Of a stretch of DNA of 61,902 nt, positions 1 to 61,902 are shown piece by piece. The notes under the pieces were generated by a model. That model did no database searches. It worked only from the letters and a program-made list of their open reading frames with translations, and was not told where the DNA came from. Each line of letters opens with the position of its first letter. Positions within the stretch are counted from its first letter, which is position 1. The translations under genes and the position numbers were made by a program. The DNA is taken from positions 1 to 61,902 of the forward strand of contig JANMMM010000039.1 of the NCBI GenBank assembly GCA_031373225.1, written 5' to 3'. The stretch is from Phyllobacteriaceae bacterium. GTDB lineage: Bacteria; Pseudomonadota; Alphaproteobacteria; Rhizobiales; Rhizobiaceae.

Positions 1-1
1 G

Positions 2-1273
2 GCCGACTGGCTCGACGGCGTTTGGTCCGGCCTGCGCAAGGCGGACGACGAGGACGATCCGCGCCGCGGCAAAACGGCGGTGCCGCTGAAGCAGCTGAAG
101 GAGATCGGCAAGGTGCTGACCACGCTGCCGGAAGGCTTCAGCGCCCACAAGACCATCCAGCGTTTCCTGGAAGGCCGCGCCAGGATGATGGAGACCGGCG
201 AGGGCATTGACTGGGCCATGGCCGAGGCGCTGGCGTTTGGCTCGCTCTGCCTTGACGGCCACAAGATCCGGCTGTCCGGCCAGGACTGCGAGCGCGGCAC
301 ATTCTCGCAGCGCCACGCGGTGCTGTACGATCAGGAAAACGAAGACCGCCACATCCCGCTCGCCAATCTCTCGCCGGCGCAGGCGCGGTTTGAGGTCATA
401 AACTCGATGCTGTCGGAAGAGGCGGTGCTTGGGTTTGAATATGGCTACTCGCTCGCCCGGCCGAACGCCCTGACTTTGTGGGAGGCGCAGTTCGGCGATT
501 TTGCCAACGGCGCTCAGGTCCTGTTCGACCAGTTCATCTCGTCGGGCGAGCGCAAATGGCTGCGCATGTCAGGCCTCGTCTGCCTGTTGCCGCATGGCTA
601 TGAGGGGCAGGGGCCGGAGCATTCGTCGGCGCGGCTGGAGCGTTTCCTGCAAATGTGCGCCGAGGACAATATGCAGGTGGCAAACGTCACAACGCCGTCC
701 AATTACTTCCATATTCTGCGCCGCCAGCTGCGCCGCGAGTTCCGCAAGCCGCTGATCCTGATGACGCCAAAGTCGCTGCTTCGGCACAAGCGGGCGGTCT
801 CGACGCTATCGGACATATCCGGCGAATCGTCGTTCCACCGGCTGCTATGGGACGATGCGCAATACTTGAAAGACGAGCCCATCAAGCTGGTCAAGGATTC
901 GAAAATCCGCCGTGTCGTCATGTGCTCCGGCAAGGTTTATTACGACCTTTACGAGGAGCGTGAGAAGCGCGGCACGAATGATGTCTATATTCTCCGGCTG
1001 GAGCAGCTTTATCCGTTCCCGGCCAAGGCATTGATCACTGAACTGTCGCGGTTCAAAAATGCGGAAATGGTCTGGTGTCAGGAAGAGCCGAAGAATATGG
1101 GGCCTTGGTCTTTCGTGGATCCGTATCTGGAATGGGTGCTGGCCCATATCGACGCCAAGCATCAGCGTGTCCGCTACACCGGCCGTCCGGCCTCGGCTTC
1201 GACTGCGACCGGGCTGATGTCCAAGCATCTTGCACAGCTCAATGCGTTTCTTGAAGACGCGCTTGGCTCTTAG
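2..1273 (+). CDS. sucA: 2-oxoglutarate dehydrogenase E1 component, C-terminal part (5' end lies outside the window)
   Basis: The frame is open from the window edge. The translation contains OGDH E1 C-terminal sequence (EAQFGDFANGAQV, LLPHGYEGQGPEHSS). It is followed by sucB and lpdA. Confidence 0.93.
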   Translation, partial: ADWLDGVWSGLRKADDEDDPRRGKTAVPLKQLKEIGKVLTTLPEGFSAHKTIQRFLEGRARMMETGEGIDWAMAEALAFGSLCLDGHKIRLSGQDCERGTFSQRHAVLYDQENEDRHIPLANLSPAQARFEVINSMLSEEAVLGFEYGYSLARPNALTLWEAQFGDFANGAQVLFDQFISSGERKWLRMSGLVCLLPHGYEGQGPEHSSARLERFLQMCAEDNMQVANVTTPSNYFHILRRQLRREFRKPLILMTPKSLLRHKRAVSTLSDISGESSFHRLLWDDAQYLKDEPIKLVKDSKIRRVVMCSGKVYYDLYEEREKRGTNDVYILRLEQLYPFPAKALITELSRFKNAEMVWCQEEPKNMGPWSFVDPYLEWVLAHIDAKHQRVRYTGRPASASTATGLMSKHLAQLNAFLEDALGS

Positions 1274-1294
1274 GAAACCGATCAGGAAACCAAA

Positions 1295-2485
1295 ATGGCA
1301 AACGAAATCCGCGTACCGACACTTGGCGAATCCGTCTCCGAGGCGACTGTTGGCAAATGGCTGAAGAAGGCCGGCGACACGGTCAAGGCCGATGAAACGC
1401 TGCTGGAGCTTGAGACTGACAAGGTCTCCATAGAAGTTCCCTCGCCGGCTTCCGGAATCCTGTCGGAAATCACGGTAAAGGAAGGCGACACGGTTTCGCC
1501 GGGCGGACTGCTCGGAATGATCGCTGCTGGCGGCGCTGTTGCCGCACCTGCCGCCAAAGCCGCAGAACCCGCCAAGGCGGCTCCGCCCGCGGCAACAGCC
1601 ATGCCCGCCGCGCCCGCCGCCGCCAAGATGATGGCCGACAGCGGCGTCAGTGTTGACGCGGGTTCGGGAAAGCGCGGACAGGTGTTGAAGAGCGACGTGA
1701 TCGAGGTCATCGCCAAGGGTCCGGCAGCGCCAGCCGCCGCCGCAGTTCCAGCCGCGCCTCGCACCGCTTCCGCCCCAACCGACGCCGCCCGCGAGGAGCG
1801 GGTGCGCATGTCGAAGCTGCGCCAGACCATCGCCCGCCGCCTGAAGGAGGCGCAGACAATCGCCGCCATGCTGACCACCTTCAACGAAGTGGACATGAGC
1901 GCGGTGATGGATTTGCGCAACCGCTACAAGGATCTGTTTGAGAAGAAACACGGCGTCAAACTCGGCTTCATGGGCTTCTTCACCAAGGCTGTGACATACG
2001 CCTTGCGCGAAATCCCGGCGGTCAACGCCGAGATCGACGGCACGGACATTATCTACAAAAACTTCGCCCATGTCGGCGTCGCCGTCGGCACAGACAAGGG
2101 GCTTGTCGTGCCTGTCGTGCGCGATGCGGACAAGATGACGATCGCCGAAATCGAAAAGGACATTGGCCGTCTCGGCAAAATGGCGCGCGACGGACAGCTG
2201 CAATTGTCCGACATGCAGGGCGGCACGTTCACCATCTCCAATGGCGGCGTCTATGGCTCGCTGATGTCAACGCCGATCTTGAATGCGCCGCAGTCCGGCA
2301 TTCTGGGCATGCACAAAATTCAGGAGCGGCCGGTTGTTGTCGGCGGGCAGATTGTCATCCGGCCGATGATGTATCTGGCGCTGAGCTATGACCACCGTAT
2401 TGTCGATGGCAAGGAGGCGGTGACGTTTCTTGTACGGGTCAAGGAAAGCCTCGAGGATCCCGAGCGGCTGGTGCTGGACTTGTGA
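1295..2485 (+). CDS. sucB: dihydrolipoyllysine-residue succinyltransferase (E2 of the 2-oxoglutarate dehydrogenase complex)
   Basis: It has a lipoyl attachment motif ([10 protein letters not shown]), Ala/Pro-rich linkers and the catalytic DHRIVDG motif. It sits in sucA-sucB-lpdA synteny. Confidence 0.95.
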
Positions 2486-2523
2486 GGGTCTGCACATGTC
2501 TCTCAGTGGCACCGCTAAAAGCC

Positions 2524-2683
2524 GTCATTCCGGGGCCGCGCAGCGGAACCCGGAATCCAGAGGTGGCACTTTGGCGATGAGGCGCGACATACCCCGTTGG
2601 AATGGCCACAAACGACCGCGAAGCGAGAATATCTTGTGTCACAGCTCTGGATTCCGGGTTCCGCTGCGCGGCCCCGGAATGAC
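2524..2683. repeat. REP/BIME-like pair of inverted 39-nt units (2524..2562 and 2645..2683) around an 82-nt spacer
   Basis: The unit gtcattccggggccgcgcagcggaacccggaatccagag and its exact reverse complement are both present. Each unit contains an internal hairpin (attccggg / cccggaat). The same unit recurs at 22181..22344. Confidence 0.85.
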
Positions 2684-2708
2684 GGCGCATGGGGGATGCT
2701 GCCCCGGT

Positions 2709-3185
2709 ATGGTGGCGCTTTTGGTCTGCCTCTCGGTCTTCACCCCGCCCGCCCGCGCCGCCTGCCCTCAGGAGCTTGCCATCTACGAAGACAGCATCGG
2801 CCAATCCCTCGCCTTCACCCCGCCACCCGCTGAGGGCCAGGCCGCCGAGCATGCCTTCTCCATTCGCATCAACGGCCAAGAGCTGCAAGGCGTCGTCATG
2901 TGGAGCGAAAATCCGGACCGGCCGAACGGGATTGTCATGGACCGCTGCCCGGAAGGCGACGTAACGGGCGAAGAGCTTGAGACCTGCACTGTCTGGCAGG
3001 GCGTGATCTATGGCCTCACAAAAGAAGCCACCGCGCCATTCCTCGGCAAGCGGGGCTCGGACCATGCCGAAGCCTTGCTGCTGCCGGATTTTTCGCGCTC
3101 GGTCCAGGCGCACACGTTCAAGAATTCCATGCCCTCGCCGCCCAAGGCGGAGGATGTGTTTAGGATGAAGGCGTGTCAGGAATAG
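2709..3185 (+). CDS. hypothetical small exported protein (158 aa)
   Basis: An in-frame ATG at 2709 gives a signal-peptide-like N-terminus (MVALLVCLSVFTPPARAAC). The longer ORF from 2430 reads through the REP elements and is probably artefactual. I recognised no family. Confidence 0.5.
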   Translation: MVALLVCLSVFTPPARAACPQELAIYEDSIGQSLAFTPPPAEGQAAEHAFSIRINGQELQGVVMWSENPDRPNGIVMDRCPEGDVTGEELETCTVWQGVIYGLTKEATAPFLGKRGSDHAEALLLPDFSRSVQAHTFKNSMPSPPKAEDVFRMKACQE

Positions 3186-3208
3186 GCGCGAAGTGAAGGA
3201 CGAGGCTT

Positions 3209-4615
3209 ATGGCATATGATGTTGCGGTAATCGGCTCCGGCCCCGGCGGCTATGTCTGCGCGATCAAGGCGGCGCAGCTGGGGCTGAAAGTTGCGGTCGT
3301 GGAAAAGCGCGACACGTTCGGCGGCACCTGCCTCAATATTGGCTGCATTCCGTCCAAGGCGCTGCTGCATGCGTCGGAGATGTTTGAAGAGGCGGGGCAT
3401 TCGTTTGATGCGCTGGGCATTGAAATCAATGCGCCGAAGTTGAACCTCGCCAAGATGATGGCGCACAAGGATGCGGTGGTGAAGGCCAATGTCTCCGGCG
3501 TCGCCTTCCTGTTCAAAAAGAACAAGATCGACAGCTTCATCGGCACGGGAACTGTTATGGGTCAGGGCAAGGTCAAGGTGACCGCCGCAGACGGCACGGA
3601 AACGATTGTCGAGACCAAAAACATCGTCATCGCCACCGGTTCGGATGTGGCTGGGATTCCGGGCGTCGAGGTGGCATTTGACGAGAAGACCATCATCTCC
3701 TCCACTGGGGCCATCGCGCTCGACAAGGTGCCGGCCAATCTGGTGGTGGTTGGCGGCGGGGTGATCGGGCTGGAGCTTGGCTCAGTCTGGGCGCGGCTTG
3801 GCGCGAAGGTCACGGTGGTCGAATATCTCGGCGCTGTATTGGGCGGCATGGACGGCGATGTGTCGAAGCAGTTCCAGCGCATGCTGGAAAAGCAGGGCAT
3901 TGTCTTCAAGATGAACTCCAAGGTCACCGCTGTGGCCAAAGCCAAGAAGGGCGCGGGCGTGACATTTGAGCCGGTCGCGGGCGGGGCGGCGGAGACCATT
4001 GACGCTGATGTGGTTCTGGTCGCGACGGGCCGCAAGCCTTTCACAGACGGGCTGGGTCTGGTGGAGGCTGGAATTGTCATGGATAAACGCGGACGTGTGG
4101 ATGTTGACGGCCATTGGCAGACATCCGTGCCCGGCATTTTCGCCATCGGCGATGTGGTCAAAGGCCCCATGCTGGCGCACAAGGCAGAGGACGAGGGCGT
4201 CGCCGTCGCCGAGATCATGGCGGGCCAGCATGGCCATGTGAATTTCGATGTCATACCGGGCGTTGTCTACACCGCGCCGGAAGTCGCTTCCGTCGGCAAG
4301 ACCGAGGAAGAGCTGAAGGCTGCGGGCGTCAATTACAAAGCCGGCAAATTTCCCTTCACCGCCAATGGCCGCGCCCGCGCCATGCAGCACACGGACGGGT
4401 TCGTCAAAATCCTCGCCGACGCCGCCACCGACAAGGTTCTCGGTGTCCATATCATCGGCCATGCCGCAGGCGAGCTGATCCATGAATGCGCCGTGCTGAT
4501 GGAATTCGGCGGCTCGTCCGAGGACTTGGCGCGCACCTGCCATGCGCATCCGACCATGTCCGAAGCCGTGCGTGAGGCGGCGCTGGGGACGTTTGCGAAG
4601 TCGATCCATATCTGA
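3209..4615 (+). CDS. lpdA: dihydrolipoyl dehydrogenase (E3)
   Basis: It has an FAD-binding motif (GSGPGGY), a redox disulfide motif (GGTCLNIGCIPSK) and a C-terminal HAHPT motif. It lies downstream of sucAB. Confidence 0.95.
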   Translation: MAYDVAVIGSGPGGYVCAIKAAQLGLKVAVVEKRDTFGGTCLNIGCIPSKALLHASEMFEEAGHSFDALGIEINAPKLNLAKMMAHKDAVVKANVSGVAFLFKKNKIDSFIGTGTVMGQGKVKVTAADGTETIVETKNIVIATGSDVAGIPGVEVAFDEKTIISSTGAIALDKVPANLVVVGGGVIGLELGSVWARLGAKVTVVEYLGAVLGGMDGDVSKQFQRMLEKQGIVFKMNSKVTAVAKAKKGAGVTFEPVAGGAAETIDADVVLVATGRKPFTDGLGLVEAGIVMDKRGRVDVDGHWQTSVPGIFAIGDVVKGPMLAHKAEDEGVAVAEIMAGQHGHVNFDVIPGVVYTAPEVASVGKTEEELKAAGVNYKAGKFPFTANGRARAMQHTDGFVKILADAATDKVLGVHIIGHAAGELIHECAVLMEFGGSSEDLARTCHAHPTMSEAVREAALGTFAKSIHI

Positions 4616-5064
4616 TGGAGCGCGGCTTCAAAGTGCAGGGCTTGGGCGAGATCGCCATCCGCTGCCTGGACTTTGACGCCATGTGCGCTTTCTATCGCGA
4701 TGTCATCGGTCTTGAGGTGATGAATCTGATGCCGGAGCGCGGCATCGCGTTTTTTCGCATTTCTGATGGCGTAGCCGGACACACGAATGTGCTTGCCCTG
4801 TTCCGCGATGGCGCCGGAACGCGCGACGCGGCGGCGGACGCTTCAAAGCCGCCGCTTGCGGGGCCGCAGTCGTCGCTGCACCACATTGCGCTCAGCTTGC
4901 CATTTGAGGAGCAGGATTCCGTCATGCAATGGTATGAGAGAAAGGGCCTGTCATACACTATTGAGATTTTCGGCTGGGTTGGCTGGCGCGGCGTTTTCGC
5001 GCAGGACCCCGATGGGAACAAAGTGGAGCTGGTGGCGTTCAGCGAAGACTTGAAGGCCAGATGA
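4615..5064 (+). CDS. VOC (glyoxalase/bleomycin resistance/dioxygenase) family protein
   Basis: This is a 149-aa ORF whose ATG overlaps the lpdA stop. It has VOC-like sequence (HIALS, DPDGNKVEL). Confidence 0.6.
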   Translation: MERGFKVQGLGEIAIRCLDFDAMCAFYRDVIGLEVMNLMPERGIAFFRISDGVAGHTNVLALFRDGAGTRDAAADASKPPLAGPQSSLHHIALSLPFEEQDSVMQWYERKGLSYTIEIFGWVGWRGVFAQDPDGNKVELVAFSEDLKAR

Positions 5065-5079
5065 GCGGCAACACGCCAC

Positions 5080-5580
5080 ATGGCGCGGATCTCATCCGTG
5101 TCGGAAACTGCCTGTATTGGAGTATCCGCCATGATACCGGAACAAGTTCTCGCCGGCGCGCAGTTTTCAGATTCTTTCGCCGTTTCCATAACCGGCTCAT
5201 CGCTGGACGCCGTGACCGCGACGCAGCGCGTCGTTCACCGGATTCCAGCGTGGATTTCAGGGCTGAGGCGGCTGCGAAATCTGATTGTCGCGCCGCTGGG
5301 GCTTAAGACCGCGCTGGACAAAAGTATCGGCCCGGACAGGCGCATCGGCACATTTCCGCTTGTGTCCAAATCGCCGCAGCGCGTTGTGGTCGGGCTGGAC
5401 GATAAGCATCTGGATTTCCGTGTGGTAGTGGATGTGGTCAATTTCGAAGACGGACACCAGATGGTGACGGCCACAACCTTTGTGAAAACCCACAATGCGT
5501 TTGGAAGGTTTTATCTCGCCGTGGTGAAACCCTTTCACCGGATCATCGTCCCGGCCATGCTGGCAAAGGTCGGCGGATAG
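5080..5580 (+). CDS. hypothetical protein, possibly DUF2867-like
   Basis: The ORF encodes 166 aa, and the true start may be the internal MIPEQ. The pattern SDSF...LRRLRNLIVAPLGLK resembles DUF2867 proteins, but this is from memory only. Confidence 0.45.
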   Translation: MARISSVSETACIGVSAMIPEQVLAGAQFSDSFAVSITGSSLDAVTATQRVVHRIPAWISGLRRLRNLIVAPLGLKTALDKSIGPDRRIGTFPLVSKSPQRVVVGLDDKHLDFRVVVDVVNFEDGHQMVTATTFVKTHNAFGRFYLAVVKPFHRIIVPAMLAKVGG

Positions 5581-6663
5581 TTATTTCGCCAGCGCCGTCA
5601 GCGTATAGCCCGCCTTGCGGAACAGCTCGACCAAGCCCTTGTCTCCCGGCAAATGCAGCGCGCCGACGGCGATAAAGGCTTTTCCTTCAGCGAGGATTTT
5701 CGCGACCCGCTCTGACATGATTTTGTTACGGGCTTTGACCATGACTTCCTCAAAGTCGCCATAGCTTTTCTCATCCATGCTCGACATGCCCTCCGCCGAC
5801 AGGCTTTTGAGGAAGGGCATGATCAGCCCGGCGCGGCCTTCGGCGTAGAGCGCGATCATGGTTTCCATCACATCGTCCATCTTGGCGCCGAGCGCCACGG
5901 TTTCAATGAGGCTCTGCATTTGCAGGTCCATCGGCACAGAATTCATGGCGTTGAGCTGCTCGGCGATGGTCTCCAGCCCGTCGATCTTCTTGCCCGCCGC
6001 TTCCGCGTCACGCGCCAGCTTGATGTCGAGAAACGGCGCGCCGGCCTTTTTGCGCTGCTGTTCGCAGGCGGGCAGCACAATCATCGCCGAAATCATCCAG
6101 GGCCGCATTTTGTTGACGGTCACTAGCGGAATGCCGCGCGCGGTCAGGCCCTTGTTGAGTTTTTCGGCCTCGTCCTTGCTGAGCAGCGAGGTCAGCGTCG
6201 TCTGATCAGTGAACATGATCATGCCGGGCTGCGACAGCATGGTCATGGCCGCCCTTTTCTCGTCGAGAATGTCCGTCGATTCGATAACTACGGCGTCCGC
6301 GCTGTCAAATGCCGTCTTGGCTTCCGGCGTCAGGTCAATGACGCGCGGATCGGTCATGTGCATGGTGCCGAACAGATATGACGGCTTCAGGCCGGATTTT
6401 TCAATCTTCCACAGCCGCGCCCCGCTGTTGGGCGTTGCGGCGGCTTCCGTCTCCAGTCTGGCGTAAGCGGCGGGATCGTTTTTCTGCATCGCGGCTACGA
6501 GGTTTTCGCCGGTGCAGACAATCTCCTGCGCGTCCGCCCTGGACGAGGCCAGCAGCAGCACCGCGAGGAAACTGGCGAAGAACAGCAAATTGACCAGCGC
6601 CATGAGGCGAAGTGCAGATTCGGGGCGGCGGATGAGGTTGAGCATGCCAAAAATTGAGATCAT
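5581..6663 (-). CDS. TraB/GumN family protein (exported)
   Basis: It has an N-terminal hydrophobic signal, a GTMH motif (YLFGTMHMTDPRV) and a C-terminal AVGALHLPG motif typical of TraB/GumN. The start codon is uncertain. Confidence 0.75.
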   Translation of the reverse strand: MISIFGMLNLIRRPESALRLMALVNLLFFASFLAVLLLASSRADAQEIVCTGENLVAAMQKNDPAAYARLETEAAATPNSGARLWKIEKSGLKPSYLFGTMHMTDPRVIDLTPEAKTAFDSADAVVIESTDILDEKRAAMTMLSQPGMIMFTDQTTLTSLLSKDEAEKLNKGLTARGIPLVTVNKMRPWMISAMIVLPACEQQRKKAGAPFLDIKLARDAEAAGKKIDGLETIAEQLNAMNSVPMDLQMQSLIETVALGAKMDDVMETMIALYAEGRAGLIMPFLKSLSAEGMSSMDEKSYGDFEEVMVKARNKIMSERVAKILAEGKAFIAVGALHLPGDKGLVELFRKAGYTLTALAK

Positions 6664-6722
6664 CCGGACATTTTACCGCGCAAAGTGACGAGAAAGCGTT
6701 AATGCCGCCCGCGCAATTTGCC

Positions 6723-7415
6723 TCAGTAGGTCGCCCTGCCACCGGAAAGATCAAACACAGCCCCGGTGGAGAAAGAGCATTCCTCGCTCGCCAGCCAGCA
6801 GACGAGGCTGGCAATCTCGTCCAGCCTGCCGGTGCGGCCCATCGGGATTTTTGAAAGCATGAAGTCAATATGGCTCTGCGGCACTTGGTCAAGAATGGGC
6901 GTGCGGATCACAGCCGGGGTGACGCAATTGACAGTGACGCCTGTTTTCGCCAGCTCTTTGCCGAGCGATTTGGTGAGGCCGATGACGCCCGCCTTTGAGG
7001 CGGAATAGGCCGAGGCGTTCGGATTGCCCTCCTTGCCGGCGATGGAGGCGATGTTGACGATGCGGCCAAAATTCTGCGCCGACATCAGCGGCGCGACGGC
7101 GCGGCATGTGTGGAATGTGCCTGTGAGGTTGATGTCCAGAACCCGCTGCCACTCTTCGATTGGGTATTCGGCGAGCGGCACGGTTGGCCCGGCAATGCCC
7201 GCACAATTGACGAGTATATCCACACCGCCAATGGCGCTCAATGTTTGCTTCAGTGCGTTCTCTACGGAGGCGTAGTCGGATACGTCCGTCTTCAGGCCGC
7301 CATTCACATCCCAGACCGCCACCTCTCCGCCCTCGGCTGTGATCCGCGCCGCAATAGCTGCGCCAATGCCTGAAGCTCCGCCCGTTATTACCGCCCTCCT
7401 GCTCGTGAAACGCAT
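6723..7415 (-). CDS. SDR family oxidoreductase
   Basis: It has a Rossmann motif (TGGASGIGAAIA), an NCAGI motif and the catalytic YSASK motif. The start is set at ATG 7415 (MRFTSRRAVITGG). Confidence 0.85.
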   Translation of the reverse strand: MRFTSRRAVITGGASGIGAAIAARITAEGGEVAVWDVNGGLKTDVSDYASVENALKQTLSAIGGVDILVNCAGIAGPTVPLAEYPIEEWQRVLDINLTGTFHTCRAVAPLMSAQNFGRIVNIASIAGKEGNPNASAYSASKAGVIGLTKSLGKELAKTGVTVNCVTPAVIRTPILDQVPQSHIDFMLSKIPMGRTGRLDEIASLVCWLASEECSFSTGAVFDLSGGRATY

Positions 7416-7710
7416 GGGTAAATCATCTTTTCTGGCACTGCTTTGCAAAGGAATATGACGCCACGCCCGCCAAAAATTCAAGCTTTGTGATTGATTCGGT
7501 TTCTAGTTCAGGCAAGTTGGTAAGAGTCGGAGAACGGCGTCAAAGGCCATTGTTTCACGCCGTCGCCCTCTTTAGGTGCGAAGAAGTGAGCAAAGTCAAG
7601 AACGCGCAACGCTGAAGCGCCAATTGACTTCGGTCGGGCATGAGTTGATTTCCGGTTGCGCTTTTTGGTTTGCCTGCCGAAAAAGTGCCCGTTGCAAAAC
7701 CGGGGTTGAG

Positions 7711-8883
7711 ATGGAATTCACGCACGTCTTATCGCTTGCAGTTGGCCTAGCCATTGGGTCAGGCGCCGCGCATTTTCTCGCGCGGCGGAAGAAAGCCGAC
7801 GAGAGGGGCCCCGACAGCGGTGGAGTGGGGGACAGCCAACATCCTTTGGCGCTTGGTTTGGCCGAATCGAGCCCCGTTCCTTCGATACTGATTAACAGCA
7901 AAGGCCATATTCAATATTCCAACCCTGCGGCGGTCAAGACATTTGGACAGCTAAGCGAGGGCATGCTGCTCTCTTTGAGGTTCCGTGTGCCCGAACTGCG
8001 CGCCGCAATTGAAGCCGCCGTTGTTCAGGGCCGAGACACGAGTTTCGAATTAGCTGAGCGGCAACCGGTTGAGCGGTGGTTTCTGGTGGATGTCTGTCAT
8101 GCGGGCTCCTCGGCTAGCAATTCCTATCTTGCCCTCTACTTCCGCGACCAGAGCGACGCGCGCAAACTGGACCGGATGCGCTCGGACTTTGTCGCCAATG
8201 CCAGCCATGAGCTGCGCACTCCGCTGGCGTCGATGACAGGGTTCATAGAGACGCTCAAAGGTCCGGCGCGCAATGATGTCGCGGCGCGGGAGAAATTTCT
8301 GGATATTATGCAGCATCAGGCCGGGCGCATGGCCCGGCTGATTGATGACCTACTGTCGCTGTCACGGCTTGAAATGCGGCCAGTGCTCGCTTACGGTCAG
8401 ACTGTCGATATGCAATTGACAGTCGATCATGTGCTCGACGCCTTGCGGCCGCTGTCAACCGAGCTTGGCGTCACTGTCGAAAGAAATTTCTCCGATGGCC
8501 CCTTTTTGGTTGGGGGAGCGCGGGACGAGCTTATTCAAGTCATCGAAAATCTCGTGGAGAACTCCTGCAAATATGGGCAGCTGGGCAAGAAAGTTGTCGT
8601 CAGCCTTTCGGCGTCCGTAGGCGAGGTGAGACTCTCCGTCCGCGATTTCGGGCCTGGCATCGCCGCCGAGCACATTCCCCGCTTGACTGAGAGGTTTTAC
8701 CGGGTCGACGCCGGCGCCTCCCGCGCCCAGAAGGGCACCGGCCTTGGCCTTGCCATCGTCAAGCATATTCTGAACCGCCATCAAGCCCGGCTGACGGTTA
8801 TTTCTGCGATCGGCGAGGGAGCCGAGTTTGTCGTGAGCTTTCCGGTGCCCGGGTCTGTTGAAAAGCAGCAGGTGTCCGCATGA
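7711..8883 (+). CDS. phoR: phosphate regulon sensor histidine kinase
   Basis: It has a TM segment, a PAS-like region, an H-box (FVANASHELRTPL) and HATPase N/G boxes. It is adjacent to pstSCAB-phoU-phoB. The start is set at the internal ATG 7711; the longest ORF begins at 7576. Confidence 0.85.
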   Translation: MEFTHVLSLAVGLAIGSGAAHFLARRKKADERGPDSGGVGDSQHPLALGLAESSPVPSILINSKGHIQYSNPAAVKTFGQLSEGMLLSLRFRVPELRAAIEAAVVQGRDTSFELAERQPVERWFLVDVCHAGSSASNSYLALYFRDQSDARKLDRMRSDFVANASHELRTPLASMTGFIETLKGPARNDVAAREKFLDIMQHQAGRMARLIDDLLSLSRLEMRPVLAYGQTVDMQLTVDHVLDALRPLSTELGVTVERNFSDGPFLVGGARDELIQVIENLVENSCKYGQLGKKVVVSLSASVGEVRLSVRDFGPGIAAEHIPRLTERFYRVDAGASRAQKGTGLGLAIVKHILNRHQARLTVISAIGEGAEFVVSFPVPGSVEKQQVSA

Positions 8884-8908
8884 ACTGCAATTAAATTAGA
8901 TACTTAGG

Positions 8909-8937
8909 CCGTCACAATTTTGTAGCGCAATTGTCAT
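8909..8937 (+). promoter_or_regulatory. putative Pho box (three 7-nt direct repeats with 11-nt periodicity) upstream of pstS
   Basis: The repeats are ccGTCAC (8909), tTGTAGC (8920) and tTGTCAT (8931), separated by AT-rich 4-mers, about 90 nt upstream of the pstS ATG. They resemble the CTGTCAT-N4-CTGTCAT PhoB site architecture. Confidence 0.45.
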
Positions 8938-9023
8938 AAAAGTAGAGTCTGAACCCGTTAGAACCTGCGGCAGATCAGCCGTCCGGGCTGATCGCAACAT
9001 TACATTTCGCTCGGAGCAGACCG

Positions 9024-10073
9024 ATGAAACTTTTGAAAATCACCATGACGGGCATGTTGGCCGCATCAGCTTTTGTGTCGGCAGCACATGCCGCCCGCGA
9101 CCAGATCCGCATCGTCGGCTCGTCCACAGTTTATCCGTTCACCACAGCAGTTGCCGAAGAGTTCGGCAAATCCTCCGGCATGAAGACGCCGGTCGTCGAA
9201 TCCACCGGCACCGGTGGCGGCATGAAATTGTTCTGCGCGGGCGTCGGCGAAGAGCATCCTGATTTCACAAACGCCTCGCGCCAAATCAAAAAGAGCGAGT
9301 TTGAAGACTGCGCGAAGAATGGCGTGACCGATATTGTTGAGATCAAGGTCGGCTTTGACGGCCTGTCGCTTGCACAGTCCAAGGACGCCGGCGGCTTTGC
9401 GCAGACCAAGCAGCAGGTTTTCCAGGCGCTGGCCAAGGAAGTTCCCGGCGCGGACGGCAAGCTTGTCGCCAACCCTTATAAGACTTGGGCCGACATTGAC
9501 CCGTCCCTGCCTGCCACCAAGATCGAAGTTCTCGGACCGCCGCCGACATCCGGCACCCGCGATTCGTTTGTCGAGCTGGTGATGGAAGTTGGCGCGGCCA
9601 AGTTCGAAACGCTCGCCGCCCTGAAAAAGGACGACGCCAAGGCGTTTGAAAAGGTCTGGAAGTCGATCCGCGAGGACGGCGCCTATGTGGAAGCTGGCGA
9701 GAATGACAATCTCATCGTGCAGAAGCTCGAAGCCAACAAGGATGCGGTCGGCATTTTCGGCTTCTCCTTCCTCGAAGAGAATGCCTCGATGATCAAGGGC
9801 CTCACGATGGACGGCGTTGCCCCGTCTTACGAGACCATCGCTTCAGGCGACTACAAAGTCTCCCGTCCGCTCTATGTGTACGCCAAGAAGGCGCATGTCG
9901 GCGTCATTCCGGGTATGGCCGAGTTTGTCGCCGAATATGTCTCCGACAAGGCCATCGGTGAAGACGGTTATCTGTCGGACAAGGGCCTGATCACGCTTCC
10001 TGGCGAAGACGCCAAGATGACCGCCGCTTCTGCTGTGGCGATGGAAGTCCTGAAGGGCGACGCGTTGAAGTAA
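9024..10073 (+). CDS. pstS: phosphate ABC transporter substrate-binding protein
   Basis: It has a signal peptide and a PBP-like motif (RIVGSSTVYPF). It is the first gene of the pstSCAB cluster. Confidence 0.9.
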   Translation: MKLLKITMTGMLAASAFVSAAHAARDQIRIVGSSTVYPFTTAVAEEFGKSSGMKTPVVESTGTGGGMKLFCAGVGEEHPDFTNASRQIKKSEFEDCAKNGVTDIVEIKVGFDGLSLAQSKDAGGFAQTKQQVFQALAKEVPGADGKLVANPYKTWADIDPSLPATKIEVLGPPPTSGTRDSFVELVMEVGAAKFETLAALKKDDAKAFEKVWKSIREDGAYVEAGENDNLIVQKLEANKDAVGIFGFSFLEENASMIKGLTMDGVAPSYETIASGDYKVSRPLYVYAKKAHVGVIPGMAEFVAEYVSDKAIGEDGYLSDKGLITLPGEDAKMTAASAVAMEVLKGDALK

Positions 10074-10083
10074 GCCGCCTTTC

Positions 10084-10120
10084 GCGCAGGGCGGTCTCGG
10101 ATGTACAGGCCGCCCTGCGC
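10084..10120 (+). terminator. intercistronic stem-loop (11-bp perfect stem) between pstS and pstC; possible attenuator
   Basis: The stem is gcgcagggcgg (10084..10094) paired with ccgccctgcgc (10110..10120). No T-tract follows, so it is more likely an mRNA-stabilising or attenuating hairpin than a full terminator. Confidence 0.4.
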
Positions 10121-10171
10121 AAATTCGTTCGCCAATTGATTGTTTCTCGCTTTTGAGTCTAAAGGCCTTTC

Positions 10172-11335
10172 ATGTCGCTGATCTTTGCCTTGCTCATTTT
10201 ACTGATGGTTTCAGGCTCCTTCGTTCTTGGCCGCAGCCGCGCCGGCGCGCTTCAGTCTTCGGCCGGACTTCACTCGCTGCCTTCCTATCATGGCATGCTG
10301 CTGGCGCTTGTGGGCCTGCTTGCCGCGCTTCTGGTCTTTGCGCTGGGGCTGCGCTTTATTCCGGACTATATTCCATGGGTTTCGCTCGCTGCCGGTTTTG
10401 CAGCCGTTGGGGTGTTTTATCAGAAAATCTCTCCTGATTACCGCGCGCGGAACCTGTTTGAGCGAATTACCCTTTGGATACTTGCCGCCTGCGCCACGTT
10501 CGCCATTCTGGTGACAATCGGCATTTTGTTCTCGGTTCTGTTCGAGTCTCTGCGCTTCTTCAGTGAAGTCTCGCCGCTGCATTTTCTGACCAGTCTGCAA
10601 TGGTCGCCAACTTCCGATCCCGCCTCGTTCGGCATTGTGCCGCTGGTCGCAGGAACCTTGCTCATCACAGTTATCGCCATCGCGATCGCCGGCCCTCTCG
10701 GCCTTTTCGGCGCGATCTACATGGCCGAATATGCCTCGCCGCGAATCCGCAGCATCGCCAAACCGCTTCTGGAAATTCTGGCTGGCGTGCCCACCGTTGT
10801 GCTCGGTTTCTTCGCCGCGCTCACAGTCGCGCCGCTGATAAGGGGCTGGGGCGAAAGTTTTGGCCTTTCAGTGTCATCTGAGTCGGCGCTCGCGGCAGGC
10901 GTGGTCATGGGCATGATGATCGTGCCGCTGATCTCCTCCCTGTCGGATGACATCATCAACGCCGTGCCGCAGTCGCTGCGCGACGGGTCTTATGCGATGG
11001 GCGCGACGAAATCCGAGACGATCAAGAAGGTCGTGCTGCCTGCGGCGCTGCCAGGCATTGTCTCCGCCTTTATCCTCGCCATTTCGCGCGCCATCGGCGA
11101 GACGATGATTGTGGTGATGGCCGCCGGCCTTGCCGCCAATCTGACGTTTAATCCGCTGGCTGCCGTGACGACCATCACCGTGCAAATCGCGACGCTCCTT
11201 GTCGGCGACCAGGAGTTTGATTCCGCCAAGACGCTGTCCGCTTTCGCGCTCGGCCTCATCCTCTTCATCTTCACCCTTGTCCTCAACTATATCGCACTGC
11301 GCTTCGTGCAGAAATACCGGGAGCAATATGACTGA
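10172..11335 (+). CDS. pstC: phosphate ABC transporter permease
   Basis: It is a multi-TM protein with an ABC permease EAA-like loop (SRAIGETMIV) and lies between pstS and pstA. Confidence 0.88.
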   Translation: MSLIFALLILLMVSGSFVLGRSRAGALQSSAGLHSLPSYHGMLLALVGLLAALLVFALGLRFIPDYIPWVSLAAGFAAVGVFYQKISPDYRARNLFERITLWILAACATFAILVTIGILFSVLFESLRFFSEVSPLHFLTSLQWSPTSDPASFGIVPLVAGTLLITVIAIAIAGPLGLFGAIYMAEYASPRIRSIAKPLLEILAGVPTVVLGFFAALTVAPLIRGWGESFGLSVSSESALAAGVVMGMMIVPLISSLSDDIINAVPQSLRDGSYAMGATKSETIKKVVLPAALPGIVSAFILAISRAIGETMIVVMAAGLAANLTFNPLAAVTTITVQIATLLVGDQEFDSAKTLSAFALGLILFIFTLVLNYIALRFVQKYREQYD

Positions 11336-12812
11336 GTTCACGATGAAAGGCGGCGCCGAGCTCGTCGCCAAACGCTACCGCGCTGAACGCCGGTTCAAAG
11401 CGCTGGGACTGGCTTCACTTGCGGTAACCGGCCTGTTTCTTGGCTTCCTGATTGTTGACATTATGACGAAGGGCTTCCCGGCCTTTTTCGAACACACAGT
11501 CAAAATGGACGTGATGATCGACCCAGCCAGGATCGACGCGAACGCAATCGCCAAGGGCGACTTTCAGGGCCTTGCCAAGGATGCGCTGCGCGACGCTTTC
11601 CCGGGCGTCAGCGACCGAAGCGGCAGGAAGCAGCTGTCCGCAATTCTTTCCTCTGGCGCTGGCAGCGCGCTGCGGGACTTGGTCATTGCAGATCCAAAGC
11701 TGATTGGGACGAAAGTCAATGTCCCGCTGCTTCTGTCGGGTGACGCAGACCTTTATCTCAAGGGTTATCAGGCCAACCTCGGCAAAAATCCGGGTTCTGC
11801 GGACCTGACCATTTCGGAAGACGGAGACGCTTACAATTTGACCACAAGCGCGCCCTTGGCCGCGGGCCAAATCGTGCGCGCCAATGGCGGGGCGTTCAAG
11901 GTGTTGAGCGCGGGCGATGGCTCAGCAAGGGCGGAAGCCATGGAAAAGCCGGTCAGCATGGAAACAGCGCTAGCGGGAAAATGGGACAGCGTCTCTTTCA
12001 GCACCACCGAGTCCGACCGCCGTTCGTCGGATCGCGAAATTCTCTGGCTCGAGCAGCTGAATGACAATGGCCAGATAGCCAAAGGATTTGCCTGGCGATT
12101 CTTTTCATCAGGCGATTCGCGTGAGCCGGAACTTGCCGGCGTACGCGGCGCGCTGGTTGGCTCACTGCTTGTGATCGCCGTAACGCTTTCCATCTGCCTG
12201 CCCATAGGCGTGGGAGCGGCGCTCTATCTTGAGGAGTTCGCGTCGAAGAACCGTTTCACTGATCTGATCGAAGTCAACATCAACAACCTCGCCGCGGTGC
12301 CCTCCATCATTTTCGGCCTGCTCGGTCTTGCGGTTTTCCTGTCTTTCTTCGGGCTGCCGCGCTCGGCGCCTTTGGTCGGCGGTCTGGTGCTGGCGCTGCT
12401 TGTGCTGCCGACGATCATCATCGCCTCCCGCGCCGCCTTCCGTTCGGTGCCGCCTTCCATCAAGGAAGCGGCGCTCGGCGTCGGCGCGTCGCATCAGCAG
12501 GCGGTGTTCCACCATGTGCTTCCACTCGCCGTTCCCGGCATTCTGACCGGCACAATTTTAGGCATCGCCCGGGCCTTCGGAGAATCCGCGCCTCTCCTTA
12601 TGATTGGCATGATCGCCTTCATCGTCGATGTGCCGAAGGGCTTCACGGATGCGGCAACCGTCATGCCGGTGCAGATTTTCCTTTGGTCCGATCTTCCCGA
12701 GATCGGGTTCCAGTCTAAGACCGCCGCAGCCATCATCGTGCTGCTCGTTGTCCTGTTTTGCTTGAACGCTGTCGCAATTTACTTGCGCAAGCGCTTCGAA
12801 CGCCGTTGGTAG
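11328..12812 (+). CDS. pstA: phosphate ABC transporter permease
   Basis: ATG 11328 overlaps the pstC stop (11333..11335). The long N-terminal periplasmic loop is typical of rhizobial PstA. It has a permease core with [10 protein letters not shown]. Confidence 0.88.
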
Positions 12813-12829
12813 TTGAAAGAGAGTCCGCC

Positions 12830-13681
12830 ATGGATGCCATGACAAAAAGAGGGGCTTCAAACGTGAAGACCAAAACCGTTGAAACCCCAATGAAGACGGA
12901 ATTGCCTGCAAAGGCCGCAATGCCCGCGATAAAAATCAAGGCGCGCAATGTCGATGTCCACTATGGCGAAAAGCAGGCCATCAAAGACCTGTCGATCGAC
13001 ATCCCGGCGCGCTCGGTCTCTTCTTTCATCGGCCCTTCGGGCTGCGGCAAGTCGACGTTTCTGCGTTCCATCAACCGGATGAACGACACGATCCCCACCT
13101 GCAAGGTCAAGGGGCTGATCGAAATCGACGGCAAGGACATCTATGACAAGGATCTCGACGTGGTGCAGCTGCGCGCCAATGTCGGCATGGTGTTTCAGAA
13201 GCCCAATCCGTTTCCGAAATCCATCTTCGAAAATGTCGCCTATGGCCCGCGCATACATGGCCTTGCCAAGGGAAAAACCGATCTTGAGGAAATGGTCGTG
13301 TCAGCACTAAAGAAGGCCGGCCTCTTCGAAGAGGTCAAAGACCGGATCAGCCAGCCGGGGACCAGCCTGTCCGGCGGCCAGCAGCAGCGGCTGTGCATCG
13401 CCCGCGCCATAGCGGTGAACCCTGAAATCATCCTGATGGACGAACCCTGTTCTGCGCTCGATCCGATCGCCACCGCCAGGATCGAAGAGCTGATTGACGA
13501 ATTGCGCGAGAATTTCACCATCGTCATCGTCACCCATTCGATGCAGCAGGCGGCGCGCGTCTCGCAGCGCACGGCCATGTTCCACCTTGGCATCCTGGTC
13601 GAGGAGGGGCCGACCGAGCTGATGTTCTCCAATCCCACCCAGAAGCGCACTCAGGACTACATCACCGGCCGCTTCGGCTGA
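12830..13681 (+). CDS. pstB: phosphate ABC transporter ATP-binding protein
   Basis: It has Walker A (GPSGCGKST), the ABC signature (LSGGQQQR) and Walker B (ILMDEP). The start is set at ATG 12830. Confidence 0.95.
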
Positions 13682-13703
13682 TCATTTGCAAAGGAACCGA
13701 GCG

Positions 13704-14420
13704 ATGCTCGCACAACATACCGTCCGCTCCTACGATGAAGAGCTGAAATATCTGGCGCAGAAGATCGCCGAAATGGGCGGCCACGGCGAGCGCATGGTGG
13801 ACCAGTCCATCAAAGCGCTGGTCGAGGCGGATAACAAGCTTGCCAAGCAGGTGGTGCTTGATGACCAGTTCATGGACGACACACAGCGTGAAATCGACGA
13901 GAAGGCGATCATGATAATCGCCAAGCGTCAGCCCATGGCGTCGGACCTACGCGAAATCATCGGCGCGATCCGCATTTCCGCTGATCTTGAGCGGGTTGGC
14001 GACATGGGCAAGAACATCGCCAAGCGTAACTCCGCTGTCTCTGAAACCGCGCATCCGCTACGGGTGTTCCGGGGTCTTGAAAATCTGGCGCAGCTGGGGC
14101 TGACCCAGCTGAAAGACGTGCTTGACATCTATGCGTCACGCTCCGTTGACCAGCTCGACCGGGTGCGAAACAGGGATGAGGAGATTGATCAGGTCTACAC
14201 CTCGCTGTTCCGCGAGCTTCTGACCTATATGATGGAGGACCCGCGCAACATTTCCTCCTGCACGCATCTCCTGTTCTGCGCCAAAAACATCGAGCGCATC
14301 GGCGACCATGCGACCAACATTGCCGAGACGATCTATTACATTGAGACAGGCCGGCATATGACGCTCGACCGGCCCAAGGAAGACAAAAGCCACCGCGTTG
14401 TGCTTGAGGAGCCGAAGTGA
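13704..14420 (+). CDS. phoU: phosphate signalling complex protein PhoU
   Basis: It shows two PhoU repeats with E/DxxxD motifs (ADLERVGD, NIERIGDH) and lies between pstB and phoB. Confidence 0.92.
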   Translation: MLAQHTVRSYDEELKYLAQKIAEMGGHGERMVDQSIKALVEADNKLAKQVVLDDQFMDDTQREIDEKAIMIIAKRQPMASDLREIIGAIRISADLERVGDMGKNIAKRNSAVSETAHPLRVFRGLENLAQLGLTQLKDVLDIYASRSVDQLDRVRNRDEEIDQVYTSLFRELLTYMMEDPRNISSCTHLLFCAKNIERIGDHATNIAETIYYIETGRHMTLDRPKEDKSHRVVLEEPK

Positions 14421-14422
14421 GA

Positions 14423-15115
14423 ATGGCGATCAGTCCGCGCATTGCCGTCATTGAGGACGAAGAGGCGCTGAGCATTCTGCTGCGCTATAATCTGGAGGCC
14501 GAGGGCTGGCAGGTCTCGACGATCCTGCGCGGCGATGAGGCGGAGGAGGCACTTCGCCACCAGCCGCCTGACCTCATCATTCTCGACTGGATGCTGCCAG
14601 GTGTGTCGGGCATCGAGCTGTGCCGGCGCTTGCGCAACAAGACCGAAACCAGCCGCGTCCCCATCATCATGCTCACGGCGCGCGGCGAAGAAAGCGAGCG
14701 CGTGCGCGGACTTGCGACGGGAGCGGACGATTATGTGGTCAAGCCCTTTTCAACGCCGGAGCTGATGGCACGTGTCAAAGCGCTGTTGCGCCGCGCAAAG
14801 CCGGAGGTCATCGCTTCTCAGCTGAAAGTCGCCGAGATCGAGCTTGACCGCGACGCACACCGCGTCCGCCGCGGTGCGAGAGAGTTGAAACTCGGTCCGA
14901 CTGAATTCCGGCTGTTGGAATTCCTGATGCGGGCCCCTGGCAGGGTGTTCTCCCGCGCCCAGCTTCTGGACGGTGTCTGGGGCGAAAACATCTATGTCGA
15001 TGACCGCACGGTGGACGTCCATGTCGGACGCTTGCGCAAGGCCGTCAACCGAGGCAAGGAGGCTGACCCAATCCGCACCGTGCGCGGCGCCGGCTACTCA
15101 ATTGAGCACCCGTAG
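14423..15115 (+). CDS. phoB: phosphate regulon response regulator (OmpR family)
   Basis: It has a receiver domain (IAVIEDE, LIILDWMLPG, KPF) and an OmpR-type winged-helix C-terminus (TVDVHVGRLRK, RTVRGAGY). Confidence 0.92.
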   Translation: MAISPRIAVIEDEEALSILLRYNLEAEGWQVSTILRGDEAEEALRHQPPDLIILDWMLPGVSGIELCRRLRNKTETSRVPIIMLTARGEESERVRGLATGADDYVVKPFSTPELMARVKALLRRAKPEVIASQLKVAEIELDRDAHRVRRGARELKLGPTEFRLLEFLMRAPGRVFSRAQLLDGVWGENIYVDDRTVDVHVGRLRKAVNRGKEADPIRTVRGAGYSIEHP

Positions 15116-15183
15116 CGGCAGCCTGTGCGAACTCTGTCTCCCGCTTGCTGCCGAAGACTTGCCGTGTTCGAAACGATCTATAC

Positions 15184-16218
15184 TTACGCCGCCTTCAGCT
15201 TCGGCTTTATCAACCCCCGCGCCACCAGCAGCTCGGCAATCTGCACCGCGTTCAGCGCCGCGCCTTTGCGCAGATTGTCCGAGACGATCCACATGGCAAG
15301 CCCGTTCTCCACCGTGATATCCTCGCGGATGCGGGAAATGTAGGTGGCGTCTTCGCCGGCGCTTTCGACCGGGGTCGCGTAGCCGCCGTCCTCATGACGG
15401 TCGATGACCAGGCACCCCGGAGCGTTCTCGAGCAGCGCCCGCGCCTCTTCCGGCGAGATCGGCTTTTCGAATTCGATGTTCACCGCCTCGGAATGGCCGA
15501 TGAACACCGGCACGCGCACGCAGGTCGCCGTCAGCTTGATTTTCGGATCGAGCATCTTCTTGGTCTCGGCGACCATCTTCCACTCTTCCTTGGTGTAGCC
15601 ATCCTCCATGAACACATCGATATGCGGGATGACATTGAAGGCAATGCGCTTGGTGAACTTCTTGGTGACGACCGGATCGGCGACAAACACGGCGCGGGTT
15701 TGCGTGAACAATTCGTCCATGCCTTCCTTGCCCGCGCCCGACACCGACTGATAGGTCGAGACGACAACGCGCTTGATAATTGCGGCATCATGCAAGGGCT
15801 TCAACGCCACGACCAATTGGGCGGTCGAGCAGTTTGGATTTGCGATGATGTTGCGCTTCGTAAAACCGGTAATCGCGTCCGGGTTCACTTCCGGCACGAT
15901 CAGCGGCACGTTGGAATCGTAGCGGAAGGCCGACGAGTTATCGATGACGACACAGCCCTGCGCCGCAATCTTCGGCGACCAGATCTTTGAGGTCTCACCG
16001 CCCGCCGACATCAGGCAGATGTCGGTGTCGGAGAAATCAAACTGGTCAAGCACTTTGACCTTCAGCGTCCGGTCCCCGTAAGAAACCTCGGTGCCGAGCG
16101 AGCGCCTTGACGCCAACGCCACAACCTCGTCGGCCGGAAAGCCGCGCTCTTCCAGAATGTTCAGCATCTCACGCCCGACATTTCCCGTCGCCCCGGCGAT
16201 TGCCACCTTGAAACCCAT
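15184..16218 (-). CDS. asd: aspartate-semialdehyde dehydrogenase
   Basis: It has the N-terminus MGFKVAIAGATGNVG and the active-site region IANPNCSTAQ. The length is 344 aa. Confidence 0.95.
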   Translation of the reverse strand: MGFKVAIAGATGNVGREMLNILEERGFPADEVVALASRRSLGTEVSYGDRTLKVKVLDQFDFSDTDICLMSAGGETSKIWSPKIAAQGCVVIDNSSAFRYDSNVPLIVPEVNPDAITGFTKRNIIANPNCSTAQLVVALKPLHDAAIIKRVVVSTYQSVSGAGKEGMDELFTQTRAVFVADPVVTKKFTKRIAFNVIPHIDVFMEDGYTKEEWKMVAETKKMLDPKIKLTATCVRVPVFIGHSEAVNIEFEKPISPEEARALLENAPGCLVIDRHEDGGYATPVESAGEDATYISRIREDITVENGLAMWIVSDNLRKGAALNAVQIAELLVARGLIKPKLKAA

Positions 16219-16539
16219 TGTCTTAAATCCTTTTGCCGCTCCCCGCCCAAACCCGTCACTCAGACGTGATTTTCACTCACCCCGCCAGCCCGGGGGAGTG
16301 TCGGGAAGGCTGAGGCGGTCAATCCTGTTTGGTGGTTTTTTTTGATGTGGTTTTAGCGGAGAAAAGGCGGGCATGGCTGCGGGCGGGGCCCGAAGCGGAC
16401 AGCTCGACAATGGCTTGGCGGAAGCCGCGCATGGTTTTTCCTTTTCTGAGCGGTGCTCATACTGGAAATTGGATAAGAGTCAAACCGCCTAAAGGAAAAC
16501 CAGGTAGCCAACGATGGACAAGTCGCCCCAACTGCTTCC

Positions 16540-18807
16540 TCAGCGACCCCACACAGTGCTGTAGCGCTCCAAAACGTTGACAAAGTCAGCCTCACCTGCA
16601 GGGGTAATTGTTCTAGCGCCGATGCTAACTGGCGCGTGTATAAGTGAATACAATTCCCTCGATACCTCCTCCCTAATTGACTCGATGAGCCTAAAGGGTC
16701 CGGAGGCCAGAAAGATATTTGCTAACTCCATATATCTCCCCTTCTTAACATTCACCGCACTCAAACTTTTTTTAACTTGACTCTCCTGACGGAAATTTAC
16801 CTCATTTAATATCCTGACGCTCGAAACAGAATTCACAAATTTCGCTGTGATCCAGTTGATCAAATTCAAGTCTCCGGGCTCGTAAGACTCAATCATTACG
16901 AAAGGAGCAACCTTCTCCAAATTACCCTCAACAACAAATGGTCCGATTGGCGCCCTCATCAAAGCCAAAGATAAGTACGCGATGTCTTTTACATACTTAT
17001 CGAGAATATAAACCAATTTCGGCAGCGGTCTAACTCTCATCCTCATGAGCTCTCGATCAAATTGAAAATACTCTCCGTACAGTGAAATAACATCACTCTC
17101 AGCAAGTTCAATAATTTTCCATCTCAGAATTTCTTCATTGTAACCAAAGAGTCTCCACAAAATATAGCAAATTTCTGCAACACTGACTGGCTGGTAATTC
17201 TTAATCACCTCTCTCTTTGCCTCTATTGCCCTAACCAGTTGTATTATACGCAACGTCAGCGCTATTTCATTTCCAGTATTTACAAATTTCCCACCAAACG
17301 CACTATCATCATACGGATAATCAAATATAGAGGGAATCAATCTGTTGTCAAACAGAGGAATATCGGCAATTCTTTGGGTAAATTTTCCGGCATTCGTGCT
17401 ATAATAATAATACTTCTGCGGATACTTAAATCCTCCTTTCGTCATTGACTCCACAATTTTGTAGGGTGCCAAGACCCCCACTTGCTTTCTCACGCTCATA
17501 ATGTAGTCGTAATACGCCAGTTGAATTGTCTGCATTTGGGCTCGCCTGTTGGGCCCAAAGGCCCTGTGAAGCGCAGCAGCATAATGCTCACTCGTTTCAG
17601 AACGCTCTAAGAACTCCACGAACCCGTCAAAGTGGAGAGGCCAGTCGCTCGTCATCCACTTTTTGCTGGGCGCAAGTCTGGCCACCTCGCTAATTAAAAA
17701 CGCTCTCCTCTGGCTTACAATTTCAACGAGGTCAGATGGTCCGATTTCAAACGTTCGAACAGACTCAACTTTCTTATAGGGGCTTGTTCGTGAAAAACTT
17801 TCTAACGTTGAAGTTCTCATTACTGCGAGCAAGACAAACCCAACCAAGTCAGTGCTGAGGCCGAGAGAAGCGGAGTCACCACAAAGCTTCTCAAATTTTC
17901 GGATTGCTGAACGTGTTGACTCAAGTTTATCAAATCCATCTAAAACAACTACAAACCGAAAGCCCTTGAGCAAAAGGTAAGAATATACTGCCGCGCCTAT
18001 AACCCTAGGAACTAGCCTCTCGTCAAGAGGTTGCTCAGCAGTTTTTCTCCAGAATACATTTTTCATATTCTCGAGAGTATTTGTAAGATTTAGACGAGCT
18101 TCTTGAGATTCCATCCGACTTACATAATCTCGTAAATATTGATCAAGTCCACGTTTTGCTATATCAATATTGGATATCCTATACAATCTTGATTTAGAAT
18201 GGTAATATCTATAAACAATTTTAGAAATTTGTGCGTAAATCCAAGAAAGCAGATCGTTATTTGGAGGAAAGTCTTTGACTAAGTCTAATCGTACCCATAT
18301 AACTGACTGTCTGTCGAGTTTATCGATATATTGCGCCAAAATATAGTTTAAGAAAAAAGTTTTTCCAGAGCCACGGGGACCGTGAACAATAAATGTCCGC
18401 TGAGAAAGATGATTTAAATCAGCACCCCCCTTTGCAGTTTGCTTCGAAAGCTGCCATTGAAAATTCGCTTCTGTAACTACTTGGTCAACAAAAGTGTCAA
18501 CAGCCTTTGAACTGCGATTCACAAAATTTTCTGAATCGGCTTGTTCTTCGATTGCGCGATTAGAAGAAAAAACATAGCTATCCTTAATTGCACTTGTATT
18601 TTCTGGATCACTAGGATTTGAGGTTATGTGCCCAAGCCTCTTTTGCACATGATCCTCCCGTGGCTCTATGTGGTGCGGCCTAAAACTCAATTCATTTCTA
18701 AAGGGATGGCGCGCCACAGGGTCGGATCGATCCGAGCTTAATTTCGTCAGCATGTCACTGTGCTTCATTGGAGACTTCAGCAGCGAGTCTATTTCGGCCT
18801 TATTCAT
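16540..18807 (-). CDS. large P-loop NTPase (755 aa) with ORC/Cdc6-like AAA+ or STAND-like architecture; function unknown
   Basis: Walker A is VHGPRGSGKT (nt 18358..18381, aa 143-150). Walker B is FVVVLDGFD (aa 285-293). A sensor-like LLAVMRTS motif and a lid-like VRTFEIGPSDLVEIVSQRR motif are present. There is a winged-helix-like segment (VSVAEICYILWRLFGYNEEILRWKIIELAESDVISL). The polar N-terminal ~140 aa and the C-terminal ~170 aa match no family I recognise. Confidence 0.8.
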   Translation of the reverse strand: MNKAEIDSLLKSPMKHSDMLTKLSSDRSDPVARHPFRNELSFRPHHIEPREDHVQKRLGHITSNPSDPENTSAIKDSYVFSSNRAIEEQADSENFVNRSSKAVDTFVDQVVTEANFQWQLSKQTAKGGADLNHLSQRTFIVHGPRGSGKTFFLNYILAQYIDKLDRQSVIWVRLDLVKDFPPNNDLLSWIYAQISKIVYRYYHSKSRLYRISNIDIAKRGLDQYLRDYVSRMESQEARLNLTNTLENMKNVFWRKTAEQPLDERLVPRVIGAAVYSYLLLKGFRFVVVLDGFDKLESTRSAIRKFEKLCGDSASLGLSTDLVGFVLLAVMRTSTLESFSRTSPYKKVESVRTFEIGPSDLVEIVSQRRAFLISEVARLAPSKKWMTSDWPLHFDGFVEFLERSETSEHYAAALHRAFGPNRRAQMQTIQLAYYDYIMSVRKQVGVLAPYKIVESMTKGGFKYPQKYYYYSTNAGKFTQRIADIPLFDNRLIPSIFDYPYDDSAFGGKFVNTGNEIALTLRIIQLVRAIEAKREVIKNYQPVSVAEICYILWRLFGYNEEILRWKIIELAESDVISLYGEYFQFDRELMRMRVRPLPKLVYILDKYVKDIAYLSLALMRAPIGPFVVEGNLEKVAPFVMIESYEPGDLNLINWITAKFVNSVSSVRILNEVNFRQESQVKKSLSAVNVKKGRYMELANIFLASGPFRLIESIREEVSRELYSLIHAPVSIGARTITPAGEADFVNVLERYSTVWGR

Positions 18808-19435
18808 CGACGCTCCAATCTTTGAGTAGTGACTTTAACTGACTTAATGCTGTAGCGACAGTGAAGGGACCTTCAATCAGAGACAACTCAAGGTTTTTTT
18901 CAATCAAACTGACTAATTTGCTGAGTGTCACTGGTAGGCAGGGTAATCCAATCGAAGAACCTCCATTCTTCATTGGCAAAACACGTTGATTTTTGAATTT
19001 CATCGGAATTTTTGATGTCTCGATACCCGGAATGTAAACACAGGGGAGTTCAATTTGTTCTTCGGCTCTTACAGCGCGTATTACGGGTTCTCCCACAATT
19101 ACGCTTAAAGACTTAAAAATCTCACCGTGTGCGAATGCGCCTCTAGGGATAAAATCTTTGTCAATCAAAATATCTTGCGCTTCTCTTATGCATTGGAAGT
19201 AGGTGGAGAAGGTATCACTGTCGTATTTTTCAGATTCAAAACAAGTTATAAAAATACTATCAGATAAGACTTGAACTACGAAATTGTTTTTTTTGGTAAT
19301 TTTCTCTATTTCATGAACGCAGTCAGCGAGGTCTTTATATATTTTGGCAGCGCCTCTGGATCTTACCAATGCGCTGAATCCATATATGTCGATGTAGACG
19401 AGCCAGGCATTGCCCTTTTGCATTTGATTGGACAT
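18800..19435 (-). CDS. minimal class III nucleotidyl cyclase-like (cyclase homology domain / Palm fold) protein, 211 aa
   Basis: By eye it aligns to CHD motifs. LVYIDIYGFSAL aligns with FxDIxGFT (metal Asp D16). QVLSDSIFITCF aligns with the GDxxxA strand (D59). PRGAFAHGEIF aligns with RIGIHTG. GEPVIRAVRAEE aligns with G..VNxAxR (Arg123 kept, Asn replaced by Ile119). Its stop codon overlaps the downstream gene's start. Confidence 0.7.
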   Translation of the reverse strand: MSNQMQKGNAWLVYIDIYGFSALVRSRGAAKIYKDLADCVHEIEKITKKNNFVVQVLSDSIFITCFESEKYDSDTFSTYFQCIREAQDILIDKDFIPRGAFAHGEIFKSLSVIVGEPVIRAVRAEEQIELPCVYIPGIETSKIPMKFKNQRVLPMKNGGSSIGLPCLPVTLSKLVSLIEKNLELSLIEGPFTVATALSQLKSLLKDWSVDE

Positions 19436-19494
19436 TGGTTCCTTGCATCCCCTCCGAGGTGTCAGCCCCTTATTTTTTGATATATTTTTTGCTT

Positions 19495-19523
19495 ATCTTC
19501 GGCACGATTTTGTATTCCGTCAA
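19495..19523 (-). promoter_or_regulatory. possible sigma70-type promoter for the island operon
   Basis: On the minus strand there is TTGACG (19523..19518), a 17-nt spacer, then GAAGAT (19500..19495). An AAGGA Shine-Dalgarno sits a few nt before ATG 19435. This is a weak sequence match only. Confidence 0.25.
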
Positions 19524-19748
19524 CCCCGAGCTGCGGTTTCGCTCGTTCCACCGATCAGTTGGGATTGGGGGAACGAAATGCAGTTCGCCTGAGTCTCATA
19601 TCTGAGTCTTTCGTCTTAGTTCCAAAGCAGCGCTGTTGGGAGAGGGCGTTTTCTGCCATTCAGACCATGGACGAGTTCGTATTTCGCCGGGCGGGGCGCC
19701 TGGGATGCGAATTCCGCAATCAAAATCAACAGTTGGAGGACTTGCAAC

Positions 19749-21641
19749 ATGGCAGACGCAGTAATGGCGGGCGCACCAACCCGCGGCATGACGAGAGAGG
19801 AAAAGAAGGTCATCTTCGCCTCCTCGCTCGGCACCGTTTTCGAATGGTACGATTTTTATCTGTACGGATCACTCGCCGCCTTCATCGGCGCGGCGTTTTT
19901 CTCGCAATATCCGGAAGCCACGCGCAACATTTTCGCACTGCTGGCGTTTGCCGCCGGCTTCCTCGTGCGCCCGTTCGGCGCGCTGGTGTTCGGCCGGCTC
20001 GGCGATCTGGTCGGCCGCAAATACACATTCCTCATCACCATCGTCATTATGGGCCTGTCAACATTCCTGGTCGGTCTCCTGCCCGGCTCGGCGACCATCG
20101 GCATTCTGGCGCCCATTATCCTGATCGGCCTGCGCATGCTGCAGGGTCTGGCGCTCGGCGGTGAATATGGCGGCGCGGCGACCTATGTCGCCGAGCATTC
20201 GCCTCCCGGCAAGCGCGGCTATTACACCTCGTTCATTCAAACCACGGCGACGCTCGGCCTGTTCCTGTCTCTGGTCATTATCCTCGCGCTGCAAACCAAT
20301 ATGAGCAAAGAAGCGTTCGCCGACTATGGCTGGCGCATTCCGTTCCTGCTTTCCGCCATACTGCTCGGCGTGTCCGTCTGGATTCGTCTGCAGATGAATG
20401 AATCGCCGGTGTTCCAGCAGATCAAGGATGAGGGCAAACAGTCAAAAGCGCCGCTGTCGGAAGCCTTCGGCCAGTGGAAAAATGCCAAGATCGCCATTCT
20501 GGCTTTGCTGGGCGCGACTGCCGGTCAGGCGGTGGTCTGGTACACCGGCCAGTTCTACGCCCTGTTCTTCCTGACGAACGTGCTGAAGGTGGACGGCGCT
20601 TCGGTAAACAAAATGGTGGCGGTTTCGCTTCTGCTCGGCACCGGGTTCTTCATTGTGTTTGGCTGGCTCTCGGATAAAATCGGCCGCAAGCCGATCATCA
20701 TGGCGGGTCTCGCTTTGGCGATCCTGACTTACTTCCCGCTGTTCAAAATGCTGACGGAAGCCGCCAATCCGGCGCTTGCAACGGCACAGGCAAGCTCAAT
20801 CGCAACTGTGACAGCAGACCCCAAGGATTGTAACTTCCAGTTTAATCCGACCGGCACGAAGAAGTTCACCACGTCATGCGATATCGCCACGGCCTTCCTG
20901 ACCCGCAACTCGGTGCCTTACAAGCTCGTGGACGGCGCAGCGGGCTCTGTTGCTTCCATTGATCTCGGCGGCGTCAAGGTCGAGTCCTATGACGCGGTCA
21001 AGGCTGGCGACAAGGCGGCGGGCATGAAGGGCGCGTTTGAAAAGAGCGTCAATCTCGCCATGCAGACCGGCGGCTATCCGCTGGTGCGCGATGCGGTCAA
21101 GGTCACTGGCTCCAAGCTTGCGGCGCTGGTTGCTGCAAATCCGGAAGCCAAACTCGACCAGGCGGCGATTGAAGCTGGTGAAAAGACCATGACCAAGGTT
21201 GCCGACGCTGTGACAGCCAAGCTGCTCACCGCTGACGAGGCCAAGGCGATCACCGACGCCGAAGTGCCGGTCTATTCCGTCAAAGGCGCCGGCGCGTTCA
21301 AGATGGTGGCCGACGCCGCAGCGGTGAACTGGACCAGGATCATCGCGATCCTGACCCTGCTCGTCATCTACGTGACCATGGTCTACGGCCCGATCGCCGC
21401 ATGGCTCGTGGAAATGTTCCCGACCCGCATCCGCTACACCGGCATGTCGCTGCCTTACCACATCGGCAACGGCTGGTTCGGCGGCCTGCTCCCGGCGACG
21501 GTCTTCGCCATGAGCGCGGCCAAGGGCGACATCTACTACGGCCTCTGGTACCCGATCATCATCGCCGCGACGACGCTCGTCATTGGCATCCTGTTCGTCA
21601 AGGACAACAAAAAGGATCATCTGCTAAAAGACATGGATTGA
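19749..21641 (+). CDS. MFS transporter, metabolite:H+ symporter (MHS/ProP-like) family, with a large extra loop domain
   Basis: The N-terminus is FEWYDFYLYGSLA, with FGRLGDLVGRK and EMFPTRIRYTG motifs. It has 12 predicted TM segments. A ~190-aa hydrophilic insert (aa ~336-528) sits between TM9 and TM10. Confidence 0.85.
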   Translation: MADAVMAGAPTRGMTREEKKVIFASSLGTVFEWYDFYLYGSLAAFIGAAFFSQYPEATRNIFALLAFAAGFLVRPFGALVFGRLGDLVGRKYTFLITIVIMGLSTFLVGLLPGSATIGILAPIILIGLRMLQGLALGGEYGGAATYVAEHSPPGKRGYYTSFIQTTATLGLFLSLVIILALQTNMSKEAFADYGWRIPFLLSAILLGVSVWIRLQMNESPVFQQIKDEGKQSKAPLSEAFGQWKNAKIAILALLGATAGQAVVWYTGQFYALFFLTNVLKVDGASVNKMVAVSLLLGTGFFIVFGWLSDKIGRKPIIMAGLALAILTYFPLFKMLTEAANPALATAQASSIATVTADPKDCNFQFNPTGTKKFTTSCDIATAFLTRNSVPYKLVDGAAGSVASIDLGGVKVESYDAVKAGDKAAGMKGAFEKSVNLAMQTGGYPLVRDAVKVTGSKLAALVAANPEAKLDQAAIEAGEKTMTKVADAVTAKLLTADEAKAITDAEVPVYSVKGAGAFKMVADAAAVNWTRIIAILTLLVIYVTMVYGPIAAWLVEMFPTRIRYTGMSLPYHIGNGWFGGLLPATVFAMSAAKGDIYYGLWYPIIIAATTLVIGILFVKDNKKDHLLKDMD

Positions 21642-21668
21642 CTGTTTTCAAATCCATCAGTCAAGAAT

Positions 21669-21700
21669 CCGGCGGGGGAATCTCCGCCGGTTTTATTTTT
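21669..21700 (+). terminator. Rho-independent terminator after the MFS gene
   Basis: The stem is CCGGCGG (21669..21675) paired with CCGCCGG (21684..21690), followed by the T-tract ttttattttt (21691..21700). Confidence 0.7.
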
Positions 21701-21726
21701 GCCGCAAGTGCGGTTAAGCTGGGCGC

Positions 21727-22155
21727 ATGAGAACATCCCTGCTCTATTGCGCGCTCGTTTCAATGCTCTGCTGCGACGCCGCGCTTGCCGGCGAGCGCTA
21801 CGAAATGAACAGCGCGGATATCCTCGCTGCCCTTCCCGGCATGACGATGACGGGACGCTATGCCGACGGCGTGAAATTCACCGAGACCTATCATCCGGAC
21901 AAGGACATAACCTACCAGGACGACCGGGGCTCCGACACCGGCAACTGGTTCGAGAAGGACGGCCTGTTCTGCACCTTCTATCTCAGCCTGCAGGGCGCGT
22001 GCTTCAAGGTCGTGCGCACCGGGGCGAACTGCTTTGAATATTACGTCGCCGAGGGTCAGGACGGAATCAAATCCGAACCCGGCGCGCATTGGAACTCGGT
22101 CGGCTGGGACGTGGCGAAACCGTCTACCTGCGACCTGTCTGACAAGGTGGTCTAA
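21727..22155 (+). CDS. hypothetical small exported protein (142 aa)
   Basis: It has a signal-peptide-like N-terminus (MRTSLLYCALVSMLCCDAALA) and several Cys residues. I recognised no family. Confidence 0.55.
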   Translation: MRTSLLYCALVSMLCCDAALAGERYEMNSADILAALPGMTMTGRYADGVKFTETYHPDKDITYQDDRGSDTGNWFEKDGLFCTFYLSLQGACFKVVRTGANCFEYYVAEGQDGIKSEPGAHWNSVGWDVAKPSTCDLSDKVV

Positions 22156-22180
22156 CGCCCGATGCAGTCCCCCACCGGGC

Positions 22181-22344
22181 GTCATTCCAGGGCCGCGCAG
22201 CGGAACCCGGAATCCAGAGATGGCGTGATGGCAGTTGGGCTGCAATGGCAGGTTTGGCTGCGTTAGCCGCAGCGTATCCGGTAGCGAAAACTTCGTTCTT
22301 CGCCGCTCTGGATTCCGGGTTCCGCTGCGCGGCCCCGGAATGAC
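22181..22344. repeat. REP/BIME-like pair of inverted 39-nt units (22181..22219 and 22306..22344), same family as 2524..2683
   Basis: The left unit is gtcattccagggccgcgcagcggaacccggaatccagag. The right unit, ctctggattccgggttccgctgcgcggccccggaatgac, is identical to 2645..2683. The inverted repeat extends outward by 8 nt (caccgggc / gcccggtg). Confidence 0.85.
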
Positions 22345-22445
22345 GCCCGGTGAGGGGCTTCGCCAACTGGGTTGATGACGCGGAGCTGCGTGGAATTGCC
22401 CGGATTTCACTTTGCCATCGGCTGGACTGCCCCGCTCTTGGCGCT

Positions 22446-23558
22446 TCAAGCCCCCAGCCGCTTGAACGCGTCCAATATCGCCGTGCCCATCTCAACCGTC
22501 GTCACCAGCCGCATCCCGTCCGACATGATGTCGCCGGTGCGCAGGCCCGCGTTCAGCACTTCCGAGATCGCCGCCTCCAGCCTGTCGGCCTCGCTGACCA
22601 TGTTGAACGAATAGCGCAGGCTCATGGCGAAGGACGCGATCATGGCGATCGGGTTGGCGATGCCCCTGCCCGCAATGTCCGGCGCCGAGCCGTGCACCGG
22701 CTCGTACAGCGCCTTGCGCTTGCCGGTCATCGCATCCGGCGCGCCGAGCGAGGCGGAGGGCAGCATGCCGAGCGAACCGGTCAGCATCGCCGCCACGTCC
22801 GACAGCATGTCGCCGAACAGATTGTCGGTGACGATCACGTCAAACTGCTTGGGCCAGCGCACCAGCTGCATGCCGCCGGCGTCCGCCAGCATATGGTCGA
22901 GCTTCACGTCCGGATATTTGGCGGCGTGCGTGGCGGTGACCACTTCGTTCCAGAGCACGCCCGATTTCATCACGTTGCGCTTTTCCATCGACGTGACGCG
23001 GTTATTGCGCGTGCGCGCCATGTCAAAGGCGACGCAGGCGATGCGCTCGATCTCAAACGTGTCATAGACCTGCGTGTCGATGCCGCGCTTCTGGCCGTTG
23101 CCAAGATCGATGATTTCCTTCGGCGAACCGAAATAGACGCCGCCGGTCAGTTCGCGCACGATCAGAATGTCGAGCCCTTCGACCACTTCCGGCTTGAGCG
23201 ACGAGGAGGCGGCGAGCGCAGGATAGCAGATTGCCGGACGCAGATTGGCGAACAGCTCCATGTCCTTGCGAAGCCGCAGAAGCCCGGCTTCAGGGCGCGC
23301 ATCGTAGGGAACCTTGTCCCATTTCGGCCCGCCCACTGCGCCGAACAGCACCGCATTCGCCGCCATGGCCTTTGCCATGTCGCCTTCCGAAATCGCCGCG
23401 CCATGCGCATCATAAGCGCAGCCGCCGACCAGACCTTCGTCCACCAGAAAGCCTGCTTGCCTAGCCTCATTCATATGGGAGATGATATGGCGGACTTCCG
23501 CCATGGCCTCAGGACCGATTCCGTCGCCAGGAAGCAGGAAGAGCGAACGATTTGTCAT
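22446..23558 (-). CDS. leuB: 3-isopropylmalate dehydrogenase
   Basis: The N-terminus is [10 protein letters not shown], with the NLFGDMLSD motif. The length is 370 aa. Confidence 0.95.
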
Positions 23559-23631
23559 GGGTGCGAACTCATAAGCTGGAAAACAAGATGGCCGAGCGTC
23601 TATGGGCTGACCGGGAAAAATGCAATCGCTC

Positions 23632-24516
23632 TCAGCCGCCCTTCAGTCTGCGGCAAAGCTCGTCGAGCTGCTCCAGATCACGGTAGCGGACCGACAGCGC
23701 GCCGCCGCCGCCCGAATGATTGATCGTCACCTTCATGCCGAGGTGATCCGAAATCAGCTTTTCCAGCGCCGTGGTGTCCACGTCTTTCGGCGCTGCGCCC
23801 TTCATGGATTTGGTTTCAGGCGCCGGTGGATTTAAGGTCTCCTGCGCCATCTGCTCAGCCTGCCGCACCGAAAGACCGCCGGCAACAATTTTCAAGGCCA
23901 GCGAAAGCGGGTCATCCACCGCAATCAGCGCGCGCGCGTGGCCTGCAGACAGCTGGTTATTAATGAGCATGTCGCGGACTTTTTCCGGCAGCTTCAAAAG
24001 CCGCAAAGTATTCGCGACATGGCTGCGGCTCTTGCCGATTATGCCGGCGAGATCAAGTTGCGTGTAAGAATGTTCGTCGACTAATTGTTGGTAGCCAACC
24101 GCCTCCTCAATAGCGTTGAGATCGGCGCGCTGCACGTTTTCGACAATGGCGATTTCCAGCGCCGCGCGGTCGTCAATGTTCCTCACAATGACAGGAATCT
24201 CTGTCAAACCCGCTATTTGCGCCGCCCGCCATCGCCGTTCGCCCGCGACGATTTCATAATGATCAGCGGTTTCCGGCTTTTTCCGCACGATAATCGGCTG
24301 AACAATGCCGTGGGTGCGGATGGACTGCGACAGGTCCACTAACTCGGCTTCGGAAAAGTTGCGGCGCGGATTGCGCGGATTGCGCGCAATATGCTCAATC
24401 GCCACCCTTCTGTCGGCGGATACCGGCGACGCCGCGGCCTGCGCAGGCTTGTCCATTTCACCGATCAGCGCCGCGAGGCCCCGCCCCAGCCGCTTGCGTG
24501 AAGGATCATCAATCAT
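23632..24516 (-). CDS. parB: chromosome partitioning protein ParB
   Basis: It has the ParB box ([25 protein letters not shown]) and an HTH, and lies downstream of parA. Confidence 0.95.
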
Positions 24517-24562
24517 GTCATTCTCCCAAGGCTCAAACTCTTATAATTAGCCGACTAATTCA

Positions 24563-25351
24563 CTACGCGGCGCGCAGTTTCCGTTCTCTTTGAATAACTT
24601 CCGAAGCAAGCTGCAAATAGGCTTGGCTGCCCGAGCAGCGCAGATCATAGAGTATGGCCGGTTTGCCATGCGACGGCGCTTCCGAGACACGCACATTGCG
24701 CGGAATGACCGTGCGGTAAACCTGATCGCCCATATGCTTGCGCACGTCATCAACAACCTGATTGGCGAGATTGTTGCGGCCGTCATACATGGTCAAGACA
24801 ATGCCTTGAATGGTCAAAGACGGATTGAGCGACTGCCGCACTTCCTCGACCGTCTGCAAGAGCTGACTAAGCCCCTCCAGAGCAAAAAATTCGCATTGCA
24901 ACGGCACCAGCACCGAATCCGCCGCTGCCATAGCGTTCAGCGTCAAAAGATTGAGCGACGGCGGACAATCCACGATGGCATAGGTGAATTTTCCGGTGCC
25001 TTTGTCCCGAAGTGCGTGTTTCAGCCGGTGCGCCCTATCTGCCTCACCGGCAATTTCCATTTCAAGACCAAGCAGATCAAGCGTTGACGCAATAATTGAC
25101 AGGCCCGGAACGGCGGTTTCAATCGCCGCCTCATCCACTGTGGCGCTGCCCAAGATCACATCGTAAGAAGATAGATGGCGGTCCCTGCGGTCAATGCCGA
25201 GCCCGGTTGACGCATTGCCCTGCGGATCGACATCAATAAGCAGCACGCGCTCGCCAATCGCCGCTAAAGCGGTGGCAAGATTGATGGCCGTGGTAGTTTT
25301 CCCCACCCCGCCCTTCTGGTTTGCCACCGTGATAATCCGCAAATTTGTCAT
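24563..25351 (-). CDS. parA: chromosome partitioning ATPase ParA
   Basis: It has the deviant Walker A (ANQKGGVGKTTT) and sits in parA-parB order next to rsmG. Confidence 0.95.
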   Translation of the reverse strand: MTNLRIITVANQKGGVGKTTTAINLATALAAIGERVLLIDVDPQGNASTGLGIDRRDRHLSSYDVILGSATVDEAAIETAVPGLSIIASTLDLLGLEMEIAGEADRAHRLKHALRDKGTGKFTYAIVDCPPSLNLLTLNAMAAADSVLVPLQCEFFALEGLSQLLQTVEEVRQSLNPSLTIQGIVLTMYDGRNNLANQVVDDVRKHMGDQVYRTVIPRNVRVSEAPSHGKPAILYDLRCSGSQAYLQLASEVIQRERKLRAA

Positions 25352-25381
25352 TCTTGCCCAAACAAAAGCATGAAACAGCCT

Positions 25382-26029
25382 TTACAAGCGGTGTGAAACT
25401 TTGGAAATTTCCAAAATCACCGAATCCGCGTCTGTCTTGCTTTTATGCTCTAGCAGATCGAAGTCCCACGCGCCACGCGCTGCGGCAATTTCTTCCTTGT
25501 GCCGCCTTCCCTTGTGGAAAAGTCCCTTGGCGCCGGATTTCAGCCATGGAGAGGTCAGCTTCAGCAGTTCCGGAAGTGCCGCCACGGCGCGAGCCGTGAC
25601 ACATTGAGGCGCTATATTCAGCGGTGTGGCGTTTTCAATACGCATTGTATGCACAGTGCCGCTTCCCCCGGTCTCCTGAAGCGCAGCGCTGAGAAACGCC
25701 GCCTTTTTTCCAATACTTTCAACGAGATGCACATGTCCTCCAATCTCGCCTTCCGCCCGCTCTGTCATCAATATCGCCAGCACAATGCCTGGAAATCCTC
25801 CGCCCGAGCCCATGTCCAGCCAAGTGCCACGCATCGGCACAATGGCCGCAATCTGCGCGCTGTCCACGATATGACGATGCCATAAGTGTTCGATAGAGGC
25901 AGCCGACGCGAGATTGATCCGGGAACTCCATTCGCGGAATAGCACTTCAAACGCCAGAAGCCGCTCAAACGTTTCACGTGAAACATCAGGCAGCACGTCG
26001 CGCAATGAATCGAACTTTTTCTGGCTCAA
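25382..26029 (-). CDS. rsmG: 16S rRNA (guanine527-N7)-methyltransferase
   Basis: It has a SAM-binding motif ([12 protein letters not shown]). It overlaps the mnmG stop by 4 nt, giving the classic gidA-gidB arrangement. Confidence 0.9.
25970..25985. promoter_or_regulatory. parS site (15/16 match) inside rsmG
   Basis: CGTTTCACGTGAAACA compared with the consensus TGTTTCACGTGAAACA. Confidence 0.75.
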
Positions 26030-27939
26030 GCGGCGCCCCGGAGCTGATTCTTGAACCTCTGGCGGATTGAGAGCAGCACGAGCGACAGGGCCGCTGGCGT
26101 CATGCCATCAATCTTTTGCGCCTCCGACACTGATTTTGGCATCCGCAATGCAAGTTTTTGCTTCAGTTCGTTAGAAATACCGGAGACATCCGAAAAATCC
26201 ATATCGCTTGGAATCAACCGTTCTTCCTCGCGCCGCAGCATCGCGGCGCTGGCGCTCTGTCTTTGCAGATAGACGTGATATTGAGCTTCAATCTCCAACC
26301 GTTCAGCCGTTTTCGCGTCAATATCAGCGAGTTGCGGCCATATCACCGACAGACTGATTACATTGACCTCCGGATATGCAAGCAGGTTAAACGCCGACCG
26401 GCGCTGGCCGTCCTTGTTGACCTTGAGCCCAAAAGCTTCAGCCTCTGTCGGGGTGGCAGACAATGAACAGGCAAGCACCCTCGCTTCGTCGAGGCTTGTG
26501 GAAACGTCGCGGTATTTCACGGAACGCTCCCTGCCAATCAGCCCAAGCCGCTCACCCAATGGCGTCAGCCGGGCATCGGCATTGTCGGCGCGCAGAGACA
26601 ACCGAAATTCGGCGCGCGAAGTGAACATGCGGTAAGGCTCGCTGACGCCGTTGGATGTCAAATCGTCGATCATCACGCCAAGGTATGAGTCCGCGCGGCT
26701 GATTGTGACTGACGTGGCACCGGAGGCCCTGCGCGCCGCGTTCAACCCCGCCCAAAGGCCCTGCGCGCCCGCCTCTTCATAGCCCGTCGTGCCGTTGATC
26801 TGCCCAGCGAGGAAAAGACCGGAAATCCTTTTTGTTTCAAGGCTTTGGTCGAGCTCGCGCGGGTCCACATGGTCATATTCTATGGCATAGCCCGGGCGCA
26901 ACATCACCGACTTTTCCAGTCCCGGAATCGTCGCATAAATCTGCGCCTGAACCTCTTCGGGCAGCGAGGTGGACACCCCGTTGGGATAGACCGAAATGTC
27001 GTCCAACCCCTCAGGTTCAAGGAATATTTGATGCCCGTCGCGGTCGCCAAATTTAACAATTTTATCTTCAATAGACGGACAATAGCGCGGTCCGACGCCC
27101 TTGATAGAGCCGGAGTACATCGCCGACTTGTGCAGGTTCGCGCGGATAATCTCGTGGGTTCCAGGCGTCGTGCGCGTGATGCCGCAGGCGATCTGCCTCG
27201 CATGCACCTTATCCGTCATCAGCGAGAAGAAGTATGGCTCTTCGTCCGCCGCCTGCATTTCGAGGCTGGCCCAGTCAATCGAACGTGTGTCAAGGCGCGC
27301 CGGCGTGCCGGTTTTCAGGCGGCCAAGCACAAAGCCAAACCGTTCCAGCGTCGCGCTCAGTCCGAGGGCAGGGGCCTCCGCCAGGCGCCCCGCAGGTATG
27401 CGCGTCTCGCCGATATGAATAAGACCGCGCAGAAACGTGCCGGTTGTCAGCACCACTGAGGCGCAGCCAAGTGTCCTGCCATCCGCCAAGACCACACCAG
27501 TCACGCGCTTGCCGTCCGGAATGAGATCTTCGACTTCTCCCTCGACAATGGTCAAACCGTCCTGTTCGCGCAACATGCCTTGAATGGCGAAGCGGTACAG
27601 CGCCCGATCCGCCTGGGTGCGGGGACCACGCACGGCGGGGCCCTTGTTGCGGTTCAGAAGCCGGAACTGGATCCCGGCCATATCCGCAGCCCTGCCCATG
27701 AGACCATCCAGCGCATCTATTTCCCGGACAAGATGACCCTTTCCGAGGCCGCCAATGGCGGGATTGCAGGACATGACACCAATAGTCTCGGCTCGGTGGG
27801 TGATCAAAGCAGTCTTCGCGCCAACGCGCGCGGAAGCGGCGGCGGCTTCACAGCCTGCATGGCCGCCGCCGACAACAATCACATCAAATCTGTCCAAAGA
27901 CTGCATTTGCAATCCAACACTCATGAATTTATCGGGCAT
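26026..27939 (-). CDS. mnmG: tRNA uridine 5-carboxymethylaminomethyl modification enzyme MnmG (GidA)
   Basis: It has an FAD motif ([15 protein letters not shown]). The longest ORF is 637 aa, and the true start may be the internal MQSLDRF. Confidence 0.95.
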
Positions 27940-27948
27940 CTACCATTC

Positions 27949-27964
27949 TGTTTCACGTGAAACA
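27949..27964. promoter_or_regulatory. parS site, perfect 16-bp palindrome
   Basis: TGTTTCACGTGAAACA lies in the mnmG-mnmE intergenic region and matches the canonical ParB-binding parS consensus exactly. Confidence 0.9.
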
Positions 27965-27996
27965 ACCTGGTTCTGTTGTATGAGCCCCGAAGCGGG

Positions 27997-28049
27997 AGTT
28001 TCACGTGAATCCGGCCGAATACGCACCTCTTGCTGTTCGACGTGAATCA
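27997..28049. promoter_or_regulatory. two degenerate parS-like sites (27997..28012 and 28034..28049)
   Basis: AGTTTCACGTGAATCC and TGTTCGACGTGAATCA each carry 3 mismatches to the consensus. Confidence 0.5.
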
Positions 28050-29363
28050 CTTGCCGATGCAAAACTGTGAGAATACGACATCCAGCAAATCCTCGACATC
28101 AATCCGGCCTGTCAAGCGGCCAAGCGCTTCGCCTGAAAGCCGCAGGTCTTCCGCCCTCAACTCCAAGGGTGTTTCACGTGAATCCAACGCCGTCCTGAGA
28201 TGAAGCGAGCATTCGCTTAGCAGCTCCGCCTGCCTTTGACGCACCGGTATGACTTCGGCAATATTGCCGCGTGTGTCGGCGGCAAAGTTGCCGATCAGAG
28301 CACAGAGATCACCAATACCGGAACCGTCCAGCGCGGAAACCACGACATCGTAACCGCGCGGCGGCACCGCGTGCTGCAAGTCACCCTTCAAGCCCACACG
28401 TAAAACCGGCGCAGACACCCTCATATGCGGAGCTGAGCCTGATGCGGTCACGTCCTCCACGAGTAGAACAAGGTCGCACTCTCCGCTGCGCTCCAGCGCC
28501 TTGTCGATGCCAAGCGCCTCAATGCGTCCGGCGCCCTCGCGGATTCCTGCCGTGTCGGCAATATTGACGCGGAAACCATCAATGTCCAAGCGGGCTTCGA
28601 CAAGATCGCGGGTCGTCCCTGCCTCATCCGTCACAATGGAGACGGCACGGCCGGCCAAGGCGTTCAGAAGACTGGATTTTCCAGCGTTTGGCGCACCCAG
28701 TATCACGACATCCAAACCGCTGCGCACAATTTCCCCGGCGCGCGTGCGCGACAGATGCAGCTCAATTTCAGCCCTGAGGGCATTCATGTCCTGCCACACC
28801 ACACTGGCCACAGAACCCGGCACATCATCCTCATCGGCGAAATCTATCTCAGCCTCAATCATTGCCCGCGCGTGAATGAGCCGCTTCCGCCAACCTTCAT
28901 AGAGCTCTCGCTGTCCACCCCGCGCATTCGAGAGAGCCTGAACCCGTTGCGCCTCAGTCTCCGCAGCGACAAGATCGGCAAGCCCCTCGGCTTCCGTCAA
29001 ATCGACCTTTCCCATCAAAAATGCCCGGCGGGTGAATTCTCCCGCCTCCGCCATGCGCAGGCCGTTGACAGAAGAAAGCACAGCTAGGCAAGCTGAAACG
29101 GTGGCAACGCCGCCATGCAGATGCAGCTCGGCGCAGTCTTCACCGGTGAAACTCGCGGGAGCGGGAAAGAACAAGACCAAGCCTTGGTCAATCACATCAC
29201 CGGCAGGCGAGCGAATAAAACAAAGTTTTGCGGTGCGCGGTTCCGGCAGGGCGCCAAGCATGGACACAAGGCTCTCCCGGACATGCGGCCCCGACATGCG
29301 GACGACCGCCACTCCGGACGGCAGGCGCCCGGATGAAAGCGCAAAAATCGTGTCGGTGAACAT
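28047..29363 (-). CDS. mnmE: tRNA modification GTPase MnmE (TrmE)
   Basis: The N-terminus is DTIFALSSG, the G domain has GAPNAGKSSLLNAL and DTAG, and the C-terminus ends in CIGK. Confidence 0.95.
   Translation of the reverse strand: MFTDTIFALSSGRLPSGVAVVRMSGPHVRESLVSMLGALPEPRTAKLCFIRSPAGDVIDQGLVLFFPAPASFTGEDCAELHLHGGVATVSACLAVLSSVNGLRMAEAGEFTRRAFLMGKVDLTEAEGLADLVAAETEAQRVQALSNARGGQRELYEGWRKRLIHARAMIEAEIDFADEDDVPGSVASVVWQDMNALRAEIELHLSRTRAGEIVRSGLDVVILGAPNAGKSSLLNALAGRAVSIVTDEAGTTRDLVEARLDIDGFRVNIADTAGIREGAGRIEALGIDKALERSGECDLVLLVEDVTASGSAPHMRVSAPVLRVGLKGDLQHAVPPRGYDVVVSALDGSGIGDLCALIGNFAADTRGNIAEVIPVRQRQAELLSECSLHLRTALDSRETPLELRAEDLRLSGEALGRLTGRIDVEDLLDVVFSQFCIGK
28170..28185. promoter_or_regulatory. 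parS-like site (14/16) inside mnmE
   Basis: TGTTTCACGTGAATCC. Confidence 0.55.
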
Positions 29364-29460
29364 CAGGGGTTCAAATCTCCTGACTTATTAAATAGGCGAC
29401 CGCGTGCCAAGCCAATGGTATCGTATCGATTCCATAACAAAGCGTAATTGAATCAATGAG

Positions 29461-30726
29461 TTAAGTGTTCATCGAATCAAAGAAGTCCGAATTGCCCTTG
29501 GTCTGCTTCAGCTTGTCGATCAGGAATTCGATCGCGTCGGTTGTGCCCATCGGCGCGAGAATGCGGCGCAGAACGTAAATTTTCTGCAGGTCCTGCTTGG
29601 GTATCAGTAGATCTTCCTTGCGCGTGCCGGACTTCAGAATATCCATTGACGGGAAGATGCGCTTGTCTGCGACCTTGCGGTCGAGCACGATTTCCGAATT
29701 GCCCGTGCCTTTGAACTCCTCAAAAATCACTTCGTCCATGCGGCTGCCCGTGTCGATCAAGGCTGTCGCGATAATGGTCAGCGAGCCGCCCTCTTCAATG
29801 TTGCGCGCCGCGCCGAAGAAGCGCTTTGGCCGCTGCAGCGCGTTGGCGTCCACGCCGCCGGTCAGAACCTTGCCGGATGACGGCACGACTGTGTTGTAAG
29901 CGCGACCGAGGCGCGTGATCGAATCCAGCAGGATCACCACGTCGCGGCCGTGCTCGACCAAGCGCTTGGCCTTTTCGATGACCATTTCGGCCACCTGCAC
30001 ATGCCGCTGCGCCGGCTCGTCGAAGGTCGAGGACACGACCTCGCCCTTCACCGAGCGCTGCATGTCGGTGACTTCCTCGGGCCGCTCGTCGATCAGAAGC
30101 ACGATCAGATAGCATTCAGGATGATTGGCGGTGATCGAATGCGCGATGTTCTGCAGCAGCACCGTCTTGCCGGTGCGCGGCGGCGCGACGATCAGGCCTC
30201 GCTGACCCTTGCCAAGCGGCGCGACGAGATCAATGACGCGCGCCGACAGGTCTTTCGTCGTCGGGTTTTCGATTTCCATCTTGAACCGCTCGTTCGGATA
30301 AAGCGGCGTCAGATTGTCGAAATGCGTCTTGTGCTTGATCTTTTCCGGGTCTTCAAAATTAATCGTGTTGACTTTGAGCAGCGCAAAATAACGCTCGCCG
30401 TCCTTAGGTCCGCGGATCGGACCTTCGACTGTGTCGCCGGTTTTCAGCGAGAAGCGGCGGATCTGCGACGGAGAAATGTAGATATCGTCCGGGCCTGGCA
30501 GATAGTTCACATTGGCAGAGCGCAGGAAGCCGAACCCGTCCATCAACAGCTCGACGACTCCCTCGCCGATGATCTCGACTTCCTGCGAAGCAAGCTGTTT
30601 CAGAATCGCAAACATCAGTTCCTGTTTGCGCATGGTCGAGGCGTTCTCGACTTCCAGCGATTCGGCGAAGGTCAAAAGCTCGGTCGGGCTTTTGCTCTTG
30701 AGGGCTTGTAATTTCATTTCCTGCAT
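29461..30726 (-). CDS. rho: transcription termination factor Rho
   Basis: It has an RNA-binding domain ([14 protein letters not shown]), Walker A (APPRTGKT) and the typical Rho C-terminus. The longest ORF extends to 30774; the start was chosen at MQEMKLQ by analogy to E. coli Rho. Confidence 0.93.
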
Positions 30727-30909
30727 CGGCGCGGAACTCATCATTGGAAGGGAAGGCGGGGAAGGGTGTGACACAGCAGCGTTTCAGCCTTGGCGGCGAT
30801 GGAATCTGCTAGAGTCTGGAAGAAGATAAGCTGCTTTAGTCGCTTGAGGGGATAAGCGCAAGCACGTTTTTGCGGCTGGCGCTTCAACTTTTCAGGAGCG
30901 TTAAGAAGC

Positions 30910-31419
30910 TCAAAACGGCTTCACAATGACCAGTGTGACGATGACAATCATCAGCGCCGTCGGAACCTCATTCATGATCCGCCAATGCCGCGCCGGCTTT
31001 TCATTCTTATCCTTGGCGAAGCGGCGGACAGAGGCAGAAAAATAGCCATGCGCCGCCGAAAGAAGCACCACCATGGCGATTTTCACATGCAGCCAGCCGC
31101 CCATGAATTGAAAGCCGCGCCAAGCGAGCCACAGCCCGGTGGCCCAGCTGACCACCATCGCCGGATTGATGATCGCCTGCAAAAGCCGGCGCTCCATCAC
31201 TTTGAACGTCTCAGACTGCGCCGAGCCAATTTCCGCATCCACATGATAAACGAACAGCCGCGGCAGATAGAGCATGCCGGCCATCCACGACATCACCGCG
31301 ATCACATGCAGCGCCTTCAGCCATGGATAGAAGTTAACCGGGTCAAGCCAGAACAGCGCGAGGCTAAGCAGCGCTAAAATGCCGAGCCCCGCCAAGGCGC
31401 GTTTCATCGGCCCGCTCAT
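30910..31419 (-). CDS. hemJ: protoporphyrinogen IX oxidase HemJ (UPF0093 membrane protein)
   Basis: It has the HemJ signature [25 protein letters not shown] and 4-5 TM segments. It overlaps the hemE stop by 4 nt. Confidence 0.8.
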
Positions 31420-32438
31420 CCTTGCCGCACCCGCGCGATCATCCGCTCCACGTGTGCGACCGGCGCCTCCGGCGTGATGCCATGGCCGAGATTGAATATC
31501 AGCGGCCCCGCGCCAAGCGACTCAAGAATGCGCGCCACGCCCTCATCCAATGCCTTGCCGCCCGCGACGAGACGCATCGGGTCCAGATTGCCCTGCACAG
31601 GCCCTTCAAGCTGCAATGACTGTGCCTGGCTGTACGGAACGGACCAGTCCAGTCCGAGCGCCGTCACGCCGGTATCGCGGCGGTAATGCCTATAGAGAGC
31701 GCCGGCGCCTTTGGGAAAACCGATGATCTGCGCATCTGGCAAGACCACGTGCACCTTGTCCACAAGCCGTTTCAACGGACAAACGCAAGCGCGCTGGAAC
31801 ATGTCCTCATCCAATACGCCGGACCAGGAATCAAATATCTGCACTGCATCAGCGCCAGCCTTCAGCTGCGCGATCAGATGTTGCGCTGACACATCCGCCA
31901 AGAGACCCAAGAGCGCGTCAAATGCCTCGGGATGGCGGTAGGCGAACAGCCGGGCAGGGGCCTGATCCGGCGTGCCATGTCCGGCGACCATATAGGTCGC
32001 CACCGTCCACGGCGCGCCGCAGAAGCCGAGCAGGGCCTTATCAGAAGCAAGCTCGGCCCGGATTTTCCCCACAGCCTCATAGACCGGCCGCAGATTCACG
32101 TGAAACTTTTCCGGCGAAAGCGCGGCCACTTCTTCCGGCAGGATTGGGTCCAGCAGCGGCCCTTGTCCTTCCGAAAAAGTCAGCTTGCGTCCGAGCGCAT
32201 GCGGCACGACCAGAATGTCAGAAAACAGAATCGCCGCGTCAAAGCCGAAACGGCGGATCGGCTGCATGGTGACTTCAGTTGCAAGCTCCGGCGAATAGCA
32301 AAGGTCGAGAAAGCTCCCGGCCTTCTTCCGCACTTCGCGATATTCCGGCAGATAACGTCCGGCCTGCCGCATCATCCAGAGCGGCGGCGGATAGACGGTC
32401 TCTCCGTCGAGCACTTTCAAAACATCCGGCTTGGTCAA
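31416..32438 (-). CDS. hemE: uroporphyrinogen decarboxylase
   Basis: It has the motifs [16 protein letters not shown] and FSDILVVP. The length is 340 aa. Confidence 0.95.
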
Positions 32439-32734
32439 TTCAGCTTATCCAGTGTCCGCTCTAAAAATCCTGAAAATGGATTTTCTCTTCTTTTGATTCT
32501 TAGAGTCTGTTGGAATCGGGGATAGGCCATAATCCCTGCTTTGTCCAAAGAGGCCAATTGTCCCACTGAGCGGCGCAAAACTTGTCCAAAACTTTATTTC
32601 TCAAAAATAGTCCTGATTTCTCAATTAGTTGGACTCATGGGCCATTGGAACATGCTGTGGAAGGAATGAGGAGAAAAGTGATTCTCACCCGCTGTTCACA
32701 CATTGGTAACCAAAGATCGCGCGCTTCCCGCGCC

Positions 32735-32743
32735 TGTGGATGA
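32735..32743 (-). promoter_or_regulatory. DnaA box, 8/9 (TCATCCACA on the minus strand)
   Basis: The plus strand reads TGTGGATGA and overlaps GAATC at 32742..32746. Confidence 0.55.
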
Positions 32744-32793
32744 ATCAGGTGTTTGCCCACAGGCCAGCTCTCCGCTCCCTGCCCTCCGGAGCG

Positions 32794-32802
32794 TTATCCA
32801 CA
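32794..32802 (+). promoter_or_regulatory. DnaA box, perfect consensus TTATCCACA
   Basis: It is an exact 9-mer, immediately followed by a GATTC methylation site (32803..32807). Confidence 0.7.
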
Positions 32803-32970
32803 GATTCGCACAGGCTGGCGGCGGACATCCCTTCACTGGAGCGGCCTCGTCCGCATTACGCCATGATTGCGGATCAGCAGAAAAGCGGCTGCGCGCCGCC
32901 TTGAAATACGTCGCCGATTGATTGATGACAGAAAGCGGCCAATCGCGGCTGTTCAACAACAGAATCTCTC

Positions 32971-33564
32971 ATGCCGCTGATCCTCGCCTCAAAAAGCCCG
33001 TTCCGCGCCGCGATCCTGCGGAATGCCGGAATTGCGTTCCGCGCGCAAGCGGCTGATATTGACGAACGCGCCTCTGAAGCACCTCTCTTGAAGAGCGGCG
33101 CATCTGCGGAAGACATTGCATCCGTGCTGGCCGAAGCTAAGGCGCTCGACGTGAGTACAAGGTTTCCGGACGAGCCGGTCCTTGGCGCCGATCAGACTCT
33201 GTCGCTGGGTGATGAGCTGTTCCATAAGCCCGCCGATATGGAATCGGCGCGGCGGCATCTCCTTAAACTGTCCGGCAGGACACACATACTGTCGAGCGCT
33301 CTGATTCTCGCACGGCGCGGCGAAACCATCTGGCGGCACGTCTCTGTGGCGCGGCTGACCATGCGCGAATTGTCACCAGCGTTCATTGGGCAGCATCTGG
33401 CCCGGGTGGGCGAGGCGGCGCTTTCGAGTGTCGGTGCTTATCAATATGAAGGCGAGGGCATTCAGCTTTTCGAGGCGATTGACGGCGATTACTTCACCAT
33501 TGTCGGCCTGCCGCTGTTGCCGCTTTTGGCGGAGCTGCGCCGCCTGGGAGAGATCGATGGCTAG
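32971..33564 (+). CDS. maf: Maf-like nucleoside triphosphate pyrophosphatase
   Basis: It begins [10 protein letters not shown], contains GADQ and has GAYQYEG near the C-terminus. The length is 197 aa. Confidence 0.88.
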
Positions 33565-34390
33565 GAAAGCTTTCATCATCGGCGACCCGATCAGCCATTC
33601 GCGCTCGCCGCTGATCCATGGCCATTGGCTGTCCAAGCATGGGATTGATGGATCGTACGAAGCGATTCACGTGAAGCAAGCGGAAGTCGGCGCGTTCTTT
33701 TCATCGCTGGCGCACAGCGGCTTTGTGGGCGGTAATGTCACCGTGCCGCACAAGGAGGCCGCCTATGCGCATGCTGCCATCAAAGACCAGATTGCGGATG
33801 AGATTGGCGCGGTCAACACGCTGTGGTTCGAGAACGGAAAACTGCGCGGCACCAACACAGACTCCTATGGCTTTGCGCAAAATCTCGATGAGCGCGCGCC
33901 GGGCTGGGACAGCGGCGGAGCAGCGCTGGTCATCGGCGCAGGCGGGGCGAGCCGCGCCGTCATTCATGCGCTGAAGTCGCGCGGTTTCACCGACATCCGC
34001 GTCGCCAATCGCTCGGTTGAGCGCGCGATGGAGCTGCGGCGCGGGTTTGGCGCAACGGTCTCGGCGCACGGGCTTGCGGCGCTGGATGAGGTGGCCTCAG
34101 GTGTGCGGCTTGTTGTCAACACGACGTCGCTCGGCATGGAGGGCGACGGCGAGGCACCGCTCAATATGCAGCTTCTGCATCCTGAAGCGCTGGTGACCGA
34201 CATTGTCTATGTGCCGCTCGAAACGCCTTTGCTGAAATCGGCGCGGCTTGCCGGACTGCGCACGGTGGACGGGCTCGGCATGCTCCTGCATCAGGCGCGG
34301 CCGGGCTTTGAGAAATGGTTTGGCATTCTTCCGGAAGTTACGCCAGAGCTGCGCCAGCTCATCATCGCCGACATGGAGCTTCACTCATGA
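33557..34390 (+). CDS. aroE: shikimate dehydrogenase
   Basis: The start is set at ATG 33557 ([21 protein letters not shown]), overlapping the maf stop. It has NVTVPHK, NTD and GAGGASRAV motifs. Confidence 0.92.
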
Positions 34391-34971
34391 TCCGCCTCGG
34401 CCTCACCGGCTCAATCGGCATGGGCAAATCCGTCACCGCCCTGATGTTCCGCGACGAGGGCATTCCCGTGCATGACGCGGACCAGACGGTGCATGATCTC
34501 TACGCCGGCCCCGCGGCGGAGTTGATCGACGAGGCTTTTCCCGGCGTTTTGGTTGACGGCAAGGTTGACCGGCAGCGGCTGTCGGCGCGGGTCATCCACC
34601 ATCCGGAGGCGATGGCCCATTTAGAGGCGATCATTCATCCATTGGTGCGGCTGAATGTGGAAGCGTTTCTCACGGAGGCTGAGAGATCGGGCGCTTCCCT
34701 TGTAGTGCTCGACATTCCGCTCTTGTTTGAAACCCATGCGCAGCTGCGCGTTGACAAAATCCTTGTCGTCACCGCGCCCGTGGAAACCCAGCGCCAGCGC
34801 GTGCTGGCGCGCCCCGGCATGACGCCCGACAAGCTCAAAACGATCCTTGCCAAGCAGATGCCTGACCCGCAGAAGCGCGCCAAGGCGGATTATGTGATCA
34901 ACACTGGATTGGGGCTGGACAAGGCCCGGCAGGAAGTCCGAAAGCTGATCGCGCTGCTCACAGGTAAATAA
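34387..34971 (+). CDS. coaE: dephospho-CoA kinase
   Basis: ATG 34387 overlaps the aroE stop (ATGA). The P-loop is [11 protein letters not shown]. Confidence 0.92.
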
Positions 34972-34975
34972 GACT

Positions 34976-35692
34976 ATGCGCGAAATCGTCTTCGACACCG
35001 AAACAACCGGCCTCGACAAGAATTCCGACCGCGTCATCGAAATCGGCGCGGTGGAGCTGGTCAACCGCTTCTCGACCGGGCGCACGTTCCACGTTTTCAT
35101 CAACCCGCAGGGCAAACAGGTCCATCCTGACGCCGAACGGATACATGGCATCGGCAATGCGCAGCTGGCTGACAAGCCGGTTTTTGGCGACATTGTTGAC
35201 GGCTTTCTTGACTTTATCGACGGCGCAAAGCTGGTGGCGCATAATGCGAGCTTTGACACCGAATTCATCAATGCCGAGTTCACCCGCCTCGAACTGCCGC
35301 CGGTCGAACAGAGCATTGTTATCGACACGCTGCTGTTGGCGCGCCGCAAGCATCCGATGGGGCCAAACTCGCTGGACGGACTGTGCAAGCGCTACAATAT
35401 CGACAATTCGCACCGCACGCTGCATGGCGCGCTGCTTGACGCTGAGCTGTTGGCGGAAGTCTATCTGGAGCTGACCGGTGGCCGCCAGGCGGCGATGGGG
35501 TTTGATGCGGAGCAGCCTGGTGACGGCAAATCTGCTGACCGGAGCGTCCATGCGGTCCAGGTGAAGGTCCGGCCTGCGCCGCTGCCGCCGCGCCTGAGCG
35601 CAGCGGAGGCAGCCGCGCATGCGGAAATGGTAAAAAAGCTCGGCGCCAAGGCGCTGTGGCTCAAACAGCCCGGCTATTCCGCTCAAAACTAA
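34976..35692 (+). CDS. dnaQ: DNA polymerase III epsilon subunit (3'-5' exonuclease)
   Basis: It has Exo motifs I (VFDTETTGL), II (LVAHNASFD) and III (HGALLDAELLAEVY). Confidence 0.93.
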   Translation: MREIVFDTETTGLDKNSDRVIEIGAVELVNRFSTGRTFHVFINPQGKQVHPDAERIHGIGNAQLADKPVFGDIVDGFLDFIDGAKLVAHNASFDTEFINAEFTRLELPPVEQSIVIDTLLLARRKHPMGPNSLDGLCKRYNIDNSHRTLHGALLDAELLAEVYLELTGGRQAAMGFDAEQPGDGKSADRSVHAVQVKVRPAPLPPRLSAAEAAAHAEMVKKLGAKALWLKQPGYSAQN

Positions 35693-35716
35693 AAGCCCGG
35701 CGCTGTGCCGGGCTTT
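35692..35716. terminator. bidirectional hairpin terminator between convergent dnaQ and secB
   Basis: The stem is aaagcccggc (35692..35701) paired with gccgggcttt (35707..35716), with a 5-nt loop and A/T runs on both sides. Confidence 0.6.
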
Positions 35717-35738
35717 CAACTGTTCATGTTTGAAGAAG

Positions 35739-36224
35739 TCAGCTGGCCTGAACTTTAGCTTTGGCCTGCTCTTCCGCCATCTTCTGCTGGAACATGCCTG
35801 CGAAATCGATCGGGTCGATCATCAGCGGCGGGAAGCCGCCATTGCGCGATGCGTCGGCGACAATCTGGCGGGCGAACGGGAACAGCAGCCGCGGGCATTC
35901 AATGAACAAAAGTGGCAGCACATGTTCCTTCGGGAACCCGGTGATGCGGAAAACGCCGCCATAGGTCAGCTCGATATTGAACAGGACCGTGCTGTCAACG
36001 CCGGCCTTGGCTTCCAGCGTCAGATTGACGTCAAAATCCGTCTCCGACAGCGGATTGGCGTTGACATTGACATTGACATTGATCGCCGGCGCCTTGTCGC
36101 GCGCCTGCAGCGACAGAGGCGCGCCGGGGCTTTCGAATGACATATCCTTCACATACTGGATCAGCACATTAAGGCTCGGCGATGCGCCATTGCCGGCTGC
36201 TGGTGTCTTGTCTTCCTCGGCCAT
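35739..36224 (-). CDS. secB: protein-export chaperone SecB
   Basis: It is 161 aa with SecB-like sequence ([26 protein letters not shown]). Confidence 0.92.
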
Positions 36225-36317
36225 GCCAAAATCCTTTGAATGCGTGCCAGTTTTGAAAATCAGTGAAATTCGACGCGCTGGCTAGCATGAAGGTTTGGAC
36301 CGTGCAAGGCGAGGCCA

Positions 36318-37292
36318 TTAACCGGAAAACGCATCGTCCGCATGCCGAAGCTTAGTCTGGCGGATGAAGGCTTGTGTGGCCGCAAGTGTGCTGACGCCGG
36401 CCTGGCTTCCAAGTCCAGTGGCGTTCTGCGCTGATGATGCCTGCGCGAACTCGACGCATTCCTGCGGCGAAAGGCCAAGATGAAGCCCGGTGGCAAAGCC
36501 GCCATTGAAACAGTCGCCGCAGCCGCAGGTGCATTTGACATCGACATTGAAGGCTGGAGCGCTGAACTCCTCGCCACACTGATCACGGTAGAATGCGCCA
36601 TCTTCACCAAGCGTCAGGATCACGCAGCCAGCGCCCCGATCAAGCAGGAAATCGGTGATCTGAACACTGTCCGTCAATCCTGACAGCGCTGCCGCTTCTT
36701 CCTTTGATGGCATGAAATAATCCGTGTGAGGCAGAAGCCGCGCAACTTTGGGCAGGTCGGCCTGTGTTGAGGCGAAAACGTCCAGCGTCGTCATGACGCC
36801 GCGCCGCTTTGCCTCTTTCATGACTTCCTCGGTGCGGCCGCTCTCGTCCATGCGGTTCATCAGCCCCACGCCGCCGACATGCAGGATCTTGGTGTCCAGC
36901 AGCCGGTCGATCTGGCTGTCATTGATGAAAAACCCATCCGTCGCGCCGCGCTTGTGCAGAGAGGGCCGCTGCCCGTCAGGCCGAACCGTCACAATCGAGC
37001 TTGAGGTCGCATAACCGTCGCAGCGCTGCATGAGTGTTGTATCGATGCGAAACTTATTGAGTTTCATCAACACCCAGTCACCCATATCGTCATGCCCAAC
37101 ACCGCCAACAGCCTGAACCTTCAGACCGTGCTTGGCAGCAATAATAGAGGCTGAACCAGCCGCGCCCGAAACAGCCAGGGCGAAGTCCTCGACATAATAT
37201 GTGTCGGCGCCCGGCGGAATCTGCGTCACCGGCCGGCACAGCGCGTCAAATGTGTAAAAGCCCATGCAGCTGTAATCGAAGCGCCGTTCCAT
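36318..37292 (-). CDS. PfkB/ribokinase-family carbohydrate kinase
   Basis: It has an N-terminal GG motif region and a C-terminal anion-hole motif (TCGCGDCFNGGFATG). The start is set at ATG 37292. The substrate is unknown. Confidence 0.75.
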   Translation of the reverse strand: MERRFDYSCMGFYTFDALCRPVTQIPPGADTYYVEDFALAVSGAAGSASIIAAKHGLKVQAVGGVGHDDMGDWVLMKLNKFRIDTTLMQRCDGYATSSSIVTVRPDGQRPSLHKRGATDGFFINDSQIDRLLDTKILHVGGVGLMNRMDESGRTEEVMKEAKRRGVMTTLDVFASTQADLPKVARLLPHTDYFMPSKEEAAALSGLTDSVQITDFLLDRGAGCVILTLGEDGAFYRDQCGEEFSAPAFNVDVKCTCGCGDCFNGGFATGLHLGLSPQECVEFAQASSAQNATGLGSQAGVSTLAATQAFIRQTKLRHADDAFSG

Positions 37293-37405
37293 TCCCCCTC
37301 CAAAACGCGCTCGCCGCCGGGCATGCGGCAAGAGACGCGTTCCAAATCAAAGCTCAAGCCCGAGAGCGCGTCAATGTCAGGTCGTTTCGCTGCGGGGCGG
37401 AGCGC

Positions 37406-37951
37406 TCACCGTCGGCGCTTTTCCGGGTCCTGTTCGATCACCCATGGCGAGTCTGGATTGCCTGCCCGCTGATACTCATCCTCGTCAAGGTCAACAACGC
37501 CCGGCTCCGGCCTCCCCGCGCCGCTGTGCGTAAAGCCTCTGCCAAAAGTCTGAACGTTGACGCGTGAAGACAAAAAGCGCCACACAGCGTCACGCACAGC
37601 TGGTATGAAGAGAAGCAATCCGAGCGTGTCGGTGACAAAGCCCGGCGTCAGCAGTAGGAACCCGGCAAGCAGCACCATGACGCCCTGCACCATTTTCTTG
37701 CCCGGCACGCGGTGCGCGGCAAGCTCCCTCTGTATGCGCGCCAGCGCGTTAAATCCCTGCCAGCGCAGCAGGATGGAGCCGGCGACAGCCGTAAGGATCA
37801 CCAGACCGATGGTCGGCAGAACGCCGATCTTGCTGCCGACCAGCACAAAAACGGCGATTTCCGTCAGCGGAACGGCGAGAAACAGAAAAGGAATGAGGCT
37901 GAAGGGCAAGGCGCTGGTTTTCCGGCTTGTTGGAGCAATCGAATCCTTCAT
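37406..37951 (-). CDS. fxsA: FxsA family membrane protein
   Basis: It has the signature LLAGFLLLTPGFVTDTLGLLLFIP and 3-4 TM segments. Confidence 0.8.
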   Translation of the reverse strand: MKDSIAPTSRKTSALPFSLIPFLFLAVPLTEIAVFVLVGSKIGVLPTIGLVILTAVAGSILLRWQGFNALARIQRELAAHRVPGKKMVQGVMVLLAGFLLLTPGFVTDTLGLLLFIPAVRDAVWRFLSSRVNVQTFGRGFTHSGAGRPEPGVVDLDEDEYQRAGNPDSPWVIEQDPEKRRR

Positions 37952-38060
37952 ATAGGAAACTGACGGCTTAATTTGAATGATGGCACGGCGCAGACTATAT
38001 CATTGTGAGACAACCGCCTATGAGCGGGGCGCATGCGCGGGAAGTGAAGGCGGTATATCG

Positions 38061-38756
38061 ATGGAATTTCTGAGTTTCGGCACGATTTTCTTCATTGTGG
38101 CGGCAGTTGTGGTGCTGCTGCAGCTGCGCTCGGTGCTCGGAAAGCGCACCGGCAGCGAAAAACCGCCATTCAACCCCTATGCCACGCGCGCGCCGAAAGA
38201 CGGCGAGGCAAAGCCCCAAGGCAATGTCGTGTCCCTGCCGGTGCGCAAATCCGCCGCCGAGGCGGATTTCAGCGACATTGACGCGCTGGCCAAGCCCGGA
38301 TCGGAGGTCAATAATGGCCTGCGCGCCGTCCGCGCCGCTGATCCTGCTTTTGACCCAAAGGAATTTCTCAATGGCGCAAAGATCGCCTACGAGATGATCG
38401 TCACCGCCTTTGCCGAGGGCGACCGCAAAGCATTGCGCGGCCTGTTGGCCAAGGATGTGTTTGACGGGTTCGAGGCCGAAATCACCGCCCGCGACCAGCG
38501 CGGCGAGAAAATGCAGTCATCTTTCGTCGGCATCAACAAGATCGATTTCGTCGATGCAGAGGTCAAGGGCTCAGACACGCACCTGACGCTGCGCGTCGTC
38601 AGCCAGCTGATCTCAGCCACACTCGACAAGGAAGGCAAAGTGATAGAGGGCGATCCGGAGACGGTCACTGAGGTCAAGGATGTCTGGACTTTCGCCCGCG
38701 AAATGCGCTCGAAAGATCCGAACTGGAAACTCGTCGCCACCGAAGCCGAAGATTGA
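38061..38756 (+). CDS. Tim44/TimA-like domain protein
   Basis: The start is at ATG 38061, followed by an N-terminal TM helix. The C-terminal Tim44-like domain (FDPKEFLNGAKIAYEMIVTAFAEGD ... WTFAR ... DPNWKLVAT) is common next to mltA in Rhizobiales. Confidence 0.75.
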   Translation: MEFLSFGTIFFIVAAVVVLLQLRSVLGKRTGSEKPPFNPYATRAPKDGEAKPQGNVVSLPVRKSAAEADFSDIDALAKPGSEVNNGLRAVRAADPAFDPKEFLNGAKIAYEMIVTAFAEGDRKALRGLLAKDVFDGFEAEITARDQRGEKMQSSFVGINKIDFVDAEVKGSDTHLTLRVVSQLISATLDKEGKVIEGDPETVTEVKDVWTFAREMRSKDPNWKLVATEAED

Positions 38757-39855
38757 TGCCGTGCTGGGGGACGCGTTTGAACTTCGCTCATTTGAGGAGC
38801 TGAATGGCTGGGATGATGATGATCATCTTCCGGCTTTCGGAGCTTTTTTGCGCTCAGCCCGTCACGCGGAGGCCAAACGCTACAAGGATGGCGGCCTTGG
38901 AGTTTCATTTGATGACATGAAGCCCGCTTTTGACGCCGCTCTCAGCGTCAAAATCAAAACCGGCATGGATGCAAAGCGCTTCTTCGAAAACTGGTTCACT
39001 CCCGCGCTGGTGAATTCCGGGTCAGGAAAGCAAGGCCAAGTGACGGGTTTCTATGAACCGGTGGTCAAGGCAAGCCGCTCAAGAACCGAAGCTTTTCCAA
39101 ATCCGCTCTACCGCCGTCCGAACGACCTTGTTGAGATCGACGATGCCACCCGTCCGGCTTCAATGGACCCCTATTTACGCTTTGCCCGCAAGACCGCCGC
39201 AGGGATTGAGGAGTATTCCGACCGGGGCGACATCGAGCGCGGCGCTCTCGCCGGATGCGGGCTGGAATTTGTCTGGCTGACAGATAGTATCGAGTCGTTC
39301 TTTATCCACGTGCAGGGCGCGGCGCGGCTGCAGTTCGCAGATGGAAGCGAAACCCGCGTCACCTACAGCGCCAAGAGCGGCCATCCTTTCACCGGTCCGG
39401 GGCGCGTCTTGATCGACAAGGGTGAGATTGATCCAAAAACTGTATCCATGCAGTCCATCCGCGCATGGTTCAAGGCTAATCCGCAGCGCACGGATGAAAT
39501 CCTCTGGCGTAACCGCTCCTTCATATTCTTCGAGGAAAGCCCGATTGGCGACCCAGCTCTTGGACCCGTGGCCGCCGCAAAGGTCCAGCTGACGGCAGGC
39601 CGCTCGATGGCGGTGGACAGACTGATGCATGTGTTCGGGTCGCCCTTCTTCATCGACGCGCCGAATGTAGACGGCGGCGATGACAGGCCGTTCCGCCGTC
39701 TGATGATCGCGCAGGACACGGGCTCGGCCATAACAGGCGCCGCGCGCGGCGACCTGTTCACCGGCTCCGGCTTTGACGCGGGGGAGATCGCGGGCCGCAT
39801 CAACGCCGCAGCGGACTTTTATCTCCTCGTGCCAAAACAGTTGGCTGACGCATGA
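38680..39855 (+). CDS. mltA: murein transglycosylase A
   Basis: It has an MltA-specific domain and a 3D domain (AVDRLMHVFGSPFFIDA, MIAQDTGSAITGAARGDLFTG). The start is uncertain, because the longest ORF overlaps the Tim44-like gene by 77 nt. Confidence 0.8.
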   Translation: MSGLSPAKCARKIRTGNSSPPKPKIDAVLGDAFELRSFEELNGWDDDDHLPAFGAFLRSARHAEAKRYKDGGLGVSFDDMKPAFDAALSVKIKTGMDAKRFFENWFTPALVNSGSGKQGQVTGFYEPVVKASRSRTEAFPNPLYRRPNDLVEIDDATRPASMDPYLRFARKTAAGIEEYSDRGDIERGALAGCGLEFVWLTDSIESFFIHVQGAARLQFADGSETRVTYSAKSGHPFTGPGRVLIDKGEIDPKTVSMQSIRAWFKANPQRTDEILWRNRSFIFFEESPIGDPALGPVAAAKVQLTAGRSMAVDRLMHVFGSPFFIDAPNVDGGDDRPFRRLMIAQDTGSAITGAARGDLFTGSGFDAGEIAGRINAAADFYLLVPKQLADA

Positions 39856-40406
39856 AATCGGCCAACGGCACGCTGCTGAAACTCGAAGACCGCATCCTGT
39901 GGGAAAAGGTCGCGCGCAGCACAAAACCTATGCAGGGCCGCATGTTCCCGTCTTTTGGCTCGGAGGAAGCTGCCAAAGCGCCCGTAAAGTCTGCCGCCGC
40001 GTCCGCAGCAATGGCCGAAGCGCCAATGAGCGCAGTCTCGCCAAAAAAACCCAAGCCGCACCCTGACCGTCTTGATGATTCAACACACCGTAAGCTTGCC
40101 AAGGGCCGGCTGGCGCTATCCGGCCGCATTGATCTGCATGGCTTGACGCAAGGCGAGGCGCACGGCCTGCTGCATGGGTTCCTGTACCGCGCCCACGCCC
40201 ATGGATTGCGCCATGTTCTTGTCATCACCGGCAAGGGCGCATCGCTTGGCAGCGACGGCATCCTGCGTCAGGCCGTGCCGCACTGGTTTGCCACCCCGTC
40301 TTTCCGCCCTTTGGTCAGCGCTTACGAGTTTGCCCACCGCTCGCACGGCGGCGATGGGGCGATTTATGTGCGCCTTCGGCGCGGCAATGAAGCGAGGAAG
40401 TCATGA
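39852..40406 (+). CDS. Smr domain protein
   Basis: It has a C-terminal Smr domain (IDLHGLTQGEAH, VLVITGKG). Its start overlaps the mltA stop. Confidence 0.75.
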   Translation: MKSANGTLLKLEDRILWEKVARSTKPMQGRMFPSFGSEEAAKAPVKSAAASAAMAEAPMSAVSPKKPKPHPDRLDDSTHRKLAKGRLALSGRIDLHGLTQGEAHGLLHGFLYRAHAHGLRHVLVITGKGASLGSDGILRQAVPHWFATPSFRPLVSAYEFAHRSHGGDGAIYVRLRRGNEARKS

Positions 40407-40762
40407 CGCCGTTCGGCGCTAAACTGCGCGAGCTGCGTCAGAGCCGGAGCCTGACCCAGAAGCAGATGGCCGCTTCGCTCAATGTTTCCGCCGCCTATCT
40501 CTCCGCCCTCGAACACGGTCACCGCACCGTGCCGTCATTTGATTTCGTCCAGCGCGTCACGGGTTATTTCAACGTCATCTGGGACGATGCCGAGGAATTA
40601 CAGCGACTCGCTTCTATCTCAAATCCGAAGGTTTCTATCGACACGTCCGGCTTGATTCCTGAGGCGACGGAACTCGCCAATCATCTGTCGCAGCGCATCA
40701 GCGCAATGACAAAGGAACAACTGGAAGCACTGCTCGAAAAAGTCATGCCGCCAAAAGGCTGA
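40403..40762 (+). CDS. XRE-family helix-turn-helix transcriptional regulator
   Basis: It has the HTH_XRE pattern (LRELRQSRSLTQKQMAASLNVSAAYLSALEHG). It shares an ATGA overlap with the smr gene. Confidence 0.8.
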   Translation: MTPFGAKLRELRQSRSLTQKQMAASLNVSAAYLSALEHGHRTVPSFDFVQRVTGYFNVIWDDAEELQRLASISNPKVSIDTSGLIPEATELANHLSQRISAMTKEQLEALLEKVMPPKG

Positions 40763-40764
40763 TC

Positions 40765-41724
40765 TCAAAAAAGCGTCTTCAGCTCGCCCAGCTTCGCATT
40801 GACCAGCCAGCCGTAATAGTTCTCTTCCGGCAGCCTCTCCGGCTCGCCAGCTGCGAGCCGCGTTTCGTTTTCTGTCGCAAGCGCCCGCGCCCGCATTTCC
40901 GGATCGCCGGTGTTATAGAGCGTCGCTGTTAGGCCGGGGTTCTTTGAAATGTCGAATCCGGCGATGCGCTTGTAGGCGTCTATCGAGTTCTTCAGCGTCG
41001 CCGCCATGTAAGGAAGCGTCAGGTCGGGATCCATGATGGTCCGGTAAACTTCCTTGCCGTTGCCCGCGTCGATCTTCGGCAGGCCCGACACCCGGTTGAC
41101 CATGTCGGTCATCTGCAAGGCTGTCAGCGGGTTCAGTTGTCCAAGCCCGAATGTCTGTCCGGCATAGAATGGCTGGAAGAACACGGCGCTGAAGCGGTTG
41201 CGGGGATAGGCGACACCATCCACCGACTGGCCACGGAACGTCGAATTCCAGACATTTTCCCGGCAGTTCCACAGCGCATAACTGCCTTTCATCGCAGCGC
41301 AGATCTCAAATTCAGGTCTTTGCACAAAGTCGGCGATGGCTTGGCCTTCAAAGGAAAAGGAGATGTCATTGCTGACATAGGAAACCGCTTTGACATAATA
41401 GGTCTGCAGCCGGTCATAGGCGTCGACATTATAGGTGTGCTCGCCGACAATGGCACCGACCATGTGCAAGGGGTCGATGCCGTATTTCGCCGAAACCTTG
41501 CGGATTTTGCCGCGCAGCTTTGGATCGTTCTGCAATAGCCGGAAGACTTTCTCGTATTTCGCCTCGAAGGACGACTTAGTGGCCGAGGTCCGCTTGGTCG
41601 AGCCGTAGGGTATCTCCGGCTGCGCCTCATGCCGGTTGCCTTCCGGCACCAATGTGGCAGCGAAAGCAGGCGAAAGTGTCACTGCAAACGCAAAGACAGC
41701 CAGCGTCGGGCGGCAAGTGGGCAT
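40765..41724 (-). CDS. hypothetical exported protein (possibly DUF1402-like)
   Basis: It has a signal peptide (LAVFAFAVTLSPAFAATL) and is 319 aa. The family assignment is from memory only. Confidence 0.45.
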   Translation of the reverse strand: MPTCRPTLAVFAFAVTLSPAFAATLVPEGNRHEAQPEIPYGSTKRTSATKSSFEAKYEKVFRLLQNDPKLRGKIRKVSAKYGIDPLHMVGAIVGEHTYNVDAYDRLQTYYVKAVSYVSNDISFSFEGQAIADFVQRPEFEICAAMKGSYALWNCRENVWNSTFRGQSVDGVAYPRNRFSAVFFQPFYAGQTFGLGQLNPLTALQMTDMVNRVSGLPKIDAGNGKEVYRTIMDPDLTLPYMAATLKNSIDAYKRIAGFDISKNPGLTATLYNTGDPEMRARALATENETRLAAGEPERLPEENYYGWLVNAKLGELKTLF

Positions 41725-41834
41725 AACACTCAGTTCCGTGAATCGTTGGGAGGCGATTTCACCCTCCGATACAGGCGTATGGTGCGAAAAGTCGAGAACA
41801 ATAAGGTCACACCCCGCCCTGAATCAGATTTGGC

Positions 41835-43136
41835 TCATAAGATAAACCGCGACAGGTCGGTGTTCTTTGCCAGCGTCCCGACGCTTTTGCGCACATAATC
41901 AGCATTGATTTCAAACTCGACGCCGGCCTTGTCGGGCGCTTCGAAGGAAATTTCGTCGAGCACCCGCTCCATCACAGTCTGCAGCCGCCGCGCGCCGATA
42001 TTCTCGACCGATGTGTTAAGGTCCACCGCAATGTCGGCCAAAGCGTCGATGGCGTCATCGGTGATCTTCAGGTCCACGCCTTCCGTGCCGAGCAGCGCGA
42101 CATATTGCTTCAGCAGGCTCATTTCCGGCTCGGTCAGAATCCGGCGCATGTCTTCACGGCTGAGTGCGTTGAGTTCGACGCGGATTGGCAGGCGGCCTTG
42201 CAGCTCCGGCAACAGGTCAGACGGTTTGGCGACATGAAACGCGCCGGAGGCGATGAACAGGATATGGTCGGTTTGCACCGGACCGTATTTAGTCGCTACC
42301 GTCGTGCCTTCGATCAAGGGAAGCAGGTCGCGCTGCACGCCTTCGCGCGACACACCGGCCCCGACGCCGTTCTCGCGCGAGGCGATTTTGTCGATCTCGT
42401 CGAGAAACACGATGCCGTCATTTTCCGCCGCGCGCACCGCCTCGCGGTTGATTTGGTCCATGTCGAGCAGCTTGTCGGATTCATCGTCCACCAGGAACGA
42501 ATAGCTTTCCTTCACTGTTGTCTTAACTGTTTTCGTCCGCCCGCCCATGGCTTTGCCGAGCATGTCGTTGAGATTGATCATGCCAAACGAGCCGCTCGGC
42601 ATGCCGGGAAGCTCAAAGCTCGGCTGGCCCGAATCCTTGACATCGACTTCAATATCCTTGTCGTCCAGCTCGCCCGCCCGCAGCTTCTTGCGGAAACTCT
42701 CGCGCGTCGCAGGGCTTGCGGTTTTGCCGACCAGCGCGTCCAGCACCCGCTCTTCGGCATTCGCATGCGCCTTGGCCTTCACTTCCTCGCGCCGCTTAGC
42801 CCGCACCAGGAGAATTCCGGCCTCGACCAGATCGCGGATGATCTGCTCGACATCGCGGCCGACATAGCCGACCTCGGTGAATTTTGTCGCTTCAACCTTG
42901 ATAAAAGGCGCGCCGGCAAGTTTTGCCAGCCGCCGGGAAATCTCGGTTTTGCCGACGCCTGTCGGCCCGATCATCAAAATGTTCTTCGGCATCACCTCTT
43001 CACGCATCTGCCCGGTCAGCTGCTGGCGGCGCCAGCGGTTGCGCAGCGCGATCGCCACAGCGCGCTTGGCGTCCTTCTGGCCGATAATATAGCGGTCGAG
43101 CTCGGATACGATCTCGCGCGGGGAAAATGTCGTCAT
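41835..43136 (-). CDS. hslU: ATP-dependent protease ATPase subunit HslU
   Basis: The N-terminus is [15 protein letters not shown], Walker A is GPTGVGKT and Walker B is IVFLDEIDK. Confidence 0.96.
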
Positions 43137-43693
43137 GGATTCATCTCTTCTTCTTTTGCATCCCGCGCCATCATCAGCGCCGGGCCGTATTCGGATGTCC
43201 GCGTGTCGAATGCGGTGAAACCGGCCTTTTCATAGGCGCGGATCGCCGCGGCATTGGAAGGGTCTGGATCGATAATGACGCGCGGGCAGCCTTCCTCAAA
43301 CAGCATGGCGACAAATGCGTCAATCATCCTGGGCCCATGGCCTTTGCCGATCAAGGCTGGATCGCCGATGGTGAGATCAATGCCCAGAGTGCCGAATCGC
43401 TGATCCTGATAGGGATGATCGTCTTCCATGTGCGGGTCATAGCTCTGGAAGTAGGCGATTGGCTTTCCGTCGAGCTCGACGATGAATGGCTCTACTGATA
43501 TCGAGTCGATATGATCCTTGACTTCCGCCAATTGCTGTTGGGGATCGTCGCCCCACCATCTCGCGACATGCGGCTCCCCCAGCCAGCGCGCCATCAGCGG
43601 CAGGTCTTTTCTGGTGAAGGGGCGGAAACTATAGTCAAACTCGGAAACATCTTGCATTCGACCCAGATAGGCAGTGTTGGACTCAATTTCCAT
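43133..43693 (-). CDS. GNAT family N-acetyltransferase (Acetyltransf_8 / AAC(6')-like)
   Basis: The start is set at ATG 43693 (MEIESNT). The motifs [10 protein letters not shown] and a GKGHG acetyl-CoA loop are present. Its stop overlaps the hslU start by 4 nt. The longer ORF to 44278 runs antisense through the neighbouring gene. Confidence 0.75.
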
Positions 43694-43753
43694 ATGTGCG
43701 ATGCTCTGCCGGAAAAAGGCTGGTTTGGACTTTCTCGTTGAAAAGGAATTTGA

Positions 43754-44371
43754 ATGCATAGACCCGTGCTTTGGTTTGTCGCAGGCGCAAACGGCGTCGG
43801 CAAGACCAGCTTTACCTTCAAGCACATCAGCGCGATTTCCGGCTCGACCGATTTTGTCAATCTCGATGAGATCGCCCGCGGACTGTCGCCAATCAATCCG
43901 GAAGCCGGTCGCTTGCGGGCCGCGCGGGTCGCTTTGCAGATACTGGCCGAGACCCTTCGGCTTAAAAATGGCGCAGCCAGGTCGTTCACAATTGAATCCA
44001 CGCTTGCTGGCCGAACCCACTTGAAAACCATTGACGACGCCCGAAAGGCCGGGTGGCCGGTGCATATCCTGTATTTTGCAGTGAAGGCGCCGGAAATCGC
44101 CCTGGCCCGCATCGCGCGCCGTGTCTCGGTCGGCGGCCATGATATGCCAGAGGCGGACGCCAGGAGGCGTTTCACCCGCTCGCTCGCCAACCTGCCCGAA
44201 TATCTGCGCGCCTGCGATTTTTGGCGCGTCTACGACAATAATTCCGCGCAGACCGTCGCTGTCGCAGAAGGGCGGCAAGGCTGCATTTCATTCAGGACAG
44301 AGGACTGGACAGGGCTGCCGCAAGGTTTGTCCGAGTTGCTTGCTGCTATGCCCAAATGCTCTGAAGGCTGA
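43754..44371 (+). CDS. zeta-toxin-like / COG4185 P-loop kinase family protein
   Basis: It has a P-loop (VAGANGVGKTS) near the N-terminus and a ~200-aa architecture with FTIESTLAG and HILYFAV typical of zeta-toxin-domain ATPases. There is no adjacent antitoxin-sized ORF. Confidence 0.6.
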   Translation: MHRPVLWFVAGANGVGKTSFTFKHISAISGSTDFVNLDEIARGLSPINPEAGRLRAARVALQILAETLRLKNGAARSFTIESTLAGRTHLKTIDDARKAGWPVHILYFAVKAPEIALARIARRVSVGGHDMPEADARRRFTRSLANLPEYLRACDFWRVYDNNSAQTVAVAEGRQGCISFRTEDWTGLPQGLSELLAAMPKCSEG

Positions 44372-44375
44372 CAAA

Positions 44376-44948
44376 TCAGTCCGACAGCAGCTTCTGTGGC
44401 GGCTCGGCCTCAAGCTTCTCCACCACAAAATTGTGGTTCGTATACACACAAATATCCGCCGCAATCTGCATCGCCTTACGGGCGATGGCTTCGGCGTCCA
44501 AATCCGAGTCAATCAGCGCCCGTGCCGCCGCCAGCGCGTAATTGCCGCCGGAGCCAATTGCCATGACGCCGTGTTCAGGCTCCAAAACATCGCCCGTGCC
44601 GGTCAGCGCCAGCGACACGCTCTTGTCCGCCACCAGCATCATTGCCTCAAGACGGCGAAGATAGCGGTCAGTGCGCCAGTCTTTGGCCAGTTCGACGGAG
44701 GCGCGGGTCAGTTGCCCCGGATATTGCTCAAGCTTGGCCTCCAGCCGCTCCAGAAGCGTGAACGCATCCGCCGTCGCCCCGGCGAACCCGGCGATCACCG
44801 ACCCGCCGCCGAGCCGGCGGACCTTGCGCGCGTTGCCCTTCATAATAGTCTGGCCCAGCGACACCTGCCCGTCGCCGGCGATCACGACGTGATTGCCCTT
44901 GCGCACGGTGATGATCGTCGTCGCATGCATCGATGGAAGTTCGCTCAT
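44376..44948 (-). CDS. hslV: ATP-dependent protease subunit HslV
   Basis: The start is set at ATG 44948. The mature N-terminal region is [21 protein letters not shown], with GSGGNYA. The length is 190 aa. Confidence 0.94.
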
Positions 44949-45087
44949 CTTAAAAACCTCAAATTCCCGTTGCGCCCTATGTATGTGCGCAGGCGCATTT
45001 TGCAAATAACGATGTTTCATGCCGGTTCTTTCAATTGCAATCCCTTGCTGGTAAGAGCGCCGCGACCAATGAAACAGGAAAATCGCC

Positions 45088-45684
45088 GTGGCCAGCCGCT
45101 CAGCTTCCATCAGCCGCAAGACCAAGGAAACCGGCATTGAAGTCTCTGTGAATCTCGACGGTTCCGGCGCCTACACTATCGCAACCGGCGTCGGCTTCTT
45201 TGACCATATGCTGGAGCAGCTGTCGCGGCATTCGCTGATCGATATCAATGTCAAAGCCGATGGCGACCTGCACATCGACGATCACCACACGGTGGAAGAC
45301 ACAGGCATCGCGCTCGGCCAGGCCATTTCCAAAGCCTTGGGCGACCGGCGCGGCATTGCCCGCTACGCCTCGTGCGACCTTGTCATGGATGGCACGCTGA
45401 CCAGCGCCGCCGTCGATATTTCGGGCCGGTCGTTTTTTGTCTGGAACGCCGCCTTCTCCGCGCCGAAGATCGGGGCTTTTGACACCGAGCTGGTGCGCGA
45501 GTTTTTCAACGCGCTGGCCCAGCATGCCGGCGTGACCCTGCACATTAACAGCCGCTATTTCGACAATAACCATCATCTGGCCGAAAGCTGCTTCAAGGCG
45601 GTGGCGCGCGCGCTGCGGACCGCGATTGAAACAGACCCGCGCCAGCAGGGCGCTATTCCTTCGACCAAAGGCACTTTGGGTTAG
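45088..45684 (+). CDS. hisB: imidazoleglycerol-phosphate dehydratase
   Basis: It has the motifs [24 protein letters not shown] and NNHHLAES. Confidence 0.95.
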
Positions 45685-45685
45685 C

Positions 45686-46150
45686 ATGATGGCATCTTAT
45701 GTCGTCATGGAACCGGCTTCGGACAGGCGCGGCGAGGCGGCCATGTTCATGAAAGACGCCTTCGCGCCACTGGCTGTTGTGGTTCCGGTATTTTGGCTCT
45801 TGTGTAACCGGCTGTGGTTTGAGGCGGCCATGGCGTTCTGCGCCAGTCTCGCGCTGTTGGGCGCGGGCACATGGGCCGGCGCTCCGCAATTGGCTGGTAT
45901 CGGATCGATACTGGTTGGAATCTATGTGGCGCTGGAAGGCGGCGCCCTGAAAATCACCGCCGCGCGACGCAGAGGCTATGCGGACGAAATGGTTGTTGAC
46001 GCCCGTTCCGTGTCGGAGGCGGAGGAGCGCTATTATCTCACGCGCCTTCCATTGCGGAGCCCTCCAAGTCCTGTCTTGGCGGAGACGCCGAGGCTGCGTC
46101 AGGACCGCGCGCCAGGGGCGGGGCTTTTCGCCCTGCCGGGATCGCATTGA
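45686..46150 (+). CDS. DUF2628-like small membrane protein
   Basis: The start is at ATG 45686, and there are two TM segments. This is the conserved position between hisB and hisH in Rhizobiales. The family name is from memory. Confidence 0.55.
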
Positions 46151-46151
46151 A

Positions 46152-46814
46152 ATGCCCCAGACGATGAAAGTCGCCATTATCGACTATGGCTCCGGCAACC
46201 TCCGCTCGGCTGTGAAGGCCTTCGAGCGCAGCGCCCGGGAAGCCGGTGTCGCCGCTGACATTATCCTGACCGATAAGGCTGCCATTGTCGCCAATGCCGA
46301 CCGCGTCGTCCTTCCAGGCGTCGGCGCCTATGCCGACTGTAAGGCGGGCCTCGCCGCGGTGCCGGGCATGATCGAGGCGCTGAACCAGGCGGTCACTGCC
46401 AAAGCCCGCCCGTTTCTCGGCATCTGCGTCGGCATGCAGCTGATGTCGTCAAGAGGTCTCGAAAAGACAATAACGTCCGGCCTCGGCTGGATCGAAGGCG
46501 ATGTTGTTGAAATGACGCCGGACGATCCAGTTCTGAAAATCCCGCAGATCGGCTGGAACACGATCAATCTGTCCCGACCGCATCCAGTGTTTGAGGGCAT
46601 TGAAACCGGTGCAGCGGGCCTCAATGCCTACTTCGTCCACTCCTATCACTTCCAAGCTAAAAACTACGAATATCGTCTCGCTACCGTTGACTATGGCGGC
46701 GCCATGACCGCCGCCGTCGCGCGGGACAATATGATCGGCACGCAGTTCCACCCGGAAAAGAGCCAAACGCTGGGTCTGGCGCTGATCCGGAATTTCCTGC
46801 GGTGGAACCCATGA
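46152..46814 (+). CDS. hisH: imidazole glycerol phosphate synthase, glutamine amidotransferase subunit
   Basis: It has [13 protein letters not shown], the nucleophile elbow GICVGMQ and a C-terminal FHPEKS. Confidence 0.94.
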
Positions 46815-47548
46815 TCCTCTTCCCCGCCATCGACCTGAAAGACGGCGTCTGCGTGCGCCTAAAATTGGGCGATATGAACCAGGCGACGATATACAATGAA
46901 AGCCCCGCCGCGCAGGCGAAGACGTTCGAGGACCAAGGCTTCCAGTGGCTGCATGTGGTGGATCTCAATGGCGCGTTCCAAGGCCAGTCGGTCAATGGCG
47001 CGGCGGTCGAGGCCATTTTGAAGGCGACGAAAAACCCGGTCCAGCTCGGCGGCGGCATCCGCACGCTGGCGCATGTCGAAAGCTGGCTGGAGAAGGGCCT
47101 CGCCCGCGTCATTCTCGGCACGATCGCCGTGCGCGACCCGGCGCTGGTGAAAGAGGCGTGCCGCCTGTTCCCCGGCAAGGTGGCAGTCGGCATCGACGCC
47201 AAGGGCGGCAAAGTGGCGGTCGAGGGCTGGGGCGAGGCGTCGGAGCTCGGCGTCATCGAGCTGGCGCAGAAATTCGAAGGCGCGGGTGTGTCCGCAATCA
47301 TTTACACCGACATTGACCGCGACGGCATTCTCGCCGGCATCAACTGGGCGTCCACCCTCGATCTCGCCCGCGCCGTCACCATCCCCGTCATCGCCTCCGG
47401 CGGCCTCGCCTCGCTCGACGACATCAAGAAACTCGCCTCCCCCGAATGCGCCATCCTCGAAGGCGCGATTTCGGGCCGGGCGCTGTATGACGGGCGGATC
47501 GATCCGGGTGAGGCGCTGGGAATACTAACGGCTTCAAATGTTGGTTGA
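46811..47548 (+). CDS. hisA: 1-(5-phosphoribosyl)-5-[(5-phosphoribosylamino)methylideneamino]imidazole-4-carboxamide isomerase
   Basis: It begins [11 protein letters not shown] and contains VQLGGGIR and IASGG. It shares an ATGA overlap with hisH. Confidence 0.94.
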
Positions 47549-47567
47549 AATCTATTAGGCTTCGGCA

Positions 47568-48128
47568 ATGAGCCTCCACATGGAAATGCCTGCGACGCCG
47601 GAAGAATTCCTCGTCTGGAACGAGGGACGCGAAGGCAAGCGTGAGTTCGCTTATGGGGAAGTTGTCGAGCAGGAACGCGACACGACACGGACCCAAGCCC
47701 GGCTAAAGACGAAATTGCTGTTCGCACTTGCTGAATCTCTCGACCGAAACAAATATGACGTGAGTGGGTTCGGTTTTGCCATTCAGACAGTTGCCGGCGT
47801 GCGGTTTCCCGATTTGATCGTGGAAATGAAAACGCCGGAGGCGAAGGGCAGCGATGTCAAAGCAATCCATCCAGTCATGCTCGCTGAAGTGCCATCACCT
47901 TCATCTTATGTGCGGGATTTCGGCGAAAAAGTTGATGAATACAAGCAGCTGATAACGCTCAGGCACTATCTCGTGCTGTCGGAGGATGAGCCGTGCGTAT
48001 GGCTTTGGAGCCGCGATGGCGAAGCGTGGCGCGGGCCGGAAATGATCTCATCACTTAACGGACAGCTTGACCTCGTAGGCTTGGGCGCATGTATTAACCT
48101 CGCCGCACTTTATCGCAGCATCGAATGA
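47568..48128 (+). CDS. Uma2 (DUF820) family putative endonuclease
   Basis: It is 186 aa with the Uma2 pattern: PDLIVE, a conserved E-x-S (LAEVPSPSS) and K..EY (KVDEYKQL). Confidence 0.7.
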   Translation: MSLHMEMPATPEEFLVWNEGREGKREFAYGEVVEQERDTTRTQARLKTKLLFALAESLDRNKYDVSGFGFAIQTVAGVRFPDLIVEMKTPEAKGSDVKAIHPVMLAEVPSPSSYVRDFGEKVDEYKQLITLRHYLVLSEDEPCVWLWSRDGEAWRGPEMISSLNGQLDLVGLGACINLAALYRSIE

Positions 48129-48206
48129 CGCTTGAGGCATCCGATCCTGTATTGATGACCTCATCGTTGCCGCCGATTTTGATCGTCCAGTAGGAGACGC
48201 TGAAGA

Positions 48207-49196
48207 ATGAACACTTGGATGGTCCGCGCAGGCAGCGGCGGTGTCTTCTTTGAGATATTCAAAGACAGGCGCATGGCCGGATTGGGATGGCGCAATGTTG
48301 GCGATCTGTCTTCATTTTCGACGCGGGAGAAATTAGCTCAAGCAATTCGTCAAGGATATCCCGACTACTCGTCCCAAGCCGTCTCGATGAACACTGGGCA
48401 GTTGTTTCGCTTCGCAAATGATATCAAAATCGGCGACCGCGTCGTGACATATGATCCCGGCGCGCGGGTTTATCTCTGCGGTGTGGTTGATGGCGCCTAT
48501 CACTATTCTCCGCAGGAAGCGGAAGAGGAACTCATAAATCAAAGACCCGTTAAATGGCTTCATGAGACGCCAAGAGACAAGCTTTCGAGCGCCGCGAGAA
48601 ATTCTCTTGGTTCTATTGCGACACTTTTTGCAATTTCAGCTGAAGTGGCTGGGGAGTTGTGGGGTGAGTCAAGGATTGAACGAAAGCCTGAAGCGGTAGC
48701 CGACGGCCCTGAATTGGCCGCCGAAACTGCTGCTTCAGCACAGGGCAAAAGCAGAGAACTCATTAAGGATCGCATCGCAGCGCTCGACTGGGAAGAAATG
48801 CAGGAACTCGTGGCGGGGCTGCTGCGGGCAATGGGCTACAAGACAACGATTTCACCGCGTGGACCTGATCGAGGCATCGACATTATGGCTTCGCCAGATC
48901 GATTTGGCTTCGAGGAACCTAGAATCGTTGTTGAGGTCAAGCATCGAAAAGACCAACGAATGGGCGCATCGGAAGTTCGCAGCTTTCTTGGTGGAAGGCA
49001 TCTAAAGGACAAAGGCTTGTATGTCAGCACGGGCGGATTTTCCCAGGAAGCGCGATACGAGGCTGAGCGCGCAAGCATTCCGCTCACGCTCATGGATTTT
49101 GAAATGCTCGTAAATGCGATATTGGAGCATTATTCCGCCTTTGACGAGGAAACCAAGCGGCTCTTGCCGCTGCAACTGCTTTATTGGCCAGCATGA
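48207..49196 (+). CDS. Mrr-type (PD-(D/E)xK) restriction endonuclease with an uncharacterised N-terminal domain
   Basis: It has a C-terminal Mrr_cat-like core ([33 protein letters not shown]). The N-terminal ~150 aa (WMVRAGSGG...GLGW...IKIGDRVV...LCGVV) looks like a PUA/EVE-like beta-barrel pattern. Its stop overlaps the hisF ATG (ATGA at 49193..49196). Confidence 0.75.
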
Positions 49197-49978
49197 CCCT
49201 CAAAGCCCGCATCATCCCGTGCCTCGACGTCAAAGACGGCCGCGTCGTCAAGGGCGTCAATTTCCTTGACCTGATCGACGCCGGCGATCCGGTGGAGAGC
49301 GCCAAGGCTTATGACGCGGCGGGGGCGGACGAATTGTGTTTTCTCGACATCACCGCCTCGTCGGATAACCGCGACACGATCTTTGATGTTGTCGCGCGGA
49401 CAGCGGAGCAGTGTTTCATGCCGCTGACCGTCGGCGGCGGCGTGCGGCAGATCGGCGATATCCGCAGGCTGCTGCTGGCGGGCGCCGATAAGGTGTCAAT
49501 CAACACGACGGCGGTGCAGCGGCCCGAATTCGTAGCGGAGGCGGCGGACAAGTTCGGCAACCAATGCATCGTCGTCGCCATCGACGTCAAGAAAGTATCG
49601 ACACAAAACCAGCCGGACCGATGGGAGATTTTCACCCATGGCGGCCGCAATGCCACCGGCATCGACGCAGTGGAGTTTGCGATGAAGGTCACGACGCTCG
49701 GCGCGGGCGAAATCCTTTTGACCTCCATGGACCGCGATGGCGCGAAATCCGGCTATGACCTTGGCCTGACCCGCGCGGTCGCCGACGCGGTGCGCGTGCC
49801 GGTCATCGCCTCAGGTGGCGTCGGCACGCTGGATGATCTGGTGGCGGGCGTGAAGGAAGGCCATGCGGCGGCGGTGCTGGCCGCCTCCATCTTCCATTTC
49901 GGCACGTATACAATTAGTGAGGCGAAGAACCATATGGCAAAGGCCGGCATTCCCATGCGCCTTGACCGCCTCAACTGA
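49193..49978 (+). CDS. hisF: imidazole glycerol phosphate synthase, cyclase subunit
   Basis: It begins [19 protein letters not shown] and contains [17 protein letters not shown] and IASGG. Confidence 0.95.
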
Positions 49979-49989
49979 TTGGAAATGGC

Positions 49990-50310
49990 GTGAGCTTCAG
50001 CCTCGAAGATCTTGAAAAGATTGTCGCTTCGCGCGCCTCAAGCGCCGATCCGCAGTCCTATACGGCCAAGCTTTTTTCGAAAGGCATGGAAAAGGCGGCG
50101 CAGAAGCTCGGCGAAGAGGCGGTCGAAACGGTGATCGCCGCCGTCGCCAATCCGTCCAAAGGCCTTGTTTCGGAAAGCGCCGACTTGCTCTACCATCTTC
50201 TCGTCGTGCTGCGCCTTGCCGATGTGCCCCTTGCGGATGTGCTTGCGGAGCTTGAAAAGCGCACCAAGGAAACCGGGCTGCAGGAGAAAGCCTCGCGTCC
50301 CAAAGACTGA
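49990..50310 (+). CDS. hisE: phosphoribosyl-ATP pyrophosphatase
   Basis: It is 106 aa with [16 protein letters not shown] and DLLYHLLV motifs. The start codon is GTG. Confidence 0.9.
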
Positions 50311-50334
50311 TCTTTGTTGAGTATGGATATGTGA

Positions 50335-51291
50335 ATGGATCAGCTGGAACCCGGAAAATATTCTCCCTACCGCTTCTTTTCGGCCAGCCGCTGGGCCGAA
50401 TTCCGCGCCGACACGCCGCTGACCTTGACAGCCGACGAGGTTGCCCGCCTTCGTTCGCTCGGTGATCCGATCGATTTGGACGAAGTGACCCGCATTTATC
50501 TGTCGCTCTCGCGGCTCTTGTCAGCCCATGTCGAGGCAAGCCAGATCCTGTTTGAACAGCGCAAGCGTTTCCTGCGGCTGGACGAGGCCAATAAAACGCC
50601 GTTCATCATTGGCATTGCCGGCTCCGTCGCCGTCGGCAAATCCACCACCGCCCGAATCCTGCGCGAGCTGCTGCGCCGATGGCCTTCGAGCCCGCGAGTC
50701 GCGCATGTGACGACCGACGGCTTTCTGTTTCCCAACGAAAAGCTGCGCGCCAAAGGTCTGATGGAGCGCAAGGGCTTTCCCGAAAGCTACGACGTCAATG
50801 CCGTGCTGGCCTTTCTCTCGGCGATCAAGGCGGGCAGGGGCGAAGTCAAGGCTCCGTTCTACTCGCACCTTGTCTACGATGTGGTGCCCGGCGATTTCAT
50901 CACAGTGGACCGGCCCGACATCCTGATTTTCGAGGGCATCAACGTTTTGCAGGGCCGAGAGCTGCCGCAGGATGGCAAATCGGTGCCGTTTGTCTCGGAT
51001 TTCTTCGACTTCTCGGTCTATATCGACGCGCAGGAGAAGCATATCCACAAATGGTATGTCGAGCGCTTCATGCGGCTGCGCGAGACGGCGTTCCAGGACC
51101 CGAAAAGCTTTTTCCACCGCTATACAGATTTGTCGGAAGACGCCGCCCACGCCATTGCCGAAAACCTCTGGACCAAGATAAACTTGAAAAATCTGCGCGA
51201 GAACATCGTCCCGACCCGCCCGCGCGCTGATCTTATCCTGCGCAAGGGCAAGGACCATCTGGTTGAGGAAGTGGCGCTCAGGAAACTGTGA
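50335..51291 (+). CDS. coaA: type I pantothenate kinase
   Basis: The P-loop is [15 protein letters not shown], with KGFPESYD. The length is 318 aa. Confidence 0.94.
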
Positions 51292-51305
51292 GCGCAATCG
51301 CGAAC

Positions 51306-52397
51306 TCAGACTGCGGAAACAGGTCGCATGAAACTTTCCTGAACCGTCCTGCTTTGCCATCCGTAAAACCGCTTCAGCCCCACGTGCATGAGTATTACCA
51401 GGATCGCCGAGACATAGCCGTCCACGGCATAGTGCCAGCCGAGTCCAACAGAGCTCGCCATAATCAACAAGGAATAGGCGATCATGGCCCAGCCGAATTT
51501 GCGGTTTGCGTCCCAGGCAAACATCGTGTTCATGACGATCAGCCCGACATGAACGCTTGGGAAGGCCGAAATGCCGGAGGCAAAGCCGGACTGGCCGCTT
51601 TCACGCAAACTCCACAGATATGCTTGGTACATGCCTGTGTTGTCACCGAGAGCGGCGCTCTCCTCTAAGAACATGGAAAGTCCGGCAAAGCGCGCGCCAT
51701 CGCCGGTGACCTGTGCATAAAACACTGGCCCCGCCGACATGAACAAGCCCGCCAGCACGTTGCCAAGAAGCACCCAGACCAGCATGAATGAGACCAGATA
51801 GCGGCTGCGGATTGAAGCGGCCCTCGGCGATTGGGCAACAAAAAACACCGTGCCAAAGGCAATTGCGGACCAGACTGTGGAGTAATTGTAGCCAACGAAC
51901 AGACGGGCCGCCGCCGAATCCATCAATGGCGTCACTAGCCGCCACGGGTCAACGCCGAAATGAAGAAACGCATCAATGTCGGCGAGTTGCCGGTCAAAGT
52001 GGAACCCGCCCTGCCAGATCACCAGAGTGCTTTTCACCGATGAGAACACACCGCCAAAATACATGACGGCGATCAACATGGCAGATCCTGAAATCAAAAA
52101 TCCTATCCGGCGGGGCGAAAAAACCCTCCTGAGGACAAGGCTCCTGCGCCTGTCAAACCGGTGCAGGATGCAGGCAGTGTCTGCTGCGAGCACGCAAATC
52201 GGAAAAACAAGCAGTCCGAGGAACATTGCTTCGAACAGATATTTTCCAAAGACAGCGTTTTCCCGCGCATTGTTCATGGCCAGGAAGATGTGACTGGTAG
52301 TTGCGAATAGAGTGATAGATAGAAAGATTGCCAAGTCGCCCCGCACTCGCGTCAATGTTTCCCGAATGACACTGAAGATGAGTTGGCGCTGCATCAC
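51306..52397 (-). CDS. PAP2_C-like polytopic membrane protein (sphingolipid/inositol-phosphotransferase-like superfamily), paralogue 1
   Basis: It has multiple TM segments. The motifs [11 protein letters not shown] and GWHYAVDGY match the PSxH ... HYxxD catalytic pattern of the PAP2_C/AUR1-like family. Confidence 0.65.
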   Translation of the reverse strand: MMQRQLIFSVIRETLTRVRGDLAIFLSITLFATTSHIFLAMNNARENAVFGKYLFEAMFLGLLVFPICVLAADTACILHRFDRRRSLVLRRVFSPRRIGFLISGSAMLIAVMYFGGVFSSVKSTLVIWQGGFHFDRQLADIDAFLHFGVDPWRLVTPLMDSAAARLFVGYNYSTVWSAIAFGTVFFVAQSPRAASIRSRYLVSFMLVWVLLGNVLAGLFMSAGPVFYAQVTGDGARFAGLSMFLEESAALGDNTGMYQAYLWSLRESGQSGFASGISAFPSVHVGLIVMNTMFAWDANRKFGWAMIAYSLLIMASSVGLGWHYAVDGYVSAILVILMHVGLKRFYGWQSRTVQESFMRPVSAV

Positions 52398-52573
52398 GGC
52401 TTCTCGTTGGCTGACCGCTGCCGGTTAGACGAAAAAGATTAAATAAGGGATTCGGATCAGTGCGGGACGGCTGTTTTTGATTGCCGCCGCAATTTCATTT
52501 TGATCCGCCCGCCGGTTCCTCACCCTTCCGCGTGAAGCGGCCTTCCAAGACCCGTTCAGACCATACGGCGTTT

Positions 52574-52714
52574 GCCATTGCCGAAAACCACTGGACCTAG
52601 ATAAATCTAAAGAATTTGCGGGAAAACATCGCCCCGGCCCGTCCGCGCGTGCGCCTCATCCTGCGCAAGGGCGATAATCATCTGGTTGAAGAAGCGGCGC
52701 TCACTAAGCTGTGA
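52574..52714 (+). pseudogene. duplicated 3' fragment of coaA (47 codons) with an in-frame TAG
   Basis: It translates as [45 protein letters not shown]. The coaA C-terminus is [46 protein letters not shown]. That is 36/46 identical at the same length as 51151..51291, with TAG at 52598..52600 replacing Lys. Confidence 0.85.
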
Positions 52715-53840
52715 TTGCAGCGGATGGAATTCGCGGCGACTGCGCGGCGCTAAGCCGGGCGCTGGCGATTTTCACAGCGAAATACACAGCGCAGACAATG
52801 ACCGCAGCCGCATAACCATCAATTGCGTAGTGCCAGCCGAGCGCGACTGAACTCGCGGTGATGAAGATGGTGTAGATCGTCATCATGTGTCCAAGTTTGC
52901 GGTTAACCTCATAAGCAAAGAGCGTGTTCATGACCGTGAGTCCGACATGGACGCTTGGAAAGGCCGATATGCCTGACGCAAATCCGGATTGCCCCTTCTC
53001 GTGCAGGTGCCACAGATACGCCTTGTAGTCGACGCCTGACGCCGCTTCGCTGCCTCCTGCGGCAAGCAGTGAGAGCAGTTCGCCAAACCGGGAAAAGTCG
53101 CCCGTGACTTTGCCGTAAAACACGGGACCGGCCGACATGAACAGGCCCGCGAAAATGTTGCCGACCAAAATCCAGACGAGCATGAAAGTTGCAAGATAGC
53201 GATGGCGGACCTTGTCGGCTTTTGGCGAGGAGGCAATAAGGTAGACAATGCCAAATGACAGAACAAACCAGACCACGCCATAATTGTAGACAACGACATT
53301 CCTCAGAGCGGGCCATTCGATCATGAAGCGGACGTAACGCCAAGGATCAGCGCCAAAATGTATGGCTGCGTCAATTCTGGCCTGAACCTCGTCAAATTGA
53401 AAGCCGCCGCTCCAAACGACAAGCGCGTTTTTGATGGACGTGAACGTTCCCTGAAAGAACATGACCATCACCAGCATAAGCGATCCGGCAATAATCGCCG
53501 AGAGCCGTTTGGCTGAAAACGACCGGACAATGGCCGCCTTGCGACGCCGGTCGAACCGGTGGATCAGAAGAACACAATCTGAAAACAGAAAGAATCCGGG
53601 GAACACCAAAAACGCAAGCACCGCAGCCTTTTCAACATAGGCGCCATAGGAGGCAAGATGTAGCGCGTCATTGTCTTGCAGAAACAAATATCCAAGAAGC
53701 GAGTAGAGGACGATTGTCAGGTAAATTGGCAAGTCGGCCCGCAGGCGCCTGGATAATTCAGTTCCAATCCTTGCGGCAAATCTGTCGGCAGTCATTGTGG
53801 GCTCCATCTTGGGTGAGGCTAAAGGAAATTCCTGAATCAA
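52704..53840 (-). CDS. PAP2_C-like polytopic membrane protein, paralogue 2
   Basis: It is collinear with paralogue 1 along its whole length (IHRFDRRR, [23 protein letters not shown], [28 protein letters not shown]). The start is uncertain, with several Met codons near the N-terminus. Confidence 0.65.
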
Positions 53841-53948
53841 GGATTACCCAGAGCCGCAAACGGCCCGCGCTGGACGATGCTTTCAGCCCGGAGAAAACAA
53901 TTTTTAAAGCTTTCGCTCTATGCGTTCTGACATGAAGGGATTTCCAGA

Positions 53949-54932
53949 ATGCAGCCAATTGACAACAGACTTGCGAGCCGAATTATTTGGCAGACAGTCG
54001 CAGTAGCGCAATTGGTGACGGTATTTGTGCTTTGGGCCGGCAAAATTGATGTCATTCCGGCGCAGATTGTCAGGGTATATGCCGGTCTTGCTGTGCTTGG
54101 CACATTGCTTTTTTACGCGCACTACCGCGGCATGCACCGGTTAAAGTCCTTGTTTGAGCCTTTGACCGTCGGATTGTTCCTGGCATTGCCGATCACCATC
54201 GCGACCTATGCCTCAATCGGCGTGAACATGCCATTGGCCGACAACGAGCTGGCCGCCTGGGACCAGGCGCTCGGCTTTGACTGGCGGGCATTCATATTCG
54301 CAGTTGATTCAAGCCCGGCCGCCTCCGATTTTCTCCAGCAGGCCTATGGGTCGTTCAGCAAGCAGTCATTGTTTCTGCTGCTCTTTCTGGGTTTTCAGAA
54401 AAATGCCGCAAAAGCTTACGCCTTCGGCTTTGCATTCCTTTTGCTTTGCCTGATTTCGAGCGCCATCAGCATTCGATTTCCAGCTCTGGGAACCTATGTG
54501 ACTTATGGAATGACTCAAGACGATCTTTCAAACATCAACTCCACATATGGTTTTGTGTTTCTCGAGCAGTTTAACGCTGTCAGGAATCAGGCCACATTTG
54601 TGCTGGACTTTGAAAAGCTTGCCGGAATTCTGACATTTCCCTCCGTGCATGCCGGACTTGCGGTTCTCTGTGTTTGGGCCGCCTGGGGTTCGCGGCTGCT
54701 CCGGTACCCGTTTTTGCTCTTAAACATTGCCATGGCAGGTTCAGCGGTCTCGCATGCAAATCACTATCTGGTTGACGTCATTGCGGGTTTCGGCGCCGCC
54801 GCATTGGCGATCGTCGTTTCGTCATTGATATTTTATCGGGTTGAGATGGGGAATTCGCCGTTATTGGGCGCTTGGAGCAAATTTGCGCGTGCGGTCAGCG
54901 CCCCAGGGTCACACGTCGCATCGTCAGATTGA
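53949..54932 (+). CDS. PAP2_C-like polytopic membrane protein, divergent third paralogue
   Basis: It has TM-rich sequence and the motifs LTFPSVHAGLAV and SHANHYLVDVIAG. Confidence 0.6.
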   Translation: MQPIDNRLASRIIWQTVAVAQLVTVFVLWAGKIDVIPAQIVRVYAGLAVLGTLLFYAHYRGMHRLKSLFEPLTVGLFLALPITIATYASIGVNMPLADNELAAWDQALGFDWRAFIFAVDSSPAASDFLQQAYGSFSKQSLFLLLFLGFQKNAAKAYAFGFAFLLLCLISSAISIRFPALGTYVTYGMTQDDLSNINSTYGFVFLEQFNAVRNQATFVLDFEKLAGILTFPSVHAGLAVLCVWAAWGSRLLRYPFLLLNIAMAGSAVSHANHYLVDVIAGFGAAALAIVVSSLIFYRVEMGNSPLLGAWSKFARAVSAPGSHVASSD

Positions 54933-55512
54933 TCCGTCCGCCCTGTTTCAACAACATTGATGTGGCCGGATAAATCCGGTCCACACCGTGAAATACCAGC
55001 CGGCTTTTGCCTCCTATCAGCACAACATCGCCGCTTTCCAGCCGGAATGACACAGTCTTGTCCTCGCGCTGCACCCCGCCCACACGGAACAGGCAAGAAT
55101 CGCCAAGCGACACCGACAGAACCGGCGCATCGAAGTCCTGTTCATCCCGGTCCTGATGCAGCCCCATTTTCGCGTCCGCCGTGTAGAAATTTACAAGGCA
55201 GGCTTCCGCCGGATGCGGATAGGCCGCAAGTTCGCTCCAAAGGGCGGTCAGGTGCGGCGGCATTTCCGGCCATGGCCTGCCCGTTACCGGATGTTGGGCC
55301 TGATAGCGGTATCCGCGCTCCTTGTCCGTCACCCAGCCAAGCCGTCCGCAGTTTGTCATCCGAACCGACATTTCCCTGCCGGTTTTAGGCATTCGCGGCG
55401 TGAACAGTGGCGCATCGGACACTATGGCGCGGATGTCCTCCACAAGCGCCTGCTGCGCCGCGTGATCGAGAAAACCCGGATAATGTTTGATTCCGTCGGG
55501 AAGCGCCAGCAT
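54895..55512 (-). CDS. alkB: alpha-ketoglutarate-dependent dioxygenase AlkB
   Basis: It has the Fe(II) site HQDRDE, a conserved His in VFHGV, and a C-terminal RINLTMRRV. Confidence 0.88.
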   Translation of the reverse strand: MLALPDGIKHYPGFLDHAAQQALVEDIRAIVSDAPLFTPRMPKTGREMSVRMTNCGRLGWVTDKERGYRYQAQHPVTGRPWPEMPPHLTALWSELAAYPHPAEACLVNFYTADAKMGLHQDRDEQDFDAPVLSVSLGDSCLFRVGGVQREDKTVSFRLESGDVVLIGGKSRLVFHGVDRIYPATSMLLKQGGRINLTMRRVTLGR

Positions 55513-55944
55513 TTATTCCTCTCCCGGCCTGCCGCGGTTCTTCTTGATGGCGCCGCGCCCGCTCTTCTCGTTAAGCCGTCGCTCGACCGCGCCCTTGCTG
55601 GGCCGGGTCTTGCGGCGCGGGGGCGGGGGCGGGGTGGAGGCTTTTTCCAGAAGTCCGGCCAGCCGGTCGCGCGAGTCCTGCCGGTTGCGCTCCTGCGTGC
55701 GGAACCGGTCGGCGAAAATCACGATGACGCCGTCCTTGGTGGCGCGTTGACCGGCCAGCGCAATCAACCTTTCGCGCACGGAATCGGTCATTTCAATGGC
55801 GTTGGCATCCATACGCAGTTCAACAGCAGTGGCCACCTTGTTGACATTTTGCCCGCCCGGTCCCTGCGCGCGGACAAATTTCTCGCTCACCATGTCAAGG
55901 GTGACGAGAATGCCGCGCTGGTCGAATATGGTCTCACCGGCCAT
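55513..55944 (-). CDS. arfB: alternative ribosome-rescue factor ArfB (peptidyl-tRNA hydrolase)
   Basis: It has the GGQ motif (AQGPGGQNVNKVATAV) and a basic C-terminal tail. The start is set at ATG 55944. Confidence 0.85.
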   Translation of the reverse strand: MAGETIFDQRGILVTLDMVSEKFVRAQGPGGQNVNKVATAVELRMDANAIEMTDSVRERLIALAGQRATKDGVIVIFADRFRTQERNRQDSRDRLAGLLEKASTPPPPPRRKTRPSKGAVERRLNEKSGRGAIKKNRGRPGEE

Positions 55945-56038
55945 GGCCTGATTCCTTTGCCGGGAAGCATAGCTTGGCACCGCGCAAAAAGAAGCCCGCC
56001 CTGTGACGGGCGGGCGGGCCGGATGGGGGCGATCCAGC

Positions 56039-57649
56039 CTATTCGGCGGCGATGCGCAGCTGTGGCGCGGATTCCATCACTTTTCCATCAACGTCGTTTT
56101 CGAATTTCTCGAAATTGTTGATGAACATGGAAACCAGCCGCTTCGCCATCGCGTCGTAAACATCGCCATCGGCCCAAGTGGCGCGTGGATCGAGAATTGC
56201 GCTGTCAACGCCGTCAACGGCGACAGGAACCATGAAGCCGAAGTTTGGATCGCGGCGGAACGCCACGTCTTGCAGAGAGCCGTTCAACGCGGCGGCGAGA
56301 AGCGCCCGTGTCGCCTTCAGCGGCATCCGCTTGCCTGTGCCATAAGCGCCGCCGGTCCAGCCGGTGTTGACCAGCCAGCAATTGACCTGATGCTTCCCGA
56401 TTAGCTTACGCAGCAGATTGCCATACTCTGCAGGCCGACGCGGCATGAAAGGCGCGCCGAAACAGGTGGAGAAAGTGGCCTCGGGCTCGGTCACGCCTTT
56501 TTCCGTGCCGGCAACCTTCGCCGTGTAGCCGGACAAGAAATGGTACATGGCCTGCGCCGGTGTCAGCTTGGCGATGGGCGGCAGGATGCCGAACGCATCC
56601 GCCGTCAGCATGATGATGTTTTTCGGGTGCGAAGCCCTGCCGGTTTCGCTGGCATTGGCAATGAAATGCAGCGGGTAGGCGCAGCGCGTGTTTTCCGTCA
56701 CGCTCACATCGTCGAAATCCGGCACGAGATTTTCGTCCAACGTCACATTTTCCAGCACCGTGCCTTTGCGCCGCGTCGTGGCGAATATCTCCGGCTCCGC
56801 TTCCGCTGAAAGCCTGACGGTCTTGGCGTAGCAGCCGCCTTCAAAATTGAAAACGCCGTCCGGTCCCCAGCCATGCTCGTCATCGCCGATCAAGGTGCGG
56901 GATGCATCGGCCGAGAGCGTGGTTTTCCCTGTGCCGGAGAGGCCGAAGAAGATCGCCGTGTCGCCGTCCGGCCCCTGATTGGCCGAGCAGTGCATCGGCA
57001 TGACGCCGCGCTCCGGCAGGAGGTAATTCAACACGGTGAAGACCGATTTCTTGATTTCGCCGGCATAGGATGTGCCGCCAATAAGGACGATCATGCGGGT
57101 CAGGTCCACTGCGATCACTGTCTCGGAGCGCGTGCCGTGGAGTTTTGGATCGGCCTTGAACGAGGGCAGGTCGATGATTGTCAGCTTGGCGGTGAAATCC
57201 GCGAGGCTTTCGCGCTCCGGCCGGATCAGAAGATTGCGGATGAACAGGGAGTGCCAAGCAAGCTCAGTAATGACGCGCGTCGGCAAGGCATTGGCCGCGT
57301 CCGCGCCGCCGGTTAGATCCTGCACATACAGGTTCATGCCCATCGCATGCGCCTGCATGTCAGCGAGCAGAAGATCAAACTGAGCCGTCGACAGTTTGCG
57401 GTTATTGTCCCACCAGACCGTGTCACGGGTCATCTCGTCTTCGACGATGAATTTGTCCTTGGCCGAGCGGCCAGTGTGCCGCCCGGTCATTGCCACCAAT
57501 GCGCCATGTGCCGAAAGCCGCGCCTCGCTGCGCGAAACCGCCATATTGGACAGTTCGGGCTCGGACAGATTGTAGAAAACATGCGCTTGGCCCTCAAAGC
57601 CCAGAACCTCGATATCGAATGCCTGATTCCGCAATCCGCTTTTCATCAT
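56039..57649 (-). CDS. pckA: phosphoenolpyruvate carboxykinase (ATP)
   Basis: It is 536 aa, with kinase-1a [11 protein letters not shown] and the TGRSAKDKF motif. Confidence 0.95.
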
Positions 57650-57926
57650 GATGGCAATCCCTCTCTAAACAATTTCAAACCAGCAAGCGTCTTGTTTTGC
57701 TAAGCGCAGAATTGCTGAAATAAATCAAATGTTTAATCGGTTTAAAGATTTTAAAAAGAGTTCAATCGGTTTAAGCGGCGGCGCATATGCTTAACGGTTA
57801 AGCACGCACATTAACTCTGAGCACTTACGCATTCGACCGGTGCCTTATTTTGTGCCACTTTTGTGCTCAAGTCCCGCTGCCTGTCTGATCAGCACGGGAC
57901 GCGGCAATATGAGGGAGCCTTCCACC

Positions 57927-58634
57927 ATGACCACCATCGCTTTGGTCGATGATGACCGCAACATTCTGACATCTGTCTCCATTGCGCTTGAAGCCGAAGG
58001 CTATCGTGTCGAAACCTACACCGACGGCGCGTCAGCGCTGGAAGGATTGACCGCCCGCCCGCCGAACCTTGCGATCTTCGACATCAAGATGCCGCGCATG
58101 GATGGCATGGAGCTGCTGCGCCGCCTGCGGCAGAAATCCGACATGCCGGTGATTTTTCTGACGTCGAAAGATGAAGAAATTGATGAGCTGTTCGGCCTGA
58201 AAATGGGCGCCGACGATTTCATCACCAAGCCGTTTTCACAGCGCCTGCTTGTTGAGCGCGTCAAGGCCGTGCTGCGCCGCGCCCAGGCCCGCGATGCCGC
58301 AGCCTCGGGCAAAGTCAACGGCCAGCCGTCAAACACGATTGAACGCGGCCAATTGGTCATGGATCAGGAGCGCCACACCTGCACTTGGTCCGGCCAGGCG
58401 GTGACTTTGACAGTGACCGAGTTTCTCATTTTGCACGCGCTGGCACAGCGCCCCGGCGTCGTCAAAAGCCGCGACGCGCTGATGGATGCGGCCTATGACG
58501 ATCAGGTCTATGTCGACGACCGCACAATCGACAGCCACATCAAGCGGCTGCGTAAGAAGTTCAAGGTGGCGGACGACAATTTTGACATGATCGAGACGCT
58601 CTATGGAGTCGGCTATCGTTTCAGCGAGGTCTGA
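57927..58634 (+). CDS. chvI: two-component response regulator ChvI (OmpR family)
   Basis: It has a receiver domain ([23 protein letters not shown]) and a winged helix. It is divergent from pckA and followed by chvG, which is the conserved rhizobial arrangement. Confidence 0.88.
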
Positions 58635-58648
58635 CCTAGAATAGAAGG

Positions 58649-60424
58649 ATGGTGGCCGAGACCGACAAGATAGTTATCCGCAGGAATGCCAGCCGCGCCA
58701 GCGGGATGGCGTGGCTTGGGAAGATCTTTTTGCCCATCCGCCGCATCCTCGGCCATTATGTCTTTTCGAGCCTGACGCGGCGCATTCTTGTCCTGAACCT
58801 CGCCGCGCTCGGCGTTCTGGTCACCGGCATCCTCTATCTCAACCAGTTCCGCGAAGGACTGATCGACGCTCGGGTCGAAAGTCTGATGACGCAGGGCGAA
58901 ATAATCGCCGCCGCCATCGCCGCCTCCGCCTCGGTCAGCACCGACGCGATCACGGTGGACCCTGAGAAGCTGTTGGAGATGCAGGCGGGCCAGACGATTT
59001 CGCCCACGGACGATTCGATTGAGGCGATGGAATTCCCGATCAATCCAGAGCGCGTCGCGCCGCTGTTGCGTCGGCTGATCTCGCCGACCCGCACCCGCGC
59101 CCGCATCTACGACCGCGACGCCAACCTTATGCTTGATTCGCAGCATCTCTATGCCGGCGGTCAGGTGTTGCGCTTCAACCTGCCGCCGGTTGCCAACGAT
59201 GATGAAAGCTGGCTCGAGACGGCTGTGAACTGGTTTGGCCAGCTGTTTCGGCGCAGCGACCTGCCGGTCTATCAGGATTCGCCCGGCGGCAACGGCGCGG
59301 CCTTTCCGGAAGTCATGACCGCGCTGACCGGCGGCACCTCAACCATTGTGCGTATGAACGAGCAGGGTGGGTTGGTCGTCTCCATCGCCGTGCCGGTGCA
59401 GCGCTTCCGCGCCGTATTAGGCGTTTTGCAGCTGTCCACGCAAGGCTCCGACATTGACCGCATTGTTCAGGCGGAGCGGCTGGCCATTGTCCGTGTGTTC
59501 GCGGTGGCGGTGTTTGCAACCGCAATCCTTTCAATGCTGCTCGCTTCTACCATCGCAAATCCGCTGCGCCGCCTCGCCGCCGCCGCAGTGCGGGTCCGCC
59601 GCGGCGTGCGCACCCGCGAGGAAATCCCGGATTATTCCGACCGGCAGGACGAAATCGGCAACCTGTCCATTGCGCTGCGCGACATGACCTCGGCGCTCTA
59701 TGCGAGGATCGAGGCGATTGAGAGCTTCGCAGCAGACGTCAGCCACGAGTTGAAAAACCCGCTGACCTCACTGCGCAGCGCCGTCGAAACGCTGCCTGTG
59801 GCGCGCACGCCTGAATCGCAGAAGAAACTGATGGATGTGATCCAGCATGATGTGCGCCGTCTCGACCGGCTGATCACCGACATTTCCGACGCCTCGCGCC
59901 TCGATGCAGAGCTGGCGCGGCAGGACGCACAGAAGGTGGATTTGAAGGCGCTCCTCACCAATCTTGTCGCTGGCGCCGCCGAAATCCGGCGCGACAAACT
60001 GGTGGTCGTCGCGCTTGATGTCGCCAAACTGACAGCGGGCATGAAGTCCTATGTCATTCCGGGCCACGATTTGAGGATCGGCCAGGTCGTGACAAATCTC
60101 ATCGAAAACGCCCGCTCGTTCGTCCCTGGCGGCACAGGGCGGATCAACGTGCGGCTCGAGGCGGCCACCGGATTCGTGCGCATCCTTGTTGAGGACAATG
60201 GCCCGGGCATCACTTCTGACAATATCGACCGGATTTTCGAACGCTTTTACACCGACCGCCCCTCCATTGAAGCCTTCGGACAGAATTCCGGGCTGGGCCT
60301 GTCCATTTCCCGCCAGATTATTCAGGCGCATGGCGGCTCGATCAATGCCGAGAATATCATGGACGCCAAGGGTGACAAGGTTCTTGGCGCGCGTTTCATT
60401 GTATTGTTGCCCATTGAGTCATGA
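58649..60424 (+). CDS. chvG: sensor histidine kinase ChvG (ExoS/BvrS orthologue group)
   Basis: It has two TM segments flanking a large periplasmic domain, a HAMP domain, an H-box (FAADVSHELKNPL) and an HATPase domain (DNGPGI, GLGLSI). Confidence 0.88.
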   Translation: MVAETDKIVIRRNASRASGMAWLGKIFLPIRRILGHYVFSSLTRRILVLNLAALGVLVTGILYLNQFREGLIDARVESLMTQGEIIAAAIAASASVSTDAITVDPEKLLEMQAGQTISPTDDSIEAMEFPINPERVAPLLRRLISPTRTRARIYDRDANLMLDSQHLYAGGQVLRFNLPPVANDDESWLETAVNWFGQLFRRSDLPVYQDSPGGNGAAFPEVMTALTGGTSTIVRMNEQGGLVVSIAVPVQRFRAVLGVLQLSTQGSDIDRIVQAERLAIVRVFAVAVFATAILSMLLASTIANPLRRLAAAAVRVRRGVRTREEIPDYSDRQDEIGNLSIALRDMTSALYARIEAIESFAADVSHELKNPLTSLRSAVETLPVARTPESQKKLMDVIQHDVRRLDRLITDISDASRLDAELARQDAQKVDLKALLTNLVAGAAEIRRDKLVVVALDVAKLTAGMKSYVIPGHDLRIGQVVTNLIENARSFVPGGTGRINVRLEAATGFVRILVEDNGPGITSDNIDRIFERFYTDRPSIEAFGQNSGLGLSISRQIIQAHGGSINAENIMDAKGDKVLGARFIVLLPIES

Positions 60425-60897
60425 CTGGCGCTGCGATCAATCTGCATGCGAGCGCCGTGCAATTGGGTGGCAAAGGCGTCATAATTTCCGGCGCATCGGG
60501 CTCGGGCAAAAGTGCGCTGGCGCTGGAACTCCTGCGGCAAGTCCTGCGCGATGGCGGCGACGCGTGGCTCATCGCGGATGACCGCGTGGATGTTGAACGG
60601 CGGGCGGACGAACTTATCGCCGCCCCGCCGGCCGCGCTTGCCGGTCTGATCGAGGTCAGGGGCTCCGGCATCCACCCGATAAAGCATATTTCTTTCGCGC
60701 GGCTGCATTTGGCGGTCGAACTGGTGGAGGAACCGCACGCATTGCGCATGCCGCCGCAAGCGCCGAAGCTGCTCGCGCATGGCATTGCGCTGCCGTGCCT
60801 TGTTCTGCCCAGCGGCCAGACCCAGGCCTGTGTCCGCGCCATTCTGTCGCATGTTGGCCTTTTCCCCCCGGTTCTGCCTTTAGGTAAATCGGATTGA
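60421..60897 (+). CDS. hprK: truncated HPr kinase/phosphorylase (C-terminal kinase domain only)
   Basis: It is 158 aa with a P-loop (SGASGSGKSALALELL) and an LIEVRGSGI motif. It shares an ATGA overlap with chvG. This is the short form typical of alphaproteobacteria. Confidence 0.8.
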   Translation: MTGAAINLHASAVQLGGKGVIISGASGSGKSALALELLRQVLRDGGDAWLIADDRVDVERRADELIAAPPAALAGLIEVRGSGIHPIKHISFARLHLAVELVEEPHALRMPPQAPKLLAHGIALPCLVLPSGQTQACVRAILSHVGLFPPVLPLGKSD

Positions 60898-61057
60898 TTT
60901 CGCGCTTTCGCATCAAAGTGCGAGTTTTTCGCTTGCCTTGAAGTCCGCTCTCGACAACATAGCCGTCCTGCCCAATTCGGCAGCTTGCCAGTCCGCGCTT
61001 GGCGGATGCGGCAGGGTCAAGCGCCTCGAATGAGGGCACGACTGGAGCAATTAGAAT

Positions 61058-61459
61058 ATGATCGGACTCGTGCTTGTCACGCACGGAAAGCTGGCCGACG
61101 AGTTTCGCCATGCGCTGGAGCATGTGGTCGGGCCGCAGAAATTCCTCGAAACGGTGCCGATCGGTGCCGATGATGATATGGAAATGCGGCGGCAGGACAT
61201 TGTCGACGCCATCGCCCGCGCCAATGATGATGACGGCGTCATCGTGCTGACCGACATGTTCGGCGGCACGCCGTCAAACCTCGCCATCTCCGTCATGTCA
61301 CCGGGCAAAGTTGAAGTGATCGCCGGCATGAACCTGCCGATGCTGGTCAAGCTGTCGCGCGTCAGGGTCACCGACGACATGGCATGCGCGCTGAAAGAGG
61401 GTCAGGATTCCGGGCGCAAATACATCAACGTCGCCAGCCAGATTCTCACAGGCAAATAA
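61058..61459 (+). CDS. manX: PTS EIIA component, mannose family
   Basis: It is 133 aa. The N-terminus GLVLVTHGKLA contains the phosphorylatable His, and DMFGGTPSN is present. Confidence 0.8.
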   Translation: MIGLVLVTHGKLADEFRHALEHVVGPQKFLETVPIGADDDMEMRRQDIVDAIARANDDDGVIVLTDMFGGTPSNLAISVMSPGKVEVIAGMNLPMLVKLSRVRVTDDMACALKEGQDSGRKYINVASQILTGK

Positions 61460-61743
61460 TGTCGCAGACGGATGCCATCCTCCGGTCGCTGGAAATCACC
61501 AACATCCGCGGCCTCCACGCCCGCGCCTCCGCCAAATTCGTGAAGCTTGTTTCTGGTTTTGACGCGGAGGTCGAGGTCGAAAAAGATGGGATGAAAGTCG
61601 GCGGCACCTCGATCATGGGCCTGATGATGCTTGCCGCCAGCCCCGGCTGCTGCATCAATGTCAGCGCCTCGGGGCGGCAGGCGGGGGACGTGATGGAGGC
61701 CCTCTCGGCGCTCATCGCGGATAAGTTTGGCGAGGGCGAGTGA
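61459..61743 (+). CDS. ptsH: phosphocarrier protein HPr/NPr
   Basis: The start is at ATG 61459 (TAATG overlap). The active-site region is ITNIRGLHARAS, with a Ser region GTSIMGLMML. The length is 94 aa. Confidence 0.85.
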   Translation: MSQTDAILRSLEITNIRGLHARASAKFVKLVSGFDAEVEVEKDGMKVGGTSIMGLMMLAASPGCCINVSASGRQAGDVMEALSALIADKFGEGE

Positions 61744-61902
61744 GCGCAGCCACCCTCATCACCACGCCCCGTTTCCGGTCTGGCCATTGGGTTCCAAGGG
61801 ACGTACAGGGCGTGTGGTCCTGCCGGTTGGAATAATTGAAGAGTGTGGCTCGCCACACGCCCTGTCACGGCTTTTTGCCAGGGCTGGCGCATGGGACGCT
61901 CC

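Follow-up and report, generated by a model that had tools for sequence, protein, structure and literature searches.

The window, by which we mean the whole 61,902-nt stretch of DNA analysed here, carries a two-gene pair that matches none of the systems named in PADLOC, NCBIfam or Pfam and is a credible candidate for a nucleotide-signalling immune module. Gene 1 (18800..19435, minus strand) is a 211-aa ORF predicted to encode a standalone, divergent protein of the class III nucleotidyl-cyclase fold, and gene 2 (16540..18807, minus strand) is a 755-aa ORF for a predicted STAND/ORC-Cdc6-like P-loop NTPase. A preliminary description of this DNA had placed two overlapping minus-strand genes between asd and an MFS transporter gene, and reading back the ORFs and their junction gave the same layout, with asd at 15184..16218 (minus strand; Semialdhyde_dh/dhC match, E = 9e-57) and the transporter gene at 19749..21641 (plus strand; Sugar_tr/MFS_1 match). 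On the minus strand, gene 1 ends in ...GAT TGG AGC GTC GAT GAA TAA and the ATG of gene 2 lies inside GATGAA, giving an overlap of 8 nt between stop and start as read from the sequence (ATGAATAA; 18800..18807, minus strand). A GGAG Shine-Dalgarno sequence stands 6 nt 5' of the gene 2 ATG in the window, and AAGGAA stands upstream of the gene 1 ATG.

Base composition supports horizontal acquisition of the pair, as had been proposed. GC content is 0.417 for the two genes and 0.588 in the remaining window; they form the sole AT-rich block across 62 kb, an unstranded island at 16600..19500 (GC ~0.42 versus 0.59; edges at ~16.6 kb and ~19.5 kb) that holds gene 1 and gene 2 only. Elsewhere the pair was likewise more AT-rich than its flanks, at 15 of 15 other loci. 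Wherever enough sequence was available, homologues of both genes were paired; these loci, about 21 distinct ones in Alpha-, Gamma- and Deltaproteobacterial MAGs, always had separate genes with identical gene order and strand. Because the same arrangement recurs at ~21 independent loci, the pairing is more than chance; the two genes also co-diverge (distance comparison, Mantel r = 0.925, P ≤ 2e-4), bearing out the expectation of a conserved pair. At the other loci the two genes overlap by up to 83 nt or stand up to 52 nt apart. No gene 1–gene 2 fusion was found among 150 gene 1 representatives of 146–290 aa, and no conserved third gene lay beside the pair across the loci compared.

The distribution of the pair is sporadic. 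Scanning 185,579 species-representative genomes for a degenerate motif returned 6 loci only, and no homologue was found in 72,556 plasmids, 50,697 phages or IMG/VR contigs. At some loci the neighbours include a complete QatABCD, PDC-S04, PDC-S06, HEC-06, MTases, dCTPase, HD-CE/ParB-CE, Abi_C, HicAB, resolvases and Replic_Relax; CBASS and Pycsar did not co-localize with the pair in the sampled loci. Housekeeping genes surround it at several loci, this window included, and the defence-island signal is therefore anecdotal. We also considered that the pair might be a module, made up of an ORC/Cdc6-like initiator and a palm-fold accessory protein, that replicates or maintains a small mobile element. 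Its foreign composition, the structural similarity of gene 2 to ORC/Cdc6 (below), and the adjoining Replic_Relax gene at one locus and serine recombinase at another would suit such a module. However, the island consists of the two genes only; we found no integrase, origin-type repeats or tRNA target; homologues were lacking from the plasmids and phages searched; and the palm of gene 1 is cyclase-like rather than primase- or polymerase-like. We regard this origin as highly improbable.

Profile alignment and structural modelling place gene 1 in the class III cyclase fold, as a highly divergent member. It has no match among Pfam, NCBIfam or PADLOC models, and PF00211 stayed below threshold for the family (Pfam model search; 1 of 17 members, at E = 0.14). 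Searched against the PDB, the family profile nevertheless found class III adenylyl and guanylyl cyclases (Rv1625c/Cya, E = 8.8e-6; sGC beta, E = 8.5e-5), with an alignment spanning ~160 residues and all core motifs. The AF2 model is of high confidence (pLDDT 92.2), and its best 50 Foldseek matches in the PDB were all class III cyclases (E ~5e-8, probability 1.00, TM ~0.6), with no Cas10, GGDEF or mCpol structure among them; its best BFVD matches were cyclase-domain proteins. The cyclase-fold similarity claimed in the preliminary description was thus recovered by both routes. The cyclase-homology domain (CHD) core occupies approximately residues 6–165, followed by a family-specific C-terminal helical hairpin at 171–205. 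The family counts 126 cluster representatives at E ≤ 1e-30, rising to 631 when the cut-off is relaxed to E ≤ 1e-10.

To place the active site, we scored residue conservation over 156 family representatives and mapped cyclase positions through the Rv1625c profile alignment. The first metal-binding aspartate, D16, and the G19-F20 phosphate loop lie in WLVYIDIYGF (residues 11–20; 19376..19405, minus strand), which aligns to FADIVGF of Rv1625c, and the second metal-binding aspartate, D59, lies in LSDSIFI (residues 57–63; 19247..19267, minus strand), which aligns to SGDSYMV. Both aspartates, singled out in the preliminary description, were 100% conserved; S58 was 92% conserved and G19/F20 ~90% or more. 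The conserved Arg-Gly of RGAFAHG (residues 98–104; 19124..19144, minus strand) is equivalent by alignment to LRVGLATG of cyclases: position 98 was R or K in 100% of representatives, G99 was 100% and G104 99% conserved. GEPVIRAVRAE (residues 115–125; 19061..19093, minus strand) corresponds by alignment to WGDAVNVASRME and retains G115, A121 and E125 of that motif, and KNGG (residues 156–159; 18959..18970, minus strand) corresponds to the cyclase KGKG hairpin, aligning to VKGKG of Rv1625c, with K or R at position 156 in ~90%. Across G19-F20, R98 (R/K), G99, G104, G115, E125 and K156 (K/R), conservation was ~88–100%. R98 is presumably the phosphate-binding arginine of class III cyclases, and K156 the lysine that contacts the triphosphate. 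Given this conservation of metal and triphosphate residues, gene 1 appears not to be a dead domain but to bind NTP and metal in a putatively active site.

Other catalytic positions have diverged. The transition-state Asn/Arg of VNxAxR is absent: position 119 was I, V or L across the 156 representatives, and position 123, the cyclase arginine, was R in 26%, K in 20% and otherwise E, S, Q or A. Neither the base-specifying Lys/Asp pair of adenylyl cyclases nor the Glu/Cys-type pair of guanylyl cyclases is kept in the family; position 55 (equivalent to K296 of Rv1625c) was Y or F in 66%, and position 112 (equivalent to D365) was L, I or V. As the Asn/Arg pair and the base-specifying residues are missing, the cyclase chemistry of gene 1 is uncertain, and with two of the six canonical class III catalytic residues conserved we use 'cyclase' for the fold only, with catalysis putative. 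Such a site could instead belong to a nucleotidyltransferase with a macromolecular target, be it the partner, some other protein or a nucleic acid, or to a nucleotide-binding regulatory subunit of the NTPase, leaving gene 2 as the real actor, for example as a DNA-binding ORC-like ATPase against foreign DNA. The four unconserved canonical residues, with a hydrophobic residue in place of Asn, a variable Arg and aromatic or aliphatic base-specifying positions, agree with this reading, as do the ORC/Cdc6 resemblance and winged helix of gene 2, and catalytically inactive cyclase domains do occur in conflict systems (PMC7159879). We nonetheless think it rather unlikely, since the metal-binding aspartates are fully conserved and R98 and K156 are kept as R/K (100% and ~90%), pointing to NTP catalysis, and all structural neighbours of gene 1 are true cyclases.

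Sequence motifs identify gene 2 as a P-loop NTPase, probably of a STAND/ORC-like kind from sub-threshold profile matches and a structural model. In an alignment of 16 homologues, the Walker A motif GPRGSGKTF (residues 143–151; 18355..18381, minus strand), which aligns to the ORC4 P-loop, had invariant G146, G148, K149, T150 and F151; K149, also named in the preliminary description, is thus the invariant Walker A lysine. Walker B, FVVVLDGFD (residues 285–293; 17929..17955, minus strand), had invariant D290, G291 and D293. A sensor-1-like MRT (R331, at least 90% conserved) and a lid-like motif FEIGPSDLVEIVSQRR with an invariant, sensor-2-like R367 follow at 17701..17829 (minus strand), assignments that we make by presumed analogy to the STAND hhhTTR motif and Cdc6/Orc1 lids. 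GxxGxGKT, hhhhDGxD and MRT/TRT were conserved across the 16 homologues. With Walker A, Walker B, R331 and R367 kept, gene 2 is probably an active NTPase, judging from sequence. The Walker motifs, the lid-like motif and the winged-helix-like segment previously described were all present on alignment and AF2 modelling.

Database matches to gene 2 were all sub-threshold (AAA_14, AAA_16, NACHT, ORC-CDC6-like and Sll1717 in Pfam/NCBIfam). The window protein scored under the gathering thresholds of AAA_16 (22 versus 32.6 bits) and NACHT (21.6 versus 26.7 bits), and the sub-threshold Pfam consensus among its relatives was AAA_16 in 16 of 16 (best E = 6.6e-7) and NACHT in 12 of 16 (best E = 5.5e-7). 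PADLOC gave P-loop-level matches only (mad8, 0.0018; PDC-M16A, 0.0023), and the profile search against the PDB reached the ORC4 P-loop at no better than E = 0.004. The AF2 model, built from a 7-sequence alignment, is of moderate confidence (pLDDT 68), and its Foldseek matches, all with low global TM, comprised Apaf-1, ORC4/ORC1/Cdc6, CED-4, RdrA and MalT at E ~1e-4. Apaf-1 ranked first (E = 6.8e-5, probability 0.91), and ORC4, ORC1 and Cdc6 scored equally (probability 1.00, E = 1e-4 to 1e-3 with this moderate model). In gene 2 we found no cNMP-binding, TIR, nuclease, protease or TM domain (Pfam, PADLOC and NCBIfam; cNMP_binding, TIR and TM-effector models at E ≤ 1), and no TPR or LuxR/GerE domain was detected in it or its relatives. 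Neither gene had a recognizable downstream effector or nucleotide-receptor domain by Pfam, PADLOC, NCBIfam or PDB profiles.

Outside the NTPase core, the N-terminal (residues 1–130) and C-terminal (residues ~390–755) regions of gene 2 are unique to its family. The N-terminal region, which matched nothing in the PDB or Pfam, contains RLGHITSNP (residues 57–65; 18613..18639, minus strand; G59 invariant, R57, L58 and P65 at least 90% conserved in the 16 homologues), a motif that we infer to be a candidate docking element for gene 1. A winged-helix-like domain is modelled at approximately residues 515–600 (17008..17265, minus strand), with AF2 secondary structure H-(b)-H-H-E-wing-E and pLDDT ~72–91. 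ORC/Cdc6 proteins carry a C-terminal winged helix (WH), and the Foldseek alignments of gene 2 to these proteins were long. The C-terminal region as a whole (residues 385–755; 16543..17655, minus strand) has no known domain, its profile search against the PDB giving a repeat artefact only; N420, R422, Q429, E453, D487, R520, Q523, R618, W652, K656 and N659 are invariant in the 16 sequences, and from this pattern the region is a candidate sensor or ligand-binding part.

Taken as a whole, we judge the chances about even that the pair is a self-contained, horizontally mobile two-gene conflict module, probably anti-phage or anti-mobile-element, acting like a split STAND immune receptor. The C-terminal region of gene 2, winged helix included, would sense an invader-derived cue, and nucleotide-dependent oligomerization of gene 2 would gather copies of gene 1, whose docking site is probably the conserved N-terminal region of gene 2 and whose ratio to gene 2 would be fixed by translational coupling. 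Enzymes of the class III cyclase fold need to dimerize to form their active sites, and for gene 1 induced proximity would thus turn on catalysis. An NTP would then be converted to a (cyclic) nucleotide product and pyrophosphate, and the product might serve as a second messenger or else as a sink, draining NTPs so that the infected cell arrests. We infer that the two proteins interact physically, as well as what triggers the system, what it produces, which way control runs and that the outcome is defence.

Physiological signalling offers a different account of the same domains, in which the pair is a split version of an actinobacterial Rv0386-type cyclase–ATPase: the NTPase would, by way of its winged helix, regulate transcription or bind DNA under ligand control, and gene 1 would serve host regulation, not immunity, by producing cAMP, cGMP or a related messenger. 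Rv0386 is a single polypeptide ordered CHD, AAA_16 NTPase, TPR and LuxR HTH. The order of CHD, AAA_16-like NTPase and DNA-binding domain in the pair parallels that architecture, AAA_16 is the most consistent Pfam match of gene 2, the winged-helix-like domain could be the regulator's, and housekeeping genes neighbour many loci, this one among them. Those neighbours are not conserved, however, and offer no obvious local regulon; the rarity of the loci and their foreign composition are atypical of housekeeping signalling; LuxR/GerE and TPR went undetected in gene 2; and gene 1 lacks residues that cAMP/cGMP cyclases canonically use for the substrate and the transition state. We hold this account to be unlikely. 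As for membership of the Rv0386 type itself, separate genes at all loci and the lack of TPR and GerE matches rule it out.

Among described immune systems, Pycsar and Pucsar resemble the pair in that a class-III-fold cyclase stands alone as one of two genes in an operon; they combine a PycC or PucC cyclase with a cNMP-binding TIR or TM effector. The Pycsar cUMP synthase 7r65 (PycC) was a Foldseek neighbour of gene 1 (rank 37, E = 1.8e-6), below many adenylyl and guanylyl cyclase structures, and gene 1 had no PADLOC or sequence-profile match to PycC. The Pycsar/Pucsar layout is ruled out by a 755-aa P-loop NTPase without cNMP-binding, TIR or TM domain and by the lack of a conserved third gene, and CBASS by the class III cyclase fold of gene 1, which is not a CD-NTase (Pol-beta fold), and by the absence of PADLOC CBASS matches. 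That neither layout applies, and that the pair stands outside named systems, agrees with the preliminary description.

Panoptes consists of an mCpol (Cas10/GGDEF-type) OptS synthase and an OptE effector of S-2TM-beta or CARF-TM type (PMC12657218), and like the pair it forms a two-gene operon in which a minimal ~200-aa palm-fold nucleotide synthase is coupled to one partner. Membership is excluded, since the nearest structures of gene 1 are all class III cyclases and gene 2 is soluble, without TM or CARF. The inverse, guard-type logic of Panoptes and Hailong could still apply, with a nucleotide made constitutively by gene 1 keeping a toxic gene 2 off until phage sponges or nucleotide-degrading anti-defence enzymes release it. 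Besides this shared layout, the loci lack a separate effector gene, and the invariant Arg/Lys/Asn/Gln set in the C-terminal region of gene 2 might offer a binding site for a phosphate-containing ligand. Weighing on the other side are the class-III-cyclase-like rather than mCpol-, Cas10- or GGDEF-like character of gene 1, a gene 2 without TM, S-2TM-beta, CARF or other known nucleotide-sensor domain, and sampled loci in which CBASS and Pycsar did not co-localize; we consider guard-type control quite improbable.

The claim that the system is undescribed needs qualifying: the pair matches no named system, but precedents exist in a preprint and in Kaur et al. 2020. Kaur et al. described vWA-MoxR/VMAP ternary conflict systems with cNMP cyclase domains, sometimes inactive (PMC7159879), which share with the pair an NTPase-centred plan and a cNMP-cyclase-fold domain as signal or effector module; these are excluded here, as no vWA, MoxR or VMAP occurs in the pair, no neighbour is conserved, gene 2 is STAND/ORC-like rather than MoxR, and there are two genes, not three. 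The preprint reports immune-associated cNMP cyclases fused to STAND NTPases ('immune clade 1' cyclases) as predicted immune proteins (bioRxiv 10.64898/2026.08.12.744502). In these fusions, as in Rv0386-type proteins, a class-III-cyclase-fold domain is N-terminal to a STAND-type (AAA_16/NACHT-like) NTPase, just as gene 1 is upstream of gene 2; the fusions are predicted immune or signalling switches. The pair differs from the fusions in always being two genes, in a gene 1 too divergent for PF00211 and lacking the Asn/Arg and base-specifying residues, and in a gene 2 whose N- and C-terminal regions are unique and which lacks TPR, LuxR and known sensor repeats.

By analogy, the gene order from CHD to NTPase would mirror both these predicted-immune fusions and STAND receptors, whose effector–NTPase–sensor order is matched provided that gene 1 plays the effector's part. 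Avs, bNACHT and other bacterial STAND receptors may share with gene 2 an Apaf-1/CED-4-like NTPase core, whereas here the effector would be a separate polypeptide, and known Avs sensor or effector domains are absent from the pair. Gene 2 is equally close to ORC/Cdc6, from which it differs in having ~150 residues between the lid and the WH and ~150 more after the WH.

The cyclase-fold gene 1 (18800..19435, minus strand) and the P-loop NTPase gene 2 (16540..18807, minus strand) form a well-defined, conserved and completely unannotated two-gene family. Both ORFs, of 211 and 755 aa, are exactly as claimed in the preliminary description, as is their 8-nt overlap: gene 1 ends GTC GAT GAA TAA, with the ATG of gene 2 contained in GATGAA (ATGAATAA; junction in minus-strand reading, AAAGATTGGAGCGTCGATGAATAAGGC). 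GGAG is located 6 nt 5' of the gene 2 ATG, and AAGGAA lies ahead of the gene 1 ATG. The flanking genes proved to be those named earlier: an MFS transporter gene (Sugar_tr/MFS_1) and asd, which matches Pfam Semialdhyde_dh and dhC (E = 9e-57).

Pairing was assessed by scanning every ORF of the retrieved loci with HMMs for the two families. In every gene 1 locus with enough downstream sequence, a gene 2 homologue lay directly downstream on the same strand (about 21 distinct paired loci); the only two gene 1 loci lacking gene 2 were contigs ending inside gene 1. Distant members, from Rhizobium sp. RU36D and two metagenomic lineages, have downstream proteins of 747–835 aa that are full-length gene 2 homologues (hhalign probability 100%, E = 1e-85 to 1e-107). 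Across loci, the junction varied between an overlap of 83 nt and a gap of 52 nt. Pairwise distances for gene 1 and gene 2, compared in 16 loci with divergence of up to about 80%, were strongly correlated (r = 0.925, Mantel permutation p ≤ 2e-4), indicating joint inheritance of the two genes with no exchange of partners. Hosts include Rhizobium and MAGs of Hyphomicrobiaceae (one MAG), Pseudomonadales, Desulfatibacillum and Desulfomonilaceae. The distribution is rare and patchy, since only 6 loci came up when 185,579 species-representative genomes were scanned with a degenerate motif.

No conserved third gene or effector emerged when the surroundings of the pair were searched. As an exception, two loci only (L004:458-841 and L014:5531-5884) encode a hydrophobic protein of ~120 aa immediately 5' of gene 1; the two proteins are 38% identical to each other, belong to no Pfam family and may represent an occasional membrane accessory or effector. 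In another locus (L009:57-2972), a distant gene 2 relative of 790 aa (P0009) shows similarity confined to the NTPase and to part of the C-terminal region, and a non-homologous 178-aa hydrophobic protein sits upstream in place of the cyclase-fold gene, so the NTPase family may have other upstream partners.

As a single sequence, gene 1 had zero matches in Pfam, NCBIfam or PADLOC, and a word-indexed protein search returned nothing except the query itself. Its family was exposed only by collecting the genes upstream of gene 2 relatives. A profile built from these sequences yielded ~17 clear members, all ‘hypothetical’ and without Pfam domains; the Pfam Guanylate_cyc model finds 1 of the 17 (E = 0.14). 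Exhaustive HMMER searching of 1.84 billion cluster representatives gave 126 relatives at E ≤ 1e-30 and 631 at E ≤ 1e-10, and the 150 relatives listed were 146–290 aa in size and so are standalone proteins. At 50% identity the family falls into hundreds of clusters, every one annotated as hypothetical and missed by the Pfam cyclase model, so defining it would improve annotation. A distant relative from Chryseobacterium (P0027, 256 aa; L031:8001-8771; E = 8e-7 to the family profile) was rejected as a member of the paired family: its gene belongs to an operon for phenylacetate (paa) catabolism, directly ahead of a PaaZ-like gene, with no NTPase partner. This context suggests a separate, possibly metabolic, branch of this divergent cyclase-fold family.

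The cyclase-like character claimed for gene 1 was borne out by its family profile, which matched solved class III cyclases over ~160 aligned residues (Rv1625c/Cya, E = 8.8e-6; soluble guanylyl cyclase beta, E = 8.5e-5). In the profile alignment, the gene 1 motif W-x-x-Y-x-D16-x-Y-G-F fell on cyclase FADIVGF, F-S-D59-S on SGDSYM, L-R98-G-G on LRVG, and G115-x-P-V-x-R-A-x-x-x-E125 on WGDAVNVASRME. The AF2 model of gene 1 was confident (pLDDT 92.2, pTM 0.89), and class III cyclases accounted for all of its best 50 PDB neighbours by Foldseek (E about 5e-8, probability 1.00, TM about 0.6), including Cya2, CyaC, Rv1625c, CyaB, sGC and tmAC, with the Pycsar cUMP synthase at rank 37. In the BFVD viral structure library, the top matches were likewise cyclase-domain proteins, and GGDEF proteins scored far worse. 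We therefore rejected assignment to GGDEF, Cas10 or mCpol, given that the top Foldseek matches were all class III cyclases and GGDEF appeared only with weak E values in BFVD. We conclude that gene 1 truly belongs to the class III cyclase fold, albeit as a very divergent member.

Across 156 representatives, D16 and D59 were 100% conserved, and G19, F20, S58, R98 (R/K), G99, G104, G115, A121, E125, P131, P136 and P168 were about 88–100% conserved; K156, aligned with the KGKG hairpin, was K/R in about 90%. Position 119, the transition-state Asn of cyclases, is I/V/L and position 123 (Arg) is variable, while the base-specifying positions 55 and 112 (equivalents of Rv1625c K296 and D365) are aromatic and aliphatic, respectively. 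Gene 1 thus lacks four of the six canonical catalytic and specificity residues. After the catalytic core, residues 171–205 form a family-specific helical hairpin with conserved G189 and P190 and, in most members, a Trp at 197. Given the retained metal and triphosphate ligands, gene 1 probably turns over an NTP, and the altered active site hints at a product or chemistry other than cAMP, cGMP, cCMP or cUMP. A non-cyclase role for gene 1, either as a nucleotidyltransferase or as a nucleotide-binding regulatory subunit, has the replaced residues in its favour and the retained ligands against it, and we regard it as unlikely.

The matches of gene 2 alone were all P-loop matches below threshold: in Pfam to AAA_14, AAA_16, NACHT, ORC-CDC6-like and KAP, in NCBIfam to Sll1717 (1.4e-8), and in PADLOC to mad8 and PDC-M16A (about 2e-3), the PADLOC matches being confined to the P-loop. 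The NTPase segment of its homologues matched AAA_16 in 16 of 16 (best E = 6.6e-7) and NACHT in 12 of 16 (best E = 5.5e-7); for gene 2 of the window, both scores lay under the gathering cut-offs. The Walker motifs described earlier are invariant across 16 homologues (G146, G148, K149 and T150 in A; D290, G291 and D293 in B), and the AAA+ lid-like motif is present and ends in R367, invariant among gene 2 homologues. A sensor-1-like MRT/TRT (R331) is also conserved. The AF2 model was moderate (pLDDT 68 overall, about 80 in the NTPase core and about 72–91 for residues 510–600); at residues about 515–600 it shows a predicted winged-helix secondary-structure pattern, in line with the winged-helix-like segment first proposed. 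Its best PDB neighbour was Apaf-1 (E = 6.8e-5), followed by ORC4, ORC1 and Cdc6 (E = 1e-4 to 1e-3, probability 1.00), and then CED-4, RdrA, MalT and NLRs.

The terminal regions of gene 2 had zero matches to solved structures or Pfam families. The N-terminal region carries a conserved R-L-G-H-I-x-x-N-P motif, and N420, R422, Q429, E453, D487, R520, Q523, R618, W652, K656 and N659 are invariant in the C-terminal region. When separate N-terminal, NTPase and C-terminal profiles were searched against the PDB, the only matches were the ORC4 P-loop and a designed-armadillo protein, the latter discarded as a repeat artefact, its single stretches being insignificant. As claimed, gene 2 has no detectable domain of cNMP-binding, TIR, nuclease, protease or TM type, and no CARF or SAVED domain either. 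The preliminary description is confirmed, and the interpretation of the locus as a split cyclase–NTPase pair is supported.

The order of cyclase-fold protein, NTPase and unique C-terminal region follows the effector–NTPase–sensor logic of STAND receptors, here divided between two polypeptides. In class III cyclases the active sites are formed across a dimer interface, and for this reason oligomerisation of the NTPase would be a natural switch for a docked cyclase-fold subunit: the NTPase may sense a cue, oligomerise and so turn on gene 1, whose output could be a nucleotide messenger or NTP depletion. By analogy with such receptors, we rate a split STAND-like receptor that controls gene 1 through NTPase oligomerisation as about an even prospect. 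Alternatively, the pair might be a self-contained synthase–receptor–effector system with new chemistry whose partner acts on DNA. Gene 1, with its canonical residues replaced, would then make a non-canonical nucleotide or nucleotidylate a target; the C-terminal domain of gene 2, with its invariant Arg/Lys/Asn/Gln-rich residues, would recognise the product, and gene 2 would act directly on DNA via the winged helix, for example by blocking invader replication. This would be a defence mechanism without a separate effector, with no counterpart among described systems, and we consider it quite improbable.

Membership of Pycsar/Pucsar, CBASS, Panoptes and vWA-MoxR/VMAP was rejected in each case because the defining partner domains are absent, which agrees with the misfit to Pycsar and CBASS layouts claimed at the outset. 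An inverse guard resembling Panoptes, with the NTPase as a restrained toxin, also appears rather improbable. The closest described theme is that of cNMP cyclases linked to STAND NTPases. A 2026 preprint describes an ‘immune clade 1’ whose cyclases carry fused NACHT or AP-ATPase domains, and counts ‘cyclases linked to STAND NTPases’ among the immune lineages still uncharacterised (bioRxiv 10.64898/2026.08.12.744502), and Kaur et al. 2020 placed cyclase domains, some inactive, within other NTPase conflict systems (PMC7159879). Unlike these cases, the pair is always split, its cyclase-fold protein, with an altered active site, escapes the Pfam model, its NTPase falls between STAND and ORC/Cdc6 with novel terminal regions, and it contains no recognisable effector or receptor domain. 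Accessions of isolate-genome members (WP_084368343, WP_084368342 and others) are not mentioned in the searchable literature. The pair is best read as a putative cyclase plus STAND-type NTPase in a conflict-like, horizontally mobile module, a general theme already anticipated; an immune function is plausible and the chemistry possibly unusual. If validated, it would be a new architecture within nucleotide-based immunity of bacteria, a split cyclase–STAND system with an NLR-like ATPase controlling a minimal class-III-cyclase-fold enzyme, and give a first handle on ‘cyclase linked to STAND’ lineages so far predicted by comparative genomics only. As no effector can be recognised, one may ask by what route the output would be delivered.

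The AT-richness claimed for the island is clear in the window (GC 0.417 in the two genes, 0.588 in the remainder, and at least 0.53 in all 2-kb segments elsewhere in the 62 kb), and in each of the 15 loci compared the pair had a lower GC content than its flanks (delta GC −0.005 to −0.20), supporting the horizontal acquisition proposed earlier. Neighbourhoods are heterogeneous. One locus (L001) has a complete QatABCD immediately upstream of the pair (QatA E = 1e-255); neighbours elsewhere include PDC-S04, PDC-S06, HEC-06, type II methyltransferases, dCTPase, HD-CE/ParB-CE, Abi_C, HicAB, serine recombinases and Replic_Relax. The neighbours also include ordinary metabolic genes. A physiological split Rv0386-like regulator is a less favoured and rather unlikely reading. 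No homologues of the pair were found in 72,556 plasmids, 50,697 phage genomes or IMG/VR contigs. Weak PHROGs matches were obtained for gene 1 (18803-19435; phrog_23933, 240-aa profile, E = 1.4e-6) and gene 2 (16543-18807; phrog_14719, 833-aa profile, E = 1.2e-6), both phage families of unknown function with sizes matching the two genes; relaxed tblastn found no phage genome carrying a protein like either. A mobile-element replication module, on which the ORC-like matches and these searches bear, seems very improbable.

Beyond asd lie genes for PhoU and a PhoB-type response regulator (Pfam; window 11328-15112), surroundings that look like ordinary housekeeping, with the island inserted in a core chromosomal region. 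ORFs at window 11199-13681, before the PhoU/PhoB-type genes, could be members of a pst phosphate-transport operon. At the island borders, no tRNA, Rfam match or integrase was found, and a search via an identical Asd protein for a sister genome without the island returned nothing on record. A 20-nt T-rich direct repeat, 80% identical between its copies at 16338-16357 (TTTTTTGATGTGGTTTTAGC) and 19473-19492 (TTTTTTGATATATTTTTTGC), flanks the island with one copy per intergenic region; it could be a scar of insertion or have arisen by chance. The island is also bracketed by a perfect inverted repeat of 14 nt, with one arm at 16089-16102 (CGGTGCCGAGCGAG) within asd and the other at 19823-19836 (CTCGCTCGGCACCG) within the MFS gene; by rough estimate, ~0.03 such pairs are expected by chance in 4.1 kb. 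These short repeats may have arisen by chance.

The pair in L001, on a JGI metagenome contig (spans 1718-6739 and 13468-18033), is the closest relative found for that of the window (gene 2 45% identical). A few genes downstream of it are those for a weak Peptidase_C14 (caspase-like) protein and for a LuxR/LuxI pair.

Follow-up and report, generated by a model that had tools for sequence, protein, structure and literature searches.

A mobile two-gene module in which a highly diverged class III cyclase-fold protein is paired with a STAND-like NTPase, a candidate conflict module

What does a protein that resembles a class III nucleotide cyclase, and lacks residues of its active site, do next to a large NTPase? 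The question is raised by a low-GC island in the window, the whole stretch of 61,902 nucleotides analyzed here. A sequence-only reading had aligned the smaller of its two products to class III cyclases by eye and had suggested a possible tie to the NTPase. Overall, that reading held for the fold, the metal-binding Asp pair, the hydrophobic Asn site, and the tie to the NTPase, and it needed correction for the Arg across the family, the length of the domain, and the nature of the tail. The locus is laid out as follows.

16600..19500, no strand assigned: low-GC island of two genes only, between asd and an MFS transporter gene (GC content and translations)
16540..18807, minus strand: gene for the 755-aa STAND/ORC-Cdc6-like P-loop NTPase (sub-threshold Pfam/NCBIfam matches; homologues P0003-P0008)
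18800..19435, minus strand: gene for the 211-aa cyclase-homology-fold (CHD-like) protein (ORF, profile, AF2 model, and Foldseek)
18800..18807, minus strand: 8-nt overlap (ATGAATAA) of the CHD-like stop and the NTPase start (ORF coordinates)

The alignment made by eye was not a product of chance. All four peptides on which it relied are encoded by 18800-19435 on the minus strand with the numbering originally given (211 aa): LVYIDIYGFSAL contains D16, QVLSDSIFITCF contains D59, PRGAFAHGEIF contains R98-G99 and G104, and GEPVIRAVRAEE contains I119 and R123. When a profile of 92 homologues was compared with the PDB, it matched the cyclase domain of Rv1625c (1yk9) at E=1.5e-7, with profile positions 7-177 aligned to cyclase residues 8-185, and seven more cyclase sequences scored below 1e-4. 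The HMM alignment with Rv1625c puts D16, D59, I119, and R123 on the metal Asp pair, the Asn, and the Arg: D16 falls on the Asp of FADIVGFT, D59 on the Asp of SGDSYM, I119 on N372 in GDAVNVASR, and R123 on the R of VASRME, and R98 meets the R of PLRVGLATG. An alignment-based AlphaFold2 model of the 211-aa protein reached a pLDDT of 95.7 and a pTM of 0.92, and the top 50 Foldseek matches in the PDB were class III adenylyl/guanylyl cyclases only (E 1e-8 to 1e-6, TM 0.55-0.75). As a single sequence, the window protein has no Pfam match even at E<=10, so only profile or structure methods reveal the relationship; PF00211 was reached at E<1 by 6 of the 92 family members (best 0.0055), all under the gathering score. 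An unrelated fold was looked for, and the profile and structure searches both returned class III cyclases. The fold is thus established: the protein genuinely belongs to the adenylate/guanylate cyclase fold, though it has diverged strongly.

Other palm enzymes have to be weighed at this point, as a GGDEF-, Cas10-, or mCpol-type protein that makes cyclic di- or oligonucleotides, and is no class III relative, would have the palm fold in common. Single family members give a weak GGDEF_2 match (0.022) and a weak mCpol match (0.17), and the SDS-I-F segment is superficially GGDEF-like. However, the PDB profile matches at E<=10 and the Foldseek top 50 contain neither GGDEF nor Cas10 chains, and in the viral library, where the best matches of the family are guanylate-cyclase-domain proteins at 3e-8, GGDEF domains score 8e-3 to 0.19, about 10^5-fold weaker. 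The DxxGF[ST] and RGxxxG motifs of the family are, moreover, class III signatures. We consider a non-class III palm enzyme very improbable; a class III-type site may still give an intermolecular product. Neither assignment was retained at the level of families: for the GGDEF diguanylate cyclases (PF00990), the motif is LSDSIF and not GG[DE]EF, with no GGDEF in the PDB searches, and for Cas10 Palm/mCpol (PF18182), a single member at E=0.17 is the only match, with none in the PDB profile or Foldseek searches.

The extent of the domain and the residues considered below are these.

18932..19420, minus strand: cyclase-homology fold, about aa 6-168 (HMM alignment and AF2 secondary structure)
19388..19390, minus strand: D16 codon, first metal-binding Asp, in the DIYGF motif (conservation and Rv1625c alignment)
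19259..19261, minus strand: D59 codon, second metal-binding Asp, in the SDS motif (conservation and Rv1625c alignment)
19142..19144, minus strand: R98 codon, in the RG motif, equivalent of the phosphate-binding Arg (conservation and alignment)
19079..19081, minus strand: I119 codon, at the position of the transition-state/ribose-orienting Asn (aligned with N372 of Rv1625c)
19067..19069, minus strand: R123 codon, at the position of the transition-state Arg (alignment)
18968..18970, minus strand: K156 codon, first Lys of the cyclase VKGKG motif (alignment)
18806..18925, minus strand: family-specific C-terminal two-helix hairpin, aa 171-210 (AF2 high pLDDT and conservation)

In the AF2 model, the strands (E) and helices (H) run E6-18, H20-27, H29-48, E53-57, E60-66, H73-92, E96-108, H116-127, E133-136, E151-155, and E160-166. 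The domain had been put at ~135 aa, but the cyclase fold extends to about aa 168 and is ~165 aa long, because strands 151-155 and 160-166, together with K156, align with the VKGKG region. What had been described as a ~75-aa tail free of motifs is instead ~40 aa long and forms two helices of high pLDDT, H171-188 and H191-210, with a conserved G189-P190...A194..W197 motif (G189 in 87/92, P190 in 80/92, and A194 in 80/92 homologues); at position 197 most homologues (77/92) have W, and the window protein has L. Such a tail might dock on the NTPase, as first suggested.

Conservation, scored over the 92 homologues at about 25% mean identity, separates two groups of active-site residues. D16 and D59 are both invariant (92/92), so the metal-binding pair is retained, and a search for homologues lacking either Asp found both in every one. 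G99 is also invariant, position 98 is R in 88 and K in 4, position 156 is K in 70 and R in 16, and E125 is kept in 90; we take R98 to be the equivalent of R484 of AC5 C1. The Asn site is a different matter. Position 119 is I in 27 homologues, L in 25, V in 23, A in 6, E in 4, and others in the rest, which makes it I/L/V/A in 81/92 and Asn in 0/92, and the Ile first seen in the window protein is therefore one case of a hydrophobic position found family-wide. Position 123, by comparison, is not conserved (R25, K17, E9, Q8, S6, A5, N5, D4; R or K in 42/92, 46%), so the claim that the protein keeps the catalytic Arg holds for the window sequence, which has R123, and fails for the family. The substrate-specifying pair (Lys/Asp for ATP, Glu/Cys-type for GTP) is absent at positions 55 and 112: position 55, the K296 equivalent, is Q in the window protein and Y/F in 56/92, and position 112, the D365 equivalent, is V in the window protein and I/L/V in 64/92. 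This pattern of residue conservation is established, and among heterodimeric cyclases the profile matches the Asp-bearing subunits only (AC5 C1, the AC8/AC9 C1 regions, and sGC alpha).

With the Asn gone throughout the family and the Arg variable, canonical cyclisation would be expected to be badly impaired, and an ordinary cAMP/cGMP synthase is unlikely. One could conclude that catalysis has been abandoned and that the protein is a pseudo-enzyme or regulatory subunit, which would bind NTP-Mg or a cyclic nucleotide and allosterically control or cap the NTPase; the missing Asn in 92/92 homologues and the unconserved Arg and base-specifying residues agree with this, and the forskolin pseudo-site of mammalian adenylyl cyclases is a degenerate CHD site with a regulatory role. 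Pseudo-enzymes, however, usually lose metal- or phosphate-binding residues first, and here both metal Asp residues are invariant despite the low mean identity and positions 98 and 156 are about 95% basic. Active cyclases without the Asn also exist, as Rv1900c has His at this position, and with the conserved Ile of the DUF2652 cyclase-like proteins (PMC4886424), the replacement of Asn by Ile has more precedent than the sequence-only reading implied. A regulatory pseudo-enzyme is possible but, on balance, doubtful.

The partner protein offers its own clues, and its nucleotide-binding motifs are the following.

18358..18381, minus strand: Walker A, GPRGSGKT, aa 143-150 of the NTPase (conservation, 9 homologues)
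17929..17940, minus strand: Walker B, hhhhDGFD (D290-G291-x-D293), of the NTPase (conservation)

Across 9 homologues, Walker A residues G146, G148, K149, and T150 and Walker B residues D290, G291, and D293 are invariant. Pfam matches to AAA_16, NACHT, ORC-CDC6-like, and nSTAND families are below threshold; all nine members match AAA_16 (best 2.3e-6) and six of the nine match NACHT, without reaching the gathering scores, the ORC4 match is confined to the P-loop, and the NCBIfam Sll1717-family ATPase is matched at 1.4e-8, below its cutoff. A conserved N-terminal domain has invariant R57, N64, and N97, and the N-terminal 130 aa match no family in Pfam, PADLOC, or NCBIfam. No HTH/LuxR output domain was detected by Pfam, hhalign found no CHD inside the NTPase, and the window contains no other CHD. 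As no recognisable nuclease, TIR, or TM receptor/effector domain is present in either protein, a signalling model has no receiver unless the NTPase itself is one.

The 8-nt overlap of the two genes suggests translational coupling, and at homologous loci the genes likewise often overlap or are separated by short gaps. A CHD-like gene lies directly upstream of all six distinct NTPase homologues at E<1e-60. From the other direction, 11 of the 14 loci found via the CHD-like protein have the NTPase directly downstream, one of them (L011) by a marginal 27-aa match at a contig end, and in the other three the contig stops inside the CHD-like gene or within about 310 nt of it. The genes are thus linked in every locus that could be checked, and this bears out the suggestion that the CHD-like protein is functionally tied to the adjacent NTPase. 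The linkage is established: the two proteins are an obligate two-gene module, with no fused CHD-NTPase version in any distinct locus. The CHD-like family is rare, with at least 181 clusters at 50% identity, and no Pfam, NCBIfam, or PADLOC model covers it; PADLOC gave no match for the CHD-like protein and has no model for the NTPase, with matches at the level of the P-loop only.

GC content is 0.417 in the module and 0.588 in the remainder of the window, and in 11/11 loci the module is lower in GC than its flanks. Its neighbours elsewhere include QatABCD (L001), Abi_C, PDDEXK, and a recombinase (L005), HicAB (L007 and L022, the latter also with SIR2_2), an Eco57I/BsuBI R-M system (L023), and Replic_Relax (L004), and one copy sits among housekeeping genes (L020). 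This signature of horizontal transfer is established. The module spreads horizontally and inserts into neighbourhoods of the defence type, and the small mobile two-gene island looks like an undescribed candidate defence module. Its distribution is patchy, in singleton clusters, and no homologues were found in phage, plasmid, and IMG/VR collections.

Two further explanations meet their main evidence here. A diverged but canonical class III cyclase, kept for housekeeping cAMP or cGMP synthesis under ATPase regulation, would explain the fold and has a parallel in the known CHD-ATPase-LuxR fusions (Rv0386, Rv1358, and Rv2488c; PMC3466318), but the Asn is lost, Y/F and I/L/V stand in place of the specificity pair, the NTPase has no Pfam-detectable HTH/LuxR output domain, and the low-GC insertion, the patchy distribution, and the defence or mobile-element neighbours do not fit such a role; we see this as highly unlikely. 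Alternatively, the pair could be selfish or maintenance cargo, such as an addiction pair resembling a toxin-antitoxin system, or a stress switch unrelated to immunity, with no anti-phage function. This would suit two genes that are tightly coupled in one operon, lie on DNA acquired horizontally, adjoin HicAB and relaxase genes in some loci, and are matched by no defence-database model. Nevertheless, STAND/ORC-like NTPases of ~750 aa with long C-terminal regions are typical defence sensors, several loci adjoin bona fide defence systems (Qat, R-M, and Abi), and the module is present on 0 of 72,556 plasmids, so that we find cargo of this kind rather improbable.

We propose instead, as a reading with about an even chance of being right, a mobile conflict module of two genes, with a non-canonical cyclase-fold effector that uses NTP-Mg under the control of the NTPase. 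The NTPase would act as an ATP-dependent sensor or switch, and the CHD-like protein as its separately encoded effector or signal-generating partner. The latter keeps the half of the cyclase active site that binds Mg2+-triphosphate (D16, D59, the G19-F20 loop, R98, and K156). Missing are the Asn that orients the ribose, a transition-state Arg conserved across the family, and the Lys/Asp pair that specifies the purine, and in this the protein resembles the Asp-bearing C1/alpha-type half of heterodimeric cyclases. Because one half is kept and the Asn, Arg, and purine residues are missing, its most likely activity is to bind NTP-Mg and to perform a nucleotidyl transfer or cyclisation of a non-canonical kind, which would take place only after the NTPase has assembled or dimerised it. 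For this conflict module, we infer catalysis, its activation by the NTPase, and a role in defence. A more specific version, which we think unlikely as a whole, is a STAND-controlled immune module with a stand-alone half-site cyclase-fold effector switched on via the NTPase: trigger-induced oligomerisation of the NTPase might assemble CHD dimers, or the N-terminal domain of the NTPase (R57, N64, and N97) might give the missing Asn/Arg in trans, and an unusual nucleotide product or NTP depletion could then arrest the infected cell. For the conflict module as proposed there is precedent, as cNMP-cyclase domains, some of them predicted to be inactive, serve NTPase-centred conflict systems as effectors or in signalling (PMC7159879).

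If the proposal holds, all of these clusters (at least 181 at 50% identity) form a family outside every Pfam, NCBIfam, and PADLOC model, and the class III superfamily gains a lineage that has a metal/triphosphate half-site and has discarded the residues taken to define cyclisation and purine choice. As the family is strictly coupled to a STAND-like NTPase and sits on mobile islands with defence genes at their flanks, the pair would be a cloneable candidate for a nucleotide-based conflict system, and the family is a natural test of which class III residues the chemistry really needs. Were it a pseudo-enzyme, the cyclase fold would have been recruited as a nucleotide-sensing regulator of an NTPase.

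Compared with the homodimeric class III cyclases (Rv1625c/Cya 1yk9/4p2f/7yz9, CyaC 1wc0, Cya2 2w01, CyaB 3r5g; PF00211), the CHD-like protein shares the fold over about 165 residues. Also common to both are the DxxGF[ST] and [SG]D motifs for metal binding, the strand with RG...G, the helix with G-x-x-V-x-x-A-x-x-x-E, and a basic amino acid within the KGKG region. It differs in having I/L/V for Asn, a variable Arg, Y/F and I/L/V for the Lys/Asp pair, a G104-G115 hairpin about 7 residues shorter, and an extra conserved C-terminal two-helix hairpin in the family, and with an identity of only 12-16% it is below Pfam thresholds. Tesmer et al. are said to have described, in 1997 and 1999, how C1/alpha halves keep the metal Asp and phosphate Arg residues and the partner supplies the Asn/Arg and base-specifying residues. 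Like mammalian C1 and sGC alpha, the CHD-like protein keeps the metal Asp and the phosphate-binding Arg without the Asn or base-specifying residues, whereas no C2/beta-type partner domain is encoded in the module and the family retains K156, a C2-like feature.

DUF2652 (PF10851), found in Actinobacteria, Bacteroidetes, and Proteobacteria (Ramakrishnan et al. 2016, PMC4886424), is similar: its proteins stand alone in the cytosol, are distantly related to class III cyclases, and conserve the metal Asp residues and an Ile where the Asn would be. It differs in retaining the Arg along with a specificity pair of the Lys/Glu type, and STAND-like NTPase linkage is not reported for it. Membership was rejected, as the window protein has no such match in Pfam, DUF2652 is absent from the 25 families listed for the 92 members, and none was found in 10 members at E<=10. 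The vWA-MoxR/VMAP conflict systems also place cyclase-fold domains beside NTPases (Kaur, Burroughs, Iyer, and Aravind 2020, PMC7159879), but these are of the MoxR/vWA ternary NTPase class with the cyclase fused to other components, and a CHD-like/NTPase two-gene architecture is not described in that paper. Pycsar and Pucsar (PycC/PucC) are small mobile anti-phage operons whose nucleotide-using component is a class III-fold enzyme, a role that the CHD-like protein may share; its partner is a 755-aa P-loop NTPase, and not a cNMP-binding TIR or TM effector. Pycsar/Pucsar was rejected, as a P-loop NTPase is the partner in every locus and PADLOC Pycsar models do not match, and so were single-chain antiviral STAND proteins of the Avs/bNACHT type, as there is no fused N-terminal effector and the putative effector is a separate gene. 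The mycobacterial Rv0386, Rv1358, and Rv2488c (CHD-ATPase(AAA_16/NB-ARC)-TPR-LuxR) are single polypeptides with HTH output that demonstrably make cAMP, unlike the separate genes, the NTPase without a detectable HTH/LuxR, and the CHD without Asn seen here. What they have in common with the module is a class III domain functionally coupled to a STAND-like NTPase, and we take the substrate-selecting residues of Rv0386 to be non-canonical, as they are in the CHD-like protein.

The two genes form a compact pair on one strand of the window, one encoding a cyclase homology domain (CHD)-like protein and the other a STAND/ORC-like P-loop NTPase:

16540-18807, minus strand, ORF of the NTPase gene (755 aa)
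18800-19435, minus strand, ORF of the CHD-like gene (211 aa)

A Shine-Dalgarno-like AAGGA lies 4 nt 5′ of the CHD-like ATG, and the CHD-like stop and the NTPase ATG overlap by 8 nt (ATGAATAA); translation of the two is probably coupled. They are the only genes of an island with a GC content of 0.417, the remainder of the window having 0.588. The island sits as an insertion between asd and an MFS-transporter gene, and the translated genes around it (phoU-phoB, asd, leuB, parAB) suggest a chromosome region of an alphaproteobacterium. Neither a tRNA nor an integrase was found at its borders, and a promoter/terminator scan of the island gave nothing informative. An imperfect 20-nt direct repeat with 80% identity (16338-16357, TTTTTTGATGTGGTTTTAGC; 19473-19492, TTTTTTGATATATTTTTTGC) has its copies just beyond either end of the low-GC island and could be an insertion scar, an att-like duplication, or chance. 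A perfect 14-nt inverted repeat (16089-16102, CGGTGCCGAGCGAG; 19823-19836, CTCGCTCGGCACCG) lies within asd and the MFS gene, one copy per side, and probably flanks the island by chance.

On its own, the CHD-like protein matched no family in Pfam, PADLOC, or NCBIfam, nothing in the PDB by phmmer, and only itself in a word-indexed protein search, and AlphaFold2 gave a poor model from the single sequence (pLDDT 45). Exhaustive phmmer over 1.84 billion cluster representatives gathered 181 relatives (E<=1e-3), of which 47 reached E<=1e-10, nearly all 200-250 aa long and matched over their full length; a family profile was built from 92 of the 181 (~25% identity). Its best class III cyclase in the PDB was Rv1625c (1yk9, E=1.5e-7; profile positions 7-177 aligned with cyclase residues 8-185), and it also matched the sequence-related mycobacterial Cya chains 4p2m, 4p2x, 4p2f, 7yz9, 7yzi, and 5o5k (E 7e-7 to 4e-6) and one sGC (E=2e-5). 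With the family alignment, AlphaFold2 reached a pLDDT of 95.7 and a pTM of 0.92, and the top 50 Foldseek matches of this model in the PDB were all class III adenylyl/guanylyl cyclases (E 1e-8 to 1e-6). In a viral structure library, guanylate-cyclase-domain proteins ranked best (3e-8), with GGDEF proteins at 8e-3 to 0.19. Because profile, model, and both structure searches agree, the predicted class III cyclase fold is secure, and on the search rankings we reject a GGDEF, Cas10, or mCpol identity.

This bears out the class III likeness proposed in the sequence-only reading, whose four quoted peptides and numbering of D16, D59, I119, and R123 are exactly those of the 211-aa translation. Its domain boundary was too short, as the cyclase fold runs not for ~135 aa but to about aa 168, with strands at 151-155 and 160-166 and K156. 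What had been taken for a motif-less tail of ~75 aa is instead a ~40-aa two-helix hairpin (171-188, 191-210), modeled with high confidence and kept across the family: G189-P190 and A194 are invariant or nearly so, and position 197 is W in 77/92 relatives and L in the window protein. Owing to this conservation, we regard the C-terminal extension as a family-specific structural element. The G104-G115 hairpin is ~7 residues shorter than that of Rv1625c.

Across the 92 aligned relatives, D16 (W-V-x-Y-L-D-V-Y-G-F-S) and D59 (F-S-D-S-I-F-L) are present in all 92, and HMM alignment maps them onto the two metal-binding Asp of Rv1625c. Position 98 is R in 88 and K in 4, followed by G99 in 92/92; R98 maps onto the R of the Rv1625c RxGxxxG strand, and its counterpart in AC5 C1 is the phosphate-binding R484. 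Position 156 is K in 70 and R in 16, K156 mapping onto the first K of the Rv1625c VKGKG. E125 occurs in 90/92, and G104, G115, A121, P131, P136, and P168 are invariant or nearly so. The same alignment, whose register is fixed because the 1yk9 chain is a K296E/F363R/D365C mutant, places positions 119 and 123 on the catalytic Asn and Arg, and positions 55 and 112 on the Lys and Asp that specify ATP (K296 and D365 in Rv1625c). Position 119 is never Asn (I27/L25/V23/A6), position 55 is mostly aromatic (Y33/F23), and position 112 is mostly I29/L24/V11. Arg123, reported earlier as retained, is so in the window protein but not as a family feature (R25/K17, the remainder E/Q/S/A/N/D). By these residue counts, the family keeps the Mg2+-triphosphate half-site and has lost two pairs of residues, one for the ribose and transition state and one that reads the purine.

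The same residue pattern is that of the half of heterodimeric cyclases which bears the Asp pair (C1, sGC alpha) and, consistent with this, the only heterodimeric cyclases that the profile matches are the C1 regions of AC5, AC8, and AC9 and sGC alpha chains. No second CHD turned up when all window ORFs were scanned with an HMM. A hidden C2-type half in the NTPase was also considered and rejected, as aligning the CHD and NTPase families with hhalign gave a negative result (probability 0.5%).

In the NTPase, Walker A (GxRGxGKT, aa 143-150) and Walker B (DGxD, aa 290-293) are invariant among nine homologues. All its Pfam matches are sub-threshold (AAA_16 in 9/9 homologues, NACHT, ORC-CDC6-like, nSTAND, and KAP), its NCBIfam match to the Sll1717-type ATPase (1.4e-8) is below cutoff, and a further sub-threshold match, to ORC4, covers the P-loop alone. 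We found no paper on Sll1717, and no recognizable nuclease, TIR, TM, or HTH domain in the NTPase. Its first 130 residues (window 18420-18807) match no known family, yet are as conserved as the ATPase core, with D29, R57, G59, N64, P65, Y78, and N97 invariant in the nine homologues and an RRLGHxxxNP motif; this N-terminal domain is a candidate surface for docking on or complementing the cyclase-fold protein.

Linkage of the two genes is strict. The CHD-like gene lies immediately upstream of the NTPase in 6/6 distinct close NTPase homologues (31-45% identity), and the NTPase lies immediately downstream in 11 of the 14 loci found independently through the CHD-like protein, one of the 11 (L011) by a marginal match of 27 aa where the contig ends; in the other three, the contig ends inside the CHD-like gene or within ~310 nt of it. 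Conserved-locus scans, which were narrow and used a smaller alignment and one peptide pattern, returned 10 loci. No CHD-NTPase fusion was seen among the loci examined, and we consider the pairing obligate. A remote NTPase relative (L009, 57-2972; 25% identity over one third of its length) has no cyclase-fold gene upstream, its neighbor there being an unrelated 178-aa predicted membrane protein, and the NTPase scaffold may thus pair with alternative small partners.

The module is horizontally mobile, with a GC content below that of its flanks in 11/11 loci, and defense-type neighbors are frequent. Among them are, at L001, a complete QatABCD system and a caspase-like gene; at L005, HD-CE, a TrwB-like ATPase, a PD-(D/E)XK/Cas4-like gene, a serine recombinase, and AbiJ/Abi_C; at both L007 and L022, HicAB, in L022 along with SIR2_2 and an ABC/AAA_21 ATPase; and at L023, an Eco57I methylase together with a BsuBI/PstI endonuclease. 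Elsewhere the module neighbors a relaxase (L004) or adjoins dnaG-rpoD (L020). L001 (1-4742) carries the closest homologous module (45% NTPase identity), placed directly after the QatABCD operon (KAP NTPase, QatB, an unannotated 451-aa product in the QatC position, TatD) and before the caspase-like Peptidase_C14 gene. Among the named hosts are one Hyphomicrobiaceae and one Pseudomonadales MAG. Almost every cluster is a singleton, which makes the family rare but scattered widely. Searches of 50,697 phage records, 72,556 plasmids, and IMG/VR by tblastn or pattern gave no match; weak matches of the CHD-like protein (aa 11-125) to phrog_23933 (1.4e-6) and of the NTPase (aa 124-375) to phrog_14719 (1.2e-6), both of unknown function, hint at related pairs in (pro)phages.

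What the module does, we infer throughout. In class III cyclases an active site is formed only at the interface of a dimer, and the activity of the CHD-like protein, whose metal/triphosphate site is intact, may depend on assembly by the NTPase; the latter would be a sensor or switch, and the former an NTP-Mg-using effector or signal generator. The main rival is that the CHD-like protein binds nucleotides without catalysis, as a regulatory subunit; conflict systems offer precedents for this (Kaur et al., PMC7159879). The chief weakness of a signaling role is the lack of any recognizable component that would receive a diffusible signal or act on it. That both Asp, R98, and K156 are strictly invariant, allowing for K/R exchange, favors catalysis over mere binding. 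Loss of the Asn/Arg and base-reading residues argues against ordinary cAMP/cGMP synthesis by such a catalyst, and the pattern suggests instead that the nucleotide or the acceptor is a different one, or that the residues come in trans.

Ile at the Asn position, singled out in the sequence-only reading, is indeed present (I119) but has precedent: Ile is conserved at this site in the cyclase-like proteins of DUF2652, and Rv1900c, an active cyclase, has His (PMC4886424). The CHD-like family resembles DUF2652 in this site but is not part of it, having no membership by Pfam scans. Cyclase-fold enzymes are known in defense from Pycsar/Pucsar, and mycobacterial proteins of the Rv0386 type join a cyclase domain to a STAND-type ATPase (PMC3466318); those are fused, whereas the window pair is split into two genes. 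The literature searched describes no two-gene defense system of a cyclase plus a STAND protein, and the split architecture with this active-site pattern was not found in PADLOC, NCBIfam, Pfam, or that literature. Because the CHD-like protein has the fold and metal site of class III cyclases but lacks the Asn and the specificity pair, annotating it as an adenylate or guanylate cyclase should be avoided; it is best described as a new, unmodeled, divergent family inside the class III cyclase fold, which together with its NTPase makes a well-defined, testable candidate system.

What the first reader, a model, noticed from the sequence alone, without database searches (positions are those of the whole stretch)
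16540..18807. The 755-aa NTPase has an AAA+/ORC-like core between unassignable N- and C-terminal regions and no visible effector
Seen: Walker A is VHGPRGSGKT (aa 141-150, nt 18358..18381). Walker B is FVVVLDGFD (aa 285-293), a DGxD variant rather than DE/DD. LLAVMRTS and VRTFEIGPSDLVEIVSQRR resemble the sensor and lid motifs of ORC/Cdc6-type AAA+ proteins. Residues 540-580 look like a winged helix. The first ~140 aa are polar and low-complexity (many S/D/E/N). Residues ~585-755 are a further domain of unknown type. Inference: the layout (NTPase, then helical/WH, then a C-terminal sensor-like domain) resembles STAND/NLR-like or ORC-like switches used in bacterial conflict systems. The effector may be the cyclase-like partner itself, or the C-terminal domain.
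Basis: partly seen in the sequence, partly recalled or inferred. Interest (0 to 1): 0.7.

Follow-up and report, generated by a model that had tools for sequence, protein, structure and literature searches.

The report
ORC/STAND-like ATPase with mini-cyclase partner
A horizontally acquired two-gene cassette encodes an uncharacterised ORC/Cdc6–STAND-type ATPase locked to a stripped-down nucleotide-cyclase-like enzyme, most likely an undescribed anti-phage defence module whose output chemistry is unknown.

Summary
The 755-aa ORF and its motifs are real. Walker A (G146, G148, K149) and Walker B (D290, D293) are invariant in 112 diverse homologues. A high-confidence AlphaFold model (pLDDT 90) shows an N-terminal extension, a P-loop domain with a helical insert, a lid, a winged helix and a C-terminal helical domain. 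Only the core finds relatives (ORC4, Cdc6, McrB, NLRP, Apaf-1), all weakly. Both termini match nothing, and no curated family model checked reaches its cutoff. The family is larger than it first looked: 553 cluster representatives, with no fused effector among the 150 listed. The upstream 211-aa gene is a divergent class III cyclase domain (profile E = 6.5e-8). Its two metal-binding Asp are invariant, but the canonical transition-state Asn is missing. The two genes overlap, co-evolve (r = 0.85) and stay adjacent in 33 loci from at least three phyla. These loci often lie beside restriction-modification, Qat and mobile-element genes. Distant NTPase relatives carry small membrane proteins instead of the cyclase. 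Best reading: an ATP-dependent switch that controls a cyclase-like output enzyme in an uncharacterised defence cassette. The system is absent from PADLOC. The cyclase–STAND theme has been noted computationally, mainly as fusions.

The parts
16540..18807 (-). Gene for the 755-aa ORC/Cdc6-STAND-clade P-loop NTPase
   Evidence: The ORF is listed. The family has 553 representatives. The AF2 model has pLDDT 90.1.
18800..19435 (-). Gene for the 211-aa divergent class III cyclase-homology-domain partner, directly upstream in the same operon
   Evidence: The ORF is listed. A profile of 29 homologues hits only class III cyclases in the PDB (3et6 at 6.5e-8, 1yk9 at 3.5e-6).
18800..18807 (-). 8-nt overlap between the partner stop codon and the NTPase start codon (translational coupling)
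   Evidence: The genes overlap or lie <=4 nt apart in 22 of 23 loci, with a maximum gap of 18 nt.
18403..18807 (-). N-terminal region, aa 1-135: polar but ordered, family-specific, no known homologue
   Evidence: pLDDT is mostly >85. Nothing matches in the PDB or Pfam. Sequence entropy is 4.05 bits.
18610..18639 (-). Conserved N-terminal motif RLGHITSNPS (aa 57-66)
   Evidence: L58, H60 and P65 are >=90% conserved. The motif is present in 17/23 cyclase-linked NTPases and 2/11 cyclase-less ones.
18358..18381 (-). Walker A GPRGSGKT (aa 143-150)
   Evidence: G146, G148 and K149 are invariant; G143 and T150 are >=90% conserved in 112 sequences.
17929..17955 (-). Walker B FVVVLDGFD (aa 285-293), of the hhhhDGxD type
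   Evidence: D290 and D293 are invariant and G291 is >=90% conserved. The motif aligns to the ORC4 Walker B IFILDEFD.
17809..17832 (-). End of strand beta4, LLAVMRTS (aa 326-333), carrying the sensor-1-position Arg331
   Evidence: R331 is >=90% conserved. Strand 324-331 is seen in the model.
17704..17760 (-). Strand beta5 plus first lid helix, VRTFEIGPSDLVEIVSQRR (aa 350-368), with R367
   Evidence: R367 is >=90% conserved. Strand 350-354 and helix 360-382 are seen in the model.
17530..17550 (-).
   Evidence: R422 is invariant and N420 is >=90% conserved. The motif sits at the start of helix 421-440. The sensor-2 assignment is an inference.
17026..17181 (-). Winged-helix domain (aa 543-594)
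   Evidence: The model's secondary structure is H-H-beta-H-beta. A co-linear weak alignment to the ORC4 winged-helix domain supports it.
16543..17022 (-). C-terminal helical domain (aa 596-755), unassigned
   Evidence: The model is. K597, W652, K656 and N659 are >=90% conserved. Only designed helical bundles match, at E >= 0.04. It is not hypervariable.
19388..19390 (-). Partner Asp16, equivalent to the first metal-binding Asp of class III cyclases (motif YIDIYGFS)
   Evidence: 29/29 conserved. It aligns to the D of FxDIxGFT in 3et6 and 1yk9.
19259..19261 (-). Partner Asp59, equivalent to the second metal-binding Asp (motif SDS in place of GDx)
   Evidence: 29/29 conserved.
19139..19144 (-). 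Partner Arg98-Gly99 (motif PRGA/lRGG), equivalent to the cyclase RxGxHxG motif
   Evidence: R98 is conserved in 28/29 sequences and G99 in 29/29.
16340..19500 (.). Low-GC island (about 32-50% GC against about 60% in the flanks) that holds only these two genes

Best explanation
The 755-aa protein is the ATP-dependent switch of a self-contained, horizontally mobile two-gene conflict (most likely anti-phage) cassette.

Shown:
- It is a member of an unannotated family in the ORC/Cdc6-STAND branch of P-loop NTPases.
- Its catalytic motifs are intact.
- It has a fixed NBD-lid-winged-helix core with family-specific N- and C-terminal domains.
- It is co-translated and co-inherited with a minimal class III cyclase-like enzyme that keeps its two-metal site.

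Inferred:
- The NTPase senses an infection cue. The conserved, non-hypervariable architecture, the winged helix and the helical insert carrying an RYY motif at the position of the initiator-specific motif suggest a nucleic-acid or other conserved cue.
- On sensing, it switches nucleotide state and/or oligomerises and activates the bound cyclase-like partner.
- The partner then converts NTPs into a cyclic or otherwise modified nucleotide, or simply depletes them. This arrests the infected cell, so the cyclase-like protein acts as the 'missing effector'.
- The design resembles RADAR (RdrA ATPase plus a nucleotide-converting enzyme) and the cyclase-STAND fusions noted in comparative-genomics work.
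For: - NTPase class. Walker A, Walker B and R422 are invariant in 112 sequences. The model has pLDDT 90.1 and pTM 0.91. Foldseek finds ORC4 at 1.7e-4, then Cdc6, Orc1, McrB, NLRP14 and Apaf-1. The sequence profile hits ORC4 at 9e-4 in three co-linear segments, and mS29/DAP3. Among 62 members, AAA_16 is hit by 48, NACHT by 28 and Sll1717 by 42.
- Partner. Only class III cyclases are hit (3et6 at 6.5e-8). D16 and D59 are conserved 29/29 and R98 28/29.
- Coupling. The partner lies directly upstream in 33 loci; 32 are HMM-verified and L048 is judged by gene size and position. Gene junctions overlap or are <=18 nt. The mirror-tree correlation is r = 0.853 with Mantel p <= 2e-4. No third gene is conserved with the pair.
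- Mobility and defence context. The window island is low-GC. The hosts include Hyphomicrobiaceae, Rhizobium, Gaiellaceae, Desulfobulbaceae and Desulfatibacillum. Neighbours include QatABCD, type II R-M, PDC-S04, PDC-M19, PDC-M48B, a dCTPase, Abi_C, HicAB, resolvases and relaxases.
- Partner as output module. Distant NTPase relatives lack the cyclase and sit next to small TM proteins. The N-terminal LGHxxxNP motif largely tracks with the presence of the cyclase.
- Literature. cNMP cyclase domains occupy effector or signalling slots in NTPase-regulated conflict systems (PMC7159879, PMC8195603). A clade of immune cyclases fused to STAND NTPases is noted as uncharacterised (bioRxiv 10.64898/2026.08.12.744502, section 5).
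Against: - No experiment supports any step, and no phage-defence phenotype is known.
- Neither protein hits a PADLOC model meaningfully.
- A cyclase has no clear way to act as a terminal effector without a receptor, and no cNMP-binding domain is detectable in either protein.
- The cyclase transition-state Asn is replaced by I/V/L in 26/29 sequences, and the Arg position is basic in only 17/29. Canonical cyclase chemistry is therefore doubtful.
- No domain of the NTPase is hypervariable, unlike the sensor domains of many Avs/NLR proteins.
- Some loci, including the window and L048, sit among housekeeping genes with no other defence gene nearby.
- The mirror-tree correlation may partly reflect shared phylogeny.
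- The direction of signalling between NTPase and cyclase is not determined by any data here.
Confidence: 0.45

Rival explanations
1. Reversed, Pycsar-like logic. The mini-cyclase is the infection sensor and makes a cyclic nucleotide. The 755-aa NTPase is the receptor and effector. It binds the signal through its family-specific N- or C-terminal domain and then acts by runaway ATP hydrolysis or by ORC-like clamping of DNA through its winged helix, which blocks replication.
For: - The gene order (cyclase first, larger protein second) and the two-gene format match Pycsar and Pucsar operons (bioRxiv 10.64898/2026.08.12.744502, section 5; PMC13069673).
- The cyclase metal site is conserved.
- The NTPase has two conserved domains of unknown function that could bind a ligand.
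- The core is ORC/Cdc6-like with a winged helix.
Against: - No cNMP-binding, TIR or TM domain is present.
- No Pycsar model is hit in PADLOC.
- Distant NTPase relatives keep the NTPase and swap the cyclase for small TM proteins. This fits better with the NTPase as the constant sensor and the partner as the variable output.
- The cyclase lacks the canonical Asn/Arg pair.
Confidence: 0.2
2. The cyclase-like protein is a pseudo-enzyme or a nucleotide-binding regulatory or adaptor subunit. The NTPase alone is the sensor and executor, with its output encoded in the unassigned N- or C-terminal domains.
For: - The canonical transition-state Asn is absent and the Arg is only partly conserved.
- Inactive cNMP cyclase domains are documented in conflict systems (PMC7159879, section 13).
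- The termini are conserved but unassignable.
Against: - Both metal-ligand Asp, R98, G99 and E125 are conserved in 28-29 of 29 sequences, although mean pairwise identity among 22 partners is only about 25%. That pattern is typical of a retained active site.
- No nuclease, protease, TIR or pore-forming feature is detectable in the NTPase.
Confidence: 0.1
3. A physiological cAMP/cGMP signalling or transcription-regulation module, that is, a split version of the adenylate cyclase-ATPase-HTH regulators (Rv0386/MalT/AfsR-like). The NTPase winged helix would bind promoters.
For: - AAA_16 is the most frequent Pfam hit (48/62).
- MalT appears among the fold hits.
- A winged helix is present.
- Some loci lie among housekeeping genes.
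- Cyclase-ATPase-LuxR fusions exist in mycobacteria (my own knowledge).
Against: - The window island is low-GC.
- The family is patchily distributed across phyla and diverges fast (mean pairwise identity about 27%).
- Neighbours are R-M, Qat, Abi and mobile-element genes.
- There is no TPR or LuxR module.
- The distant clade pairs with small TM proteins.
- Canonical cyclase residues are lost.
Confidence: 0.1
4. A replication or maintenance module of a mobile element: an ORC/Cdc6-like initiator plus a small palm-domain polymerase or primase.
For: - The best fold and profile hits are ORC4 and Cdc6/Orc1.
- Some loci lie near relaxase, TrwB or Replic_Relax genes.
- The cyclase fold is a palm domain (my own knowledge).
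Against: - The partner's profile hits are exclusively class III cyclases.
- The window island and L048 contain only the two genes, with no integrase, repeats or other mobile genes.
- There are no matches in 50,697 phage records, 72,556 plasmid records or IMG/VR.
- Distant relatives pair with TM proteins.
Confidence: 0.05

Closest known systems
ORC/Cdc6 (Orc1, Orc4, Cdc6) AAA+ replication initiators
   Same: - These are the best fold and profile matches.
- The domain order NBD-lid-winged helix is the same.
- A helical insertion between beta2 and beta3 sits at the position of the initiator-specific motif.
- The 'xFxxxxxxELxxIxxxR' beta5/lid motif is shared.
- An invariant Arg lies in a lid helix where sensor 2 sits.
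   Different: - E-values are only about 1e-4 and TMq is <=0.27.
- Orc1/cdc6 TIGR02928 is touched weakly by 6/62 members, and PF24389 scores 16.4 bits against a cutoff of 27.
- Walker B is DGxD, not DExD.
- The sensor-1 position holds Arg, not Asn/Thr.
- No conserved box VII Arg finger is present.
- There are about 135 extra N-terminal and about 160 extra C-terminal residues.
- It is encoded in a mobile two-gene cassette with a cyclase, not at a replication origin.
STAND NTPases (NACHT, NB-ARC/AP-ATPase, AAA_16/MalT-like; bacterial Avs and bNACHT defence proteins)
   Same: - The Walker B is of the NACHT type, hhhhDGxD.
- An Arg follows beta4.
- The layout is NBD-helical-WH.
- Members give weak hits to NACHT (28/62), AAA_16 (48/62), nSTAND3, NB-ARC and DAP3.
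- Fold hits include Apaf-1, CED-4, NLRP and MalT.
- The loci lie in defence-island context.
- STANDs are themselves placed in the Cdc6/Orc clade (PMC8195603).
   Different: - There is no repeat-type (TPR/LRR/WD40) or hypervariable sensor domain.
- No N-terminal effector is fused.
- The window protein is below every Pfam gathering score.
- It has an AAA+-style lid Arg (R422), which canonical STANDs lack (my own knowledge).
cNMP cyclases fused or linked to STAND NTPases ('immune clade 1', bioRxiv 10.64898/2026.08.12.744502; cyclase modules in NTP-dependent conflict systems, PMC7159879 and PMC8195603)
   Same: - A class III cyclase domain is coupled to a STAND-type NTPase.
- The context is a predicted immune system.
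- These systems are also uncharacterised experimentally.
   Different: - Here the two parts are separate, overlapping genes and were never seen fused.
- The NTPase is a distinct unannotated family rather than NACHT or AP-ATPase.
- The cyclase is minimal (about 210 aa) and lacks the Asn/Arg pair.
- I could not check whether this exact family is among those papers' accessions.
Pycsar and Pucsar (cyclase plus cNMP-activated TIR or TM effector)
   Same: - The operon has two genes, led by a stand-alone class III-type cyclase.
- The cassette is mobile and defence-associated.
   Different: - The second gene has no cNMP-binding, TIR or TM domain.
- No PADLOC Pycsar model is hit.
- The cyclase is much more divergent; Pfam Guanylate_cyc scores E >= 0.1.
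RADAR (RdrA ATPase plus RdrB adenosine deaminase)
   Same: - A large ORC/STAND-related ATPase is paired with an enzyme that acts on free nucleotides.
- RdrA appears among the weak fold and HMM hits.
   Different: - It is not homologous at family level: RdrA is touched by 2/62 members at E about 0.0025.
- The partner is a cyclase-fold enzyme, not a deaminase.
- The resemblance is one of design only (my own knowledge of the RADAR mechanism).
NCBIfam NF047389 'P-loop ATPase, Sll1717 family'
   Same: It is the best curated-model match to the NBD: aa 134-367, E = 1.4e-8, touched by 42/62 members.
   Different: - The score is 34.3 bits against a cutoff of 75.
- It covers only the NBD.
- The family is itself uncharacterised, and the library holds no paper on it.

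Membership tests
P-loop NTPase, ASCE / AAA+-STAND assemblage | Walker A GxxxxGK[ST], conserved in homologues | tested here: met
   The motif is GPRGSGKT at aa 143-150. G146, G148 and K149 are invariant in 112 sequences.
P-loop NTPase, ASCE / AAA+-STAND assemblage | Walker B: a hydrophobic strand ending in Asp, plus a nearby catalytic acidic residue | tested here: met
   The motif is FVVVLDGFD. D290 and D293 are invariant. It aligns to the ORC4 Walker B.
ORC/Cdc6 AAA+ initiators | NBD + alpha-helical lid + C-terminal winged helix | tested here: met
   The model's secondary structure shows this layout. Foldseek finds ORC4, Cdc6 and Orc1 over 480-600 aligned columns. Co-linear profile segments include the winged-helix domain.
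ORC/Cdc6 AAA+ initiators | Sensor-2 Arg in a lid helix | tested here: inconclusive
   An invariant R422 in NxRAxxQ sits at the start of helix 421-440.
ORC/Cdc6 AAA+ initiators | Box VII arginine finger after sensor 1 | tested here: not met
   Apart from R331 itself, no residue between beta4 and beta5 (aa 332-349) is >=90% conserved in 112 sequences.
ORC/Cdc6 AAA+ initiators | Passes a curated family model (TIGR02928 orc1/cdc6, Pfam PF24389 ORC-CDC6-like) | tested here: not met
   PF24389 scores 16.4 bits against a cutoff of 27. TIGR02928 is touched by 6/62 members, with a best E-value of 1.6e-5.
STAND NTPases (NACHT / NB-ARC / AAA_16) | NACHT-type Walker B hhhhDGxD(E) and an Arg after beta4 | tested here: met
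   D290, G291 and D293 are invariant or >=90% conserved, and R331 is >=90% conserved. That this motif defines NACHT is my own knowledge.
STAND NTPases (NACHT / NB-ARC / AAA_16) | Passes the Pfam gathering score for NACHT, NB-ARC or AAA_16 | tested here: not met
   For the window protein, NACHT scores 18.1 against 26.7 and AAA_16 scores 19.3 against 32.6. Other members give weak hits only; best E-values are 1.5e-6 and 2.1e-7.
STAND NTPases (NACHT / NB-ARC / AAA_16) | C-terminal repeat or otherwise diversified sensor domain, and/or a fused N-terminal effector | tested here: not met
   The C-terminal region is a 160-aa helical domain of fixed length (sd 7 aa), no more variable than the winged helix or the N-terminus. 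No repeats or effector domains are found. The 150 best representatives are <=840 aa long, and none shows extra N-terminal sequence long enough for a fused domain.
NCBIfam NF047389 Sll1717-family P-loop ATPase | Score above the curated cutoff (75 bits) | tested here: not met
   The score is 34.3 bits and covers aa 134-367 only.
Class III nucleotidyl cyclase (for the 211-aa partner) | Homology to the cyclase homology domain over its full length | tested here: met
   Profile A5 matches 3et6 at E = 6.5e-8 (positions 7-180 of 225) and 1yk9 at 3.5e-6. All 18 PDB hits below E = 0.05 are class III cyclase chains. Single sequences are below the Pfam threshold.
Class III nucleotidyl cyclase (for the 211-aa partner) | Two metal-binding Asp (FxDIxGFT and xGDx) | tested here: met
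   D16 and D59 are each conserved in 29/29 sequences and align to the cyclase Asp residues.
Class III nucleotidyl cyclase (for the 211-aa partner) | Transition-state Asn and Arg (motif NxxxR) | tested here: not met
   The Asn-equivalent position 119 is I/V/L in 26/29 sequences. The Arg-equivalent position 123 is R or K in 17/29.
Class III nucleotidyl cyclase (for the 211-aa partner) | Dimeric active site, and a cNMP + PPi product | not testable with these tools
   This needs a multimer model or biochemistry.
Pycsar / Pucsar | An effector carrying a cNMP-binding domain fused to TIR or TM, and cyclase and effector recognised by defence HMMs | tested here: not met
   Pfam finds no cNMP-binding or TIR domain. 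No genuine TM segment is present. No PADLOC Pycsar model is hit.
Any system in PADLOC-DB v2.0.0 | A significant match of either protein to a system model | tested here: not met
   The NTPase gives only P-loop-level hits (mad8 at 0.0018, PDC-M16A at 0.0023). The partner gives none.

The most novel reading that the evidence does not exclude
The cassette is a new class of abortive-infection system. An ORC-like ATPase recognises a conserved feature of invading or replicating DNA through its winged helix and its initiator-type helical insert. It then switches on a 'half-site' mini-cyclase. The mini-cyclase's missing transition-state residues are supplied in trans by the NTPase's conserved N-terminal RLGHxxxNP element. 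The product is a non-canonical nucleotide, or a catastrophic loss of NTPs, with no separate receptor protein.
Probability: 0.1. Interest if true: 0.85.

Novelty: new variant of a known kind. Interest (0 to 1): 0.6.

Why it matters
If the cassette is a defence system, it would add a compact, widely transferable two-gene module with an unusual design. An ORC/Cdc6-like switch would be wired directly to a minimal cyclase-fold enzyme with no recognisable receptor or killing domain. That would make testable how nucleotide-converting enzymes can serve as terminal immune outputs, as in RADAR. It would also make testable how the ancestral ORC/Cdc6-STAND scaffold was adapted for immunity. The family has 553 representative clusters, no Pfam, NCBIfam or PADLOC assignment and no solved relative. 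Even a basic phenotype or a structure of the complex would therefore annotate hundreds of 'hypothetical' gene pairs. It would also give experimental footing to the cyclase-STAND association that has so far only been noted computationally.

Tried and rejected
- Single-sequence phmmer against the PDB found nothing for either protein.
- The word-indexed homology search found only 7 relatives of the NTPase and 8 of the partner. This suggested extreme rarity. The exhaustive HMMER scan corrected it to 553 representatives.
- The first AF2 model, built from 7 sequences, was poor (pLDDT 68). I replaced it with the 112-sequence model.
- Foldseek against BFVD gave only generic AAA+ hits.
- Separate N- and C-terminal profiles found nothing in the PDB or Pfam.
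- PADLOC gave no system-level hit.
- PHROGs gave weak hits to two families of unknown function (phrog_14719 and phrog_23933, E about 1e-6). However, tblastn found no relatives in 50,697 phage or 72,556 plasmid records, and none were found in IMG/VR.
- Rfam found nothing in the island, and the window has no tRNA genes.
- The promoter and terminator scans were uninformative.
- I rejected a housekeeping ATPase assignment because no curated model is passed.
- I rejected a transmembrane NTPase: the single 'TM-like' stretch at aa 312-330 ends in strand beta4 of the NBD.
- I rejected a hypervariable C-terminal sensor domain.
- I could not search individual domains by fold, model the NTPase-partner complex or inspect model coordinates.

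Full report
**1. The observation**

The minus-strand ORF 16540..18807 encodes 755 aa. It overlaps by 8 nt the end of an upstream 211-aa ORF at 18800..19435. Both genes lie in a ~3.2-kb stretch of 32-50% GC, set in a ~60% GC chromosome between asd and a transporter gene. One small slip: nt 18358..18381 spans only GPRGSGKT (aa 143-150).

The N-terminal 140 aa are polar (34% S/D/E/N) but not low-complexity. Their entropy is 4.05 bits, the same as the other domains. They contain a conserved RLGHxxxNP motif plus Y78 and N97, and they are modelled with confidence.

**2. Size and conservation of the family**

The word-indexed search found only seven relatives. An exhaustive HMMER scan of 1.84 billion cluster representatives with a family profile found 553 at E <= 1e-3 and 186 at E <= 1e-30. 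Most of the 150 best hits are full-length matches of 720-840 aa, the rest are shorter fragments, and none has extra N-terminal sequence long enough for a fused domain.

In a 112-sequence alignment (19-45% identity to the window protein), G146, G148, K149, D290, D293 and R422 are invariant. The following are >=90% conserved: G143, T150, G291, R331, R367, N420, R200-Y201-Y202, R520, Q523, K597, W652, K656 and N659.

**3. Structure and classification of the NTPase**

With the 112-sequence alignment, AlphaFold2 gives pLDDT 90.1 and pTM 0.91. The model shows:
- an ordered N-terminal extension (aa 1-99) followed by a long helix (100-126);
- a P-loop domain with strands at 138-143, 169-175, 284-290, 324-331 and 350-354, and a helical insertion between strands 2 and 3 (helices at 186-201, 221-230 and 235-253);
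- a helical lid (360-457);
- a beta-hairpin (467-480);
- a winged helix (about 513-595);
- a helical C-terminal domain (596-755).

Foldseek against the PDB returns only distant matches: ORC4 (1.7e-4), McrB, Cdc6, Orc1, NLRP14 and Apaf-1, with TMq <= 0.27. Model 1 gave Apaf-1, ORC4, CED-4, RdrA and MalT.

The family profile hits ORC4 at E = 9e-4 in three co-linear segments (Walker A, Walker B to lid, winged helix), and mS29/DAP3 at about 0.01.

Across 62 members, weak Pfam hits go to AAA_16 (48), AAA_22 (35), NACHT (28), nSTAND3 (7) and ORC-CDC6-like (7). NCBIfam hits go to the Sll1717 family (42), orc1/cdc6 (6) and RdrA (2). The window protein passes no curated cutoff.

The motif pattern is mixed. 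It has a NACHT-type DGxD Walker B and an Arg at the sensor-1 position, and it lacks a conserved box VII Arg; these features are STAND-like. It also has an invariant lid Arg in NxRAxxQ where AAA+ sensor 2 sits, which is ORC/Cdc6-like. The motif definitions are my own knowledge. I class the protein as an unannotated lineage of that assemblage.

Profiles of the N-terminal (aa 1-135) and C-terminal (aa 596-755) segments find nothing in the PDB or Pfam. Domain-wise conservation is flat: 30% pairwise identity for the NBD core and 22-25% for the remaining domains, apart from 18% for the short linker helix (aa 100-135). Domain lengths are tightly fixed. There is therefore no hypervariable sensor domain.

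**4. The partner**

A 29-sequence profile of the upstream protein hits only class III nucleotidyl cyclases over the whole catalytic domain. The best are sGC beta 3et6 (6.5e-8) and Rv1625c 1yk9 (3.5e-6), and all 18 hits below E = 0.05 are class III cyclase chains (first seen).

D16 and D59 align with the two metal-binding Asp residues and are conserved in 29/29 sequences. R98 is conserved in 28/29, G99 in 29/29 and E125 in 28/29. The canonical transition-state Asn is I/V/L in 26/29, and the Arg position is basic in only 17/29.

So this is a minimal, divergent cyclase-fold enzyme with a retained two-metal site but non-canonical chemistry. All detected homologues are stand-alone proteins of 211-256 aa.

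**5. Coupling of the two genes**

The partner lies immediately upstream of the NTPase in 33 loci. Of these, 32 are verified with both HMMs and L048 is judged by gene size and position. The hosts include Hyphomicrobiaceae, Rhizobium, Gaiellaceae (Actinomycetota), Desulfobulbaceae and Desulfatibacillum.

Gene junctions overlap or lie within 4 nt of each other in 22 of 23 loci, with a largest gap of 18 nt; seven have the 4-nt ATGA-type overlap. The distance matrices of the two proteins correlate at r = 0.853, with Mantel p <= 2e-4 over 22 pairs. No third gene is conserved with the pair.

**6. Genomic context**

Neighbours include:
- QatABCD;
- Abi_C, PD-(D/E)XK, HD-CE, a serine recombinase and TrwB;
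- Replic_Relax;
- HicAB;
- a BamHI-type R-M system;
- several type II methyltransferases and restriction enzymes, PDC-S04, PDC-M19, PDC-M48B and a dCTPase;
- resolvases and relaxases.

In the window and in L048 the pair sits alone among housekeeping genes. No relatives were found in phage genomes, plasmid records or IMG/VR.

**7. Partner swapping**

A distant NTPase subclade lacks the cyclase (L009, L015, L017, L038, L040-L047). In L017, L041, L043, L045 and L046, a 133-175-aa protein with a C-terminal TM helix is encoded just downstream; three of these are detectably homologous to each other. L009, L040, L042 and L047 have TM proteins upstream.

The N-terminal LGHxxxNP motif occurs in 17/23 cyclase-linked NTPases. 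Among the cyclase-less ones it occurs only in the two nearest. This pattern (a constant NTPase with a variable small partner) is how sensor and effector modules are shuffled in defence systems. It favours the cyclase-like protein as the output.

**8. Mechanism**

Shown: the system is a mobile, tightly coupled two-gene unit. It comprises a catalytically competent-looking ORC/STAND-type ATPase and a cyclase-fold enzyme with an intact metal site.

Inferred, with confidence about 0.45: the ATPase is the sensor or switch that activates the partner, which converts or depletes nucleotides to stop infection. This resembles RADAR in design, as well as the cyclase modules that occupy effector or signalling slots in NTPase-regulated conflict systems (PMC7159879, PMC8195603).

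Rivals are:
- a reversed, Pycsar-like flow of information (0.2);
- a pseudo-enzyme partner (0.1);
- a physiological cAMP-type regulator (0.1);
- a mobile-element replication module (0.05).

**9. Novelty**

Cyclases linked to STAND NTPases have been noticed computationally, mainly as fusions to NACHT or AP-ATPase, and are explicitly described as uncharacterised (bioRxiv 10.64898/2026.08.12.744502, section 5). The present split pair involves a distinct NTPase family and an Asn-less mini-cyclase. It is absent from PADLOC v2, and I found no description of it in the literature searches. I rate it a new variant of a known kind, with interest 0.6.

Noticed in passing
window 16338-16357 and 19473-19492: An imperfect 20-nt direct repeat (TTTTTTGATGTGGTTTTAGC / TTTTTTGATATATTTTTTGC, 80% identical) brackets the two-gene low-GC island almost exactly. 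It could be a remnant of the insertion event or a chance match.
   Followed up: no
window 16089-16102 and 19823-19836: A perfect 14-nt inverted repeat (CGGTGCCGAGCGAG / CTCGCTCGGCACCG) lies in the flanking asd and transporter ORFs on either side of the island. It is probably chance in GC-rich DNA.
   Followed up: no
L017:10049-10471, L041:4221-4748, L043:4244-4696, L045:4901-5302, L046:4005-4448: Distant relatives of the NTPase lack the cyclase gene. They are followed by small (133-175 aa) proteins with a C-terminal TM helix. L043 and L046 (E = 1.5e-9) and L017 and L046 (E = 1e-5) are homologous. This may be a sister system with a membrane effector.
   Followed up: partly
L015:3492-3935 (-) and L038:8332-8799 (-): Two cyclase-less NTPase loci that keep the LGHIAANP motif share a convergent downstream soluble protein of 147-155 aa. 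The two copies are 50% identical (E = 2e-49) and of unknown function.
   Followed up: no
window 16540-18807 and 18800-19435: Both proteins give weak hits to PHROG families of unknown function. The NTPase NBD hits phrog_14719 at 1.2e-6, where it maps to positions 287-519 of an 833-position profile. The partner hits phrog_23933 at 1.4e-6. tblastn finds nothing in 50,697 phage genomes.
   Followed up: partly
L001:1718-6742: A complete QatABCD defence system lies immediately upstream of the closest homologous pair (45% identity) in a JGI metagenome contig.
   Followed up: partly
window 48001-49000 and 52001-55000: There are further dips in GC content (0.52-0.54 against about 0.60), with strong AT-skew swings at 53-55 kb. 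These could be other acquired segments. Only ORF coordinates were listed.
   Followed up: no
window 10001-11000: A strong negative AT skew (-0.337) occurs in one 1-kb bin upstream of the pst-type transporter genes. I did not examine it.
   Followed up: no
window 11199-15115 and 22446-24516: The flanks look like core chromosome. By their translations they encode PstA/PstB-like phosphate transport proteins, PhoU, a PhoB-type response regulator, Asd, LeuB and ParB-like proteins. The whole window has no tRNA genes. I assigned these gene names by eye, not by search.
   Followed up: no
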